Shown here: in pieces, positions 1-50,632 of the stretch
Layout: every line of letters starts with the position of its first letter
Numbering within the stretch: position 1 is the stretch's first letter
Assembly (NCBI GenBank): GCA_947596225.1
Contig: CANQEX010000002.1
Span: 1-50,632 of the forward strand
Direction: 5' to 3'
DNA: 50,632 nt
From: an uncultured Clostridia bacterium
GTDB lineage: Bacteria > Bacillota > Clostridia > TANB77 > CAG-508
Made by a program: the position numbers and the translations under genes
The notes under the pieces: model-generated
What the model was told of the DNA's origin: nothing
The model's database searches: none
The model's input: only the letters and a program-made list of their open reading frames with translations

Positions 1-60
1 TTGCATGTCTTATGTGCGCCGCCAGCGTTTATCCTGAGCCAGGATCAAACTCTCTTGTTT
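1..60 (-). rRNA. rrs: 16S ribosomal RNA, extreme 5' end only (gene continues leftward out of the window)
   Basis: Reverse complement of 1-53 reads AGAGTTTGATCCTGGCTCAGGATAAACGCTGGCGGCGCACATAAGACATGCAA. This is the universal 27F site plus the start of 16S. The exact mature 5' end is uncertain by a few nt. Confidence 0.93.
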
Positions 61-229
61 ATGGTATCTATATTTTTTCAATATAAATCTGTTTGAGTTT
101 GAGCTTTCGCTCAATAAAATTTTTGGTAGTTTTTAACTACCGCTTGGTTTCTCTTAAAGGATATTTATTGTTTACTTTTCAATGTACTTTTTTAATTTTA
201 ACTTGTTCTTTTTCCTGTGAACAGTCATT

Positions 230-258
230 ATTTTAACACTATTAAATTTAGTTGTCAA
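230..258 (-). promoter_or_regulatory. sigma-A type promoter, rRNA operon proximal promoter (P2)
   Basis: Minus strand reads TTGACA (258-253), 17-nt spacer, TAAAAT (235-230). It lies about 170 nt upstream of the 16S 5' end. Confidence 0.5.
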
Positions 259-355
259 CACTTTTTAGAAAAATATTTAAAATATTTTTTTACATTATTT
301 TTTTATATCATATTCTAATAGTTTTTTACTAAATTTATTTAGCGGACTAAAATAA

Positions 356-384
356 ATTTTAGCACCTTCCCTATCTATTGTCAA
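356..384 (-). promoter_or_regulatory. sigma-A type promoter, rRNA operon distal promoter (P1)
   Basis: Minus strand reads TTGACA (384-379), 17-nt spacer, TAAAAT (361-356). Same architecture as P2; tandem promoters are typical of rRNA operons. Confidence 0.5.
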
Positions 385-495
385 TAAGTTTTTGTTAAAA
401 TTTATTATGTAAATTTTGGTAATTATTTTTATTACTCTATATTAATCTTATTATTAAATTATTAGTTACTAGATTATTAATTATATAATAAAAAA

Positions 496-526
496 ATAAA
501 CTTTATGTACAATGCATAAAGTTTAT
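496..526. terminator. bidirectional intrinsic terminator downstream of the 469-aa gene
   Basis: 12-bp perfect stem ATAAACTTTATG / CATAAAGTTTAT with a 7-nt loop. It is flanked by an A-run (491-495) and a T-run (527-530). Confidence 0.6.
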
Positions 527-547
527 TTTTTACTTAATTTACTATGA

Positions 548-1957
548 TTAATTATCCAATAAATCTTTTGTTTCTTTACCTTTGTCTTTTCCTTCTTTTT
601 GATTTTTCTCTCTTTTAACAGTTTCTGCTAATACTTCATCAATCATTGTTTTTGTTGGTTTTATACCTTCTCTAATTGATTTTGGATTATATTTTCTTGT
701 ACCATTTGTTTCTTCATCTATATGTGCTAATGTTCTAGCACCATTATAAATGTTATCAAATTTAGTATCTGGATACTCTATTCCAGCTCTTGAAAGAACT
801 GAATCTATTCCTGAATGGCTTATTTTTCTCAAAATAGCGCGTGTATCATTTGCTGACAATCCTTCTTGTGCAAATATTCTTGCTATATTTAATGCCGTAA
901 CTGATTTTGCATATTTTAAAAGTTTTTTAGCTTGTTTATCTGAAAGTCCAAATTCTGTTTTAGCTTTTTCCATAACTTCTTTATAAAATTTCTTTTTGTG
1001 AGCGTTTCTTTTATGAACTTGTTCATTATATTCTTTAAATGATCCTTCATCTCCTGTTAAAATACTAAATCTATCTACAGGAAATTTTTCATCAATTACT
1101 CCTCTATATTCTCTACTATTTCCCATACTTATATGAATATTTCTTTTTATAAATGGTTCTCCATTCTTATCAAGCATAACATCTATACTGTATATTCCTG
1201 GCCAATAAGAACCTAAATATGTTCTTCCATCTTTTAACTCAACTCTTCTTCCTTTTAAAGAGAAAACTTGTGATATTGTTTCTGTATCTGCTAATTTTTC
1301 TAATTTACCTTTTCTTATATCTTCTGGACTCATTAAAGAATCATCTGGACAACTTGGGCCTCCTTTATGTGTTATAATTACACATTCGCCTTTTGCTATT
1401 GAAACTAGATTACTAATAATATCATTATAATCTTTTAATTGTAAATTAGGATTTTGATTTAATTCTTTTTCTATCTTATTTATAACAGTTTGAGCAACTC
1501 TTCTTTGTTCATCTGTCAAGTCAGAATTTTCAATAATATTATTATAATTTAAATTAGGGTTTTTTTTCATTTCTTTATTTATTCTAGTTCTTACTAAATT
1601 TTCAATTTCTTTTCTATATTCTTCTTTTAATTCTTCTGGTATTTTTTCACCTTTACCACTTTGATCAAATTCTTCTAACTTAATTTCAATTTCCTCTCCA
1701 TTTTTATGTACTAAAGAATATTTTGTTCCTGCTCCTCTTAATACTGTATCAGGTTTTATTCTTTCGTATTCTTCTGGAATATCTTCAGGATTAAATTCTA
1801 TCCTTTCTATCTTGTTTCCAGAATTAGTATAATTTCCCCATCTATGTATTCTATAATATTTTCCTTCAATTTCAACAATACTTGTCCAATCTTCACAATA
1901 TGGATTTCTACCTCCAAAATAAGATGAACCTTCTGTATAAATCAATTTTCCCTTCAT
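548..1957 (-). CDS. hypothetical protein, 469 aa, no family recognised
   Basis: Long ORF with ATG start and GGAGG 7 nt upstream. Internal NPNL..(Y)N(N/D)II duplication, charged coiled-coil-like middle, lysine-rich tail. No catalytic motif identified. Confidence 0.7.
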   Translation of the reverse strand: MKGKLIYTEGSSYFGGRNPYCEDWTSIVEIEGKYYRIHRWGNYTNSGNKIERIEFNPEDIPEEYERIKPDTVLRGAGTKYSLVHKNGEEIEIKLEEFDQSGKGEKIPEELKEEYRKEIENLVRTRINKEMKKNPNLNYNNIIENSDLTDEQRRVAQTVINKIEKELNQNPNLQLKDYNDIISNLVSIAKGECVIITHKGGPSCPDDSLMSPEDIRKGKLEKLADTETISQVFSLKGRRVELKDGRTYLGSYWPGIYSIDVMLDKNGEPFIKRNIHISMGNSREYRGVIDEKFPVDRFSILTGDEGSFKEYNEQVHKRNAHKKKFYKEVMEKAKTEFGLSDKQAKKLLKYAKSVTALNIARIFAQEGLSANDTRAILRKISHSGIDSVLSRAGIEYPDTKFDNIYNGARTLAHIDEETNGTRKYNPKSIREGIKPTKTMIDEVLAETVKREKNQKEGKDKGKETKDLLDN

Positions 1958-1982
1958 TTTTATACCTCCATAAATTTTTAAT

Positions 1983-2324
1983 TTACATATTTTTATTAAA
2001 TAATTTTTCTGGATTATATTTTTCTCTTAACTGCTTTTGAAATTTTTCTTCATTTTTTTGAATTTCAATTTCAAATAATTTTCTTTCTTCTTTATTTGCC
2101 CAGTATTTTAAATATATTATTCCAAGCAAAGCCTCTGTTTCTGGTTTTAATTGTAATTCTTTTACAGATTTTGAATAATCAAAATGAGCTTTATATGTAT
2201 TAGATTTGTTTTGTTCTAGAAAATTAATAAAACTTTTAGGTATTTTTTTTACGTAAACTTCATCTGTAAAATTTAATATTTCTAATACTTCTGATACAGC
2301 TTCTCTATAATTTATATCTGTCAT
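1983..2324 (-). CDS. hypothetical small protein, 113 aa, first gene of a two-gene unit with 548-1957
   Basis: ORF with a very strong SD (AAGGAAGGAGGG) upstream of the ATG. Its stop lies 25 nt upstream of the start of the next gene. No family recognised. Confidence 0.65.
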   Translation of the reverse strand: MTDINYREAVSEVLEILNFTDEVYVKKIPKSFINFLEQNKSNTYKAHFDYSKSVKELQLKPETEALLGIIYLKYWANKEERKLFEIEIQKNEEKFQKQLREKYNPEKLFNKNM

Positions 2325-2351
2325 ATAACCCTCCTTCCTTTCTACTTACAT

Positions 2352-2381
2352 ATACTATTTTGGTTTGCGCGCATAAATCAA
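2352..2381 (-). promoter_or_regulatory. candidate sigma-A promoter for the 113-aa/469-aa gene pair
   Basis: Minus strand reads TTGATT (2381-2376), 18-nt spacer, TAGTAT (2357-2352). It lies directly after a terminator hairpin and about 30 nt upstream of the ATG at 2324. Confidence 0.3.
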
Positions 2382-2384
2382 AAA

Positions 2385-2411
2385 GGTATATGTAAATTTT
2401 TTACATATACC
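2385..2411 (-). terminator. intrinsic terminator hairpin (second of two downstream of sdaA)
   Basis: 11-bp stem GGTATATGTAA / TTACATATACC with a 5-nt loop. Followed on the minus strand by TTTTT (2380-2384). Confidence 0.5.
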
Positions 2412-2436
2412 CTAAATCTTCCTTTTATTCATAAAA

Positions 2437-2475
2437 GACTTATTATATATGTAAAAATCACATATATAACAAGTC
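2437..2475 (-). terminator. intrinsic terminator hairpin (first of two downstream of sdaA)
   Basis: 16-bp stem with one mismatch (GACTTATTATATATGT / ACATATATAACAAGTC) and a 7-nt loop. Followed on the minus strand by TTTTAT. Confidence 0.5.
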
Positions 2476-2621
2476 TCATCATTTAATGTAAAGCCAGATT
2501 TGAAAATCGGTTGTTGACTTTACCACATAATTTATATTTAAATTATATTGATTACTCCCTTGTCACAATATTATGTTAACATATTTTCCAAATTATGTCA
2601 ACCCTTTTTTGAAAAATTTTT

Positions 2622-3851
2622 TTATTCCTTCATTTCTTTATTATAAAATTTATTTCTACAATATTTTTTAGCAATCCCACCTTCACTTGTTTCTCTATAA
2701 TGACTTTGCAAATCTTTACCAGTTTCATACATTGTTTCAATAACTAAATCTAAAGAAACCATTGTGTGTTGCTCAAGCATAATTGATAAAAAACTAGCAT
2801 CAACTGCTCGCATTGCTGCAACTGCATTTCTTTCAATACATGGAATTTGTACATAACCATATATTGGATCACAAGTTAAACCTAAATGATGTTCCATGGC
2901 AATTTCAGCAGAATTTTCAATTCTATTTATATCTAAACCTAAAAGATATGAACATGCTGCAGCAGCCATTGAACAAGCTGTTCCAATTTCAGCTTGACAT
3001 CCACATTCTGCACCACTTATTGAAGCATTTGTTTTAATTATATTTCCAATTATTCCAGCTACTGCTAAAGATTTTACAATTTTCTCATCAGAAATATTGT
3101 ATTCATTTTGCATATAATATAAAACTGCTGGTAATACTCCTGATGCTCCGCAAGTAGGTGCTGTTACTATTACTCCACCACAAGCATTCTCTTCACTAGT
3201 TGCATATGAATATGCACTTAATAATCTTGTTCTTCTTAAAGTATTATCTTCATTTTCCATTTTCTTTTCATAAATATCTTTTGCTTTTCTTTGAAGTTTT
3301 AGTTTTCCAGGTATTGTTCCAGAAGAATTTAAACCATTATTTATTGTAGTTTTCATTGAGTTCCAAATTTCAGTTAAAAATTCTTTTATATTTTCTCCTT
3401 CTCTACTACAAACATATTCATATAAATCTATATTATTTTCTTTACAATAAGATTTAATTTCACTCCAATTTTTTTCTTTATATATATCTAGTATATCAAT
3501 TTCTTCTTCACCTTCTACTTTAAATGTTCCACCACCTATTGAATATACTCTCCATTTATCTATAATTTCATCATTATTATATGCAAATATGTCAAATGTA
3601 TTTGGATGAACATCACATTTGGTTTCTTCATCAAATATTATTTCACATTCATAATCACTTAAAACTTTTCTTATTATATAATCTGTTAAATGACCTTTTC
3701 CAGTTAAAGCAAGTGAACCATATAAAATAATTTTAAATTTTGTTGCATTATTATATTTATTTCTAAATAATTCTACTGCTCTTTTTGGTCCCATTGTATG
3801 TGAACTTGATGGTCCATTTCCAATTTTATATAACTCTTTTAAAGATTGCAT
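2622..3851 (-). CDS. sdaA: L-serine ammonia-lyase (iron-sulfur dependent L-serine dehydratase), single-chain form, 409 aa
   Basis: N-terminus MQSLKELYKIGNGPSSSHTMGPKRA carries the GPSSSHT signature of Fe-S serine dehydratases. Cys-rich C-terminal half (TAPTCGASG, GAECGCQAEIG). AGGAGG SD. Confidence 0.85.
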   Translation of the reverse strand: MQSLKELYKIGNGPSSSHTMGPKRAVELFRNKYNNATKFKIILYGSLALTGKGHLTDYIIRKVLSDYECEIIFDEETKCDVHPNTFDIFAYNNDEIIDKWRVYSIGGGTFKVEGEEEIDILDIYKEKNWSEIKSYCKENNIDLYEYVCSREGENIKEFLTEIWNSMKTTINNGLNSSGTIPGKLKLQRKAKDIYEKKMENEDNTLRRTRLLSAYSYATSEENACGGVIVTAPTCGASGVLPAVLYYMQNEYNISDEKIVKSLAVAGIIGNIIKTNASISGAECGCQAEIGTACSMAAAACSYLLGLDINRIENSAEIAMEHHLGLTCDPIYGYVQIPCIERNAVAAMRAVDASFLSIMLEQHTMVSLDLVIETMYETGKDLQSHYRETSEGGIAKKYCRNKFYNKEMKE

Positions 3852-3859
3852 ATAACCTC

Positions 3860-4579
3860 CTAAATTTTTATTGTACTTTCTAATGCAAGTTTAATCATTC
3901 CATCTAATGCTAATTCTCTTTCTTCTGAAGATAATTGGTCTTCTTTATATTGTGAATCTGCAACAGTCAATAAACATGCTGCTTTTTTTCCTAAATATTT
4001 TGCTGTACAAAAAAGAGCATAACATTCCATTTCAGAAACAATTATATTATATTCTTTTGGAAATCTTTCAATTAATCCTTTTGCATTTTCTATATAATGA
4101 TCAAAACATTCTGTACTTGCCTCATTTCCTTTTATTATTTTTATATTCAATTGTTTTGACGTTTCTTCAATTATTTTATTCAATTCTTCAGATGCTTTTA
4201 AAATATGATTTTCCTCATCTGTTAAAATTTTAGAAAAAGAACCTTCATTATAAGAATTTTCTACTAATATTATATCTAAAAGATTTAGATTTTCTACATC
4301 TGCTCCACAAGAGCCTATTCTAATAATATTTTCAACTTCATAAAATTTATATAATTCATAACAATAAATTCCCATACTTGGCATTCCCATACCAGAAGCC
4401 ATTACTGTTATTTCTTTACCTTTATATTTTCCAGTATACGCATACATTCCTCTTACTTGATTTACTAATTTATAATCTTCTAAATATTTTTCTGCTATAT
4501 GTTTTGCTCTCATTGGATCTCCTGGCATTACAACTGTTTTTGCAATTTCTCCTAATTTTGCTTCATTATGTATTGGCAT
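3860..4579 (-). CDS. deoD: purine nucleoside phosphorylase, DeoD type, 239 aa
   Basis: MPGDPMRAKHIAEKYLED...VRGMYAYTGKYKGKEITVMASGMGMPSMGIY..SEMECYALF matches the hexameric DeoD pattern. AAAGGAGG SD. Lies 8 nt upstream of sdaA. Confidence 0.9.
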   Translation of the reverse strand: MPIHNEAKLGEIAKTVVMPGDPMRAKHIAEKYLEDYKLVNQVRGMYAYTGKYKGKEITVMASGMGMPSMGIYCYELYKFYEVENIIRIGSCGADVENLNLLDIILVENSYNEGSFSKILTDEENHILKASEELNKIIEETSKQLNIKIIKGNEASTECFDHYIENAKGLIERFPKEYNIIVSEMECYALFCTAKYLGKKAACLLTVADSQYKEDQLSSEERELALDGMIKLALESTIKI

Positions 4580-4612
4580 AATATTCCTCCTTTATTTTGT
4601 AAATTTTTAAAA

Positions 4613-4641
4613 ATTATATCATTGAGCTTTTTATTATTCAA
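4613..4641 (-). promoter_or_regulatory. sigma-A promoter for deoD-sdaA
   Basis: Minus strand reads TTGAAT (4641-4636), 17-nt spacer, TATAAT (4618-4613), about 35 nt upstream of the deoD ATG. Confidence 0.5.
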
Positions 4642-4698
4642 TCATAATTTAAGTTTTTACATTACTAAAAAGTAATTTATATATAATTTTATGAAGTG

Positions 4699-4990
4699 AT
4701 GCGTAAGCGACCAACTGTAGCGAAGCGAAAGGCGATTGGAGCAATCTTCTTATTTTTTATAAAATATAATTAAGAAGATTGCGACAAACAAATCACAAAT
4801 AAAATTATATATAAATACTTTTTTATGTATAATTTTATAAAATAATGCGTAAGCGACCAACTGTAGCGAAGCGAAAGGCGATTGGAGCAATCTTCTTATT
4901 TTTTATAAAATATAATTAAGAAGATTGCGACAAACAAATCACAAATAAAATTATATATAAATACTTTTTTATGTATAATTTTATAAAATA
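4699..4990. repeat. perfect direct tandem repeat, 2 x 146 bp, with GC-rich core and internal 12-bp inverted repeat
   Basis: 4699-4844 and 4845-4990 are identical base for base. Partial AT-rich copies lie on both flanks. Each unit holds a purine-rich GC island and the inverted repeat GCAATCTTCTTA-18 nt-TAAGAAGATTGC (first copy 4741-4782). Confidence 0.95.
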
Positions 4991-5018
4991 ATTATATATA
5001 AATATTTTTTCAATTAAT

Positions 5019-5055
5019 AAAAGTAGAATGTTTAAACTTTTTACATTCTACTTTT
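5019..5055 (-). terminator. intrinsic terminator of spo0A
   Basis: 13-bp stem AAAAGTAGAATGT / ACATTCTACTTTT with an 11-nt loop, starting 9 nt after the spo0A stop. Confidence 0.6.
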
Positions 5056-5064
5056 ATTAAAATT

Positions 5065-5883
5065 TTACGCACTCTTTAAATCTAATCTTAATTTATCAGC
5101 AATCATTGCTATAAATTCTGAATTAGTTGGTTTGCCTTTATTTGAGTTTACTGTATACCCAAATATACTTTCAACTGTTTCTATTTGACCTCTATTCCAA
5201 GCAACTTCTATTGCATGTCTAATTGCTCTTTCTACTCTTGATGGAGTAGTTTTATATTTTTTTGCAAGATCTGGATATAATTGTTTTGTTATTTGATTAA
5301 TAACTTCTATATTATTAACTACCATTATAATTCCATCTCTTAAATATTGGTATCCTTTTATATGAGCTGGTACTCCAATCTCATGGATGATATTTGTAAC
5401 TTTTATTTCTAATATTTCTTCTTTACTTGCTTGATTATTGATAACTACATAATTACTCTTTTGTTCTTTTGTATTTATCATTTGTGGTTTTATTTTTGGC
5501 TCTGCTGGATTATTTACTAATTCTCTTATTCGTTTCATTAATACATCCATTTTGAAAGGTTTAAGGATATAATATTGTGCTCCTAAATTTATAGCTTGAG
5601 CAGTAACATTATCTTGTCCTACAGCTGACAACATTACACAAATAGGTAAATTAATATTTGACGAAATTAGTTTTTCTAAGACTCCTAATCCATCTAAATG
5701 TGGCATAATTACATCTAACAATGCAACATCCGGTTTTTCTGTTATTATTTTATTATATGCTTCTTGTCCATCTTTTGCAGTTGCTATTACTTCTACATCT
5801 TCTTGTGTTGAAAAATATGTAATTAATGTAGAAACAAAATCTATATTGTCATCTGCAATAAGTATTTTGATTTTTTCTTTCAA
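5065..5883 (-). CDS. spo0A: sporulation master response regulator Spo0A, 272 aa from a TTG start
   Basis: Receiver domain (KILIADDN...[10 protein letters not shown]) plus the Spo0A-specific C-terminal DNA-binding domain ([20 protein letters not shown]...[18 protein letters not shown]). The track ORF runs to 5976, but AAAGGAGGG sits 6 nt upstream of the in-frame TTG at 5883, which gives the canonical length. Confidence 0.92.
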
Positions 5884-5926
5884 AATATTCCCTCCTTTTT
5901 TTAATGTGTAAATATTTACAAAACGA

Positions 5927-5955
5927 ATTATATTACTTTGAAAAATATTATGCAA
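5927..5955 (-). promoter_or_regulatory. sigma-A type promoter upstream of spo0A
   Basis: Minus strand reads TTGCAT (5955-5950), 17-nt spacer, TATAAT (5932-5927), about 44 nt upstream of the TTG start. Confidence 0.45.
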
Positions 5956-6004
5956 TGATTTTTGTTCAATTTTCAAGACTTTCGCATTTCAACATTCTAC
6001 AATT

Positions 6005-6011
6005 TTCGACA
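6005..6011 (-). promoter_or_regulatory. candidate Spo0A-binding 0A box
   Basis: The minus strand reads TGTCGAA, the exact 0A-box consensus, about 50 nt upstream of the candidate -35. This fits spo0A autoregulation, but a 7-mer can occur by chance. Confidence 0.35.
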
Positions 6012-6074
6012 TATTATTTTCTTTGATAAAAAAGATGTTGAATTTTTGAAAAAAAATACCTAAAATAAATTATT

Positions 6075-6701
6075 TTAGATATTTTGAATTATATATTTTT
6101 CCTTTATAATATTTATATCATTTATTTTGAAATTTAAATCATTTATATTTTTTAATATATTATTATATTCATTTTTGCTAATATCTATATATATTTCTAC
6201 ATTTTCCAAATATTCAATATTTGCTATTTTAATATCTTTTTGATTTAAATAATACTTTATTTTTTCTAAATCTTGATATGTAGATATTATTCTTACTTCT
6301 AATCCTTGCTCTTTTTTTACTTCTACTATCTTTTTTAAAGCTTCTTGCATAGATGAAGTATAAGCTCTTACTAAACCACCTGTACCTAAAAGTATTCCTC
6401 CAAAATATCTAGTAACTATTACTAAAATATTTGTTAGTTCTTTAGAATTGATAATATTTAACATTGGAGCTCCTGCAGTTCCTGAAGGTTCACCATCATC
6501 ACTACAACGATTTATTATTCCATTTTCAGAAAAGATGCTATAAGCATAGCAATTATGTCTTGCATCAAAATATTTCTTTTTTACTTCTTTTATTTTGTTT
6601 TCTGCCTCTTCTACACTTTCTACATAAAAAATATTAGCTATAAATTTTGACTTTTTTTCTATGATTTCTGCTGTAGTATTATTTGAAATAGTTTTAAACA
6701 T
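6075..6701 (-). CDS. YigZ / IMPACT-family protein (UPF0029), 208 aa
   Basis: IIEKKSKFIANIF...ARHNCYAYSI...DDGEPSGTAGAPML...VVTRYFGGILLGTGGLVRAY is the conserved YigZ N-terminal domain pattern. Confidence 0.85.
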   Translation of the reverse strand: MFKTISNNTTAEIIEKKSKFIANIFYVESVEEAENKIKEVKKKYFDARHNCYAYSIFSENGIINRCSDDGEPSGTAGAPMLNIINSKELTNILVIVTRYFGGILLGTGGLVRAYTSSMQEALKKIVEVKKEQGLEVRIISTYQDLEKIKYYLNQKDIKIANIEYLENVEIYIDISKNEYNNILKNINDLNFKINDINIIKEKYIIQNI

Positions 6702-6716
6702 AGCTTTTCTCCTATA

Positions 6717-7964
6717 TTAATTTAAACCTGCTGTATATCCAGTTGAATATGCAATTTGAAGATTAAAACCACCAGTATATGCATCAACATCAATAATTTC
6801 TCCAGCAAAATATAGTCCTTTTACTAATTTTGATTCCATTGTTTTTGGATTAATTTCCTTTATAGAAACTCCTCCTGCTGTTATAATAGCTTCTTCTACT
6901 GGTCTAAATCCATTTATTGTAATTTCAAGATTTTTTAATAAATTAACTAACTTTAATCTTTCTTCTTTTGTTATACTATTTACTTTTTTATTACTATCAA
7001 TTTTTGATAATTTTATAATAGGATCTATCATTTTCTTTGGTAATAATTTATCTAAACTATTTTTAAATTCTTTATTTATACTTTCACTAAAATCTCTTCT
7101 AATTCTTAAATCTAATTCTTCATTTGTAAGTGCAGGTTTTAAATCTATAAATAATTTTATATTACCTTCTTTTAATGATTTATCAATATTTTTATATCTT
7201 ACTAAATGTGCTGAACTACTTAAAATTGTAGGTCCACTTACACCAAAATGTGTAAATAACATTTCTCCAAAATCATCATATATTTTTTTATTATTCATTA
7301 CATCTTTAATTAAAATTTTTACATTTCTTAAAGATAGTCCTTGCATACTTTGACACAAAGTTTTATCTGCTATTAATGGTACTAATGAACCTCTTATATT
7401 TTCGATTGTGTGTCCTAACTCTTTTACCATTTTATATCCATCTCCATTTGAACCTGTTAATGGATAACTTTTTCCTCCTGTTGCAATTATTATTTTATCA
7501 GCATTAATTATTTTGCCTGATTCTAACTGTACACCTGACACTTTATTGTTATCATGTAGAATTTTTCTTACATTTGAATTGATTTCTATTTCAATATTAG
7601 GATATTTTTTTATTTCTTTTATAAAAGCATTTAAAACATCTTCTGCTTTATCTGTAACTGGAAATATTCTATTTCCTCTTTCTTGTTTTACTTTTAAACC
7701 ATTACTTTCTAATAAATTTATAATATCTGTATTAGTAAAATTCTGAAAACTGCTATATAAAAATTTCCCATTACCTGGTATATTTTTTATAAAATCATCA
7801 ATATCTATTGAACTTGTTATATTACATCTGCCTTTTCCTGTAATTAAAAGTTTTTTTCCTAAATTATTATTTTTTTCAAGTAAAATTACTTTATTTTTTC
7901 CTTTTGCACTAGAAATTGCTGACATCATTCCAGCTGGTCCTCCACCAACTACTATAACATTCAT
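6717..7964 (-). CDS. NAD(P)/FAD-dependent oxidoreductase of the HI0933 / BaiN family, 415 aa
   Basis: N-terminal dinucleotide fold VIVVGGGPAGMMSAI. Mid-protein GKGRCNITS motif and C-terminal GLYFAGEIIDVDAYTGGFNLQIAYSTG, typical of this flavoprotein family. Confidence 0.85.
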   Translation of the reverse strand: MNVIVVGGGPAGMMSAISSAKGKNKVILLEKNNNLGKKLLITGKGRCNITSSIDIDDFIKNIPGNGKFLYSSFQNFTNTDIINLLESNGLKVKQERGNRIFPVTDKAEDVLNAFIKEIKKYPNIEIEINSNVRKILHDNNKVSGVQLESGKIINADKIIIATGGKSYPLTGSNGDGYKMVKELGHTIENIRGSLVPLIADKTLCQSMQGLSLRNVKILIKDVMNNKKIYDDFGEMLFTHFGVSGPTILSSSAHLVRYKNIDKSLKEGNIKLFIDLKPALTNEELDLRIRRDFSESINKEFKNSLDKLLPKKMIDPIIKLSKIDSNKKVNSITKEERLKLVNLLKNLEITINGFRPVEEAIITAGGVSIKEINPKTMESKLVKGLYFAGEIIDVDAYTGGFNLQIAYSTGYTAGLN

Positions 7965-7973
7965 TTTATTTTC

Positions 7974-8522
7974 TTAAATAAGCTCCTTCCATATTTTATT
8001 TTTATTATAATCATCTTTTGTTATAAGATAACTGATTATTTTTCCTTCTATATTTGGAACTTCAAAAATCTTTTCTAATTTAAATCCAACTTTTTCAAGT
8101 ACTTTGCATGATGCAATATTTTTTTCTTTTACAAAACCTCTAAAATTACCTGTTTTTATATCTTTAAAAGCGACTTTTATCATATATGGTAATATTTCTG
8201 TATATGTGCCTTTTCCCCAAAATTCTTGTTTTAAATATATTGTAAATTCAAAACAATCTTCATCAAATAAATCTAATTTTATTAAAAATACACCTATAAA
8301 TTCCTCTGTTTCTTTATTTATTATTGCATATGGAAATTTTGTACCTTTTTTTAATTCTTCAAAATATTCATCAAAAAGTATTTTTGTGTCATTGATAGAT
8401 TTGTGTATCTTCATATTTAAGTTTTCTATTACATTTGGATTACTTAATATTTCAAATACATTATTTATATCTTCTTGTTTTAATTCTCTAAGTATAAATC
8501 TATTTGTTTTTATAGTTCTCAT
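7974..8522 (-). CDS. GNAT family N-acetyltransferase (RimJ/RimL-like), 182 aa
   Basis: TNRFILRELKQEDINNVFEIL start and a ..WGKGYTEIL..-type acetyl-CoA loop (QEFWGKGTYTE). Size and layout fit Acetyltransf_3/GNAT. Confidence 0.75.
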   Translation of the reverse strand: MRTIKTNRFILRELKQEDINNVFEILSNPNVIENLNMKIHKSINDTKILFDEYFEELKKGTKFPYAIINKETEEFIGVFLIKLDLFDEDCFEFTIYLKQEFWGKGTYTEILPYMIKVAFKDIKTGNFRGFVKEKNIASCKVLEKVGFKLEKIFEVPNIEGKIISYLITKDDYNKNKIWKELI

Positions 8523-8524
8523 TT

Positions 8525-9880
8525 TTACGCCTCAATTTTATTAATTATATTATTTTCAATATTTTTAAATAGCTTAAATGCAATTATCATCGTAATAAAT
8601 TCTGATATTAAAAATGAATACCACACAATTTGCATTCCTACTAAATTTTTAAATATAAAAATTATTGGTAAAACTAAAATTATTTTCCTTGATAAATTTA
8701 TTATTAATGCATATGTACCATTTCCAAATGCTTGTGAAACAGCTGATAATACTAAACTTATTGCTGCAAAAATAAAGCTACATGATAAAATTCTAAATGC
8801 TGGTACTCCTATTTGTAATATTTCATCTGTTACATCATATAAACTAATTATTTGTTTAGGAAATACAAAAAATAAAACCATACTAATAGCTGAAATAATA
8901 ATAGCAAGTTTTAGAAAATAATTTATTGTTTCTTTTATTCTATTTTTTAAATTTGCTCCCCAATTATACGCAACTATTGGTATCATTCCATAATTAAGCC
9001 CATATATTATTATAAGTGCAAATTTTTGTAATTGACAATAAATACCCCATAATGATACTGCTGATTCTGAAAAAGATATTAAAACTTTATTTAATATCAA
9101 AACAATAATTGATGATAATAATTCTAAAATAGTTGTTGGAAATCCTACTTTATAAATATTACTACTTATATTTTTCTCTATTTTTAAGTTTATATTTTTA
9201 AAATCAAATATTTTATATTTTATTAAGATAAAAATTCCAATTAACATTCCTACAAATTGCCCTATTATAGTAGAAATTGCTGCACCTTTTATTCCTAAAG
9301 GCTTATTGTTTAGTAATCCAAATATTAGAATTGGATCTAAAATTAAGTTTATAATAGCTCCACTTATTTGAACTATCATACTCTCTTTAGATTTCCCATG
9401 TGCTTCTAATATCTTTTCAAATAATACTTGATATATACTACCTATTGAAAATATAGAAATTATTGATAAATACTCATATCCGAGTTTACTTATTTCTTTA
9501 TTATCAGTAAATATTTTAAAAAAGCTTTTTAAACCACAAATGCTACTTATAAAAATAAAACACCAACTTAAAAAAGCAAAAATCAAACCATGTAAAATAA
9601 TTTTATTTACTTTTATATTGTTTTTTTCTCCTAATGTTTTTGCAAGTATTGAATTTACACCTATTCCCATTCCTAAAGCTATTGCTATAATTATACTTTG
9701 AATTGGACTAGCAAGTGAAACTGCTGTTAGTGCATCTTCACTAATATTGGATATAAATATGGTATCTACTATACCATATAATGCAATGGAAATCATTGAT
9801 ATAACCATTGGCATAGAAGTCTTTAACGCTAATTTTTTTATATCCATTGTTCCCATCTGATTATTTATTACTTTTTCCAT
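8525..9880 (-). CDS. MATE family efflux transporter, 451 aa
   Basis: About 12 predicted TM helices. N-terminal LKTSMPMVISMISIALYGIVDTIFIS is the typical MATE opening. Its stop lies 2 nt upstream of the start of the next gene. Confidence 0.8.
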   Translation of the reverse strand: MEKVINNQMGTMDIKKLALKTSMPMVISMISIALYGIVDTIFISNISEDALTAVSLASPIQSIIIAIALGMGIGVNSILAKTLGEKNNIKVNKIILHGLIFAFLSWCFIFISSICGLKSFFKIFTDNKEISKLGYEYLSIISIFSIGSIYQVLFEKILEAHGKSKESMIVQISGAIINLILDPILIFGLLNNKPLGIKGAAISTIIGQFVGMLIGIFILIKYKIFDFKNINLKIEKNISSNIYKVGFPTTILELLSSIIVLILNKVLISFSESAVSLWGIYCQLQKFALIIIYGLNYGMIPIVAYNWGANLKNRIKETINYFLKLAIIISAISMVLFFVFPKQIISLYDVTDEILQIGVPAFRILSCSFIFAAISLVLSAVSQAFGNGTYALIINLSRKIILVLPIIFIFKNLVGMQIVWYSFLISEFITMIIAFKLFKNIENNIINKIEA

Positions 9881-9884
9881 TTAA

Positions 9885-11618
9885 TTATTTTTCTCCATTT
9901 TTAACTTCCACAACATGTACATTATCAAGACTTTCAATTAAATACTTATCTATAAATTTTGGAGAATAATATGTTTCAAGCTCATATGTAGGCACAACAA
10001 TAACTTTTCCAGAAGAATCTATAACTCCCCATTTTCCTTCTTGATATATTCCAGCAAAACCATATTCATTTAATTCTGTAACCATATCATATTTACAATC
10101 TACTACTATTTTTCCAGATACATCTTTAAATCCCCATTTTCCATCATCTGATTTATATGAGTATAATTTTAAATCTTTATAAACTTCTGTGTTTTCTACA
10201 ATTTTTCCTGTATTATCTATATATTTTAAATCTGTATTAGAATAAATAGCAGTATATTTGTCAGATACACTTTCAACAACTCCATTTTTCATTGATAAAA
10301 CTTTTTCAATGTTTTCTGAATAAATATCAACTTCATCTGATTTTCTAGCTTCTAATGCTTTTGCATTTTCTAATACTATTATATATTCATATGTTGGTTG
10401 TATTTCAATTCCTGTATAAACATTAAGTAAACCTGTTAATCCTTCTTCATTTGTAAATATAAAGAAATTATCAAAAGCATATGAAATATTTGTATATTTA
10501 TTATCTATTTGTACATCTTTACTAATTATACTAAAATATCCATTTTCATCTTGTGCAATAAAATAAGATGGATTTCCAGTTTCTTGTATACTCTTATATG
10601 TATTTGTATTTACTAAATTTCCATGAAGATCATATAATCTCATATTATTATCTTTACTTACAGAAATATAATTTCCAGCAACTGTATAACTCTCATACTC
10701 TACATCTAATATTTGTGAGCCATTTATATCAAAAAAGCCATATTTTCCATTTCTATTTACAATAAATATTTTTGAAACATTATAATAATTTATAGATTGA
10801 TATTTAGGTTTTACTATAACTTTCTTATTTTTTATAACTCCTTTTTTCCCATTTTCCATAACAATTAAATAAATATCTTCATTATCATATTCTAAAGCCC
10901 TAGTTATAGATTCATATTTTGGTTCTATTAGCATTTTTCCTTTATAATTTACATAACCATATATTATACCTGTATCAGTTTTTTCTGAAATTATATAACC
11001 TGTTTTCATATAATTATCAACTTCTGAACAATACTCATCACCTTTTATAGAATTATATTTTTCCTCTATAATAACTTTTCCTTTTGAATCTAATACACCA
11101 TATAAATTATCTTTTTTTACTAAAATAAATCCTGGTTTATTTGGTAAACTTGTAACCTCATCATAAATAGGTTCTGTTAATTTTTTTCCTGAGTAATCAA
11201 CTAATCCATATTTTCCATTTTCACTATAAGATAATACTTCTTTTTCCATTTCTAAAGTAGTATCTGAAATAGTTATTGGTGATACATTTTCAAAGTTTTT
11301 AAAAATATCTTTTCCTTCTTTATTTAATACAGTATATTCTTCATTTTTGAAACAAAAAAATACATCTTTAGATTGATTTGGAATGTATATTTCTGTATAT
11401 TCAGATTTTACTAATATTTTTCCTGTTTTATCAATTACACCAACAGTTCCATCTGCAGAAAATAAATTAAAATACTCATATGGTTCTTGTTTATTTAATT
11501 GAACATCATCTTCTTTTTTAGTATTTTTTAATACTATAATTCCTATAATTATAATTAAAATTACTATTACTAAACAAAATATTATTTTTACATTTCCTTT
11601 TGCATTTTTTAGTTTCAA
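9885..11618 (-). CDS. WG (KWG) repeat-containing protein with N-terminal membrane anchor, 577 aa, TTG start
   Basis: Many copies of the G(K/L)(Y/W)G(F/L/V)(I/V)D..GK.(I/L)(I/V)...Y motif (GKYGLVDYSGKKLTEPIYDEV, GKWGFKDVSGKIVVDCKYDMV, GKWGVIDSSGKVIVVPTYE). One N-terminal TM helix. Confidence 0.8.
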   Translation of the reverse strand: MKLKNAKGNVKIIFCLVIVILIIIIGIIVLKNTKKEDDVQLNKQEPYEYFNLFSADGTVGVIDKTGKILVKSEYTEIYIPNQSKDVFFCFKNEEYTVLNKEGKDIFKNFENVSPITISDTTLEMEKEVLSYSENGKYGLVDYSGKKLTEPIYDEVTSLPNKPGFILVKKDNLYGVLDSKGKVIIEEKYNSIKGDEYCSEVDNYMKTGYIISEKTDTGIIYGYVNYKGKMLIEPKYESITRALEYDNEDIYLIVMENGKKGVIKNKKVIVKPKYQSINYYNVSKIFIVNRNGKYGFFDINGSQILDVEYESYTVAGNYISVSKDNNMRLYDLHGNLVNTNTYKSIQETGNPSYFIAQDENGYFSIISKDVQIDNKYTNISYAFDNFFIFTNEEGLTGLLNVYTGIEIQPTYEYIIVLENAKALEARKSDEVDIYSENIEKVLSMKNGVVESVSDKYTAIYSNTDLKYIDNTGKIVENTEVYKDLKLYSYKSDDGKWGFKDVSGKIVVDCKYDMVTELNEYGFAGIYQEGKWGVIDSSGKVIVVPTYELETYYSPKFIDKYLIESLDNVHVVEVKNGEK

Positions 11619-11688
11619 ATTATCACCACTTTCTAATTATTAAAAATCATGTATATATTTTATTATAATTAACCTTATTATTCAACAT

Positions 11689-13650
11689 TTAACTCCAAAA
11701 TTCGAACATATTTTTTAAAAATACTGTAATATCACTTCTTAAATTTGATAAGAAATTCAATTCTGTAGTAAAGCTTATTGGTATCATTATAAAAATTGTT
11801 GCTAGACATATAACCAAAAATAATTTATTAAACATTTCATTATTATTATCAACTAATTTTAATAACAATATTACTGCACAAATTGATAAAATTAATTTAA
11901 AATCTATGGCATATACTTCAGCAATACCACCAAAAAATGAATTAAGTATTATTGAAATCACACTTGCAATAACACATATTTTTATAAAAACTTTTAATTC
12001 ACTATCTTTTTCATTTTTTAGTATATTGTTTGAAAAAATATAAATCCACATTATTGGTATTGCTATTAAACCAATTAATCTATTTTCATAACACACTTCA
12101 TTTACTGATACTAAACTCGTATTTGTGTTTATAAATACAAATGGAAATTCTAAAGGATTTATCATAGGAATTCTAAAAATATATTCCATTATTCCAGCAT
12201 ATATTTTTCCAAAACTCATTTTCATACAATATATCATGTTAAAACTTGTTAACTGATATTTTGCACCAAATTCTAAAATACTATCAAATCTTAAATAATT
12301 AAATATCATTTGAAAAATAGCAAATATTCCTAAAGGAACTGCAATCCATATACTATCTTTAATTTTTTCTTTTACACTAATATTCTTCATACTTTTTAAA
12401 ACTAAAATAAGTATAATTAAATAATATACAATTAAATTAGGTTTTGATAAAACTATTAGTGCTGTTGATATTCCTAATAGTATCAATTTTACGTATTTAT
12501 ATTTTGGATTATTATAAATAGATAAACTTAAATTTATTGATATAATTAAAAACATTATTCCTGATGATACCACAATATCATATTTTGCACCTCTTAATAG
12601 TGTTAAAATATTGGCACCAAATAATATAGCATAATATCCTAAATAAAAATTTAACAAAGATATATTTTTTACAAACTTGGTTATTAATTTTTTATATAAA
12701 AAATATAAAGAAATTGCAATTCCAAAAATATAAATAAAATTAAATATATATGTATGAAAATACATTCCTGTTATTAATCTAAAAGGTAATAAACTTGTAA
12801 TTATTGGCGCTATTCCAAAATAATTATAATAATGTCCATTATAATAAGCTACATCATATAAATAATTTATATTTTCATCACTTCTTTTAACATTATCATA
12901 AGGATTTTCCATATTTTTTAATTTTTCATCTGGTTCTTCAAGAAGTGGTATACTTCCATTTACAAATGCTTCTGTTTGCATAAGTATAGAATCTTCTTTG
13001 TTAATTTCTTCTGGTTTCACAAGTAGTGTTGGAAAATCAAATTGACATATTGTATATATAGCTACAAAACATAAAAATACTATTAAATTTAAAATAAAAG
13101 TATAATTTTGTACTTTACTATTTTCATCATATTTTACTTTGTACAAATTTTTCTCTTTAATACATAAAATAAAAATTATTATTAAGAATATTATAAATAT
13201 TCTTAATATATTAATTTCAAAATTAATATGATTTAAAATGATATTTTCTATATCTATTTTATTTTCAGTTTCTAAATTAATTTGAATTGTTTTACAATTT
13301 GAATGTGTATCAAAATTGATATATTGACTACTATTTTGTAAAATTACTTTTGGTTTCAGACTTATTAAATCACTATTTTCTTCTGCAGTATATTTTAAAT
13401 TATATGTTATTTTATCTTCTAATTTATTTTTATAATTTATTTTTACACTAGTAACCCTTGTATTTATATCTGAAATTGTTATAGTATTATCTTCAAACTT
13501 AAATTCTTTATATATATCTCTATTACCTATAAATATAGTTCTTAATGCTGGATAATTACAAATAAATATCTCAATCAAAATAGCAATTACTATAGCAGTT
13601 ATTATTCTTCTTATTTTGTTACTATTAAAATTAATTTTTTTTATTTTCAT
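11689..13650 (-). CDS. large polytopic membrane protein, 653 aa, possibly a GT-C type (ArnT/PMT-like) glycosyltransferase
   Basis: More than 12 hydrophobic segments. The loop motif YDVAYYNGHYYNYFGIAP resembles lipid-linked-sugar GT-C transferases. An N-terminal soluble domain of about 130 aa follows the first TM. The function call is tentative. Confidence 0.4.
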   Translation of the reverse strand: MKIKKINFNSNKIRRIITAIVIAILIEIFICNYPALRTIFIGNRDIYKEFKFEDNTITISDINTRVTSVKINYKNKLEDKITYNLKYTAEENSDLISLKPKVILQNSSQYINFDTHSNCKTIQINLETENKIDIENIILNHINFEINILRIFIIFLIIIFILCIKEKNLYKVKYDENSKVQNYTFILNLIVFLCFVAIYTICQFDFPTLLVKPEEINKEDSILMQTEAFVNGSIPLLEEPDEKLKNMENPYDNVKRSDENINYLYDVAYYNGHYYNYFGIAPIITSLLPFRLITGMYFHTYIFNFIYIFGIAISLYFLYKKLITKFVKNISLLNFYLGYYAILFGANILTLLRGAKYDIVVSSGIMFLIISINLSLSIYNNPKYKYVKLILLGISTALIVLSKPNLIVYYLIILILVLKSMKNISVKEKIKDSIWIAVPLGIFAIFQMIFNYLRFDSILEFGAKYQLTSFNMIYCMKMSFGKIYAGIMEYIFRIPMINPLEFPFVFINTNTSLVSVNEVCYENRLIGLIAIPIMWIYIFSNNILKNEKDSELKVFIKICVIASVISIILNSFFGGIAEVYAIDFKLILSICAVILLLKLVDNNNEMFNKLFLVICLATIFIMIPISFTTELNFLSNLRSDITVFLKNMFEFWS

Positions 13651-13738
13651 TTTTTACTTTCCTAATAAATATTTTATTAATAATAACATATAGACCCATT
13701 TTTTACAACTATTCCAAATAGTATTTTTAATATATAAA

Positions 13739-13760
13739 ACGCAGTACAAATGTACTGCGT
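13739..13760 (-). terminator. intrinsic terminator of ppaC
   Basis: GC-containing 9-bp stem ACGCAGTAC / GTACTGCGT with a 4-nt loop. Followed on the minus strand by TTTTAT. Starts 11 nt after the ppaC stop. Confidence 0.65.
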
Positions 13761-13771
13761 TCTAAGTTTAT

Positions 13772-14692
13772 CTATGCATTTTCAGTTATTATTGGAATTA
13801 CTTGTTTTTTACGTGAAACAACACCTGGTAATAATGCTGTATTATTTTCTAATTTAACTTTATATGCTTTTTCAACAATATCTGCTCTTCTTCCTAAAGT
13901 AATTGTTTGAGAATTACTGTTTATTATATCAGTAATTAAAAACATAAATAAATCTAAATTTTTCTCTTTTATTATTTTATTTATTCCTTTTTCTAAATCT
14001 TCTTTCATCTTCATAACTTCTGGTATTGAAGCTGTATTTACTTGTGCTATTATAGAATTTGTTTCTTTAAATTTATATGATTTTGCATCTAAATTTAATA
14101 TCTGCTCTATTGTAAATGAACTTAGATCTGTTCCTGCTTTCAACATTTCTAATCCATATTTTTCATATTCTATTTCTGCAATTTTAGATAATTCTTTAAC
14201 TGCTTTTACATCATCTGGTGTACAAGTAGGTGATTTTAGTAAAAGAGTATCTGATATAATTGCTGACAACATTAAAGTTGCTATTTTTTTATTTATTTCT
14301 AAATTATTTTCTTTATATAATTTATACATAATTGTTTCTGTACAACCAACAGGCTCTGCTCTATAAAATAGTGGGTAAGCTGTATTTAATAATACTTGAT
14401 GATGATCTACTATTTTTTTAATTTTTACATTTGATAAATTTGGAATTAATTCTCCTGGATTTGCAGTATCAACTATAATTACTTCAGCCCCATCTTCTAA
14501 GTCTTCTATTAATTCAGGTTCTTGAACACCTACATAATTTAATACATATTCTGTTTCTTTATTTACCATTCCAAGTCTACAAGATATAACATCTTCATTT
14601 CCCATTTTTCTTTCAAAATCTGCCATTACAATACTTGAAATTATTGAATCTGTGTCTGGATTCTTATGACCAAATATATAAGTTTTTCCCAT
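13772..14692 (-). CDS. ppaC: manganese-dependent inorganic pyrophosphatase (family II, DHH), 306 aa
   Basis: YIFGHKNPDTDSIISSIV, VDTANPGE and VDHHQ motifs give the DHH/DHHA2 layout of family II PPase. Confidence 0.9.
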   Translation of the reverse strand: MGKTYIFGHKNPDTDSIISSIVMADFERKMGNEDVISCRLGMVNKETEYVLNYVGVQEPELIEDLEDGAEVIIVDTANPGELIPNLSNVKIKKIVDHHQVLLNTAYPLFYRAEPVGCTETIMYKLYKENNLEINKKIATLMLSAIISDTLLLKSPTCTPDDVKAVKELSKIAEIEYEKYGLEMLKAGTDLSSFTIEQILNLDAKSYKFKETNSIIAQVNTASIPEVMKMKEDLEKGINKIIKEKNLDLFMFLITDIINSNSQTITLGRRADIVEKAYKVKLENNTALLPGVVSRKKQVIPIITENA

Positions 14693-14756
14693 TTTCTATT
14701 CCCCATTTCTTTATTATTTTTTTATATATTATACTATTTCTAGTTAAAAATCAATA

Positions 14757-16025
14757 TTATCTTTCTTTATTATCTTGTTTGTTAGATGGGATTTTTTTAT
14801 ATGATACATTATCCAAACATGAAGTATCTTTAATAACAAAAATATTATTATTATTATTATTTTCATTACTATCTTTTATTGAACTTTCATCTTTTAATAA
14901 TTTTTTTCTACGAAAAATTGAATTAATAAATTTAAAAAATTTTCCTGTTTCTTTTAAAGAATCTCTAAAAATTACTGATGAATTTAAAACTTGCTCTTTT
15001 TCTTCTTCACTAACTTCATCTATAAACTCTTTACGTTCATAAATATTTTGCCATTCTTTTTCATCATATTGTAAATCTATTTTTCCAAATTTATCTTCTA
15101 ATATTTTTTTATAATTACTAAAATAATCAAAAAAACCTGGATCTAAAAATTGTATATTTTTATCATTCTGTTGTATTCTTACTCTATTTAATCCAAATTT
15201 CTTTAATTCATTTAAAAATCTAATTGCTTCTTCTAATGATTTAACCTCATTTAATCTTTGGTTAAATTCAGCCTCTAGTATTGCATTTTCAATAACAAAA
15301 ATTTTTTCTTTAAGCTTTTCTTCAAATTCTTCTTTTTCACTTGAAGAAAATTTTTCTTTTTTACTCCAATATATTTTTTCTTCTCTACTTAAATCCTGCA
15401 AATTCTCTTTTAAAAAAACATATGTAGAAATACCATATTTTTCTATTAACGCTGGTTTGAAAAAATCTTGTCCTTGTAAAATACTTTTTTCTAAATATTC
15501 ATTTCCAAGAGCTTCATTTATTTGATTTACTAAACAAACTTCTAAAAAATAATCATTTATTTTTTGAGGAAATTTTGCCCACACTTTATTAAAAATATAT
15601 TCTTTTCCAAATGAATCACTTAAAGCCTTAGCTTTTACCAATTCAGTTCCAGCTTCAATAAATACAGGACTCATTTGAAAAAAAGTATTATTTTTTCTTT
15701 CAAAACTTAATTTATGAACCAATTCATGTAAAAGCATTTCCGTCATTCTATTCAAAAAATGAGATATCGCTACATTTCCTGTTTTAGTTTCATAAAAAGC
15801 TTTCATATTTTTTCTAATAACCATTGTAAATATATGACCTCTTTTAGAAAGAATTTCATATATTTCATCTTGAGATATAAATTTATTAAATCGTTTAGAA
15901 AGAATTTTTGCAGCTTCTTTATAATACTTTTGTTCTTCTGTTACAGAATAAATTTTAGAAATATAGCCATTCCCATTTTTTCTATATCTATATGTAATTT
16001 TTTGTATAGTTTCTTCTGTTATCAT
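14757..16025 (-). CDS. hypothetical protein with a single HExxH motif, 422 aa (gene 6 of the orphan operon)
   Basis: ORF with ATG 3 nt after the upstream stop. MLLHELVHKL (H100-E101-x-x-H104, nt 15714-15728) is the only recognisable motif. Charged coiled-coil C-terminal half and an N-run (NENNNNN). Confidence 0.6.
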   Translation of the reverse strand: MITEETIQKITYRYRKNGNGYISKIYSVTEEQKYYKEAAKILSKRFNKFISQDEIYEILSKRGHIFTMVIRKNMKAFYETKTGNVAISHFLNRMTEMLLHELVHKLSFERKNNTFFQMSPVFIEAGTELVKAKALSDSFGKEYIFNKVWAKFPQKINDYFLEVCLVNQINEALGNEYLEKSILQGQDFFKPALIEKYGISTYVFLKENLQDLSREEKIYWSKKEKFSSSEKEEFEEKLKEKIFVIENAILEAEFNQRLNEVKSLEEAIRFLNELKKFGLNRVRIQQNDKNIQFLDPGFFDYFSNYKKILEDKFGKIDLQYDEKEWQNIYERKEFIDEVSEEEKEQVLNSSVIFRDSLKETGKFFKFINSIFRRKKLLKDESSIKDSNENNNNNNIFVIKDTSCLDNVSYKKIPSNKQDNKER

Positions 16026-16028
16026 TAT

Positions 16029-16262
16029 TTATAAAATATCCCTTATTTTTATCTTTTTAAAATACTTTTGAATTTTTTTTAAAGTTCTTTTATCTTCAAT
16101 TATAACAAATTCACCATTTTCTTGTTTGCAAAATATAAAATTATTTTCATTAGCAAATTTATAAATAATTCCAAATGAAAAATTGTATTTATTTATATAA
16201 TAATAAATTTCATTATTATATACTTTTTCAAATATTTTCAAATTATCTTTCCTCGCCCTCAT
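16029..16262 (-). CDS. hypothetical small protein, 77 aa, or 70 aa from TTG at 16241 (gene 5 of the orphan operon)
   Basis: The ORF's ATG at 16262 overlaps the upstream gene by 20 nt and has no SD. The in-frame TTG at 16241 has GAGGAAAG 5 nt upstream and begins 2 nt after the upstream stop. Aromatic-rich, probably a small beta domain. Confidence 0.5.
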   Translation of the reverse strand: MRARKDNLKIFEKVYNNEIYYYINKYNFSFGIIYKFANENNFIFCKQENGEFVIIEDKRTLKKIQKYFKKIKIRDIL

Positions 16263-17529
16263 TTAATTGTTCTGATCTTTGACTAATATTATCTCTGCTT
16301 GCAGCTATTGCAATTTCCTTTTCTTGAATTTTCTCTTTATTTTTCTCTAAAGATGGAGTAACTTTATCTAATACAGATTGAGCAAATTCTGATATCTTAG
16401 ATTTTATTCCTAATGCCATTTGATTTTTTCTTAATGCAAATTTATTTTTAGCAATATCTTTATAATCTTTTATTGTATCTGATTTTGTTTCAATATAATC
16501 TTTTGCATCATTCACTTTATCATTAACATTTTCTTTTATTTTTCCAGCTACTGCTTTAACTCCTTTAGCAGCAGCTTCCACTCCTACCATTCCTATTCCT
16601 GCAATAACCGCAGCACCTTTATATGTTGACTTTCCTATTTGTAAAGCTGTTTTTTTAGTAGTATTTTTTATACCTTGTTTTATATCATCACCAACAATCC
16701 ATGCAGTTTCTACTGTATCAACGACTTTATCTTTAACTGTTCTTTTAATATCATCACCAGCAATCCATGCAGTTTCTGCTGTGTCTACTATTTTTTCTTT
16801 AGCTTTTTTTCCAGTTTCTTTAACAGCAGTTTTAGTTTGCTGTATTCCTTCCTTAACATTTGTTTTCGCCTTGTTTATTCCATCTCTAACATTTATTTTT
16901 GCTTTATTTATTCCATCTTTGACATTTTCTTTTGCATTTTTTATTCCATCTTTTACATTTTCTTTTGTATTTTTTATTCCTTTTATAGTATTATCTTTTA
17001 CATTTTTTACAGTATCAACTACTTGTGTACCTTTTTCAATGGATTTTTCTACTATTTTTGCTGTTTTTGAATCTTTATCCATTGATTCTTCACCTTTTTG
17101 AATTGATTTTTCTTGTAATTCTTTTGCTAAACCTTTTTTTCCAACTAAAACCAAACCTTTTCCAACTAAAGTTGTAACTTTATTTCTTGCAACAGCTATT
17201 CTTGCTCTTATATTAAGTGAATTTTGTCTGATATTAGAAACAACATTTGATTTACTTTGATTTTTTTTAAGATTGTCTTTTGAAAGAAAATCTAAATATT
17301 CATTTGCAATTAATTGTTCTTGTCCTAAATCTTCAAATGATTCATCTATTTCAGCTATTTTATCTTCCATTCCTCTTATAGCCATTTCTTTTGCAATTTT
17401 AGGAATTTGTACTGATAATTTTGCAAATTCTTTTAAATCAGACTTTATTTGTTCTTTAGTTTCGTCTCTCAATTCTTTAAAAGCTTTTGATAATTCATCA
17501 AAATTTGTAATTTCTTGTTTATTATCCAT
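16243..17529 (-). CDS. hypothetical 11-residue-repeat protein, 428 aa (gene 4 of the orphan operon)
   Basis: The track ORF starts at 17571, but AAGGAG precedes the internal ATG at 17529 (MDNKQEITNFDE). Contains seven 11-mer repeats, a duplicated 21-mer and a Gly/Ala-rich hydrophobic segment. No family recognised. Confidence 0.7.
   Translation of the reverse strand: MDNKQEITNFDELSKAFKELRDETKEQIKSDLKEFAKLSVQIPKIAKEMAIRGMEDKIAEIDESFEDLGQEQLIANEYLDFLSKDNLKKNQSKSNVVSNIRQNSLNIRARIAVARNKVTTLVGKGLVLVGKKGLAKELQEKSIQKGEESMDKDSKTAKIVEKSIEKGTQVVDTVKNVKDNTIKGIKNTKENVKDGIKNAKENVKDGINKAKINVRDGINKAKTNVKEGIQQTKTAVKETGKKAKEKIVDTAETAWIAGDDIKRTVKDKVVDTVETAWIVGDDIKQGIKNTTKKTALQIGKSTYKGAAVIAGIGMVGVEAAAKGVKAVAGKIKENVNDKVNDAKDYIETKSDTIKDYKDIAKNKFALRKNQMALGIKSKISEFAQSVLDKVTPSLEKNKEKIQEKEIAIAASRDNISQRSEQLNEGEER
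16777..17007 (-). repeat. intragenic 33-bp tandem repeats (7 units) encoding 11-residue repeats
   Basis: Protein reads VKNVKDNTIKG / IKNTKENVKDG / IKNAKENVKDG / INKAKINVRDG / INKAKTNVKEG / IQQTKTAVKET / GKKAKEKIVDT. The 33-nt periodicity is visible in the DNA, e.g. TTATTCCATCTTTGACATTTTCTTTTGCATTTT. Confidence 0.85.
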
Positions 17530-17542
17530 AATAAATTTCTCC

Positions 17543-17704
17543 TTACTTTTGTGCTTCTTGCAATAAAACATTAATTGAATTTATCACTTTTTCTTTTTCA
17601 TCTTTCACTTTTTTTAATGATTGATTTAATTCATCAATAGAAGAATTATCTAAATTTATTATTTCTCCATTGATAAAAACTTCTCCTAATTTTTCTATTC
17701 TCAT
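17543..17704 (-). CDS. hypothetical small protein, 53 aa, below the ORF-track cutoff (gene 3 of the orphan operon)
   Basis: My translation is MRIEKLGEVFINGEIINLDNSSIDELNQSLKKVKDEKEKVINSINVLLQEAQK. It fills the gap between two operon genes. Its TAA lies inside the SD of the next gene. The nearest SD (GGAAAGGAG) suits an in-frame ATT at 17734 better, so the start is uncertain. Confidence 0.45.
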   Translation of the reverse strand: MRIEKLGEVFINGEIINLDNSSIDELNQSLKKVKDEKEKVINSINVLLQEAQK

Positions 17705-17759
17705 ACTAAAATTTATATTAGTTAATTTACTAATATATCTCCTTTCCTAAAATTAAGTT

Positions 17760-18515
17760 TTATTGTATTGCTAACTTAAATTCTAAATTCACTTGTTCTC
17801 TTACTTCTTCTATTTTCGCTATCAAATCAATTGTTTGCTGTTCTATAATATTAACCATATCACTATTTTTTATTTCAACATTTGATAATTCTTCTTTTAT
17901 TTTTTCAATTACTTCTTTTTCAAATTTTTCTTTTTTAGTAAATTTTTTTAGAAGTTTACTAAAAAAGTTAATAATTGGATTTTGTTTTTTTACAACTTCT
18001 AAATTAGAATTTCTATATTTTACAATTTCGTTAAAATCTTCAATAGAAGCTGTTATACAATCATCTAATTTCTTTTCACATTCAGCAACCATTGCATCAT
18101 AAGCATCATATTTTGTAATTAATGCTGATAATTTTTTCTCATAATTATCTAGTGGTTCCTCTGAATTTTTATTAATAAAAGTGACAAAATTCGCTAAAGC
18201 AATTTTCTGATTTGCTTGTAATTCTTGAATTTCCACTATAATATTATAATATTGTTCTTTTCTTTGATTATAAATTGTTTGAAATTCATTAATATAACCA
18301 GTTACTATTGAATTTTTTTCATTAGTATAATCATCAATTTTTTTACCAAAAGCAATTATTTGATCATCTATATTTTTTTGTATATATGATATTTTTTCTT
18401 CATAACATTCAAATAATAATTTATTAAATTTTGCAAATAGAATATCCATCTCTAAAACTTCTAATTCACTTAAATTTTTAATTTGCTCTAACAACTTATT
18501 ATCTATTTGTTTCAT
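17760..18515 (-). CDS. hypothetical all-helical coiled-coil protein, 251 aa (gene 2 of the orphan operon)
   Basis: ORF with ATG 22 nt after the upstream stop. The sequence is rich in E/K/I/N with heptad-like periodicity. No motif recognised. Confidence 0.65.
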   Translation of the reverse strand: MKQIDNKLLEQIKNLSELEVLEMDILFAKFNKLLFECYEEKISYIQKNIDDQIIAFGKKIDDYTNEKNSIVTGYINEFQTIYNQRKEQYYNIIVEIQELQANQKIALANFVTFINKNSEEPLDNYEKKLSALITKYDAYDAMVAECEKKLDDCITASIEDFNEIVKYRNSNLEVVKKQNPIINFFSKLLKKFTKKEKFEKEVIEKIKEELSNVEIKNSDMVNIIEQQTIDLIAKIEEVREQVNLEFKLAIQ

Positions 18516-18537
18516 TCTTATTCTCCTCTACTAGACA

Positions 18538-18693
18538 TTAGTTCTTGCTATCATTTATATTCAAAAAATGATATTTTTCATTATAATTCATTATACGTTT
18601 ATATATTTTTTGTCTTTTCTCTTGCAGTTTTCTATATAAATTTGTTATTTCCTCATCTGATATTTCAGTATAATTTATTTTCTTTTTTTCCAT
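18538..18693 (-). CDS. hypothetical small basic protein, 51 aa (gene 1 of the orphan operon)
   Basis: The track ORF runs to 18735, but AGGAGAG sits 6 nt upstream of the internal ATG at 18693 (MEKKKINYTEISDEEITNLYRKLQEKRQKIYKRIMNYNEKYHFLNINDSKN). Confidence 0.5.
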   Translation of the reverse strand: MEKKKINYTEISDEEITNLYRKLQEKRQKIYKRIMNYNEKYHFLNINDSKN

Positions 18694-18790
18694 TTTTACT
18701 CTCCTATTAATATAAATCCAATTATATTTTAACATTTTTTTAAAAAATTGTATTATAAGTAATACAAACGATATATAAATTTAATATATG

Positions 18791-18819
18791 TTAACAAATT
18801 ATTTAATATATGTTATAAT
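18791..18819 (+). promoter_or_regulatory. sigma-A promoter for the radical SAM gene
   Basis: TTAACA (18791-18796), 17-nt spacer, TATAAT (18814-18819) with TGT immediately upstream, 16 nt before the ATG region. Confidence 0.45.
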
Positions 18820-18835
18820 TTGCTAGAGGTTAGTT

Positions 18836-19783
18836 ATGGAAAAAGAAAGATATAAACATTTAAATTCATTTTTAAAAGAAAAATTTGGAGAAAGAACTTT
18901 AAAAATTTGTATTGATGGTAATTTTACATGTCCTAATAGAGATGGTACTATTTCTACAAATGGTTGTATTTTCTGTAGCAATGGTGGATCTGGTGAACAT
19001 ATAACAAAATTTTTTAAAGATACCTCTGGAAACTGTTTAGATAAAAATAACTCTATAAAAATACAGATTCAAAATTATTTTAATTCATATAAAGCACAAC
19101 GTGCAAATAAATTTATTGCATACTTTCAAAATTTCTCAAACACTTATGATTCAATAGAAAATTTAAAATCTAAATATGATTCAGCTTTAATAGATAATAG
19201 AATAGTTGCAATAGCAATAGCTACTCGTCCTGATTGTATTAATGAAGAAATATGTAAATTAATATCTTCATACAAAGAAAAATTATATGTATGGGTAGAA
19301 CTTGGACTTCAAACTTCAAATGATGAAACAGGAAAAATTATTAATAGAGGTTATAATTCTGAAACTTTTACCAGAGCTGTAAAATTTTTGAATAGTTATA
19401 ATATAGATGTTATTACACATTTAATGGTTGGACTTCCAAATGAAAATTTTGATGATATAAAAAACACAGTAAACTTTATAAATAATCACAACTTGCAAGG
19501 TTTAAAAATTCATTCTACATATGTAATAAAAAATACTATTTTAGCTGATATGTATAAAAAAGGCGATTACACACCAATTACTCTTGACTATTACATAGAC
19601 TGTGTTTCATATATATTAACACATATTAATCCCAATATTATTATTCATAAAATTTCAGGTGATGCTCCAAAAGATTTACTTATAGCACCTGAATGGAATA
19701 AACATAAAAAATGGATTTTAAATGGTATTGATAAATATTTAAAAGAAAATAATTTATATCAGGGCAAATATTATAATAATTAA
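18836..19783 (+). CDS. TIGR01212-family radical SAM protein (YtqA-like), 315 aa
   Basis: LNSFLKEKFGERTLKICIDGNFTCPNRDGTISTNGCIFCS is the characteristic N-terminus. Its Cys cluster replaces the classical CxxxCxxC spacing. Confidence 0.85.
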   Translation: MEKERYKHLNSFLKEKFGERTLKICIDGNFTCPNRDGTISTNGCIFCSNGGSGEHITKFFKDTSGNCLDKNNSIKIQIQNYFNSYKAQRANKFIAYFQNFSNTYDSIENLKSKYDSALIDNRIVAIAIATRPDCINEEICKLISSYKEKLYVWVELGLQTSNDETGKIINRGYNSETFTRAVKFLNSYNIDVITHLMVGLPNENFDDIKNTVNFINNHNLQGLKIHSTYVIKNTILADMYKKGDYTPITLDYYIDCVSYILTHINPNIIIHKISGDAPKDLLIAPEWNKHKKWILNGIDKYLKENNLYQGKYYNN

Positions 19784-20685
19784 TTTTTTCTAATTTTAGC
19801 AACAAAAAATCCTTCATATAACTCTGTTGGGCAAACACATAATGTTCCATTTAAACTTACAGGTAAAGTTGGTATATGTTCTATGCCTTTAAATTCAATA
19901 GGTATAATTTCTATATTATTTTCTTTCATAACTTTTAAAATTATTTTCTCATTTTCTTGTGAAAGAACAGAACAAGTAGAATAAACCATTTCTTGCCCTT
20001 TTTTTAAAAGTTTAATAGCTTTCTTTAAAAGTTTATATTGTGTTTTTGAAGACTTTTCAATTAAATTTTTAGTAAAATATTTTTCCAAATTTCTATCATT
20101 TATATTTATAGTTCCACTTCCACTACATGGTGCATCTAATAATATTTGATCAAATGCAAAAAAATCATCAATTTGTGTAGCATCTTTTTGCATTATAAAA
20201 ACACAAGAAGCTCCTTGTTTTTCAATATTATACTTTAATTTTTCAATTCTTATATTATTAATCTCACAAGCTGTTATATGTGATTTATTATCTGAAAGTG
20301 CAGACATTTGTGTTGTCTTACCTCCTGGTGCTGAAGTCATATCTAATATATCTGCACCTTTTTTTGGATTTAATATTATTGGTGGTAACATAGAAGATAA
20401 ACTTTGCAAATATATTTCTCCATTTTCATAAATATCTAAATTTTTAATTTCATTTTCTCTTACATTTTTTATAATAAAAGCATTTCTATACCAAGGAACT
20501 TTTTCATATTCTATATTTTCTTTTTTCAATATATTTTCAACATTTTCTATAGTAGTTTTCAAATTATTTACTCTAAATGTTACATATCTTTGTTTTAAAT
20601 ATCCATCAAAAATTTTTCTTGTAATTTCTGCTCCATATTGTTTTTTTAACATTTCATCTAAAAAATCTAACATATATTTCTCCAT
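19780..20685 (-). CDS. RsmB/NOP-family class I SAM-dependent RNA m5C methyltransferase, 301 aa
   Basis: DMTSAPGGKTTQM (SAM motif I), LLDAPCSGSGT (motif IV with catalytic Cys) and YSTCS (motif VI Cys). Its 3' end overlaps the convergent radical SAM gene by 4 nt. Confidence 0.85.
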   Translation of the reverse strand: MEKYMLDFLDEMLKKQYGAEITRKIFDGYLKQRYVTFRVNNLKTTIENVENILKKENIEYEKVPWYRNAFIIKNVRENEIKNLDIYENGEIYLQSLSSMLPPIILNPKKGADILDMTSAPGGKTTQMSALSDNKSHITACEINNIRIEKLKYNIEKQGASCVFIMQKDATQIDDFFAFDQILLDAPCSGSGTININDRNLEKYFTKNLIEKSSKTQYKLLKKAIKLLKKGQEMVYSTCSVLSQENEKIILKVMKENNIEIIPIEFKGIEHIPTLPVSLNGTLCVCPTELYEGFFVAKIRKN

Positions 20686-20697
20686 TTATTATTTTAA

Positions 20698-21312
20698 CTA
20701 TCTTCCATCTTCATTAGGATAATCTGGTTTTAATAAGCCATCTTTTGATTTTAATAATTGATTTTTTGTTTGCTCATCAAGATTTCTTTCAATAAGATTA
20801 TATAATACATCTATATTTTTATCAAATCTATATCTTTCAAACAAATCAGGATGTACCCTTTTTAAGGTTTTACTTGTCTCAATAAGAATTTGAAATTCTT
20901 GAAAATTTTCATAATGCAATTGTTCTCCATCTCTTTGTTGCTGTTTTAACCATAATCCTATTCCAGCCATTTTTCTTAATGCATGATGTGAATTTTCATC
21001 ATTAACTAAAGCTTCTCCTCTTTTTGCAGAATTATAAGCATCTTCACAAATTTTATAAACAAAATTATTTTCTGAAATTCCACAATTAGCAAAATCTTTT
21101 GAACGTATATTCCACATTTCGTCTAGTGGAATCATATCAATATCATAACCTTCTTGTCTATATTTTCCTCCAAATAAAAACACATTTGTCATTTCAAACG
21201 CATTAGGATCCTTTACTTGCCTATTATTTTTTATCCATTCTGTAATTCCTCTAGATCTATTATTAAAATCTTGTGGCAATATATTATCTTGAAACATTAT
21301 ACTATATTCCAT
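20698..21312 (-). CDS. hypothetical protein, 204 aa
   Basis: ORF with ATG start, 12 nt upstream of the methyltransferase gene. No motif recognised. Confidence 0.6.
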   Translation of the reverse strand: MEYSIMFQDNILPQDFNNRSRGITEWIKNNRQVKDPNAFEMTNVFLFGGKYRQEGYDIDMIPLDEMWNIRSKDFANCGISENNFVYKICEDAYNSAKRGEALVNDENSHHALRKMAGIGLWLKQQQRDGEQLHYENFQEFQILIETSKTLKRVHPDLFERYRFDKNIDVLYNLIERNLDEQTKNQLLKSKDGLLKPDYPNEDGR

Positions 21313-21399
21313 TTTTTATCTCCTTTATAAATATTTTTTTATAGTATTAACCAAATTTTAATTTTTTTACTGTTAATCTTTGGAAAAATAAAATCTGTC

Positions 21400-21428
21400 T
21401 TGTCACTTAAAATCTTATATGATATAAT
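21400..21428 (+). promoter_or_regulatory. sigma-A promoter of the putative toxin-antitoxin pair, with overlapping palindrome
   Basis: TTGTCA (21400-21405), 17-nt spacer, TATAAT (21423-21428). The palindrome TTATAT-G-ATATAA (21415-21427) overlaps the -10 and could be an operator. Confidence 0.5.
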
Positions 21429-21455
21429 GACAAAAAAAATTTAAAGGAAAAATTT

Positions 21456-21665
21456 ATGGAAGATAATTTAAAATTTACTATAGCTGTAGATAACTTAGAT
21501 AAAAAAATTGCAGAATTAAATATAAAAATTTCAAAAAATCCTAATAATAATGTTATCATTCAAGAACTTAACGGTCTTTTAAATGATAGAGAAAAAATTT
21601 TTAAAGGGAATGCAAAAGATTTAAAAATATTAATTGAAAAATATGCAAGTAAAAAGGATGAATAA
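21456..21665 (+). CDS. putative antitoxin (epsilon-like by position only), 69 aa
   Basis: Small helical acidic ORF with an AAAGGA SD. It ends 1 nt before the zeta-family gene start. No sequence family recognised. Confidence 0.5.
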   Translation: MEDNLKFTIAVDNLDKKIAELNIKISKNPNNNVIIQELNGLLNDREKIFKGNAKDLKILIEKYASKKDE

Positions 21666-21666
21666 T

Positions 21667-22653
21667 ATGAATGATTTAACAACAAAAATAAAACAATTAA
21701 TTGAATCTGAAAAATCAATTAATTCTGATATACAATTTTTGACACCACAACATGCTAATTTAATTAATCAAATTCTTAGTAACTATCATTTAAATACTAG
21801 TTTAGAAGCTTTACCTTCAGCAGAAATGATTTATTTAGGTGCACCAACTGGAGCTGGAAAAGATACTTTGGTCAGAAAAATTATAATTGATAATTCAGAT
21901 AAAAATTATGTTGTTCTAAATATGGATATTTTTAGACATTATCATAATGAAATTTTATTTAGTAATAAACGTATTTCTGATATAGATTTTGCAAAACAAA
22001 CTAATCAAACTTCTTATGAATTATATTATATTATACAAGAAATAATTTTAAGAGAATTTCCTGGTACTAATGTAATTGTTACTGGAACAATGCGAGATAT
22101 AGAATGGGTAAAAGAAATTATAGAACGTTATAAAAAAGATACTAAAACAAATTATAATACAAGATTAGTAACATTAGCAGTTCCTACTAGAGAAAGTTCA
22201 TTTTCTATTTTTGAAAGATATTTAAGTATGGTAGATACAAGAAATGGTAAAAATACTCCATTAAGATATACTGATTTAAAATATCATGATGATACAATTC
22301 AAAAATTTATTTCAAGTGTACATTATTTTGAAGATAATTTACATTCAAATACAGAAAGTTTCTTTGATTCTATTCAAGTATATCGTAGAAATAATGATAT
22401 TTTTGATTTTTCAGAAGATACTTTAGTATATGATAGCAGAACACCTACTCCAAATAAATGTGCATTTACACATATTCATGAAATTATGACTGCACCTTAT
22501 AATATAGATCCTAAAAGAGTTGTTAAACTATTAGAAATTATTAAAAGCAATAGTTCATATTTAAAACAACAAAATCTTTATACTAGTATAATTATAGATT
22601 TAGAAAGTATTCTACCACAATGGCAAGCTCCTTCTACAGATATATCAAAATAA
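21667..22653 (+). CDS. zeta toxin family protein (P-loop kinase, PezT/zeta-like), 328 aa
   Basis: Walker A GAPTGAGKDTL, then VVLNMDIFRHYH (compare the zeta/PezT motif ..D.D.F(R/K)..HP) and VTGTMRD (compare EGTLR). The track ORF starts at 21634. I prefer the ATG at 21667, 9 nt after AAAAAGG; 21658 is an alternative. Confidence 0.75.
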   Translation: MNDLTTKIKQLIESEKSINSDIQFLTPQHANLINQILSNYHLNTSLEALPSAEMIYLGAPTGAGKDTLVRKIIIDNSDKNYVVLNMDIFRHYHNEILFSNKRISDIDFAKQTNQTSYELYYIIQEIILREFPGTNVIVTGTMRDIEWVKEIIERYKKDTKTNYNTRLVTLAVPTRESSFSIFERYLSMVDTRNGKNTPLRYTDLKYHDDTIQKFISSVHYFEDNLHSNTESFFDSIQVYRRNNDIFDFSEDTLVYDSRTPTPNKCAFTHIHEIMTAPYNIDPKRVVKLLEIIKSNSSYLKQQNLYTSIIIDLESILPQWQAPSTDISK

Positions 22654-22655
22654 AG

Positions 22656-22700
22656 AACTGATATGAAGCGAACATTTTTAAGATTCACTTCATATCAGTT
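22656..22700. terminator. bidirectional terminator between the zeta gene and the aminotransferase gene
   Basis: 13-bp stem AACTGATATGAAG / CTTCATATCAGTT with a 19-nt loop. Followed by TCTTTTATT on the plus strand. Confidence 0.5.
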
Positions 22701-22720
22701 TCTTTTATTACTGCTTATTT

Positions 22721-23920
22721 TTAATTGTGCAATTTCCACTTTTTTTCCATAGCTAATTTCTGAAAAGCTTTTTGAGAACGCTGTATCATTTCATATGAAA
22801 CACAATATGCAATTCTTACATAACCTGAACATGAAAAAGAACTTCCCGGAACAAATAATAAATTATATTCTTTTGCTATGTTACAAAATTTCTTATCATC
22901 TTCAATAGGCGATTTTACAAAAAGATAAAATGCACCTTCTGGTTTTACACAATCAAAACCACATTCTTTAACAATATCATATAATAAATCTCTATTTTTC
23001 TTATAACATTCTATATCTGTTTTTACATCCAAACAATTTGCTATAACTTTTTGAATTAATGATGGTGCATTTACTGAACCTATTATTCTATTTGCTATAG
23101 TAACAGCATCAATCATTTCACTTGAATCTTCTAATTCATTTGGTATAACAACATATCCTATTCTTTCTCCTGGTAATGATAAAGATTTACTATATGAATA
23201 AACAATCATTGTATTATTATAATATTTAGTAACATATGGAACTTCTATATTTTCATAAACAAGTTCTCTATAAGGTTCATCAGATATTAAATATATTGAA
23301 TTTTTTAACTCATTTTGTTTTTTCTCTAATATACTAGCTATTTTTCTTATTGTTTCTTCTTTATAAATAATTCCTGTTGGATTATTTGGTGTATTTATTA
23401 TAACTGCTTTTGTTTTACTATTAATTTTCTCTTCAAATTCTATTAAATTAGGTTCAAATGTTTCTTTATTTGGATTTACTACCTTTACAATTCCATCATA
23501 ATTTTCAATATAATTATTGTATTCAGAAAAATATGGTGCAAAAACTATAACTTCATCAGTAGGATTAAGTATAGATTTTAAAACTATGTTTAGACCACTT
23601 GCAGCTCCAACTGTCATTATTAAATTTTTATAACTGAAATTAGTAGCATATTTTTTATTTATTGAAGATGCTATTTTTTCTCTTACATCTTCATATCCAC
23701 TATTACTCATATATCCATGTAAAACTAGAGGATCCTCATTATTAACAATATCTATTATTGCTTTATTAACTTCTTTTGGAGCAGGAACACTAGGATTTCC
23801 CAAACTAAAATCATACACATTTTCTTTTCCATAAATTTTTTCTAATCTTTTTCCCTCTTCAAACATTTCTCTTATTACAGAATTGTTTTTTACTAATTTT
23901 TTCATTTTAATTGATATCAT
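22721..23920 (-). CDS. class I/II PLP-dependent aminotransferase (aspartate/aromatic type), 399 aa
   Basis: NPSVP, INTPNNPTG and YSYSKSLSLPGERIGY (PLP lysine motif) give the typical AspC-like layout. Confidence 0.85.
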   Translation of the reverse strand: MISIKMKKLVKNNSVIREMFEEGKRLEKIYGKENVYDFSLGNPSVPAPKEVNKAIIDIVNNEDPLVLHGYMSNSGYEDVREKIASSINKKYATNFSYKNLIMTVGAASGLNIVLKSILNPTDEVIVFAPYFSEYNNYIENYDGIVKVVNPNKETFEPNLIEFEEKINSKTKAVIINTPNNPTGIIYKEETIRKIASILEKKQNELKNSIYLISDEPYRELVYENIEVPYVTKYYNNTMIVYSYSKSLSLPGERIGYVVIPNELEDSSEMIDAVTIANRIIGSVNAPSLIQKVIANCLDVKTDIECYKKNRDLLYDIVKECGFDCVKPEGAFYLFVKSPIEDDKKFCNIAKEYNLLFVPGSSFSCSGYVRIAYCVSYEMIQRSQKAFQKLAMEKKWKLHN

Positions 23921-23996
23921 AATTATCCTTCTTTCCGTACTAGAATTTTTGATATTATATCATCTTTTTCAGTTTTTTTAAATAGTTATAAGAAAA

Positions 23997-24020
23997 ACTG
24001 GGAGAGCAGTCTCTCCCAGT
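23997..24020 (-). terminator. intrinsic terminator
   Basis: GC-rich 10-bp stem ACTGGGAGAG / CTCTCCCAGT with a 4-nt loop. Followed on the minus strand by TTTTTC. Starts 3 nt after the stop at 24023. Confidence 0.7.
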
Positions 24021-24022
24021 GT

Positions 24023-24238
24023 CTACAAGGCTTTAATTATTTGTGCATACAGAGTTGGATTTATATTTTGTATTTCTTTAAGATATTTCTCCAACTTTTC
24101 CACAGAAATTCCTTCACTTTCAGCAATTTGAGATTTACTTTCTCCTCTCAAAAGTCTTGCTGACCAAGATCCTAATTTAAAAAAATATAACTCCCTACAA
24201 TTATCAATGTTGACAGCTACTTTTCCATTGTTGCACAT
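24023..24238 (-). CDS. small putative helix-turn-helix protein, 71 aa
   Basis: AAGGAG lies 7 nt upstream of the internal ATG at 24238 (the track ORF starts at 24280). The C-terminal SQIAESEGISVEKLEKYLKEIQNINPTLYAQI loosely resembles the SpoIIID HTH region (IAKEFGVSKSTVHKDLTERLPEINPDL). The N-terminus differs. Confidence 0.45.
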   Translation of the reverse strand: MCNNGKVAVNIDNCRELYFFKLGSWSARLLRGESKSQIAESEGISVEKLEKYLKEIQNINPTLYAQIIKAL

Positions 24239-24315
24239 GTTATCACTCCTTATAGTTTTTTGCAATCCTACTTGTAACAAGAGTATTATATCATAAAATT
24301 ATATAAAATGTAAAC

Positions 24316-25116
24316 CTAATATTTACCTAAAATTCGTACATATATTCCATTTGTTTTAATTTCTTTAATTGCTATATCTTCATTTTCATTTTCTATTTCA
24401 ACATCTATCCAAAAAATATATTCTCCTAAAACAGTTTTTGCTGGTCTTGATTCTATTTTTGTAAGATTTAAATTATATTTATTAAAAATTTCTAAAACAT
24501 TATATAATGCACCTGGTTTATCTTTTACTGAAAATAAAATAGACATCTTATTTTTCTTAATATCATTATTTTGATTTTTACTTAAAACCCAGAATTTAGT
24601 TTTATTAAAATTATTGTCTTGTATATTTGATTTTATCAAATTTAAATTATATTCTTCCAAACAAGAAATATTTCCTATACAAGCACAAATTTCATTGCTT
24701 TCACTAACTTTTTTGGCAGCATATGCTGTACTTTCTATAGAAATAGTTTTATCTAATAACATATTTTCTTCTAAAAATTTTTTACATTGAGCTAATGCTT
24801 GTGGATGAGAATATACTTTATTAATTTCGTTTAAGTTACAATCTTTATTAGACATTAGATTTTGCTTTATTTCTAATACAATCTCATCTTCTACTTTTAT
24901 ATCTTCATTTTGAATCAATGTATCTATTGCATCTGTAACACAACCTTGAAGAGAATTTTCTATTGGTACTATAGCTTTATCTATTTTCTGACTTTCTAGT
25001 GCTGAAATAGTATCTGGTATAGTTTTAAATTCAATCATTTCTTCATTATCTTTACAATATTCTTTACATGCTTCATATGAAAAAGTCCCTTTAGGTCCTA
25101 AATATCCTATTTTCAT
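24316..25116 (-). CDS. pheA: prephenate dehydratase with C-terminal ACT domain, 266 aa
   Basis: KIGYLGPKGTFSYEA start, VPIENSLQG, SHPQALAQC, T-K-F in place of TRF, and the ESRP motif in the ACT domain. Confidence 0.9.
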   Translation of the reverse strand: MKIGYLGPKGTFSYEACKEYCKDNEEMIEFKTIPDTISALESQKIDKAIVPIENSLQGCVTDAIDTLIQNEDIKVEDEIVLEIKQNLMSNKDCNLNEINKVYSHPQALAQCKKFLEENMLLDKTISIESTAYAAKKVSESNEICACIGNISCLEEYNLNLIKSNIQDNNFNKTKFWVLSKNQNNDIKKNKMSILFSVKDKPGALYNVLEIFNKYNLNLTKIESRPAKTVLGEYIFWIDVEIENENEDIAIKEIKTNGIYVRILGKY

Positions 25117-25174
25117 TTTTTACCTCTTTATTTAAAAAATTTAAATAAAGTATAGCATAAATTACAAAATTTTT

Positions 25175-26563
25175 CTAGTCTATTTCTAAATTACTAACAG
25201 CAGGTGATTCTATAACAAAACCTCTTTTTGTATATCGAGAACCATGACAAGGACAATCCCATGTTTCTTCTAATTGATTCCAAGATAATTTACAACCCAA
25301 ATGCGTACAAGTTGGTGTTGGTTTTCCTTTTATTCTTTTTACTACAATTCCATCTACAGATTCTTTTAGCATATTAATTGCTTCATCTTTATTTTTTATG
25401 ATTTCTAATCTTGAACTTCTAAATATTTCTTCATATTCGTTTTCTCTACCCATGATTTTATCTGTAATAATATTTGCAGAAATATTTGAACTTGTCATTC
25501 CCCATTTATTAAATCCTGTTGCAACATATACATTATCTAATACATTAGAAAAATCACCTATATATGGAATTTTATCTAAACTAATACAATCTTCTGCAGT
25601 CCAATATTTTACAATTTCTGCTTTAGGAAACATTCTTTTAACTCTTGCAAATAAATAATCAAATGGATTACCTATAATTTCACTTCCTGTTTTATAATCA
25701 TATCCAACTATTAATAATAAATTTTTATCTCCATCTTTTACAGTTCTTAATGATATTTGAGGTGTTTCTGAATTTATATAATACCCATCTGTTTGTAGAT
25801 CTGTATTTGTATCCACAATTAATGCATAAGATGTGGATTGATACATTTTTAAAAAATAATATCCCGGAAATGTTATTATTGGATATCTTGTTGCAATAAC
25901 TACATATTTAGCATTCACACTTCCATTTATTGTAGTAACAGTATATTCTTCATCATCTTCTAATACATCCATAGCTTTTGATTTTTCATAAATTGCTACA
26001 CCATTTTTTAATAAACTTTTTACTAAACCATTAGCATATTTTACTGGATTAAATTGTGCTTGATTTTGAAACTGTATCGCTCCAAAAATTTCTAAAGGTA
26101 AATCTATTTTATCTACAAATTTTGAGTCAATATCTAATTTATTTGTAACTTCTACCTCATTTTTTATATTTTGTATTTCATTTTTACTTTCTGTATAAAC
26201 ATATGCCTTCTTTTTCTCAAAATCACATTCTATTTTTTCTTCATTTATTATTTTTTCTATGTCTTTTATAGCTTTTTCATTAGCTTCATAATATTTTCTA
26301 GCAAATTCTTTACCATTTGAATCTTTTAAATATTTATAAATAAGTCCATGTTGACTAGTAACTTTTCCTGTTGTTCCCCCACTTGTACCTGAACATATAA
26401 CATCTTTTTCTAAAACTACAACTTTTTTTCCTTCTTTACTTAAATAATATGCTGTAGTTAAACCTGTAAGACCTCCACCTATAACACATACATCTGCCTG
26501 TATATCTCCATCTAAACTAGCAAATCTATTATTTTCATTATTTATATTCCAAAAACTATCCAT
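25175..26563 (-). CDS. FAD-dependent oxidoreductase fused to a C-terminal Rieske [2Fe-2S] domain, 462 aa
   Basis: DVCVIGGGLTGLTTAY dinucleotide fold. The C-terminal CTHLGC...17 residues...CPCHGSRY is the Rieske ligand motif. Confidence 0.85.
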   Translation of the reverse strand: MDSFWNINNENNRFASLDGDIQADVCVIGGGLTGLTTAYYLSKEGKKVVVLEKDVICSGTSGGTTGKVTSQHGLIYKYLKDSNGKEFARKYYEANEKAIKDIEKIINEEKIECDFEKKKAYVYTESKNEIQNIKNEVEVTNKLDIDSKFVDKIDLPLEIFGAIQFQNQAQFNPVKYANGLVKSLLKNGVAIYEKSKAMDVLEDDEEYTVTTINGSVNAKYVVIATRYPIITFPGYYFLKMYQSTSYALIVDTNTDLQTDGYYINSETPQISLRTVKDGDKNLLLIVGYDYKTGSEIIGNPFDYLFARVKRMFPKAEIVKYWTAEDCISLDKIPYIGDFSNVLDNVYVATGFNKWGMTSSNISANIITDKIMGRENEYEEIFRSSRLEIIKNKDEAINMLKESVDGIVVKRIKGKPTPTCTHLGCKLSWNQLEETWDCPCHGSRYTKRGFVIESPAVSNLEID

Positions 26564-26639
26564 AATAACCTTCTTTCATTCATTTTATTATATCTAGTTT
26601 TTGTATAATTTTCTAAAATATACATGTATAATTTAAAAA

Positions 26640-26659
26640 AAGTGAGGTTTCCCTCACTT
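26640..26659 (-). terminator. intrinsic terminator of upp
   Basis: Stem AAGTGAGG / CCTCACTT with a 4-nt loop. Followed on the minus strand by a T-run (the A-run 26634-26639 on plus). Confidence 0.65.
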
Positions 26660-26662
26660 AAT

Positions 26663-27289
26663 CTATTTTGTTCCAAAAATTCTATCTCCTGCATCACCAA
26701 GTCCTGGTACTATATAACCATGTTCATTTAACTTCTCATCTATATCTGCACAATAAATTTGAACATCTGGATGAGCTTCTTGCATTTTCTTTATTCCCTC
26801 TGGTGCAGCAATTATACATAAAAATTTTATTTTTTTAGCTCCATGTTCTTTTAATTTATTTATTGCATCTATTCCAGAACCTCCTGTTGCAAGCATAGGA
26901 TCTAATACTATTACTTCTCTTTTATCTAAATTACTTGGAGTTTTAAAATAATATGGAATTGGTTTAAGTGTTTCTTCATTTCTATACATACCTATATGAC
27001 CTATTTTAGCATTAGGCATTACTTTTATTAAACCATCTAACATTCCTGTACCAGCTCTTAAAATTGGTATAAAAGCAAAATTATCTTCATTTAATTTTTT
27101 ACCTTTAGTTTTACATATAGGTGTTTCTATTTCAACATCTTCAAGCTTTATATCTTTCATTGCCTCATAACAAATAATTGTAGATAACTCACTTATAATT
27201 TCTCTAAATTCTTTTGTTCCTGTATTCTTATCTCTTAAAATCGTAAGTTTGTGTGAAACTAGTGGATGATTTAATTTTATAACTTCCAT
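26663..27289 (-). CDS. upp: uracil phosphoribosyltransferase, 208 aa
   Basis: HPLVSHKLTILRDKNT, ILRAGTGM, the PRPP loop VLDPMLATGGS and the C-terminal YIVPGLGDAGDRIFGTK. Confidence 0.95.
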   Translation of the reverse strand: MEVIKLNHPLVSHKLTILRDKNTGTKEFREIISELSTIICYEAMKDIKLEDVEIETPICKTKGKKLNEDNFAFIPILRAGTGMLDGLIKVMPNAKIGHIGMYRNEETLKPIPYYFKTPSNLDKREVIVLDPMLATGGSGIDAINKLKEHGAKKIKFLCIIAAPEGIKKMQEAHPDVQIYCADIDEKLNEHGYIVPGLGDAGDRIFGTK

Positions 27290-27305
27290 TCTATATTCCT
27301 CCTAT

Positions 27306-30300
27306 TTAAAAACCTATTCTTTTCTTAGATTCTTCAGCTTTTATAACTGGTATATCTCCTTCTGTAAATGTAAGAAGTCTATCTATATCTGTAATATTTC
27401 TAGTTTTTTTAGCATGTTCAATTATAATTCTTTGAACCATGTTTTCTACAAATCTACCATTACCAAAATTTTCAATTTCTTTAGCATCTTTTAATATTTT
27501 CTCAATTTTTTCTTTAACTTTATTTTCAAATTTAAACCCTTTATCTTTTACTTTTTTCTCAAATATTCGAATTAATTCTTCTGTAGAATAATCTTCAAAA
27601 TCTATTTCATAACCAATTCTTGATTTTAATCCTGGATTTAAATCTCTAAATTTTCTCATTTCATCTGTATATCCAGCAAAAATTATAATTAATCTTCCTT
27701 GATAATCTTCCATTGCTTTTAATAATGTAGCTACACATTCTGCTGAATAACTAGCATTTGTTCCATTATGTTCCATAATGGAATATGCTTCATCAATAAA
27801 TAAAACTCCATCTAAGGCACTTTCTATAACTGCTTGTGTTTTAGGTCCAGTTTGTCCTAAAAATTCACCTATTAAATCTCGTGATTGTACTTCTATCAAT
27901 TTATTTTTTTTCACATATCCCAAATTATAATAAATTTCAGCAAGTAATCTTGCAACAGTAGTTTTTCCTGTTCCAGCATTTCCTTTAAATATCATATGCA
28001 TATTAAAATCTGGCATTCTATCTATTTTTTTATATAATTCAATTACAGAAATAAAACCATCTAAAGTTTCTTTAACTGATTTTAACCCTATTAAAGAATT
28101 TAAATCTTCTAAAATTTCATCAACACCACGTAACTTATCTTTTTTAGTTTCTTGAAAAATTTCTAAATCTTTATTTGTTATTACTTTTAACAATTTATTA
28201 TCTGTACAATTTCCTGCATGAGTTAATACTAATCTATCAAATAAATTTTCTACAAATCTTGCATTTCCAAAATTTCTACCTATTTTATTTTTTATAATTA
28301 TTTTTTCAACTTTTTCCAATACACCATCTTCAAGAGTAAATTCATTTCCTTCTACTTGATCTTTAAAAATTTGAATTAATTCATCTTTTGAAAAATCAGG
28401 AAATTCAAGTTCATAGCCAATTCTAGACATTAAACCTTGATTTGCATTTATAAAATCATTCATTTCTGTTGTATAACCAGCAAAAATAATTATTAATCTA
28501 TCTTTGTATAAATCCATTGCTTTACAAATTGTTGCAATACATTCTTGTGGATAATTAGAATTTAAACCTCCTCTACTTGCCATAATTGAATATGCTTCAT
28601 CAATAAGTAAAACACCATCTAATGCTGATTCTATAACAGCTTGAGTTTTAGGTGCAGTTTCCCCTAAATGTGAACCAATTAAATCTTTACTAGTTACTTC
28701 AATTATTTTATTTTCATTTATAAATCCCAATTTATAATATAATTCAGTAAGAAGTCTTGCAATAGTGGTTTTTCCTGTTCCAGAATTACCTTTAAATATC
28801 ATATTTAAATTTGCAAATCCTTCTGTATCAATTTTTTTACTATAATCTATATATTTTAATATTTCTCTAACATTTTCTTTTATTTCAGTTAAACCAACTA
28901 ATCCATTTAATTCTTTTAAAATTTCATCTACTTCTCTTGTTTCCACTTCTTCTGGTGCATCTGATTTTTCAAAACTATTTGTAATATCTAAAATTTTAAA
29001 TTTATTAAACACTATATCTTTATATACTTTTTCTATATATGAATACTCATCTACAGAATTTTCATTATATGTACTTTTTATGTATTTTTCTAGATTTTCT
29101 GAAAATTCATCATCAATTTTCAATACTCCTTCTAATCTATCTAAAATCTTATTTTTTATTCTTAAATAATCAAATCCTTTTAAATGAATTTTTCTATTTA
29201 TAATTATACTTTCTATATTAGAATGTTTTTGTGTTAAATCTTTAAAAACATCTTCTTCTACAATAAAAATTGACATAGCTCGTCTGTTTTTATTATAGAA
29301 CTTTTCAAATCCTGAAAACATTGCATCAACACGATATTCATTTAAAGACTTTAATTTATTAAAATTTTCAAATATTACAAAATCATTTTCTGTATAAATT
29401 TTATCTACCTGCATTATCATATCTGTAGAATCTTTTGTTCTTTTTACCAACATTTCTGCATCAACCCAAACAGTATTTCTATTACTAAGATAATTAAAAG
29501 TTCTAATATATCTATTTAAAAGATTTACAACTTTATCTGAAATCATACTATTTTTTGTGTATAATGCTATATTAAATTGAATATATGGTAAATCTTCATT
29601 AAAATAATAATTTCTTATATATGTAAGAATAGAAATAATATCTTCTTTTTCTTCTTCTCTACATTCTAAACAATTAACGGAATGAACATATTGTTTATAA
29701 TAAACATCTCTTAAGTCATTATTTTTAAAATTTTTTGCCTTTACTAATTTATTTATTAAAAATTGTTCATCTATACTATTTTTCATACACATATAACGTA
29801 TAAATACTGCAATTTGTATTGGAGATTTATCAAATAAATATGAATCATATTTTTCAAAACTTAAATTTGACAAATCAAATTTAGCTTCTATTCCTTTATT
29901 CTCTTTAAAAAATTCATTTAAATTATTAAAAAATGAATTATTTTTAACATTAAAATCTAAATATCTATAATTTATTATTTTATTTTCTTCTTTTTCTAAA
30001 GTTATACAATCAGATTTTAAAATCATATTAGCACCAATAATATCAAATGGATTAGTTATTAATTTATCCAACTGTTTTATAATATTATTAATTACCAATA
30101 AATTATCCACATATTTATTGCTTTTTTTTCCTAATAATAAATCAAAAACTTCTTTGGAATTAAATTTATTCTCTTGTATACATCTTTGTATATATGCTGT
30201 TAATTTAAAAGGGCAAACATTACTGTCAATATTACAATATGAACATCTCATATTTAAGTCTGTTTCTACATTATTAAGATCTAATTTCCATGTATTTTTA

Positions 30301-30566
30301 TATTCTCTTAAATCATATGTAGTATAAAATAAAAATATTTTCTCTAATAATTCTTCAGAATCTTTAAAATTTTTCGCACATAATTTTAAATAAGATAATT
30401 CTAATATATTTTTATTTTTTTCAACTATTTTATCTCCCTCTTTAATTCTTTCAGTCGTCATATTATAAGATAACAAATTCATAGCATTTATAAAATATGC
30501 CATTCTAATTTCATTTGGTTGAAATTTTTGTTTTATAAAATTAACAAAGTTTTCTGTTTCGTCCAT
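27306..30566 (-). CDS. large AAA+ ATPase with two tandem CbbX/SpoVK-type modules and an uncharacterised 545-aa N-terminal domain, 1086 aa
   Basis: Two Walker A sites (GNSGTGKTT, GNAGTGKTT). Two Walker B/DEAY boxes (VLLIDEAYSI, VLFIDEAYSI). IIFAGY and NFGN(A/G)RFVEN are repeated. The N-terminus carries C108-x2-C-x6-C-x10-C129. Confidence 0.8.
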   Translation of the reverse strand: MDETENFVNFIKQKFQPNEIRMAYFINAMNLLSYNMTTERIKEGDKIVEKNKNILELSYLKLCAKNFKDSEELLEKIFLFYTTYDLREYKNTWKLDLNNVETDLNMRCSYCNIDSNVCPFKLTAYIQRCIQENKFNSKEVFDLLLGKKSNKYVDNLLVINNIIKQLDKLITNPFDIIGANMILKSDCITLEKEENKIINYRYLDFNVKNNSFFNNLNEFFKENKGIEAKFDLSNLSFEKYDSYLFDKSPIQIAVFIRYMCMKNSIDEQFLINKLVKAKNFKNNDLRDVYYKQYVHSVNCLECREEEKEDIISILTYIRNYYFNEDLPYIQFNIALYTKNSMISDKVVNLLNRYIRTFNYLSNRNTVWVDAEMLVKRTKDSTDMIMQVDKIYTENDFVIFENFNKLKSLNEYRVDAMFSGFEKFYNKNRRAMSIFIVEEDVFKDLTQKHSNIESIIINRKIHLKGFDYLRIKNKILDRLEGVLKIDDEFSENLEKYIKSTYNENSVDEYSYIEKVYKDIVFNKFKILDITNSFEKSDAPEEVETREVDEILKELNGLVGLTEIKENVREILKYIDYSKKIDTEGFANLNMIFKGNSGTGKTTIARLLTELYYKLGFINENKIIEVTSKDLIGSHLGETAPKTQAVIESALDGVLLIDEAYSIMASRGGLNSNYPQECIATICKAMDLYKDRLIIIFAGYTTEMNDFINANQGLMSRIGYELEFPDFSKDELIQIFKDQVEGNEFTLEDGVLEKVEKIIIKNKIGRNFGNARFVENLFDRLVLTHAGNCTDNKLLKVITNKDLEIFQETKKDKLRGVDEILEDLNSLIGLKSVKETLDGFISVIELYKKIDRMPDFNMHMIFKGNAGTGKTTVARLLAEIYYNLGYVKKNKLIEVQSRDLIGEFLGQTGPKTQAVIESALDGVLFIDEAYSIMEHNGTNASYSAECVATLLKAMEDYQGRLIIIFAGYTDEMRKFRDLNPGLKSRIGYEIDFEDYSTEELIRIFEKKVKDKGFKFENKVKEKIEKILKDAKEIENFGNGRFVENMVQRIIIEHAKKTRNITDIDRLLTFTEGDIPVIKAEESKKRIGF

Positions 30567-30585
30567 TTTTACCTCTTTTTTTGGA

Positions 30586-31902
30586 TTAATAATTATTTAA
30601 TATTGTTTCTTCTATTGCTTTTATATAATTTTCTTTTTCATTTCTTATTATATCTAAATCATTCTTTATATATCCTAGTTCAATTTGATAACATTCTATT
30701 CCTTGATTAGAATTATAATATTCATTTTTAGAATAATCTTTATTTCTTCCGTCAACATAAGCACCTGTGGCTATTCCTCCAACTTCCCTAATTGTATAAA
30801 GGAAAGGTGTATCTTTAGTAATTGGATAAGGCTCATACCCTTTTTTATTTGCTGTATTTGTAAAATCTTTTATCACAGATTGTGTAAAATTTCTTACATA
30901 TACACCATCAGCCATTTTAAAAGAATTATTATTTGAATAATTAATACTTGAATATTCTTTAATTTTATTTGCCATTTGACTTGCAAAATTTAAATTAGAT
31001 TTACATGGACTATATATTTCAAATCCTTGTAAATTTTTAACTCCTTGATTTATATGAAAAGAAATCATAAGTTTAGCTTTTGTTTTACAAGCTATACTAA
31101 TTCTTCCATCTTCATCATACATATTAGTTGTTGTAAATGTAGAAGAATTAGAATCATCCCTAGTTAATTTTACTTTATAACCATTTTTATCTAATTCATC
31201 TTTTAATAATTTAGCATATTCTAGTGTTATATCTGCTTCTGTTACTGGCCCAGCATTTTCTCCATCATCTTTACCACCATGCCCAGCATCAATAACTATA
31301 TCGTATATTTCTTCTGGGAGTTCAGCTTTTTCTAAATTGATAATTAATAAATTGTATTCTTTACCATTATATTTTTGCGTAGTAAAGGAAAGATTAGCTT
31401 TTCTATTTGTATTCTCTTTTGTAACAGTATAATATGTAATATCTTCAAACTCAGATTTATTTGAAAATGAGTAAAATTTTGGTTCTACACTATTATTTAA
31501 TTTTAGTCTTATTAATATGTAATAATTTTTTTCTTCTAAATTATCTATTATAATTCCTGAATTAATTTCTTTGTCTGATGAAAAAATTAAATTATTTTCT
31601 TCAAAATTATAATTTAAATCATACTCTTTTTCATAGTCTATACCATCTGTTATAACTAATTTTATACTTTCAAAATTGTCTTCACTTATATTTGAAATTG
31701 TACCTTCTATATTTAATGCTTTTCCATATGTATAAAATTTTGTAGCATAAGCAGACCTAGTTTGAATCATACTAAATATTTTTTCTTCTGCTTCTTTACT
31801 ATTAATTTCAGGTATCTTTCTTTTTAATGTAATTGAGATACCTAAATAGATTCCAATTATCATTAAAATTAATACTACTAATTTTAAAAATTTTTTTACC
31901 AT
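30586..31902 (-). CDS. N-acetylmuramoyl-L-alanine amidase (Amidase_3) with N-terminal membrane anchor and extra domain, 438 aa
   Basis: VIDAGHGGKDDGE...ITLEYAKLLKDELDKNGYKVKLTRDD...ISFHIN are catalytic-domain motifs. One N-terminal TM helix and an unassigned domain of about 190 aa. Confidence 0.85.
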   Translation of the reverse strand: MVKKFLKLVVLILMIIGIYLGISITLKRKIPEINSKEAEEKIFSMIQTRSAYATKFYTYGKALNIEGTISNISEDNFESIKLVITDGIDYEKEYDLNYNFEENNLIFSSDKEINSGIIIDNLEEKNYYILIRLKLNNSVEPKFYSFSNKSEFEDITYYTVTKENTNRKANLSFTTQKYNGKEYNLLIINLEKAELPEEIYDIVIDAGHGGKDDGENAGPVTEADITLEYAKLLKDELDKNGYKVKLTRDDSNSSTFTTTNMYDEDGRISIACKTKAKLMISFHINQGVKNLQGFEIYSPCKSNLNFASQMANKIKEYSSINYSNNNSFKMADGVYVRNFTQSVIKDFTNTANKKGYEPYPITKDTPFLYTIREVGGIATGAYVDGRNKDYSKNEYYNSNQGIECYQIELGYIKNDLDIIRNEKENYIKAIEETILNNY

Positions 31903-31939
31903 AATTATCCCCTAATTTTAAATGGTAAAATTATATAAT

Positions 31940-33190
31940 TTATATAATTTCCCCTATTAAGTCATAATCTTTCACATCTATAATTTTACAATTAATAAAT
32001 TGCCCTTGCTTTACTTTTCCTGTATTTTTTATAAACACTGTTCCATCTTCATTTGGAATATCCATGTAACTTCTTGCACAAATATATTTATTATCATATG
32101 AAAATCCATCTACTAAAACTTCATACGTATTTCCTATTTTTTCCTCTAATTTTATTTGGGAAATTTTTTTCTGCATAGACATTATTTTATCAAATCTACT
32201 TTGCTTTGTTTTATAATGAATTTGATTTTTTATTTTACTTGCTGGTGTTCCATCTTCTCTTGAATATTTAAAAACTCCTAGTTTCTCAAATTTTGTTTCA
32301 TTTATAAATTCATATAATTCAAAAAAATCTTGCTCAGTTTCTCCTGGAAAACCAACAATCATAGTAGTTCTCAATATTACATTAGGAATCTCATTTCTTA
32401 TTTTTTCTATTATCTTTTTTATTGACTTACTATCACTTTTCCTATTCATTCTTTTCAAAACATTATCAGAAAAATGTTGTAATGGTATATCAAAATATTT
32501 ACATATTTTTTCATTATTTTTTACTACTTCTATTAGTTCATCAGTTATGCTTTCTGGATAGGCATATAAAAATCTAATCCATTTAATTCCATCAATTTCT
32601 GATAATTCTTTTAATAATTCAGCTAAACTTAGTTTTCCATAAATATCTATTCCATATTTAGTAGTATCTTGTGCTATAATTATTAATTCTTTTATTCCTT
32701 TTTGGGCTAGTTCTTTTGCTTCTTTTAAAATATCTTCTTTTGGTCTACTTACATAAGGTCCTCTTATATATGGTATTGCACAATATGTACATCTATTGCT
32801 ACAGCCTTCTGCAATTTTCAAATATGCAGTAGAATTTCCTGTAGAAATAATTCTATCTAAATATTCTAATGTATTTTTTGATTTTATTTCTTTACCAATT
32901 AATTCGGCAATTTTTTCCCATATATTATCATATTCATCAATACTTAAAAACAAGTCCACTTCTGGAATAGATTTTTCTAATTCTTTTTTATATCTTTGTA
33001 CTAAACATCCCATTACAACTAAATACTTACATTTTCCATTTTGCTTATATTCTGCCATTTCTAATATACAGTTAATTGCCTCTTCCTTAGCTGATTGTAT
33101 AAAACCACATGTATTTATTATTATCATTTCAGCATCTTGTGGATTATTTACTATTTCAAACTTTTCCTTTTTTAATAATCCAATACACAT
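31940..33190 (-). CDS. rimO: ribosomal protein S12 methylthiotransferase RimO; the intact ORF lacks the true N-terminus, which lies in another frame (ATG 33245)
   Basis: MTTase N-domain (NTCGFI, GCLVQR), radical SAM CSNRCTYC, and a C-terminal TRAM domain. Upstream, AGGAG-ATG AAA GTA GGA TTT ATA TCG CTA (MKVGFISL) is followed by one extra C and then GGA TGT AGT AAA AAT CTT GTA GAT ACA GAA ATG (GCSKNLVDTEM). Confidence 0.85.
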   Translation of the reverse strand: MCIGLLKKEKFEIVNNPQDAEMIIINTCGFIQSAKEEAINCILEMAEYKQNGKCKYLVVMGCLVQRYKKELEKSIPEVDLFLSIDEYDNIWEKIAELIGKEIKSKNTLEYLDRIISTGNSTAYLKIAEGCSNRCTYCAIPYIRGPYVSRPKEDILKEAKELAQKGIKELIIIAQDTTKYGIDIYGKLSLAELLKELSEIDGIKWIRFLYAYPESITDELIEVVKNNEKICKYFDIPLQHFSDNVLKRMNRKSDSKSIKKIIEKIRNEIPNVILRTTMIVGFPGETEQDFFELYEFINETKFEKLGVFKYSREDGTPASKIKNQIHYKTKQSRFDKIMSMQKKISQIKLEEKIGNTYEVLVDGFSYDNKYICARSYMDIPNEDGTVFIKNTGKVKQGQFINCKIIDVKDYDLIGEII

Positions 33191-33263
33191 TTCTGTATCT
33201 ACAAGATTTTTACTACATCCGTAGCGATATAAATCCTACTTTCATTTTTACTCCTATTTATTT

Positions 33264-33503
33264 TTATATAAAACTCAATATTACTGCAACTATAAGTCCT
33301 GGTACACCAAATAATCCTGTTAAAACTATAGTCCACCAATAAATTACAATTCCAAAACCAAAATATTGGCAAGCATATAAAAGAATACCACCTATAATTG
33401 AATTAATAACAAATCTCATAATTAATCTAAATGGTAAAGATATAATTTTTAAAAAAATAATTAATATAGCTATTGCTATAACATATGTTAAAATTGTTGG
33501 CAT
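33264..33503 (-). CDS. bofA: pro-sigmaK processing inhibitor BofA-like membrane protein, 79 aa
   Basis: Two-TM mini-protein. LPFRLIMRFVINSIIGGILLY...LTGLFGVPGLIVAVIL parallels B. subtilis BofA (..KWIGIVLIKFVAGALFL...SGILGIPGIAALVV). Confidence 0.6.
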   Translation of the reverse strand: MPTILTYVIAIAILIIFLKIISLPFRLIMRFVINSIIGGILLYACQYFGFGIVIYWWTIVLTGLFGVPGLIVAVILSFI

Positions 33504-33592
33504 ATTAAATTCTCCTCTACAATAATTTTTATAATTATATCGTAATTAAGACTTTTTTACAAGAACTTATACAGCAAAAAAGAACATTTCTA

Positions 33593-34765
33593 TTAATGTT
33601 CTTTCTTACTATTTATATGTTTTCTTGTAATCTCCATCAAATTTAATTTTGTAAAACCTTCTATCTGCACTTTTGATCTATCTTTTTTAGTATATTTAAT
33701 TAATTCATCTAGTACTCTTTTTTTATTTTCATCTTTCTGCATATCTATAAAATCAATTATTATAATTCCACTAATATCTCTTAATCTTATTTGTTTACAA
33801 ATTTCTTTTGTTGCCTCTAAATTAACATTTGTTACTGTTTCTTCAACTTCATTTTTACCAACATATTTACCAGAATTAACATCTATTGCTACTAATGCTT
33901 CTGTTTTATCTATAGTAATAAATGCACCACTTTTAAGCCATATTTTATTGCTTTTAAGTGCTTGAATTTGTTTTTCAATAGAATATTTATCTAAAATATT
34001 ATTATCAACTTCTATTTTTATATTAGCCGTAATTTCTTCTAAAATGTCTTGTACCATTTTTAGATTTTCTTCATCTTTTAAAATAATTTTTTCAATATCA
34101 CTATCTACTAAATCAATAATTGTTTTCTTAAGTATTCCTCCCTTATCATAAATTTTTAATGGTACTTTTTCTATTGGTATTAATTGTATTTTTTCCCATT
34201 TATTTATAGAATTTTGAATATCTTTTTTTATAATATCTTCTGAAACATTTTCAGCTACAGTTCTTATTATTGCTCCACTACCTTCTGGTAAATATTTTTT
34301 TACTATTTTCTTTAAACGTTCTTTTTCAGCTTCATTTTCTATTTTTTGAGATACTGTTATAAAATTAGTATTAGGCATAAAAACAATAAATCTACTACTT
34401 AAACTTATATGTGTTGAAAGTCTTGGACCTTTTTTGTCTAAAGATTCTCTCTTAACTTCAACAATAATAGGATCACCTGGTTTTACTATTTCACTTATAT
34501 GTTTTTCATCTATTTGTTTATCTTTTGTTATATCAATTTTAGCCAAAATATCTTTTGCATGAATAAAACCAGTTCTTTTTTCACCAATATTAACAAAAGC
34601 AGATTGTAATCCATTTAATACATTTTGCACTTTACCTATATAAATATTTCCTTCTATAGATTGATTATTCTCATCTTCTTCATATCTTTCTACCATTTCT
34701 CCGTCTTCAATTAAAACAATTTCTTTCTTTTCACTTTCTGTATTAAATATAATTAACTCTTTCAT
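33593..34765 (-). CDS. rng: Rne/Rng-family ribonuclease (RNase G-like), short form, 390 aa
   Basis: S1 domain (GNIYIGKVQNVLNGLQSAFVNIG) and catalytic core (AIDVNSGKYVG...RLRDISGIIIIDFIDM...GFTKLNLMEITRK). It ends before the Zn-link and small domain seen in E. coli RNase G. Confidence 0.8.
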   Translation of the reverse strand: MKELIIFNTESEKKEIVLIEDGEMVERYEEDENNQSIEGNIYIGKVQNVLNGLQSAFVNIGEKRTGFIHAKDILAKIDITKDKQIDEKHISEIVKPGDPIIVEVKRESLDKKGPRLSTHISLSSRFIVFMPNTNFITVSQKIENEAEKERLKKIVKKYLPEGSGAIIRTVAENVSEDIIKKDIQNSINKWEKIQLIPIEKVPLKIYDKGGILKKTIIDLVDSDIEKIILKDEENLKMVQDILEEITANIKIEVDNNILDKYSIEKQIQALKSNKIWLKSGAFITIDKTEALVAIDVNSGKYVGKNEVEETVTNVNLEATKEICKQIRLRDISGIIIIDFIDMQKDENKKRVLDELIKYTKKDRSKVQIEGFTKLNLMEITRKHINSKKEH

Positions 34766-35338
34766 TTAAACTTCTTTCTTTTTATTAAATTTATTCATAG
34801 CTGTATCTACATTATTTTTCATTATTTCAATAACAGCATTTCTTGCAATCTCTACACCTTTATTTAGTAATTCTTTTTCGTTTTCTGGTACATATCCAAT
34901 TACATATGATATCATATCAACATTTTCGCTTGGTTTTCCTATTCCAACTCTTATTCTACAAAATTTATCAGTTTTTAAACAATTAATTACTGATTTCATT
35001 CCATTATGAGTACCTGCTGAACCAAACTTTCTAATTCGAATATTACCTGGATCAATATCTATATCATCATAAATAACTATAAGTTGATTTTCAGAAAGTT
35101 TATAAAAGTTCATTGCCTCTATTACAGATTCCCCGCTTAAATTCATAAATGTTTGAGGTTTTAATAATATAACTTTTTCATTTTCTATTATTCCATTTCC
35201 TACTAATCCTTTAAATTTTGCTTTATTTATTTCTATATTATATTTTTTTGATAATTCATTTAAAACATTAAAACCCATATTATGTCTTGTTTTAGAGTAG
35301 TCCTCTTCTGGATTTCCTAAACCTACAATTAAATACAT
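34766..35338 (-). CDS. pth: peptidyl-tRNA hydrolase, 190 aa
   Basis: MYLIVGLGNPEEDYSKTRHNMGF and GTHNGMKS motifs. Confidence 0.95.
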   Translation of the reverse strand: MYLIVGLGNPEEDYSKTRHNMGFNVLNELSKKYNIEINKAKFKGLVGNGIIENEKVILLKPQTFMNLSGESVIEAMNFYKLSENQLIVIYDDIDIDPGNIRIRKFGSAGTHNGMKSVINCLKTDKFCRIRVGIGKPSENVDMISYVIGYVPENEKELLNKGVEIARNAVIEIMKNNVDTAMNKFNKKKEV

Positions 35339-35378
35339 TTCTATCTCCTTATAATATTATAATACAAAAAGATAGATT

Positions 35379-36644
35379 CTATCTATCTTTTTGCTTGGCC
35401 TCTTGTTTTATTTTGTATTTTAAATCATCCCAAATTTCTGTAGTTCTTATAAATTCTTTATAATGTTTTCTTACATTTTTATTATAATCATCTAATTCAG
35501 TAAGCAAACAATCAAACTTACATGTTTCAAATGCTGTATTTATTTTTGGTATACTTTCTTCCAAATTTTTTCTAGTATTTTCTATTATTTTTTTATAATT
35601 TTCTTTATCAATTAAATAATATAATAATGGTTTATATTTAGTCCATCCTATAGTAGTTTTTAAAAATCTTTGTTCTATTCCATTATCATCAAGAGCAATC
35701 CTTCTTAAAATTTTTGGATATCTCTCTTTCATTAAATAGGTATACTTCAAAAAACAATCATGAAAATGATATGTAGGTACTCTTAATACTTTTGCATTCT
35801 TTAAACCTAAAGCACAAGAAAAAAATGTATCTTCTCCTCTAGCACCTGGTGGATTATAGAAAGCTGGAATATTATCTAAACGTTTTAAATTTAAGCACAT
35901 CCCTGAACCTAAAACAAAAGATTTTTTTCCAATGTCTTTAATATTTTCACATTTCTTTTTATGATCTATAATATCTTTGTTTGCATACTCAATATATGAA
36001 TTTTCTTGTCTAACTTTTTTAGCTTTTTCCCAATTCATAACTTCATTTGATAAACCATCTATAAACTTTTTATAGTCATTTTCTTCTATATTTTCATTAT
36101 ATTCAATATATGGAAGTGGTGTCATAAATCCACATCTATATCCAACTGTTACATCAACTTTTGAAATATTTTGTAAGTGCTCTAATATATCTGGTTGTTT
36201 TATCCACTGTATTTCTTTTCCTTCTTTTATATTAGCAAGTGGATATTCATCATCATCCCAAAAAAGAAGATAATCTATATTTCTTTTCAAAGCATAATAA
36301 AGAATAGTGTTTCTTGCTTTTGCATAACCTTTTCCTAAAAGCAAGTTCGCATCTTCTTTTGAAATATCATATTTAGAAATAAGTTTTTTCTTATCCTCTT
36401 CAATAGCTTCTGGAGTAATGTATTTAACACTTATATTTTTATAAACTTCTGGTAAAACTCCATAAAAGTCTATTCTTGTTGTATATTGATATGTTAAATC
36501 AAATAAAATAAAAATTGTAAAATTAATTTTCACATCATAATTTTCTACTTGTTCTAATAAATATTTATAATAACTATTTATAATTCTACAAATATTAGGT
36601 CTTCCTGTTATAAAACCAATTCCAAAATTGATTTCTTTCTTCAT
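35379..36644 (-). CDS. hypothetical protein, possible GT-A fold glycosyltransferase, 421 aa
   Basis: FWDDDEYP (DxD-like) and PPGARGEDTFFS (GT-A style ED motif). I prefer the ATG at 36644 (AAAGGA SD); the track ORF begins with TTG at 36662, directly after the upstream stop. The function is tentative. Confidence 0.45.
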   Translation of the reverse strand: MKKEINFGIGFITGRPNICRIINSYYKYLLEQVENYDVKINFTIFILFDLTYQYTTRIDFYGVLPEVYKNISVKYITPEAIEEDKKKLISKYDISKEDANLLLGKGYAKARNTILYYALKRNIDYLLFWDDDEYPLANIKEGKEIQWIKQPDILEHLQNISKVDVTVGYRCGFMTPLPYIEYNENIEENDYKKFIDGLSNEVMNWEKAKKVRQENSYIEYANKDIIDHKKKCENIKDIGKKSFVLGSGMCLNLKRLDNIPAFYNPPGARGEDTFFSCALGLKNAKVLRVPTYHFHDCFLKYTYLMKERYPKILRRIALDDNGIEQRFLKTTIGWTKYKPLLYYLIDKENYKKIIENTRKNLEESIPKINTAFETCKFDCLLTELDDYNKNVRKHYKEFIRTTEIWDDLKYKIKQEAKQKDR

Positions 36645-36662
36645 AAATTTCCTTTCTAGCAA

Positions 36663-37703
36663 TTATTTTTCAAAAAAATTATATCCACATGTTCTAAGTA
36701 ATCTATTCATAATTGCTATACCTAAACCCTCTTTTTTTACACCTTCTATAAGTATAATTTCTGCTTCGAGTTTATCTGCCTCTCTTATTGCAGAATAAAT
36801 ATTTTGGGCTATTTGGTCTAAATTATTTTTTGTTCCTATATTTATAAATCTATCCTTTGAAATATTATATTTTTCTTTATATTCTTCTGAACCAATTACT
36901 ACTACATTTTTATTATATAAATTTATAAATTTATTCATATAAAAAATTTGATCTAGTTCATTTTCACAATATATTAATTGACAAGGTTTTTCTGGAGAAT
37001 AATGGCGATATTTCATTCCTGGACTTTCTATATTTTCATCTTCATCTACTTTTTTAAATACTTTTTCGTCTAGTTTCACTTTCCCAATTACATTTTTTAT
37101 ATCATCAGGAGTAACTTTTCCTGGTCTTAATATAACTGGTACTTCATCTATTACTTTTACTACTGTAGATTCTAAGCCTATATCTGTTTTTCCTCCATCA
37201 ACAATAGCTGAAACTTTCCCCTCTAATTCTTTTCTTATATCTTCTATATTAGTTCCACTTGGTTTTCCTGATATATTTGCACTCGGAGCAGCTATTGGAA
37301 CTCCTGAAAAAGTAATAATTGCTTTTGCTATTATATTATTTGGTATTCTTACAGCTACAGTATCTAGCCCTGCAGTTACTATATCTGGTACAATATCTTT
37401 TCTTTTCAAAATAATAGTAAATGGGCCTGGCATAAAATTATCTATTAATTTCTGTTCTACTTCTGTAATATTTTGTGCTATATCTTCTATATTTCTTTTG
37501 TCTGCCAAATGAATAATTAGAGGATTATCTGATGGTCTACCTTTAGCAATAAATATTTTTCCAACAGCATTAGCATCTAATGCGTTTGCTCCTATACCAT
37601 ATACCGTTTCTGTAGGAAAAACAACTAATTCACCATTTTTTATTAAATTACATACTATTTTTAATTCTTCTGTATTAGTTTGTTCTTTCCAATTATAATA
37701 CAT
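36663..37703 (-). CDS. tsaC: L-threonylcarbamoyladenylate synthase, Sua5/YwlC type (YrdC domain plus Sua5 C-terminal domain), 346 aa
   Basis: VVFPTETVYGIGANALDANAV..IFIAKGRPSDNPLIIH, SANISGKPS, and a long C-terminal Sua5 domain. Confidence 0.9.
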   Translation of the reverse strand: MYYNWKEQTNTEELKIVCNLIKNGELVVFPTETVYGIGANALDANAVGKIFIAKGRPSDNPLIIHLADKRNIEDIAQNITEVEQKLIDNFMPGPFTIILKRKDIVPDIVTAGLDTVAVRIPNNIIAKAIITFSGVPIAAPSANISGKPSGTNIEDIRKELEGKVSAIVDGGKTDIGLESTVVKVIDEVPVILRPGKVTPDDIKNVIGKVKLDEKVFKKVDEDENIESPGMKYRHYSPEKPCQLIYCENELDQIFYMNKFINLYNKNVVVIGSEEYKEKYNISKDRFINIGTKNNLDQIAQNIYSAIREADKLEAEIILIEGVKKEGLGIAIMNRLLRTCGYNFFEK

Positions 37704-37780
37704 AAAAATTCAACCTCGATTTATATTATACAATATCTTCAAATATATTGTCAAACTATGAACATTTCATATAAAATTAC

Positions 37781-38632
37781 TTATCTATAACCATACTTTT
37801 TATGTTTATTTAATAAAGTATCTAATTTATCTTTTTTATATTCCCCTTGCATTCTCATTGCATCATAATAAGGCATCATATATTCAATTTCAAATCTTGA
37901 TACATTATCATCCCATGGTTTAAAAGAACCCGCATAATGTATAATAAGTGGTTTTTCTTTTAATTTATTAAATCTTACATCTTTTATAACTAAATTATAT
38001 TTATTACTAATTATTTTTATATCATCTTTAAATATTAAATTAATAAAATCTTGGTCTGGATAAACTAACTTATCTTGATTTTCCCTTATTAATCTAACTA
38101 TATCTCTTTCTGTATAATTTTCTCTTAATTTTTGTAAATTTATTAGTAACATTCCTGAATTAATGTATTTATAATTATTAGGGAATCCTATTCTATATAA
38201 ATGTTTTTTTGTAACTCCTAAGTCTTCACAGGCACACCAAGTTTTGCCTTCAAAATCTATATCATATAATTCAGCAATATCTCCACTGCAAATCATATCT
38301 GCATCTAAATATAATATTTTATCAATATTTTTTGGAAGCTTAAATGCTGAAAATAATCTACTATAAGATTCTAAACCAAAATAGGCACCTTCATCATCTG
38401 TTATTGGAACACCTTCTAAATTATTAGTATCAAATTTTACTGTTATAATATTTGCTTTTTTGGTATTTAATATAAATTCACTTATTTTCTGTAAATCTTC
38501 TCTATTTAACTCTTCTTCAATATACATTAGATAAAAATTAATTTTTTTACTACTGTAATGTGTTAATGTTATGATTAATTCTTCTACATATTCTAAAAAT
38601 TTTTTATTTACAGATAATAGTATATTAATCAT
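37781..38632 (-). CDS. glycosyltransferase family 8 protein, 283 aa
   Basis: ILYLDADMICSGDI (DxD), NSGMLLINL and IIHYAGSFKPW are GT8 (LgtC/GspA-like) signatures. Confidence 0.8.
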   Translation of the reverse strand: MINILLSVNKKFLEYVEELIITLTHYSSKKINFYLMYIEEELNREDLQKISEFILNTKKANIITVKFDTNNLEGVPITDDEGAYFGLESYSRLFSAFKLPKNIDKILYLDADMICSGDIAELYDIDFEGKTWCACEDLGVTKKHLYRIGFPNNYKYINSGMLLINLQKLRENYTERDIVRLIRENQDKLVYPDQDFINLIFKDDIKIISNKYNLVIKDVRFNKLKEKPLIIHYAGSFKPWDDNVSRFEIEYMMPYYDAMRMQGEYKKDKLDTLLNKHKKYGYR

Positions 38633-38634
38633 TC

Positions 38635-39702
38635 TTATTCCTCCTTTTCAAATAATTTATATATCATATTTTCTTTTATAAGTTTTGAAATATAATTGTA
38701 TTCCAAAACTTTTTTACTTGATTCTATCATACTAGAATTATTTTTTATAGCATCTTTGAAATTAACTTCTTTTTTTATAATTTTATTTGAAATTTCTTCA
38801 AATATTTTTTTACCTTTACTTGAATTTAATATAACTAATGATGTTCCTTTATTGTCATCCATAGATTTATCAATTTTACTTATTCCCCAAAAATCAGCTA
38901 AAGTTAAATCAGATTCTCTATTTTCTTTTTTAAATTTACATGAATAACAAGAATCTCTTAATATTAAATTTTCTAAAAATAACTTCATAAATATATCATC
39001 ATTATGTTTTGTATATTCTTTATATCCTTCATATGTAATTTCCATTTGATAATCATCCCATGTTGTTTTCTCTTTACTTCTAAAGTTAACTTTTTTTATT
39101 TTATTATTTTTACTTTTTAAATATTCTTTCCAAACTCTTGGAGATGGAACTCCATGACATATTATATCTTGTAATATTAAATTATCATATTCTTTTTGTA
39201 AGTATGCTTTTAAACCTTCTATTTGACAAGGGGTTCCTGAATAGTAAACTAATTTTCCTTGTTTTAAAAATTTTTCAGCTTCTACATAAGAATTTTTTGT
39301 ATCACTTTGAACATATTTTGAAGTTCGTAATTTTTCTAAATCCTTTTTATCTTGTACCAAAATGTGTTCAACCGTAAAATCATTAGCAAAGGCAGCTCCA
39401 AAAACAATTCCTCCTTTTTCAATAATATTTTCTGCAAGAAGTGTAAATATTCCACCAGAAGAACTATTAATTCTTGTTTTTTCATCTTTATTATATGCTG
39501 CATATGCTAGCTTTTCTTTTATATTTTCTTTGTTATTTATAGGGCAACTATTTATACATTTTTTACACTTGATACATTTATCATAATCTACAGTAGGATA
39601 CAAAAAACCTCTATAATCTGGTTCCATTTTAATTGCTTTCGTAGGGCACAATTTTTCACAAGCTCTACAGCCTGAGCAAAACTTTTTATAACTTTCAATC
39701 AT
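38635..39702 (-). CDS. FrhB/FdhB-like protein (coenzyme F420 hydrogenase/dehydrogenase beta-subunit family) with N-terminal 2x[4Fe-4S] ferredoxin motifs, 355 aa
   Basis: CSGCRACEKLCP and CIKCKKCINSCP, then GTPCQI and the CYSCKF C-terminal domain. This family is commonly paired with polysaccharide pyruvyl transferases. Confidence 0.75.
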   Translation of the reverse strand: MIESYKKFCSGCRACEKLCPTKAIKMEPDYRGFLYPTVDYDKCIKCKKCINSCPINNKENIKEKLAYAAYNKDEKTRINSSSGGIFTLLAENIIEKGGIVFGAAFANDFTVEHILVQDKKDLEKLRTSKYVQSDTKNSYVEAEKFLKQGKLVYYSGTPCQIEGLKAYLQKEYDNLILQDIICHGVPSPRVWKEYLKSKNNKIKKVNFRSKEKTTWDDYQMEITYEGYKEYTKHNDDIFMKLFLENLILRDSCYSCKFKKENRESDLTLADFWGISKIDKSMDDNKGTSLVILNSSKGKKIFEEISNKIIKKEVNFKDAIKNNSSMIESSKKVLEYNYISKLIKENMIYKLFEKEE

Positions 39703-40739
39703 TACCTAAAAGCCCTTTCTAAATATTCTTTTGCTTTTCTTCTTTCATATTGTAAACAATTCTCTATTTTATCTATATCAATTTGTAAAATATTATCATC
39801 TAATTTTCCATTATATTCTATATTTTTTAAATCAAATTTTTTTATTAGTGTTTCCATTCTAGAATACATATTATTTTCATCCTCTTGAACTCTTTTATAA
39901 ATCATTAATGGTGTATGAAATAAAAGAGAAAAAACACATGAATGAAATGAATCTGTAACTATTAGTTTTGCATTGTTTTCTAAATATAAAAATTCTTTTG
40001 GTCCTATGTCATAATATTTACTATTTTTATTTCCTATATCAATTATTTCATAATTATGTATTTTTGCAAATTCTTCTAAAATTTTATTATCATTTTCACT
40101 TAACTCACCCAAAAAACATTTTAATATAAAAGCTTTATTATTATCTATCATATCTGGTTTATTCATTATACTTTTCCATTTTTCTTGTGAAATAAGCATT
40201 GTAGGATCTACTAAAACTTCAACATCTTCTCTACCACATATTTGTTTTATAAGTTCTTTTCCAGCATATTCTCTAACAGAAATTGCATGCATTTCATTTA
40301 AATATTTTTTACTTACTTCATATCTTTCTTGTATTTGTGGCAAAAAGTTTACTCCTATACTTGCTGAAAGAGATATTCTTTTCTCTTTATCAACAAAACT
40401 ACCATATACCTTATCTGAAAACAAAGCTTTATATGAATAATTCCAAATTTGATCACTACCTATAATAAGATAATCATATCTTTTATTTAAGTCTTCTTTA
40501 ATTATGCTGTTTTGACTCATTATCAAATTATCTGGTGCAAAATTTATATTTTTATTAAATTCTCTAAAAAAATCTAATCTTTTGCCTGATTTTACTATAG
40601 ATAATGTATAATCTATATTATATTTTATTGTTTCAACCTCAAATCCGTAAGTTTTTAATATTTCTTGAACAGCAAAATTTTGTAATCTATTTCCATAATT
40701 ATCTTCATCGTATATTGTAAATATACCAACTTTTTTCAT
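39702..40739 (-). CDS. polysaccharide pyruvyl transferase family protein, 345 aa
   Basis: MKKVGIFTIYDEDNYGNRLQNFAVQEIL start, IIGSDQIWN and TDSFHSCVFSL are typical PS_pyruv_trans motifs. Its stop overlaps the next gene's start by 1 nt. Confidence 0.8.
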   Translation of the reverse strand: MKKVGIFTIYDEDNYGNRLQNFAVQEILKTYGFEVETIKYNIDYTLSIVKSGKRLDFFREFNKNINFAPDNLIMSQNSIIKEDLNKRYDYLIIGSDQIWNYSYKALFSDKVYGSFVDKEKRISLSASIGVNFLPQIQERYEVSKKYLNEMHAISVREYAGKELIKQICGREDVEVLVDPTMLISQEKWKSIMNKPDMIDNNKAFILKCFLGELSENDNKILEEFAKIHNYEIIDIGNKNSKYYDIGPKEFLYLENNAKLIVTDSFHSCVFSLLFHTPLMIYKRVQEDENNMYSRMETLIKKFDLKNIEYNGKLDDNILQIDIDKIENCLQYERRKAKEYLERAFR

Positions 40740-40956
40740 ATTATTTCCACCTTATTTTTTATTACATTTAAAATTATACTATATTCTTAATATAAATTCA
40801 ATAATAAATAGTATTTTACTATATTTTGCCATTAATCTTAAGAATTCTTAATAATTCTTTAAATTAATATTAAGTTTCATTTTAAAATATTATGTTGACA
40901 AAAATTATATTCAAAATAAAAAAGGGTAGATAAAATCTTCCCCCTTTAACATATAT

Positions 40957-42063
40957 TTATTTTTCATATTTTTCGTCTTCTGGAACATCATCTAATAATC
41001 TTTGCTTAAAGAATTCTTTATATCCCATAGCAATAATAATTATTATGATTATTGCAAAAGACAGAGCTTTCCAAATTCCACTATCCATAAGTATAATTGC
41101 AAACATACCAAATATTGCACTTAATCCATAAAGAATTAAAACTGCTTGCTTTTGAGTAAAACCTTTTTGTATCATTTTATGATGAAGATGACCTGCATCA
41201 GCTTCAATAACTGCCTTTAAAGACTTTCCATGTACAATTCTTCTCACTATAGCAAATAATGTATCACATATTGGTAAAGCAAGAACCATTAATGGTGCAA
41301 CAATTACTATTGCTGTATAAGTTTTTGCAATTCCTAAAATTGATATTATTGATAAACAATATCCTAAAAAATTAGAACCTGTATCTCCTATAAAAGTTTT
41401 TGCTGGGTTAAAATTATAAGGTAAAAATCCACATAAAGCTCCTCCTAAAGCAGTTATTAATATAATTGATATTAGTGGTGAGCCATTTAATGAAAATATT
41501 ATTAACAATGAAAGACATGAAATTAAAGATATTCCTGTTGACAATCCATCTAATCCATCTATCAAATTCATTGCATTTGTTATACCAACAATCCATCCTA
41601 ATGTTAGTATTATATAAAATAAATCACCTTCATTATTAAGATTAAAAAATGGTATATTTAAAGTATCTATTTTTATTCCAAATTTTATTACTATAAGCCC
41701 TGCTACAATTTGAGCTGCTAGTTTGCCTAAAGCAGGCACTCCTCTAATATCATCAATAAAACATACAATTCCTATTATAATAGCCCCTATAACAAAACCT
41801 ATTAATTTTCTAATATAATTATCCTCATATAGATTTATTTTGTTTTCAATAGTCATTACTATTAATAAATATATAATAGAAACAAAAAATCCCGCTATTA
41901 CAGCTAACCCACCTAGTCTTGGCATATTAATCTTATTAATACGTCTTGCATCTTTTGGTGTATCTACTGCTCCTAATTTTTTTGCTAAATTTATTGTATG
42001 TGGCGTTGCCATAAAAGACATTAAAAATGCTATTAGAAAAGCTATTGCTATATCTCCCCACAT
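40957..42063 (-). CDS. tagO: undecaprenyl-phosphate GlcNAc-1-phosphate transferase (TagO/WecA, MraY-like family), 368 aa
   Basis: DTPKDARRINKINMPRLGG, NAMNLIDGLDGLSTG, about 10-11 TM helices, and a HHKM region. Confidence 0.8.
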   Translation of the reverse strand: MWGDIAIAFLIAFLMSFMATPHTINLAKKLGAVDTPKDARRINKINMPRLGGLAVIAGFFVSIIYLLIVMTIENKINLYEDNYIRKLIGFVIGAIIIGIVCFIDDIRGVPALGKLAAQIVAGLIVIKFGIKIDTLNIPFFNLNNEGDLFYIILTLGWIVGITNAMNLIDGLDGLSTGISLISCLSLLIIFSLNGSPLISIILITALGGALCGFLPYNFNPAKTFIGDTGSNFLGYCLSIISILGIAKTYTAIVIVAPLMVLALPICDTLFAIVRRIVHGKSLKAVIEADAGHLHHKMIQKGFTQKQAVLILYGLSAIFGMFAIILMDSGIWKALSFAIIIIIIIAMGYKEFFKQRLLDDVPEDEKYEK

Positions 42064-42076
42064 TTTATTAACTCCT

Positions 42077-42523
42077 CTATTTCATATTTTCTTGCTCAAT
42101 CTTTTCTATCATTTGTAATCTTTCTAAATATCTTCCACCTAAAAATTCTGATGCAATCCAAGTTCTAATCATTTTTATAACATCACTTAATTTTAAATAT
42201 CCTGCAGGTAATGCAATTATATTTGCATTTAAATGTTCTTTTGCTTGTTTTGCTGAACTTTCATCAATACATAAAGCACATCTTATTCCTTTAAATTTAT
42301 TAGCATCTATTGCCATTCCACTACCTGTTGTACATATTAAAATTCCTTTATCACATTCTTTACTCTGGATTGATTTTGCAACTTTTTCAGCAAAAATTGG
42401 ATGATCTGCTCTTTCTGTACTATATGTTCCAAAGTCTTTATATTCTACTCCAATTTCATCTAAATATTTTTTTATATCTTCTTTTAATTTATAACCAGCA
42501 TGATCACAACCTAAAGCTATCAT
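42077..42523 (-). CDS. rpiB: ribose-5-phosphate isomerase B (RpiB/LacA/LacB family), 148 aa
   Basis: MIALGCDHAGYKLKEDI start and ICTTGSGMAIDANK. AAGGAGG lies 6 nt upstream of the ATG at 42523 (the track ORF starts at 42553). Confidence 0.9.
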   Translation of the reverse strand: MIALGCDHAGYKLKEDIKKYLDEIGVEYKDFGTYSTERADHPIFAEKVAKSIQSKECDKGILICTTGSGMAIDANKFKGIRCALCIDESSAKQAKEHLNANIIALPAGYLKLSDVIKMIRTWIASEFLGGRYLERLQMIEKIEQENMK

Positions 42524-42676
42524 TTTTTTCCTCCTTTGTTTTATTTTGCCCACAATATATCACACAAATTTTAATAATACAAGTCTATTGTAGCCTACAA
42601 ATGTGAATTTTTTGTGAATTTAAAGACAAAATTGCTTAAATTATATTTAAACTTTCTACTTTTTTTCATAAAATAC

Positions 42677-42705
42677 TTGATTTTTAAATATCTTCATGTT
42701 AAAAT
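42677..42705 (+). promoter_or_regulatory. sigma-A promoter of rpsT
   Basis: TTGATT (42677-42682), 17-nt spacer, TAAAAT (42700-42705), about 48 nt upstream of the ATG. Confidence 0.45.
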
Positions 42706-42752
42706 ATTTGAAGAAAATTTACTTTGTGAACTAAGAGGAGGTGCAAATATAG

Positions 42753-43016
42753 ATGCCAAATATAAAATCAGCTATAAAAAGAGTTAAAGTTATTGATAAA
42801 AAAACATTACAAAATAATATGGTAAAATCTGCTTACAAAACAGCTGTTAAAACATTTGAAGCTGCTGTAGCAGAAGGAGATAAATCAAAAGCAGAAGAAG
42901 CTTTTAAAGTTGCTGTTAAAAAAGTTGATCAAGCTTGTACAAAAGGTGTTATAAAAGCAAATACAGCTTCTAGAAAAAAATCAAATTTATCAAAAAAATT
43001 AAATACTTTAAAATAA
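42753..43016 (+). CDS. rpsT: 30S ribosomal protein S20, 87 aa
   Basis: MPNIKSAIKRVKV...NMVKSAYKTAVK...KGVIKANTASRKKSNLSKKLN. GAGGAGG SD. Confidence 0.95.
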   Translation: MPNIKSAIKRVKVIDKKTLQNNMVKSAYKTAVKTFEAAVAEGDKSKAEEAFKVAVKKVDQACTKGVIKANTASRKKSNLSKKLNTLK

Positions 43017-43041
43017 TCGTATTAAGTACGATTATTTTTTT
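43013..43041 (+). terminator. intrinsic terminator of rpsT
   Basis: Stem ATAATCGTA / TACGATTAT with a 5-nt loop, followed by a T-run (43036-43041). It overlaps the stop codon. Confidence 0.6.
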
Positions 43042-43115
43042 ACCATTTTTTTCATTTGTTTTCTCTATTTTAAAGTGTTAATATTAATTTAACAATTATT
43101 AATGAGGAGAAAATT

Positions 43116-43355
43116 ATGAATAATCTAAATATTTCTATAAAGAGTAAAAAAGTAAAAAGATTAGTTAATATTAACCTTCTAATCTCTTTTATTATTTCAG
43201 GTATTGGTCTTACTATGCTTTGGCTTTATAATACCTTTTACATATCAAAATATCTTTTTGAAGCAAGTATTATAATCTACAGAACAGGCTTACTTATGGG
43301 AATATTTTCGATTATATGTGGAATTTTTTTTGAGAACTATTTAAATTGTGGATAA
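43116..43355 (+). CDS. hypothetical small membrane protein, 79 aa
   Basis: Strong GAGGAG SD. Two or three hydrophobic helices. A terminator follows directly. Confidence 0.6.
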   Translation: MNNLNISIKSKKVKRLVNINLLISFIISGIGLTMLWLYNTFYISKYLFEASIIIYRTGLLMGIFSIICGIFFENYLNCG

Positions 43356-43357
43356 CA

Positions 43358-43380
43358 AAAGGGGCTTTTACAGCCCCTTT
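43358..43380. terminator. bidirectional intrinsic terminator
   Basis: GC-rich stem AAAGGGGCT / AGCCCCTTT with a 5-nt loop, between convergent genes. Confidence 0.7.
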
Positions 43381-43383
43381 ATT

Positions 43384-43935
43384 TTAATAATTTTCAGCTT
43401 TTATTTCAAAAAATGCTTGTGGATGATTGCAAACTGGACAAACACCAGGAGCTTCTTTTCCAATACAAATATGTCCACAATTTCTACATTTCCATATTTT
43501 GTCTCCATCTTTGCTAAATACTAAATCACCTTCAACATTTTCTAATAATTTTTTATATCTTTCTTCATGTTCTTTTTCTATTTTTCCAACTGCTTCAAAT
43601 AAATAAGCAATTTTATCAAATCCTTCTTCTTTTGCTTCTTTTGCCATTCTATCATACATATCTGTCCATTCAAAATTTTCACCTTCAGCTGCTGCTTTTA
43701 AATTATCTGTAGTTGTAGGTATATCTCCACCATTTAATAATTTGAACCATATTTTTGCATGTTCTTTTTCATTATCTGCTGTTTCTTGGAATATAGCAGC
43801 AATTTGCTCATATCCTTCCTTTTTTGCTTTACTTGCAAAATAAGTATATTTGTTTCTTGCTTGTGACTCTCCTGCGAAAGCATCCATTAAATTTTTCTCT
43901 GTTTTTGTTCCTTTTAATTCTGGCATTTTTCTCAT
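43384..43935 (-). CDS. rbr: rubrerythrin, 183 aa
   Basis: Ferritin-like diiron domain ([21 protein letters not shown]...EKEHAKIW...EGENFEW...EKEHEERY) plus a C-terminal rubredoxin-like CRNCG...CPVC. Confidence 0.9.
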
Positions 43936-43940
43936 TCCTC

Positions 43941-44327
43941 CTAACCATTTATTTTACAAGAATTGCATATTCCGTCTAAAGCAATTCCTTTATCAGAGAT
44001 TTCTATTCCTGTTTGTTCTCTTACTATTTTTTTTATTTCTTCATATTCAAAATTATATTCAAAATCAAATATTTTTCCACATTTTATACATATAGCATGA
44101 TTATGTGGTTTTCTTATATAATCAAATCTATCTGCGCCTATTTGCATAGGAATTTTATTTATTAATTTATTTTCTACTAATAAATTTAAGTTCCTATAAA
44201 CAGTACTTCTACTAACTGCTGGATCTTTTGCTTTAACTGTCATGTAAATATCTTCTGCAGTTGGATGATCATAAGAATTTTTAATTACTTTGATTATTTC
44301 TTCTCTCTGTCTTGAATAATTTTTCAT
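43941..44327 (-). CDS. Fur-family transcriptional regulator, probably PerR-like, 128 aa
   Basis: Winged-helix [10 protein letters not shown], an HNHAIC metal site, and CxxC pairs (CIKCGK, CNSC). It lies directly upstream of rubrerythrin in the same operon, as is typical of clostridial PerR. Confidence 0.75.
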
Positions 44328-44373
44328 ATAAAAATCTCCTATTAATTACATTGAGTAGAACAAAATATAAAAT

Positions 44374-44410
44374 CTCCCATAAATTAGGAACCATTCCTAA
44401 TTTATAGGAG
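44374..44410 (-). terminator. intrinsic terminator after the ABC exporter genes
   Basis: 17-bp stem with one mismatch (CTCCCATAAATTAGGAA / TTCCTAATTTATAGGAG) and a 3-nt loop. Followed on the minus strand by ATTTTATATTTT. Confidence 0.55.
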
Positions 44411-44456
44411 TATTATATCACATTTAATTAATTAATCAAGTTTTTATTAATTAATT

Positions 44457-46205
44457 TTATACAGCCAAACTATTATAATATGCTGTATATAATTTATTAT
44501 AATATCCATTTTCTATTTGTAGTAATTCATTATGAGTTCCTTGCTCTATTATTTCACCATTATTTAACACAATAATTTTATCAACATTAATAATTGTAGA
44601 TAATCTATGTGCAATAAAAATTGAAGTTTTTTCTTTAGATATTATAGAAATTGACTCTTGAATTAATTCTTCAGTTTTTGTATCAATATTTGCTGTAGCT
44701 TCATCTAAAATAAATATTGATGGATCATGTGCAAAAATTCTTGCAAATGCTATTAATTGTTTTTGGCCTGCTGAAAAAGAACTCCCTCTTTCATGAGCTA
44801 TTTCATCAATCCCATTTGGTAATGATTCTATAAATTCTTCAGCTGATGATAATCTTATTGTTTCCATAATTGCCTCATCTGATAAATTCTCATTTAACTG
44901 TATATTATCTTTTATGCTTTTAGCAAAAATGAATGGTTCTTGTAAAACAATTCCAATTTTACTTCTAAGAGAACGTAAATTTATATCTTTTATATTTATT
45001 CCATCTATTAAAATTTCACCTTTTTGAATTTCATAAAAACGATTTATTAAATTTATAATTGTAGTTTTTCCAGAGCCTGTTCTTCCTACTAATGCTATAC
45101 TTTCTCCTGGTTCAATTACAAAACTAACATTTTTTAAAACCCATTCTTCTCCTACATAAGCAAACCAAACATTTTTAAATTCAATTTTTCCTTTTATATC
45201 TTGTAATTGTATTCCACTTTTATAATCTTCTAAATACTCTTCCTTTTCTAAAATTTCATATATTTTATTGATAGATACAAATGCTTCTTGTACAGTTTCA
45301 AAATTTTCTACAATTCTTTGAATTGGTTCATATATCTGTTTTAAGTATGTAATAAAAATATAAATAACACCTACATCAAGATTTATATTTAATATATGTT
45401 TTACATTAGCCCAAACAATTAAAGCTACTCCTAAATTTTCAAATATTACCATTAATGCTACTAATAATCCTTCAGTAAAAGATGTTGGAATTCTTGATTT
45501 ATAAAAATCATTACATAATTTTGAACATTCTTTATTTTTTTCGAATTGTCTATTAAAAATTTTTATAACTTTAATACCATAAATTGATTCTGCTAAAAAT
45601 ATATTTAATTTGGTTTTTATCCTTTTAGAATATTCTTGTACTTTTTTAGAAATATGAGTTATTATTATAGATGTAAGTAAAACAAATGGAAGTATACAAA
45701 AGCATAGTAATGATAATTTATAATCAAGAGTTGCCATCATTATTGCAATAACAAGAATCATTACAATATCTTTTACAAAAGTTGTAATTATGTCTTTAAA
45801 AAAATTAATAATATCTTCTACATCACTTGTAATTCTTACAAATAATGTTCCTGAAGATGTCTTATCATGAAAAGTAATATTTGCTAATTGTATATATTTA
45901 AATAATTTATTTCTTAAAGAATATATTACACTTTCTCCAAGCATACTTGTCGTAGTTGTAACTATAAAGTCTAATATATTTCCAATTAATAATATTGCTA
46001 TATATATTGCACCTATTATTCCTATTGTCATAACTCCTTTTTGCCACACACCTATACTTAAATAATCATCTATTACTATTTTAATTAAATATGGTTTTAC
46101 AACTTCTCCAATATTTATTATTATTGCTAAAATAGATATTATGACTATTGCTTTAATTTGTGGTTTTAACATTTTATATATCCTATATAATGTTTTATTC
46201 TTCAT
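44457..46205 (-). CDS. ABC exporter, fused permease/ATPase half-transporter (subunit 2 of a heterodimer), 582 aa
   Basis: Six-TM domain. Walker A GRTGSGKTT, signature FSAGQKQL, Walker B IFILDEATA. I prefer the ATG at 46205, 5 nt after GGAGG (the track ORF starts at 46217). Confidence 0.85.
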   Translation of the reverse strand: MKNKTLYRIYKMLKPQIKAIVIISILAIIINIGEVVKPYLIKIVIDDYLSIGVWQKGVMTIGIIGAIYIAILLIGNILDFIVTTTTSMLGESVIYSLRNKLFKYIQLANITFHDKTSSGTLFVRITSDVEDIINFFKDIITTFVKDIVMILVIAIMMATLDYKLSLLCFCILPFVLLTSIIITHISKKVQEYSKRIKTKLNIFLAESIYGIKVIKIFNRQFEKNKECSKLCNDFYKSRIPTSFTEGLLVALMVIFENLGVALIVWANVKHILNINLDVGVIYIFITYLKQIYEPIQRIVENFETVQEAFVSINKIYEILEKEEYLEDYKSGIQLQDIKGKIEFKNVWFAYVGEEWVLKNVSFVIEPGESIALVGRTGSGKTTIINLINRFYEIQKGEILIDGINIKDINLRSLRSKIGIVLQEPFIFAKSIKDNIQLNENLSDEAIMETIRLSSAEEFIESLPNGIDEIAHERGSSFSAGQKQLIAFARIFAHDPSIFILDEATANIDTKTEELIQESISIISKEKTSIFIAHRLSTIINVDKIIVLNNGEIIEQGTHNELLQIENGYYNKLYTAYYNSLAV

Positions 46206-46223
46206 CTTTTCCTCCATAATAAA

Positions 46224-47972
46224 TCAAACTAGTAAATTCAATTCTTCTTGTGTTGCAGATTGTTCATTATAAAATTCACTGTAAATACCATCATTACAAA
46301 GTAATTCTTCATGAGTTCCTTCTTCAACAATTTTTCCTTTGTCAAAAACAATAATTTTATCACTATACTTAACATCTGATACCTTATTTGAAATTATAAT
46401 ACAACTTTTTCCATCTGCTAATTTCTTTATATTTTTTAATAATTGTTCAGAGGTTTTATTATCTAATGCTGAAAAAACATCATCAAATATCAATATTCTA
46501 CTATTCTTTAAAAATGCTCTTGAAATTGCAATTCTTTGTTTTTGTCCTCCTGATAAATCCCCTCCTCTTTCACCTATAACTGTATTAATCCCTTTAGGCA
46601 TATTTTGAATATCTTCATAAACAATGGCTTTTTTCGTACTTTCTTTTATTTCACTTTCTTGATAATCATCCTTAAATAAGCTTACATTATCTTTTATTGT
46701 AGATGAAAACAAAAAATTATCTTGTGTTATATAACAAATATTATTCCTTATAATTTCTATTGGTATTTCATTTATATCTCTACCATCTATCATTATTTTT
46801 CCATTTGGAACACTATATAGTTTAGTTAGTAAATTCATTAAAGTTGTTTTTCCACTTCCTATAGTTCCAATTATTCCCAATGTTTCGCCTTTTTTTAATT
46901 CCAAATTTATATTTTGTAATGAATTATCTACTATACCTGGATAATTAAAATTTAAATTTTTTATAATTATATTTCCATCTAATTTATCTTTTATTAAATT
47001 ATTTTTTTCATTATTTTTTTCGGTTTCTAAATTATAAATTACTTCAAGTCTTTTATAAGAAACTTGTGCTCTTTTAAATCTTGAAATCAAATTAGGTAAC
47101 CAACTTATTGGTCCTACAAATAATCCTATATATCCATTAAATGCAACTAAACTTCCAATAGTTATTACATCATCAACCACTAGTTTTGAACCATAAATTA
47201 ATGAAATTGAATAACATAAACCGAAACAAATATTTAAACAAATTTGTAATAAATTTGAAAAAACATCTACTGTATTATCACTTTGGAAAACCTTTTTATT
47301 TTTTCTAATAAATTCTTTTATTTGATCTCCTTCACAAGAATATGCTTTTGTTGTTCTAATACTATCTGTACCTTCCTGTATAAATTCAGACATTTTAGTA
47401 AACATTTCTTGTGATTTATTAAAACTTTTTTCAACATATTTTTTTATTTTAACAACTGAATATGAACCAAGTATAATTGGTATAAGTACAGCAATAGTTA
47501 AATTTAAATTTACAGTATAACTCATTTGAAATATTGCAATTATGAATGTAAATAATATTCTTGTTCCATGAGATGTTATTCTGTATGCAAAACTTCTAAT
47601 TTCATTTATATCTTTAACAAAATAAGACATTATTTCACCATTTTTAATATTTTGAATATCTTTTAATTTTAGCCTTAAAAATCTTTTAAACAAATTAATT
47701 TTTAAATCCATTTCAAAGCCTCTTGAAACAACTGTTTCAAACACTTTCCATATAACTCTTACAAACAACAAAACAATACATATTCCTATCAAGTAATATG
47801 TATTGTTTATTATGATTTGCTTATTATTTTCCATATCATATAATAAATCTACTATTTTTCCAATAATTTTAGCTGGAAATGTTAAAAGATATATGTTTAT
47901 TCCTATAAATATAAATTCTAAAATAAGTTGTATTTTATATTTTTTTATTATATTAATAATAACTTGTTTCAT
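46224..47972 (-). CDS. ABC exporter, fused permease/ATPase half-transporter (subunit 1 of a heterodimer), 582 aa
   Basis: Six-TM domain. Walker A GTIGSGKTT, signature LSGGQKQR, Walker B ILIFDDVFSA. I prefer the ATG at 47972 (MKQVIINIIKKYK). The longer track ORF (to 48083) would overlap the upstream small ORF. Confidence 0.8.
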   Translation of the reverse strand: MKQVIINIIKKYKIQLILEFIFIGINIYLLTFPAKIIGKIVDLLYDMENNKQIIINNTYYLIGICIVLLFVRVIWKVFETVVSRGFEMDLKINLFKRFLRLKLKDIQNIKNGEIMSYFVKDINEIRSFAYRITSHGTRILFTFIIAIFQMSYTVNLNLTIAVLIPIILGSYSVVKIKKYVEKSFNKSQEMFTKMSEFIQEGTDSIRTTKAYSCEGDQIKEFIRKNKKVFQSDNTVDVFSNLLQICLNICFGLCYSISLIYGSKLVVDDVITIGSLVAFNGYIGLFVGPISWLPNLISRFKRAQVSYKRLEVIYNLETEKNNEKNNLIKDKLDGNIIIKNLNFNYPGIVDNSLQNINLELKKGETLGIIGTIGSGKTTLMNLLTKLYSVPNGKIMIDGRDINEIPIEIIRNNICYITQDNFLFSSTIKDNVSLFKDDYQESEIKESTKKAIVYEDIQNMPKGINTVIGERGGDLSGGQKQRIAISRAFLKNSRILIFDDVFSALDNKTSEQLLKNIKKLADGKSCIIISNKVSDVKYSDKIIVFDKGKIVEEGTHEELLCNDGIYSEFYNEQSATQEELNLLV

Positions 47973-47982
47973 AATTTTAGTC

Positions 47983-48150
47983 CTACGTATTATTCTCCTT
48001 CTTATCAATTTTATCATATAAATTATCTGTATTAAATCCAATAATATTTTGTTGTATTTGATTATTTGATAATTGTTGTTCAAATTTTCTTTGTATATTC
48101 ATTAATTCAATTTCGTCTTTAAATCCAATTTCATCAAATTCAAATTTCAT
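47983..48150 (-). CDS. hypothetical small acidic peptide, 55 aa
   Basis: AAGGGGG lies 8 nt upstream of the ATG at 48150. The peptide is MKFEFDEIGFKDEIELMNIQRKFEQQLSNNQIQQNIIGFNTDNLYDKIDKKENNT. Its stop lies 10 nt upstream of the ABC gene start. No Cys and no signal peptide. Confidence 0.45.
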   Translation of the reverse strand: MKFEFDEIGFKDEIELMNIQRKFEQQLSNNQIQQNIIGFNTDNLYDKIDKKENNT

Positions 48151-48216
48151 AAACAATTCCCCCTTATTTATAAAAGTATATTCTATAAACAAAAAAATTA
48201 CAATATTTTTGTAGAA

Positions 48217-49158
48217 TTATACTATTTCTAATCCACAATTTCTACTCATATCGTGAAATAATTCATTATTATCTTGTTTTAAAATTACTGTGATATTAGC
48301 TGTTACACTTTCTAAAATATCTTTATTCATTTTTCCTTTTACAGGTGCTAACAATTTATTACCATTATCATAATTAGATTTTATATTAAGCAAATATTTA
48401 TCCTTTTTCAAACTTATATCAAAACTTTTATCATTAATTAAATATTTTTCTATTTTGGTATTATTATAAGTGGTAAATTTAAATTCTTCATTTTCAGTTT
48501 TCAAAACACAAATAATTCCTTTAAAATTAAAAAACTTAAATGGTATATCAGCAATTGATAACATAAAACTACTTTTTGTTTTATTGAAATTATTTCCTTG
48601 ACACCATATATAACTTTTAGGGAAAGAACTTCCCCAATCTTTTTCTATATATCCAATTCCTTTATTAAACTCTATTTCTTCACTATTAATATTAATTTTA
48701 CCTATTATATCATTTTGCATATTAATTATTGCATGATTACATTCCATAAATGGTATATATGAAAATGGTCCCATAATATTTGGATTTAAAATATTTGTAC
48801 TAATATTTTTAGTATTGGAATATTTTAGATTTCCATAAATTTGAAGTTTCTGTATATCATCAGAAATTTCAATATGAATACCTTCTTTTGTGAATATAGA
48901 TTTTCCTATTTGAATTTTAAATGGCACATGACAAAATTTAAATTCTTTAATATCATAATTTATAAAATATGATAAATTATTTGTAATTACTTGTATAAAA
49001 GCTTTTTTATTTTTTCCCTCTATATTTATTCCTGGTATAAAACAAATAGATTTTTCTTTATTAGTATTTTTAAAATACCAACCTTCAAAGTAATTTTTAT
49101 TTAAACAATTTTCACCTTGAAATAGTTCTTGATTTTTAATTAAAAACAATTTATTCAT
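48217..49158 (-). CDS. tocopherol cyclase-like family protein, 313 aa
   Basis: NYFEGWYFK near the N-terminus matches the FFEGWYF(K/R) signature of the tocopherol cyclase (VTE1/slr1737) superfamily. No clear SD upstream of the ATG. Confidence 0.5.
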   Translation of the reverse strand: MNKLFLIKNQELFQGENCLNKNYFEGWYFKNTNKEKSICFIPGINIEGKNKKAFIQVITNNLSYFINYDIKEFKFCHVPFKIQIGKSIFTKEGIHIEISDDIQKLQIYGNLKYSNTKNISTNILNPNIMGPFSYIPFMECNHAIINMQNDIIGKININSEEIEFNKGIGYIEKDWGSSFPKSYIWCQGNNFNKTKSSFMLSIADIPFKFFNFKGIICVLKTENEEFKFTTYNNTKIEKYLINDKSFDISLKKDKYLLNIKSNYDNGNKLLAPVKGKMNKDILESVTANITVILKQDNNELFHDMSRNCGLEIV

Positions 49159-49247
49159 ATTAATATTTTTTTACAAAACTTGTAAATTTATACAAAATAT
49201 AAAAGATAGTAATTCGTCCAAATTACCATCTCTTACATTTTGAATAA

Positions 49248-49604
49248 TTAATGACATCCAAGCAATATCATTTTGTTCAAAACTCTGTTTAACTGCTCTT
49301 TACATTTAAGCAATTTTGTCTTTTCAGCAACTGTTTTAGCATATTTAAAATTTATATATTTTCGCATAATAAAAATCTGCATTTTTTGAAATATATTATC
49401 TGGTTGAATGGAACTTGCAGTAGAAATATTTTCTTCCCACTCCGAAATATCACTTTCAATTAGATTCAATGCTAAATCAAGTTGTTCACTAGCGCCCCTC
49501 AATTGAGTCATATGAAAATTCATATTTGTTCTTACTTTAGAGTTGAAAAATTCTAGATTTTCATATTTTTTTATTAACCGCATCAAAATATGTATATCTC
49601 TCAC
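49248..49604 (-). CDS. hypothetical helical protein, 118 aa, GTG start
   Basis: The ORF starts at GTG, with AAGGGGA 9 nt upstream. Predicted all-helical. No family recognised. Confidence 0.5.
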   Translation of the reverse strand: MRDIHILMRLIKKYENLEFFNSKVRTNMNFHMTQLRGASEQLDLALNLIESDISEWEENISTASSIQPDNIFQKMQIFIMRKYINFKYAKTVAEKTKLLKCKEQLNRVLNKMILLGCH

Positions 49605-49765
49605 GATATCTTTTCCCCTTTCTTGGTTATTAGAACAATTATAGCATTATTTTTTTAAATTTCAACTATTAAATTGTAAAAAATTTGAATTTAATAAAAT
49701 GTATGTTTTTTTAAAAAAGAAATATAATATCTATATATACTTTTTTTTAATAATGGAGGTATATT

Positions 49766-49960
49766 GTGAAAATTTTATATTATATAACACTTGCTTTAGT
49801 AATAATTGGAGCTTTAAACTGGCTTCTTATTGGGCTATTAAATTTTAACTTAGTTTCTGCAATTTTTGGAAATATGTCTGTATTAAGTAGAATTATATAT
49901 ACCTTAGTTGGTGTATCTGGAATTATTTGTTTAGGATTATATAGTAAAATAAATGACTAA
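49766..49960 (+). CDS. DUF378 domain-containing membrane protein, 64 aa, GTG start
   Basis: LALVIIGALNWLLIGLLNFNLVSAIFG....SRIIYTLVGVSGI is the DUF378 pattern. A GGAGG SD precedes the GTG. Confidence 0.8.
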   Translation: MKILYYITLALVIIGALNWLLIGLLNFNLVSAIFGNMSVLSRIIYTLVGVSGIICLGLYSKIND

Positions 49961-49973
49961 AGTAAGTATAAAG

Positions 49974-50007
49974 AAAGTGTTAACTATAGATTATATGTTA
50001 ACACTTT
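49974..50007 (+). terminator. intrinsic terminator of the DUF378 gene
   Basis: 11-bp stem AAAGTGTTAAC / GTTAACACTTT with a 12-nt loop, followed by TATTTTATTTT. Confidence 0.55.
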
Positions 50008-50190
50008 TATTTTATTTTACAAAATTTATTTCTTCATTTATCTTTTTTTAATAATAGATATCTTTTATTCTATACACAGACATAATAATAGCTAAACCAA
50101 TTACATTAACTAAAATCATGTATTTTAAAAGAATCTTTAATTAATATAATTGACATCATAGCTTCACTTGAATTCATACCTAATTTTGTA

Positions 50191-50219
50191 TTGACACGAA
50201 TATTTATTTAATATAAAAT
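50191..50219 (+). promoter_or_regulatory. consensus-like sigma-A promoter
   Basis: TTGACA (50191-50196), 17-nt spacer, TAAAAT (50214-50219). Confidence 0.5.
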
Positions 50220-50259
50220 TTATACAAGTTATTTTTAGATTGGTATTATCTAACTTTCA

Positions 50260-50320
50260 AACAGGTGCATTAATTAGTAAATAATCACTTGTTTATTAGT
50301 TTATGCACCTGTTATTTTTT
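50260..50320 (+). terminator. long leader hairpin plus T-run: terminator of a short transcript, or an attenuator upstream of the 58-aa ORF
   Basis: AACAGGTGCAT (50260-50270) pairs with ATGCACCTGTT (50303-50313). The stem extends about 11 more pairs including G-U, with an 8-nt loop. ATTTTTTAT follows. It lies about 35 nt downstream of the predicted TSS and about 45 nt upstream of the ATG at 50362. Confidence 0.5.
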
Positions 50321-50361
50321 ATAGCAGATGTATAAATACTAATGAAAGGAGGATACATAAG

Positions 50362-50538
50362 ATGCATAAAAACAACAAAGGAAAAGACCATTCTTTATTT
50401 ATAATTGCTATTGTTGCTTTAGTTGCAATTGTTGCTATTACTATATGCTTTTTAGCAACTCAAGATTTCAATTTTAGCAGTTCTATAGATAAAGAAAAGA
50501 TTGAAGTTACAGCACATAACTCCAATCTAATAGAATAA
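50362..50538 (+). CDS. hypothetical single-pass membrane peptide, 58 aa, below the ORF-track cutoff
   Basis: AAAGGAGG lies 9 nt upstream of the ATG. My translation is MHKNNKGKDHSLFIIAIVALVAIVAITICFLATQDFNFSSSIDKEKIEVTAHNSNLIE. A clean terminator follows. Confidence 0.6.
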   Translation: MHKNNKGKDHSLFIIAIVALVAIVAITICFLATQDFNFSSSIDKEKIEVTAHNSNLIE

Positions 50539-50544
50539 CCTTTC

Positions 50545-50572
50545 GACAAGACTTCGGTCTTGTCTTCTTTTT
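50545..50572 (+). terminator. intrinsic terminator
   Basis: Stem GACAAGAC / GTCTTGTC with a TTCG loop, followed by TTCTTTTT. Confidence 0.7.
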
Positions 50573-50632
50573 ATTAATTGTATTTATAATATTTTATGTT
50601 GTCTATAATAATTTGATTACATTTATATTACA

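Follow-up and report, generated by a model that had tools for sequence, protein, structure and literature searches.

The six-gene block at positions 14757–18693 of the window (the whole 50,632-nt stretch of DNA analysed) is a composite that joins two units of separate ancestry, module A (g1–g4) and module B (g5–g6), neither of which matches a unit of known function. Module B is a putative split HExxH…E metallopeptidase of an unnamed gluzincin-like family. On a tentative reading, which we hold at somewhat less than even strength, the composite operon encodes a cytoplasmic protein assembly at the membrane surface together with an associated protease.

Gene layout and modularity

The block comprises six tightly packed minus-strand ORFs, and their coordinates and spacings, as well as the HELVH motif (15714–15728), are located where a preliminary description of this DNA had placed them:

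18538..18693, minus strand: g1, 51 aa, basic, pI 9.4
17760..18515, minus strand: g2, 251 aa, acidic, all-helical
17543..17704, minus strand: g3, 53 aa, acidic
16243..17529, minus strand: g4, 428 aa, basic
16029..16241, minus strand: g5, 70 aa, TTG start
14757..16025, minus strand: g6, 422 aa, putative zinc metallopeptidase

The gaps are 22 nt (g1–g2), 55 nt (g2–g3, with a Shine-Dalgarno sequence 12 nt past the g2 stop), 13 nt (g3–g4, where the next Shine-Dalgarno sequence contains the g3 stop), 1 nt (g4–g5), and 3 nt (g5–g6). The 51-aa start of g1 is backed by orthologues, and the start of a 65-aa ORF would fall within the conserved −10 element. The start methionine of g4 is the same in orthologues. 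Of the two g4–g5 junctions initially offered, TAA-t-TTG, with g5 starting at 16241, is backed by orthologues with an MKI.E N-terminus and by a GAGG Shine-Dalgarno sequence.

The block is more than a chance arrangement and consists of six conserved coding genes. The suggested conservation of gene order in relatives is borne out, with the identical order recurring across many contigs at 25–64% identity. The dN/dS values of the six genes are 0.06–0.65, indicating purifying selection, and their evolutionary rates are mostly 2–8 times those of the flanking genes; in one pair, g2 has a dN/dS of 0.06, equal to its flanks. As reported, the block is flanked by ordinary housekeeping genes, a radical SAM gene and ppaC (DHH/DHHA2). 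Other genes of the window include a zeta-toxin pair 3 kb away and one that encodes Spo0A.

The products were initially called unrecognisable, and none of the six reaches the curated cut-off of any Pfam, NCBIfam, PHROGs, or PADLOC family. Sequence searches of the PDB and Foldseek comparisons likewise yielded no significant match. None of the six proteins has a signal peptide or transmembrane segment. The window harbors no secretion or T7SS genes, and no other phage gene is found near the block.

The block had been viewed as one indivisible system. Instead, modules A and B are separable because each occurs without the other, and in relatives a terminator-like hairpin lies between g4 and g5. Module A is found in 11 of 185,579 species representatives, all of them low-GC uncultured gut Clostridia, and stands alone in most loci. 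Module B occurs alone in loci L004 and L029, where it follows an amylase gene. The amylase–SDR locus exhibits all three states (A alone, B alone, and A+B). In L013 and in the window, both modules are instead present at the RsmF–ppaC locus; the A-then-B order is thereby retained in two chromosomal contexts, amylase–SDR and RsmF–ppaC. Housekeeping neighbors and syntenic position argue for vertical inheritance.

Module A is served by a conserved promoter region of its own and, in relatives, also by a separate terminator. Module-A-only loci have terminator hairpins 3′ of g4, and a related hairpin is found 5′ of g5 in seven loci but is absent in the window and L014, in which the modules are separated by only 1 and 24 nt, respectively. 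The earlier observation that the block lacks a hairpin terminator holds: none is present in 13500–19500 by a scan requiring at least 3 G-C pairs, in DNA with a local GC content of 23%.

Since each module is found without the other, the link between them could be historical only. The modules may thus be unrelated neighbors, with the operon an accident of terminator loss and the protease substrates elsewhere. The frequent occurrence of module A alone, the loci with B alone, the terminator-like hairpin between the modules in most A+B loci, and the presence of distant g6 relatives in unrelated housekeeping contexts all speak for this reading. It is nonetheless considered unlikely, though well short of negligible, on three counts: within the clade, g5–g6 comes immediately after g4 or its remnant in most loci with known upstream DNA (exceptions L004 and L029), two different sites preserve the A-then-B order, and the modules abut in the window and L014. 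The original proposal that the products act together is favored to some degree by the order retained in two contexts.

Module A and its promoter region

Two conserved elements precede g1, and a third region of interest separates g2 from g3:

18755..18774, minus strand: conserved upstream box (ATATCGTTTGTATTACTTAT), ~20 nt 5′ of the −10 element
18726..18734, minus strand: extended −10 element TGtTAAAAT, sigma-A type, for g1–g4, conserved in position
17705..17748, minus strand: g2–g3 spacer with Shine-Dalgarno sequence (AGGAAAGGAG) and 9-bp A/U hairpin, then the g3 AUG

The upstream box (consensus ATATCtTTTaTGTtACTTtT), a candidate regulator-binding site of module A, also precedes g1 in 11 other loci. 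A position weight matrix derived from these sites scores 22.5 bits at this site, while the runner-up in the 50-kb window scores 14.2. The −10 element probably serves as the g1–g4 promoter, with a predicted g1 5′ UTR of ~26 nt. AATGTTAAAATAtAAT is found at one and the same distance 5′ of g1 in L001, L014, L015, L016, L020, and the window, and the other loci have TGnTAnAAT variants. The layout of Shine-Dalgarno sequence, inverted repeat, and AUG in the g2–g3 spacer is shared by L014; with a fold z-score of only −1.4, the spacer hairpin is a lead rather than a finding.

The promoter bears on a sporulation-specific role, in which coat-like or forespore-membrane proteins would be paired with a maturation protease. 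In favor of such a role, the hosts carry genes for Spo0A and Spo0E-like proteins, and g4 fits the general profile of coat proteins, which typically are specific to a lineage, rich in repeats, quick to evolve, and devoid of signal peptides. However, the conserved module A promoter is an extended −10 sigma-A element in which no consensus for sigma-E, K, F, or G is seen, and the sole spore-family match is Spore_III_AB (E=0.0075) in 1 of 13 orthologues, rendering such a dedicated role improbable. The sigma-A appearance of the promoter also counts against the membrane-assembly reading insofar as the latter extends to sporulation.

The small proteins g1 and g3 directly precede g2 and g4, respectively, both of which are large all-helical proteins. 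g1 consists of a strand-Gly-strand segment followed by a helix; its orthologues (48–68 aa) are always 5′ of g2 and have dN/dS values of 0.21–0.47. g3 has the consensus M..EKlGEiFvDGrIiNLDNsS.E.L...L, also followed by a helix, and is kept 5′ of g4 in every module A locus. An hhalign comparison of the two profiles (E=4.9e-5, probability 68%, 39 columns) suggests that g1 and g3 are probably paralogous ~50-aa proteins.

g2 has homologues in 29 clusters, with 48 invariant columns. Its AlphaFold2 model (pLDDT 84.6, pTM 0.77) shows four helices of 43–57 residues. The sequence harbors an invariant ECExKLxxC motif (18057–18083) and a cationic amphipathic helix, NPIINFFSKLLKKF (17940–17981); the 18-residue window VKKQNPIINFFSKLLKKF (residues 175–192) has a hydrophobic moment of 0.61 and a net charge of +5. 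Foldseek returns no significant match in PDB or BFVD, the PDB matches being generic helical bundles with TM-scores ≤0.34. That the g2 model resembles nothing specific is a point against the membrane-assembly reading.

g4 is organized as follows:

17326–17529, minus strand: N-terminal helical domain, conserved
17113–17181, minus strand: Gly-rich helix KVTTLVGKGLVLVGKKGLAK
16789–17022, minus strand: 11-mer amphipathic repeats
16657–16788, minus strand: 22-mer duplication
16540–16647, minus strand: Gly/Ala hydrophobic hairpin
16327–16434, minus strand: C-terminal helix, conserved

The 11-mer repeats and Gly/Ala hydrophobic segment noted at the outset are confirmed. The BLOSUM autocorrelation of the protein peaks at lags 11 and 22, and the DNA carries tandem arrays of 33 nt (×5.1) and 66 nt (×2). 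Orthologues range from 354 to 835 aa via repeat gain and loss. The amphipathic helices of the block have hydrophobic moments of 0.5–0.6, and the hydrophobicity of the hairpin is borderline, with a peak 19-residue hydropathy of 1.55. The L001 orthologue exceeds the Pfam YtxH gathering score (47 vs 37.5 bits), whereas its LEA_4 and Apolipoprotein matches are sub-threshold; g4 of the window is below every cut-off, including that of Apolipoprotein (4.6e-5). These matches reflect repeat type and not orthology. The repeats, the L001 YtxH score, the amphipathic helices, and the absence of transmembrane segments and signal peptides from the six proteins support the membrane reading. Counting against it are the borderline hairpin and the finding of no significant homology between g1–g4 and any membrane function. 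The membrane-associated assembly first suggested is plausible but unproven.

An undescribed anti-phage or abortive-infection system has also been considered, in which g2 or g1/g3 would be the sensor that releases the g4 hairpin as a membrane-disrupting effector, with the protease as a second effector or activator. Consistent with this are the presence/absence in three states at one locus, the faster evolution of both modules relative to their flanks, the variable g4 length, the nearby zeta-toxin pair, and a weak PADLOC coiled-coil similarity to ZorA tails (best E=2.9e-4). In contrast, the PADLOC models match coiled-coil tails only, dN/dS is well under 1 (and that of g2 equals its flanks in one pair), and the modules are inherited vertically at syntenic housekeeping loci and not in defence islands or mobile elements. 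The cassette is also devoid of the nuclease, NTPase, TIR, or SIR2-type domains usual in known defence systems, and a defensive role is judged quite doubtful.

The module B protease and a proposed mechanism

g5 had been described as a small aromatic-rich domain. Profile comparisons show that it is not an independent protein but the N-terminal domain of the g6-type proteases, encoded here as a detached gene. N-terminal matches to the g5-family HMM are found in P0107, P0088, P0096, P0102, P0104, P0085, P0087, and P0101 (E 1e-15 to 9e-7) and, more weakly, in P0106 (1.4e-4) and P0109 (7e-4), and hhalign aligns g5 with residues 1–100 of P0096 (probability 95%, E=2.9e-8). In at least 8 distant relatives, the domain and the protease are thus one fusion protein, with the domain at the N-terminal end. 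A fused relative sits among guaA and miaB-like genes with module A not nearby. A g5-like gene is also located 5′ of the distant g6 relative P0067.

An exhaustive g6 profile search yielded 76 representative clusters. H100 and H104 of the HELVH motif and E124, within FIEAGTE (15642–15662), are invariant in 53 relatives, and E101 is nearly so. This conservation upholds the metalloprotease previously put forward: g6 is very probably a metallopeptidase, with E124 as the candidate third ligand. A further conserved motif, LVNQ.N...G...LEKSIL.G, is found at 15471–15533, and the helical C-terminal half carries a basic tail. Strands precede the HExxH helix in the AlphaFold2 model, whose confidence (pLDDT 58.6 overall) is low exactly around the active site; the predicted zincin fold is therefore putative. 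SprT-like and M76 Pfam matches are weak and confined to a few distant family members.

In the proposed assembly, g1 and g3 would each be dedicated, as partner or chaperone, to the large protein encoded next, and g2 and g4 would together form a peripheral coat or scaffold lining the cytoplasmic side of a membrane. The coated membrane could include a sporulation membrane, the hosts being Spo0A-encoding. Module B would provide one zinc metallopeptidase as two translationally coupled genes. The A–B terminator is missing in this lineage, so that one transcript could span the six genes. Because the A-then-B order is kept in two genomic contexts, we infer that the protease may process or turn over module A proteins.

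Comparison with known systems

Tail tape-measure proteins are, like g4, long and helical, with internal repeats, Gly-rich hydrophobic segments, and small genes upstream. g4 might thus be a domesticated or decayed protein of this kind, with g1 and g3 as chaperone remnants. PHROGs tape-measure matches (E 1e-6 and 1e-5) occur in 1 of 13 g4 orthologues, and g4 residues 168–249, from the repeat region, have a marginal tblastn match (E=9e-4) to a Latilactobacillus plasmid gene annotated as tape-measure. However, these weak matches are confined to low-complexity helical repeats, g2, g4, and g6 are unmatched in 50,697 phage genomes, and g2 and g6 have no IMG/VR relatives. The block also differs in having no other phage gene nearby and a chromosomal position at housekeeping loci that is vertically inherited and fixed across species. 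This origin is regarded as very improbable.

T7SS LXG effectors and their small Lap partners resemble the block in having genes for small helical proteins immediately 5′ of those for larger helical ones; the block differs in sizes and order and has no toxin domain. As g2 and g4 are long helical proteins, they might form a secreted helical pore-forming toxin or T7SS/LXG-type effector with accessory and immunity proteins, the g4 hydrophobic hairpin being presumably akin to the heads that ClyA- or XaxAB-type toxins insert into membranes. The toxin/effector module entertained earlier is nevertheless highly unlikely, given proteins without signal peptides or transmembrane segments, a window without secretion genes, Pfam/NCBIfam matches in which LXG, WXG, Lap, HBL, and other toxin families are absent, and the generic PDB bundles matched by g2. 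Overall, phage, plasmid, T7SS, and known defence origins find no support, and neither refuter named in advance (tape-measure or tail remnants, LXG/Lap) gave a significant match.

The PspA/IM30/LiaH proteins (ESCRT-III-like membrane-stress proteins of bacteria) are similar to g2 in size, all-helical content, long hairpin-like helices, and an amphipathic helix, and a BFVD phage model of PspA/IM30 ranks second in the g2 Foldseek search (E=0.019, TM-score 0.26). Differences stand against a family assignment: PF04012 is found in 0 of 28 g2 homologues, hhalign with an E. coli PspA sequence gives a probability of 0.7%, and PspA/Vipp1 are absent from the top 50 PDB matches.

g6 resembles the gluzincins (such as thermolysin and M1 aminopeptidases, with HExxH and a downstream Glu): its invariant HExxH falls on a predicted helix that comes after strands, and an invariant Glu is found 20 residues past the second His, on the following helix. 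PDB profile matches of the motif region to M1 aminopeptidase, Spartan, and IrrE are not significant (E 0.18–3.5), and g6 falls short of every Pfam, NCBIfam, or MEROPS-type family. Among the minimal zincins, such as SprT/Spartan, M76, and ImmA/IrrE, SprT has a third His, which g6 lacks, and ImmA/IrrE is paired with an HTH repressor, which g6 is not. g6 differs from known zincins by its ~300-aa helical C-terminal half and the detachable ~70-aa g5 domain, neither of which has a match in any library searched.

The g4 repeats, tandem 11-residue units with a narrow Lys-flanked hydrophobic face, are comparable to those of YtxH-like, LEA group 3, and apolipoprotein A-I type proteins; alpha-synuclein has the same repeat type. 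YtxH has an N-terminal transmembrane anchor that is absent in g4, and g4 belongs with its partners to a fixed four-gene operon, an arrangement not known to be described for these families. In g4, the repeats constitute one insert in a larger conserved framework of N-terminal domain, Gly-rich KGLALFG units, Gly/Ala hairpin, and C-terminal domain.

Coding capacity and distribution of the block

The block is made up of two modules, with g1–g4 forming module A and g5–g6, a split putative zinc protease, forming module B:

18693..18538, minus strand: g1, 51 aa
18515..17760, minus strand: g2, 251 aa
17704..17543, minus strand: g3, 53 aa
17529..16243, minus strand: g4, 428 aa
16241..16029, minus strand: g5, 70 aa, TTG start
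16025..14757, minus strand: g6, 422 aa
15714-15728, minus strand: HELVH motif of g6

The six minus-strand ORFs and their spacings are exactly those of the preliminary description, and the flanks are the ordinary genes reported there (ppaC and a radical SAM gene), followed by an RsmF-type methyltransferase. For g1, g4, and g5, orthologue alignments prefer the shorter start, and the start of the longer g1 ORF would fall within a conserved −10 element. Antisense ORFs around the block are low-complexity by-products of A+T-rich DNA. The genes are found again, at 25–64% protein identity and in the same order, across many metagenomic contigs and MAGs; recurrence of the order is a point that the preliminary description had singled out for checking. 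Their dN/dS values of 0.06–0.65 (0.01–0.12 for flanking genes) indicate purifying selection, which marks the six ORFs as genuine coding genes. Their evolution is mostly 2–8 times faster than that of their neighbours, such that g4 identity is 45% where that of the adjacent amylase is 90%, and g6 identity is 58% where that of the amylase is 91%.

Among 185,579 GTDB species representatives, 11 carry relatives of g2, and each of these is an uncultured Clostridia MAG. The MAGs with g2 relatives come from rabbit, mouse, chicken (‘Candidatus Scatovivens faecipullorum’), sheep, and other gut samples, and GC content is 20–32% in every locus retrieved. The window, from a host of 23.6% GC, encodes a Spo0A orthologue (5065-5976, minus strand; receiver domain plus Spo0A_C, E = 1.3e-46), and Spo0A-like and Spo0E-like proteins are also present in related loci, both of which place the hosts in an endospore-former lineage. 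A phage or plasmid origin found no support in searches in which tblastn found no relatives in 50,697 phage records, IMG/VR held no relatives of g2 or g6, and 72,556 plasmids gave nothing apart from one marginal repeat match.

As the preliminary description had it, the six products are unrecognizable: none exceeds curated thresholds in Pfam, NCBIfam, PHROGs, or PADLOC, where matches are sub-threshold and composition-driven, and none has a name in the source databases. Scanning the full orthologue sets additionally yielded one YtxH pass and one tape-measure match. Sequence-profile searches of the PDB with g2, g3, g4, g5, and g6 gave no match below E = 0.01, and the comparisons proposed at the outset, HMMER/Pfam for all six and AlphaFold/Foldseek for g2 and g6, returned no confident known family. 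Two competing assignments were named there, a T7SS LXG effector with Lap partners and prophage tape-measure or tail remnants; no tape-measure model of Pfam, NCBIfam, or PHROGs is matched by the window g4. The LXG/Lap candidate was rejected because no LXG/WXG100 match was obtained in Pfam or NCBIfam; T7SS core genes, LXG, and WXG100 are also missing among the remaining genes of the window. No signal peptide or clear transmembrane helix is present in any of the six proteins, and a secreted toxin is a very improbable reading of the block.

An undescribed defence system is improbable as well, being weakened by the genomic context, by dN/dS values well under 1, and by a lack of typical effector domains. 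As for known anti-phage systems, PADLOC-DB v2 gave only sub-threshold alignments to the ZorA coiled-coil tail (best E = 2.9e-4).

Across the whole window, nearly all long ORFs share the minus strand and GC skew stays negative, so that the window lies within one replichore with a strong gene-strand bias. No tRNA or Rfam family was found in its 50.6 kb. A zeta-toxin family gene (339 aa, Pfam E = 2.6e-17) is overlapped by a 69-aa ORF just before it, and the two (21456-22653, plus strand) look like an epsilon/zeta-type toxin–antitoxin pair; in the syntenic locus L013, a zeta toxin likewise has a small partner, of 68 aa. Next to an Amidase_3 cell-wall hydrolase is a protein of 1086 aa containing two AAA plus AAA_lid_6 modules, and this pair (27306-31902, minus strand) is kept in the L013 MAG locus (1-3746). 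Four sizeable minus-strand ORFs (11689-13650, 548-1957, 35379-36662, and 20698-21312; 653, 469, 427, and 204 aa, respectively) have no Pfam family at E ≤ 1e-5. The 653-aa product, encoded beside a WG_beta_rep protein and a MatE transporter, has many long hydrophobic stretches and is, by eye, likely a polytopic membrane protein. Two annotations look unexpected in a gut Clostridia genome, namely a tocopherol-cyclase-family protein (48217-49158, minus strand; E = 7.6e-21) and an FrhB/FdhB-like iron-sulfur protein (38635-39702, minus strand), the latter adjoining family 8 and family 4 glycosyltransferases.

Arrangement and regulatory DNA of the two modules

The syntenic locus patatin–amylase–cassette–SDR exists in three states. 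Only g1–g4 are present at the amylase–SDR locus in L007-L012, L015-L020, L022, and L024, while g1–g6 are present there in L001, L021/L026/L027, and L023/L028. In L004 and L029, only g5–g6 are found, immediately 3′ of the amylase gene. The window and L013/L014 carry g1–g6 at another locus, between RsmF and ppaC, and a more distant g6 relative in L030 is also immediately upstream of ppaC. The associated regulatory features are as follows:

Window 18755-18774: conserved box ATATCtTTTaTGTtACTTtT in the module A regulatory region
Window 18726-18734: extended −10 element TGtTAAAAT, ~20 nt beyond the conserved box
Window 17705-17748, minus strand, and L014 8768-8820: g2–g3 spacer with a hairpin between the Shine-Dalgarno sequence and the g3 start
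Just upstream of g5 in L001, L003, L004, L005/L021, L006, L023, and L029: hairpin AAAGCAAAT(G/C)A-loop-T(C/G)ATTTGCTTTT

By-eye comparison of the module A promoter with sporulation sigma-factor, sigma-B, LexA, cre, and TnrA consensus sequences gave no fit, and no second copy of the g1 upstream box, sought to define a regulon, was found across the window. A sporulation-specific structural role for the block is unlikely, being weakened by the sigma-A-type promoter.

In module-A-only loci, an intrinsic-terminator hairpin follows g4. A related hairpin, AAAGCAAATGA-loop-TCATTTGCTTTTT, lies in seven loci just before the g5 ribosome-binding site, whichever gene is upstream. Its sequence is kept though the adjacent proteins are only 40–60% identical, and its inner stem shows compensatory changes. 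This hairpin is probably the module A terminator, although its sequence conservation could also reflect a site for protein binding or a regulated attenuator. It is missing in the window and L014, where the g4–g5 gap is 1 nt and 24 nt, respectively. A scan of 13500-19500 likewise found no terminator-like hairpin inside the block, in agreement with the preliminary description, in a method that needs the G-C pairs that are scarce at 23.6% GC. With the hairpin absent and g4 and g5 abutting, the single six-gene operon first proposed is plausible in the window, but as a derived fusion of two units.

In L009 (10640-11093), L018, and L022, a conserved non-coding stretch of 300–450 nt separates the g4 terminator from the next gene, which in L009 is the SDR gene; the stretch is absent from the window. 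A promoter-like TTTACA...TATAAT lies within it, joined in L009 by a second terminator-like hairpin; the stretch could be a leader or riboswitch-type element.

Module B, a split putative protease

The HELVH motif reported for g6 is present at 15714-15728. An exhaustive profile search recovered 76 representative clusters related to g6. Neither H100 nor H104 varies among 53 relatives at 16–40% identity, and conservation of E101 is at least 90%; H100, E101, and H104 are all invariant in 21 closer relatives. E124, located 20 residues after H104 in a predicted helix (120–126), is also invariant across the 53 and would serve as the third zinc ligand. The closer relatives additionally keep K105, G126, E128, and an LVNQ.N...G...LEKSIL.G motif. 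HExxH with a Glu 20 residues downstream is the gluzincin signature, and g6 is by its motif a putative gluzincin outside every curated peptidase family.

Searches of Pfam and NCBIfam gave no significant peptidase-family match for g6. The AlphaFold2 model is of low confidence (pLDDT 58.6, and <50 over residues 81–140); in it, three strands (65–87) precede the HExxH helix (96–110), and E124 is placed on the next helix. Foldseek found nothing in the PDB at E < 0.79 with this model. PDB profile alignments of the motif region reach M1 aminopeptidase, Spartan, and IrrE at non-significant values (E ≥ 0.18). SprT-like matches were obtained for 2 of the 53 relatives (best E = 3.9e-4) and an M76 match for 1 (E = 0.0076), all of them distant members. 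A SprT/Spartan-like identity (HExxHx5H) was rejected, since no conserved His follows H104 and the window protein has no PF10263 match; the 21 closer relatives share only K105 there. ImmA/IrrE with an Xre-type repressor was rejected in the absence of an M78 match for g6 and an HTH match for g5.

The preliminary description took g5 for a small aromatic-rich domain protein in its own right. The g5-family profile instead matches the N-terminus of at least eight longer g6 relatives (E of 1e-15 to 9e-7) and, more weakly, of two further ones (about 1e-4 to 7e-4); hhalign gives a probability of 95% for g5 against P0096, a relative of g6. Thus, g5 is the detached N-terminal domain of the protease family. 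A distant unfused relative of g6, P0067, again has a g5-like gene just before it. No paralogy of g5 with g1 or g3 was detected. That g5–g6 constitute a split putative protease with a conserved catalytic motif is established at the level of sequence. One fused g5–g6 relative sits between guaA and capA-like plus miaB-like genes with no module A nearby, which indicates that the protease family is older and broader than module A.

Module A and comparison with known systems

Orthologues of g4, collected from the related loci, range from 354 to 835 aa. At the N-terminus is a conserved domain, after which a unit of ~100 aa carrying a Gly-rich KVTS.VGKGLALFGQKGLAK helix is present in one to four copies. 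Next are the 11-mer amphipathic repeats, in a variable block, and a Gly/Ala hydrophobic hairpin (hydropathy 1.55); the C-terminal helix is again conserved, and the tail is acidic. The 11-mer repeat noted initially was borne out in the protein, where autocorrelation peaks at lags 11 and 22, and in the DNA (a 33-nt array of 5.1 copies; 66 nt, two copies); the repeats have a hydrophobic moment of about 0.5. A tape-measure remnant is a very remote reading of g4: one of 13 orthologues matches a tape-measure PHROG, while the window protein matches no such PHROG, Pfam, or NCBIfam model, its neighbours are housekeeping genes, and it has no match in phage genomes.

The g2 family has 48 invariant positions, including ECExKLxxC. 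Its AlphaFold2 model (pLDDT 84.6, pTM 0.77) consists of four helices of 43–57 residues. Residues 171–194 are poorly modelled and contain a cationic amphipathic helix; the segment VKKQNPIINFFSKLLKKF has a hydrophobic moment of 0.61 and a net charge of +5. Foldseek searches of the PDB and BFVD gave generic helical bundles only. PspA/IM30 was rejected as an identity for g2 on the basis of no PF04012 match, an hhalign probability of 0.7%, and a negative PDB structure search; the sole PspA-type match is weak (BFVD, E = 0.019, TM-score 0.26). No paralogy between g2 and g4 was detected.

In both g1 and g3, a strand-Gly-strand segment precedes a helix, and the two profiles match (E = 4.9e-5, probability 68%), such that module A reads small-large, small-large. 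The g3 start lies ~35 nt from its only Shine-Dalgarno sequence with a 9-bp A/U hairpin between them, a layout common to L014 whose fold is not significantly stable (z = −1.4). The hairpin could join the Shine-Dalgarno sequence and AUG into a split ribosome-binding site. An alternative start is the in-frame ATT at 17734.

It is established that the genes are real and restricted to one clade, that they form two modules, that g4 has its repeat architecture, and that inheritance among the housekeeping genes is vertical. The reading tentatively preferred is that g2 and g4 form a coat or scaffold by binding a membrane surface on its cytoplasmic side, that g1 and g3 are their dedicated partners, and that the module B protease acts on module A. 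The evidence for the last step is the A-then-B order kept at two different chromosomal sites; that the two modules have no functional link is rather unlikely, but the likeliest of the rival readings. A bolder form of the coat or scaffold reading, in which module A is an undescribed membrane-coating or remodelling machinery, is doubtful. Here, the hendecad-repeat (synuclein/LEA-like) g4, with a shallow-inserting Gly/Ala hairpin, would work with the four-helix partner g2. The paralogous mini-proteins would escort g2 and g4, one each, and the assembly or turnover of both would be controlled by a dedicated metalloprotease of two subunits, belonging to a new family.

If true, module B would represent a new zinc metallopeptidase family whose N-terminal domain is either fused or encoded by a separate, translationally coupled gene, and g5/g6 a clean natural example of gene fission or fusion. 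An 11-mer repeat protein of the LEA/apolipoprotein/synuclein type would be set in a fixed operon with dedicated partners, offering a genetic handle on the cellular handling of such proteins. The cassette would also be a clade marker for poorly known, very low-GC, uncultured gut Clostridia. Its practical value is limited, as its function is inferred and its hosts are uncultured.

Clade-specific operons without annotation are nothing unusual, and the novelty here is the absence of a family or system assignment as opposed to a demonstrated new mechanism. Nothing known is matched by g1, g2, g3, or g5, and literature searches covering YtxH, 11-residue repeats, and Scatovivens turned up no comparable cassette. 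No known system has this composition, which places the cassette outside every catalogue searched. The window g4 scores below the gathering cut-offs for YtxH (15.8 bits; cut-off 37.5) and Apolipoprotein (23.6; cut-off 90), and only the L001 orthologue passes YtxH (47 bits), covering profile positions 27–70 only. An N-terminal transmembrane anchor is typical of YtxH, and g4 has no hydrophobic N-terminus. In repeat type, g4 is like YtxH, LEA, and apolipoprotein domains, but it differs from them in architecture.
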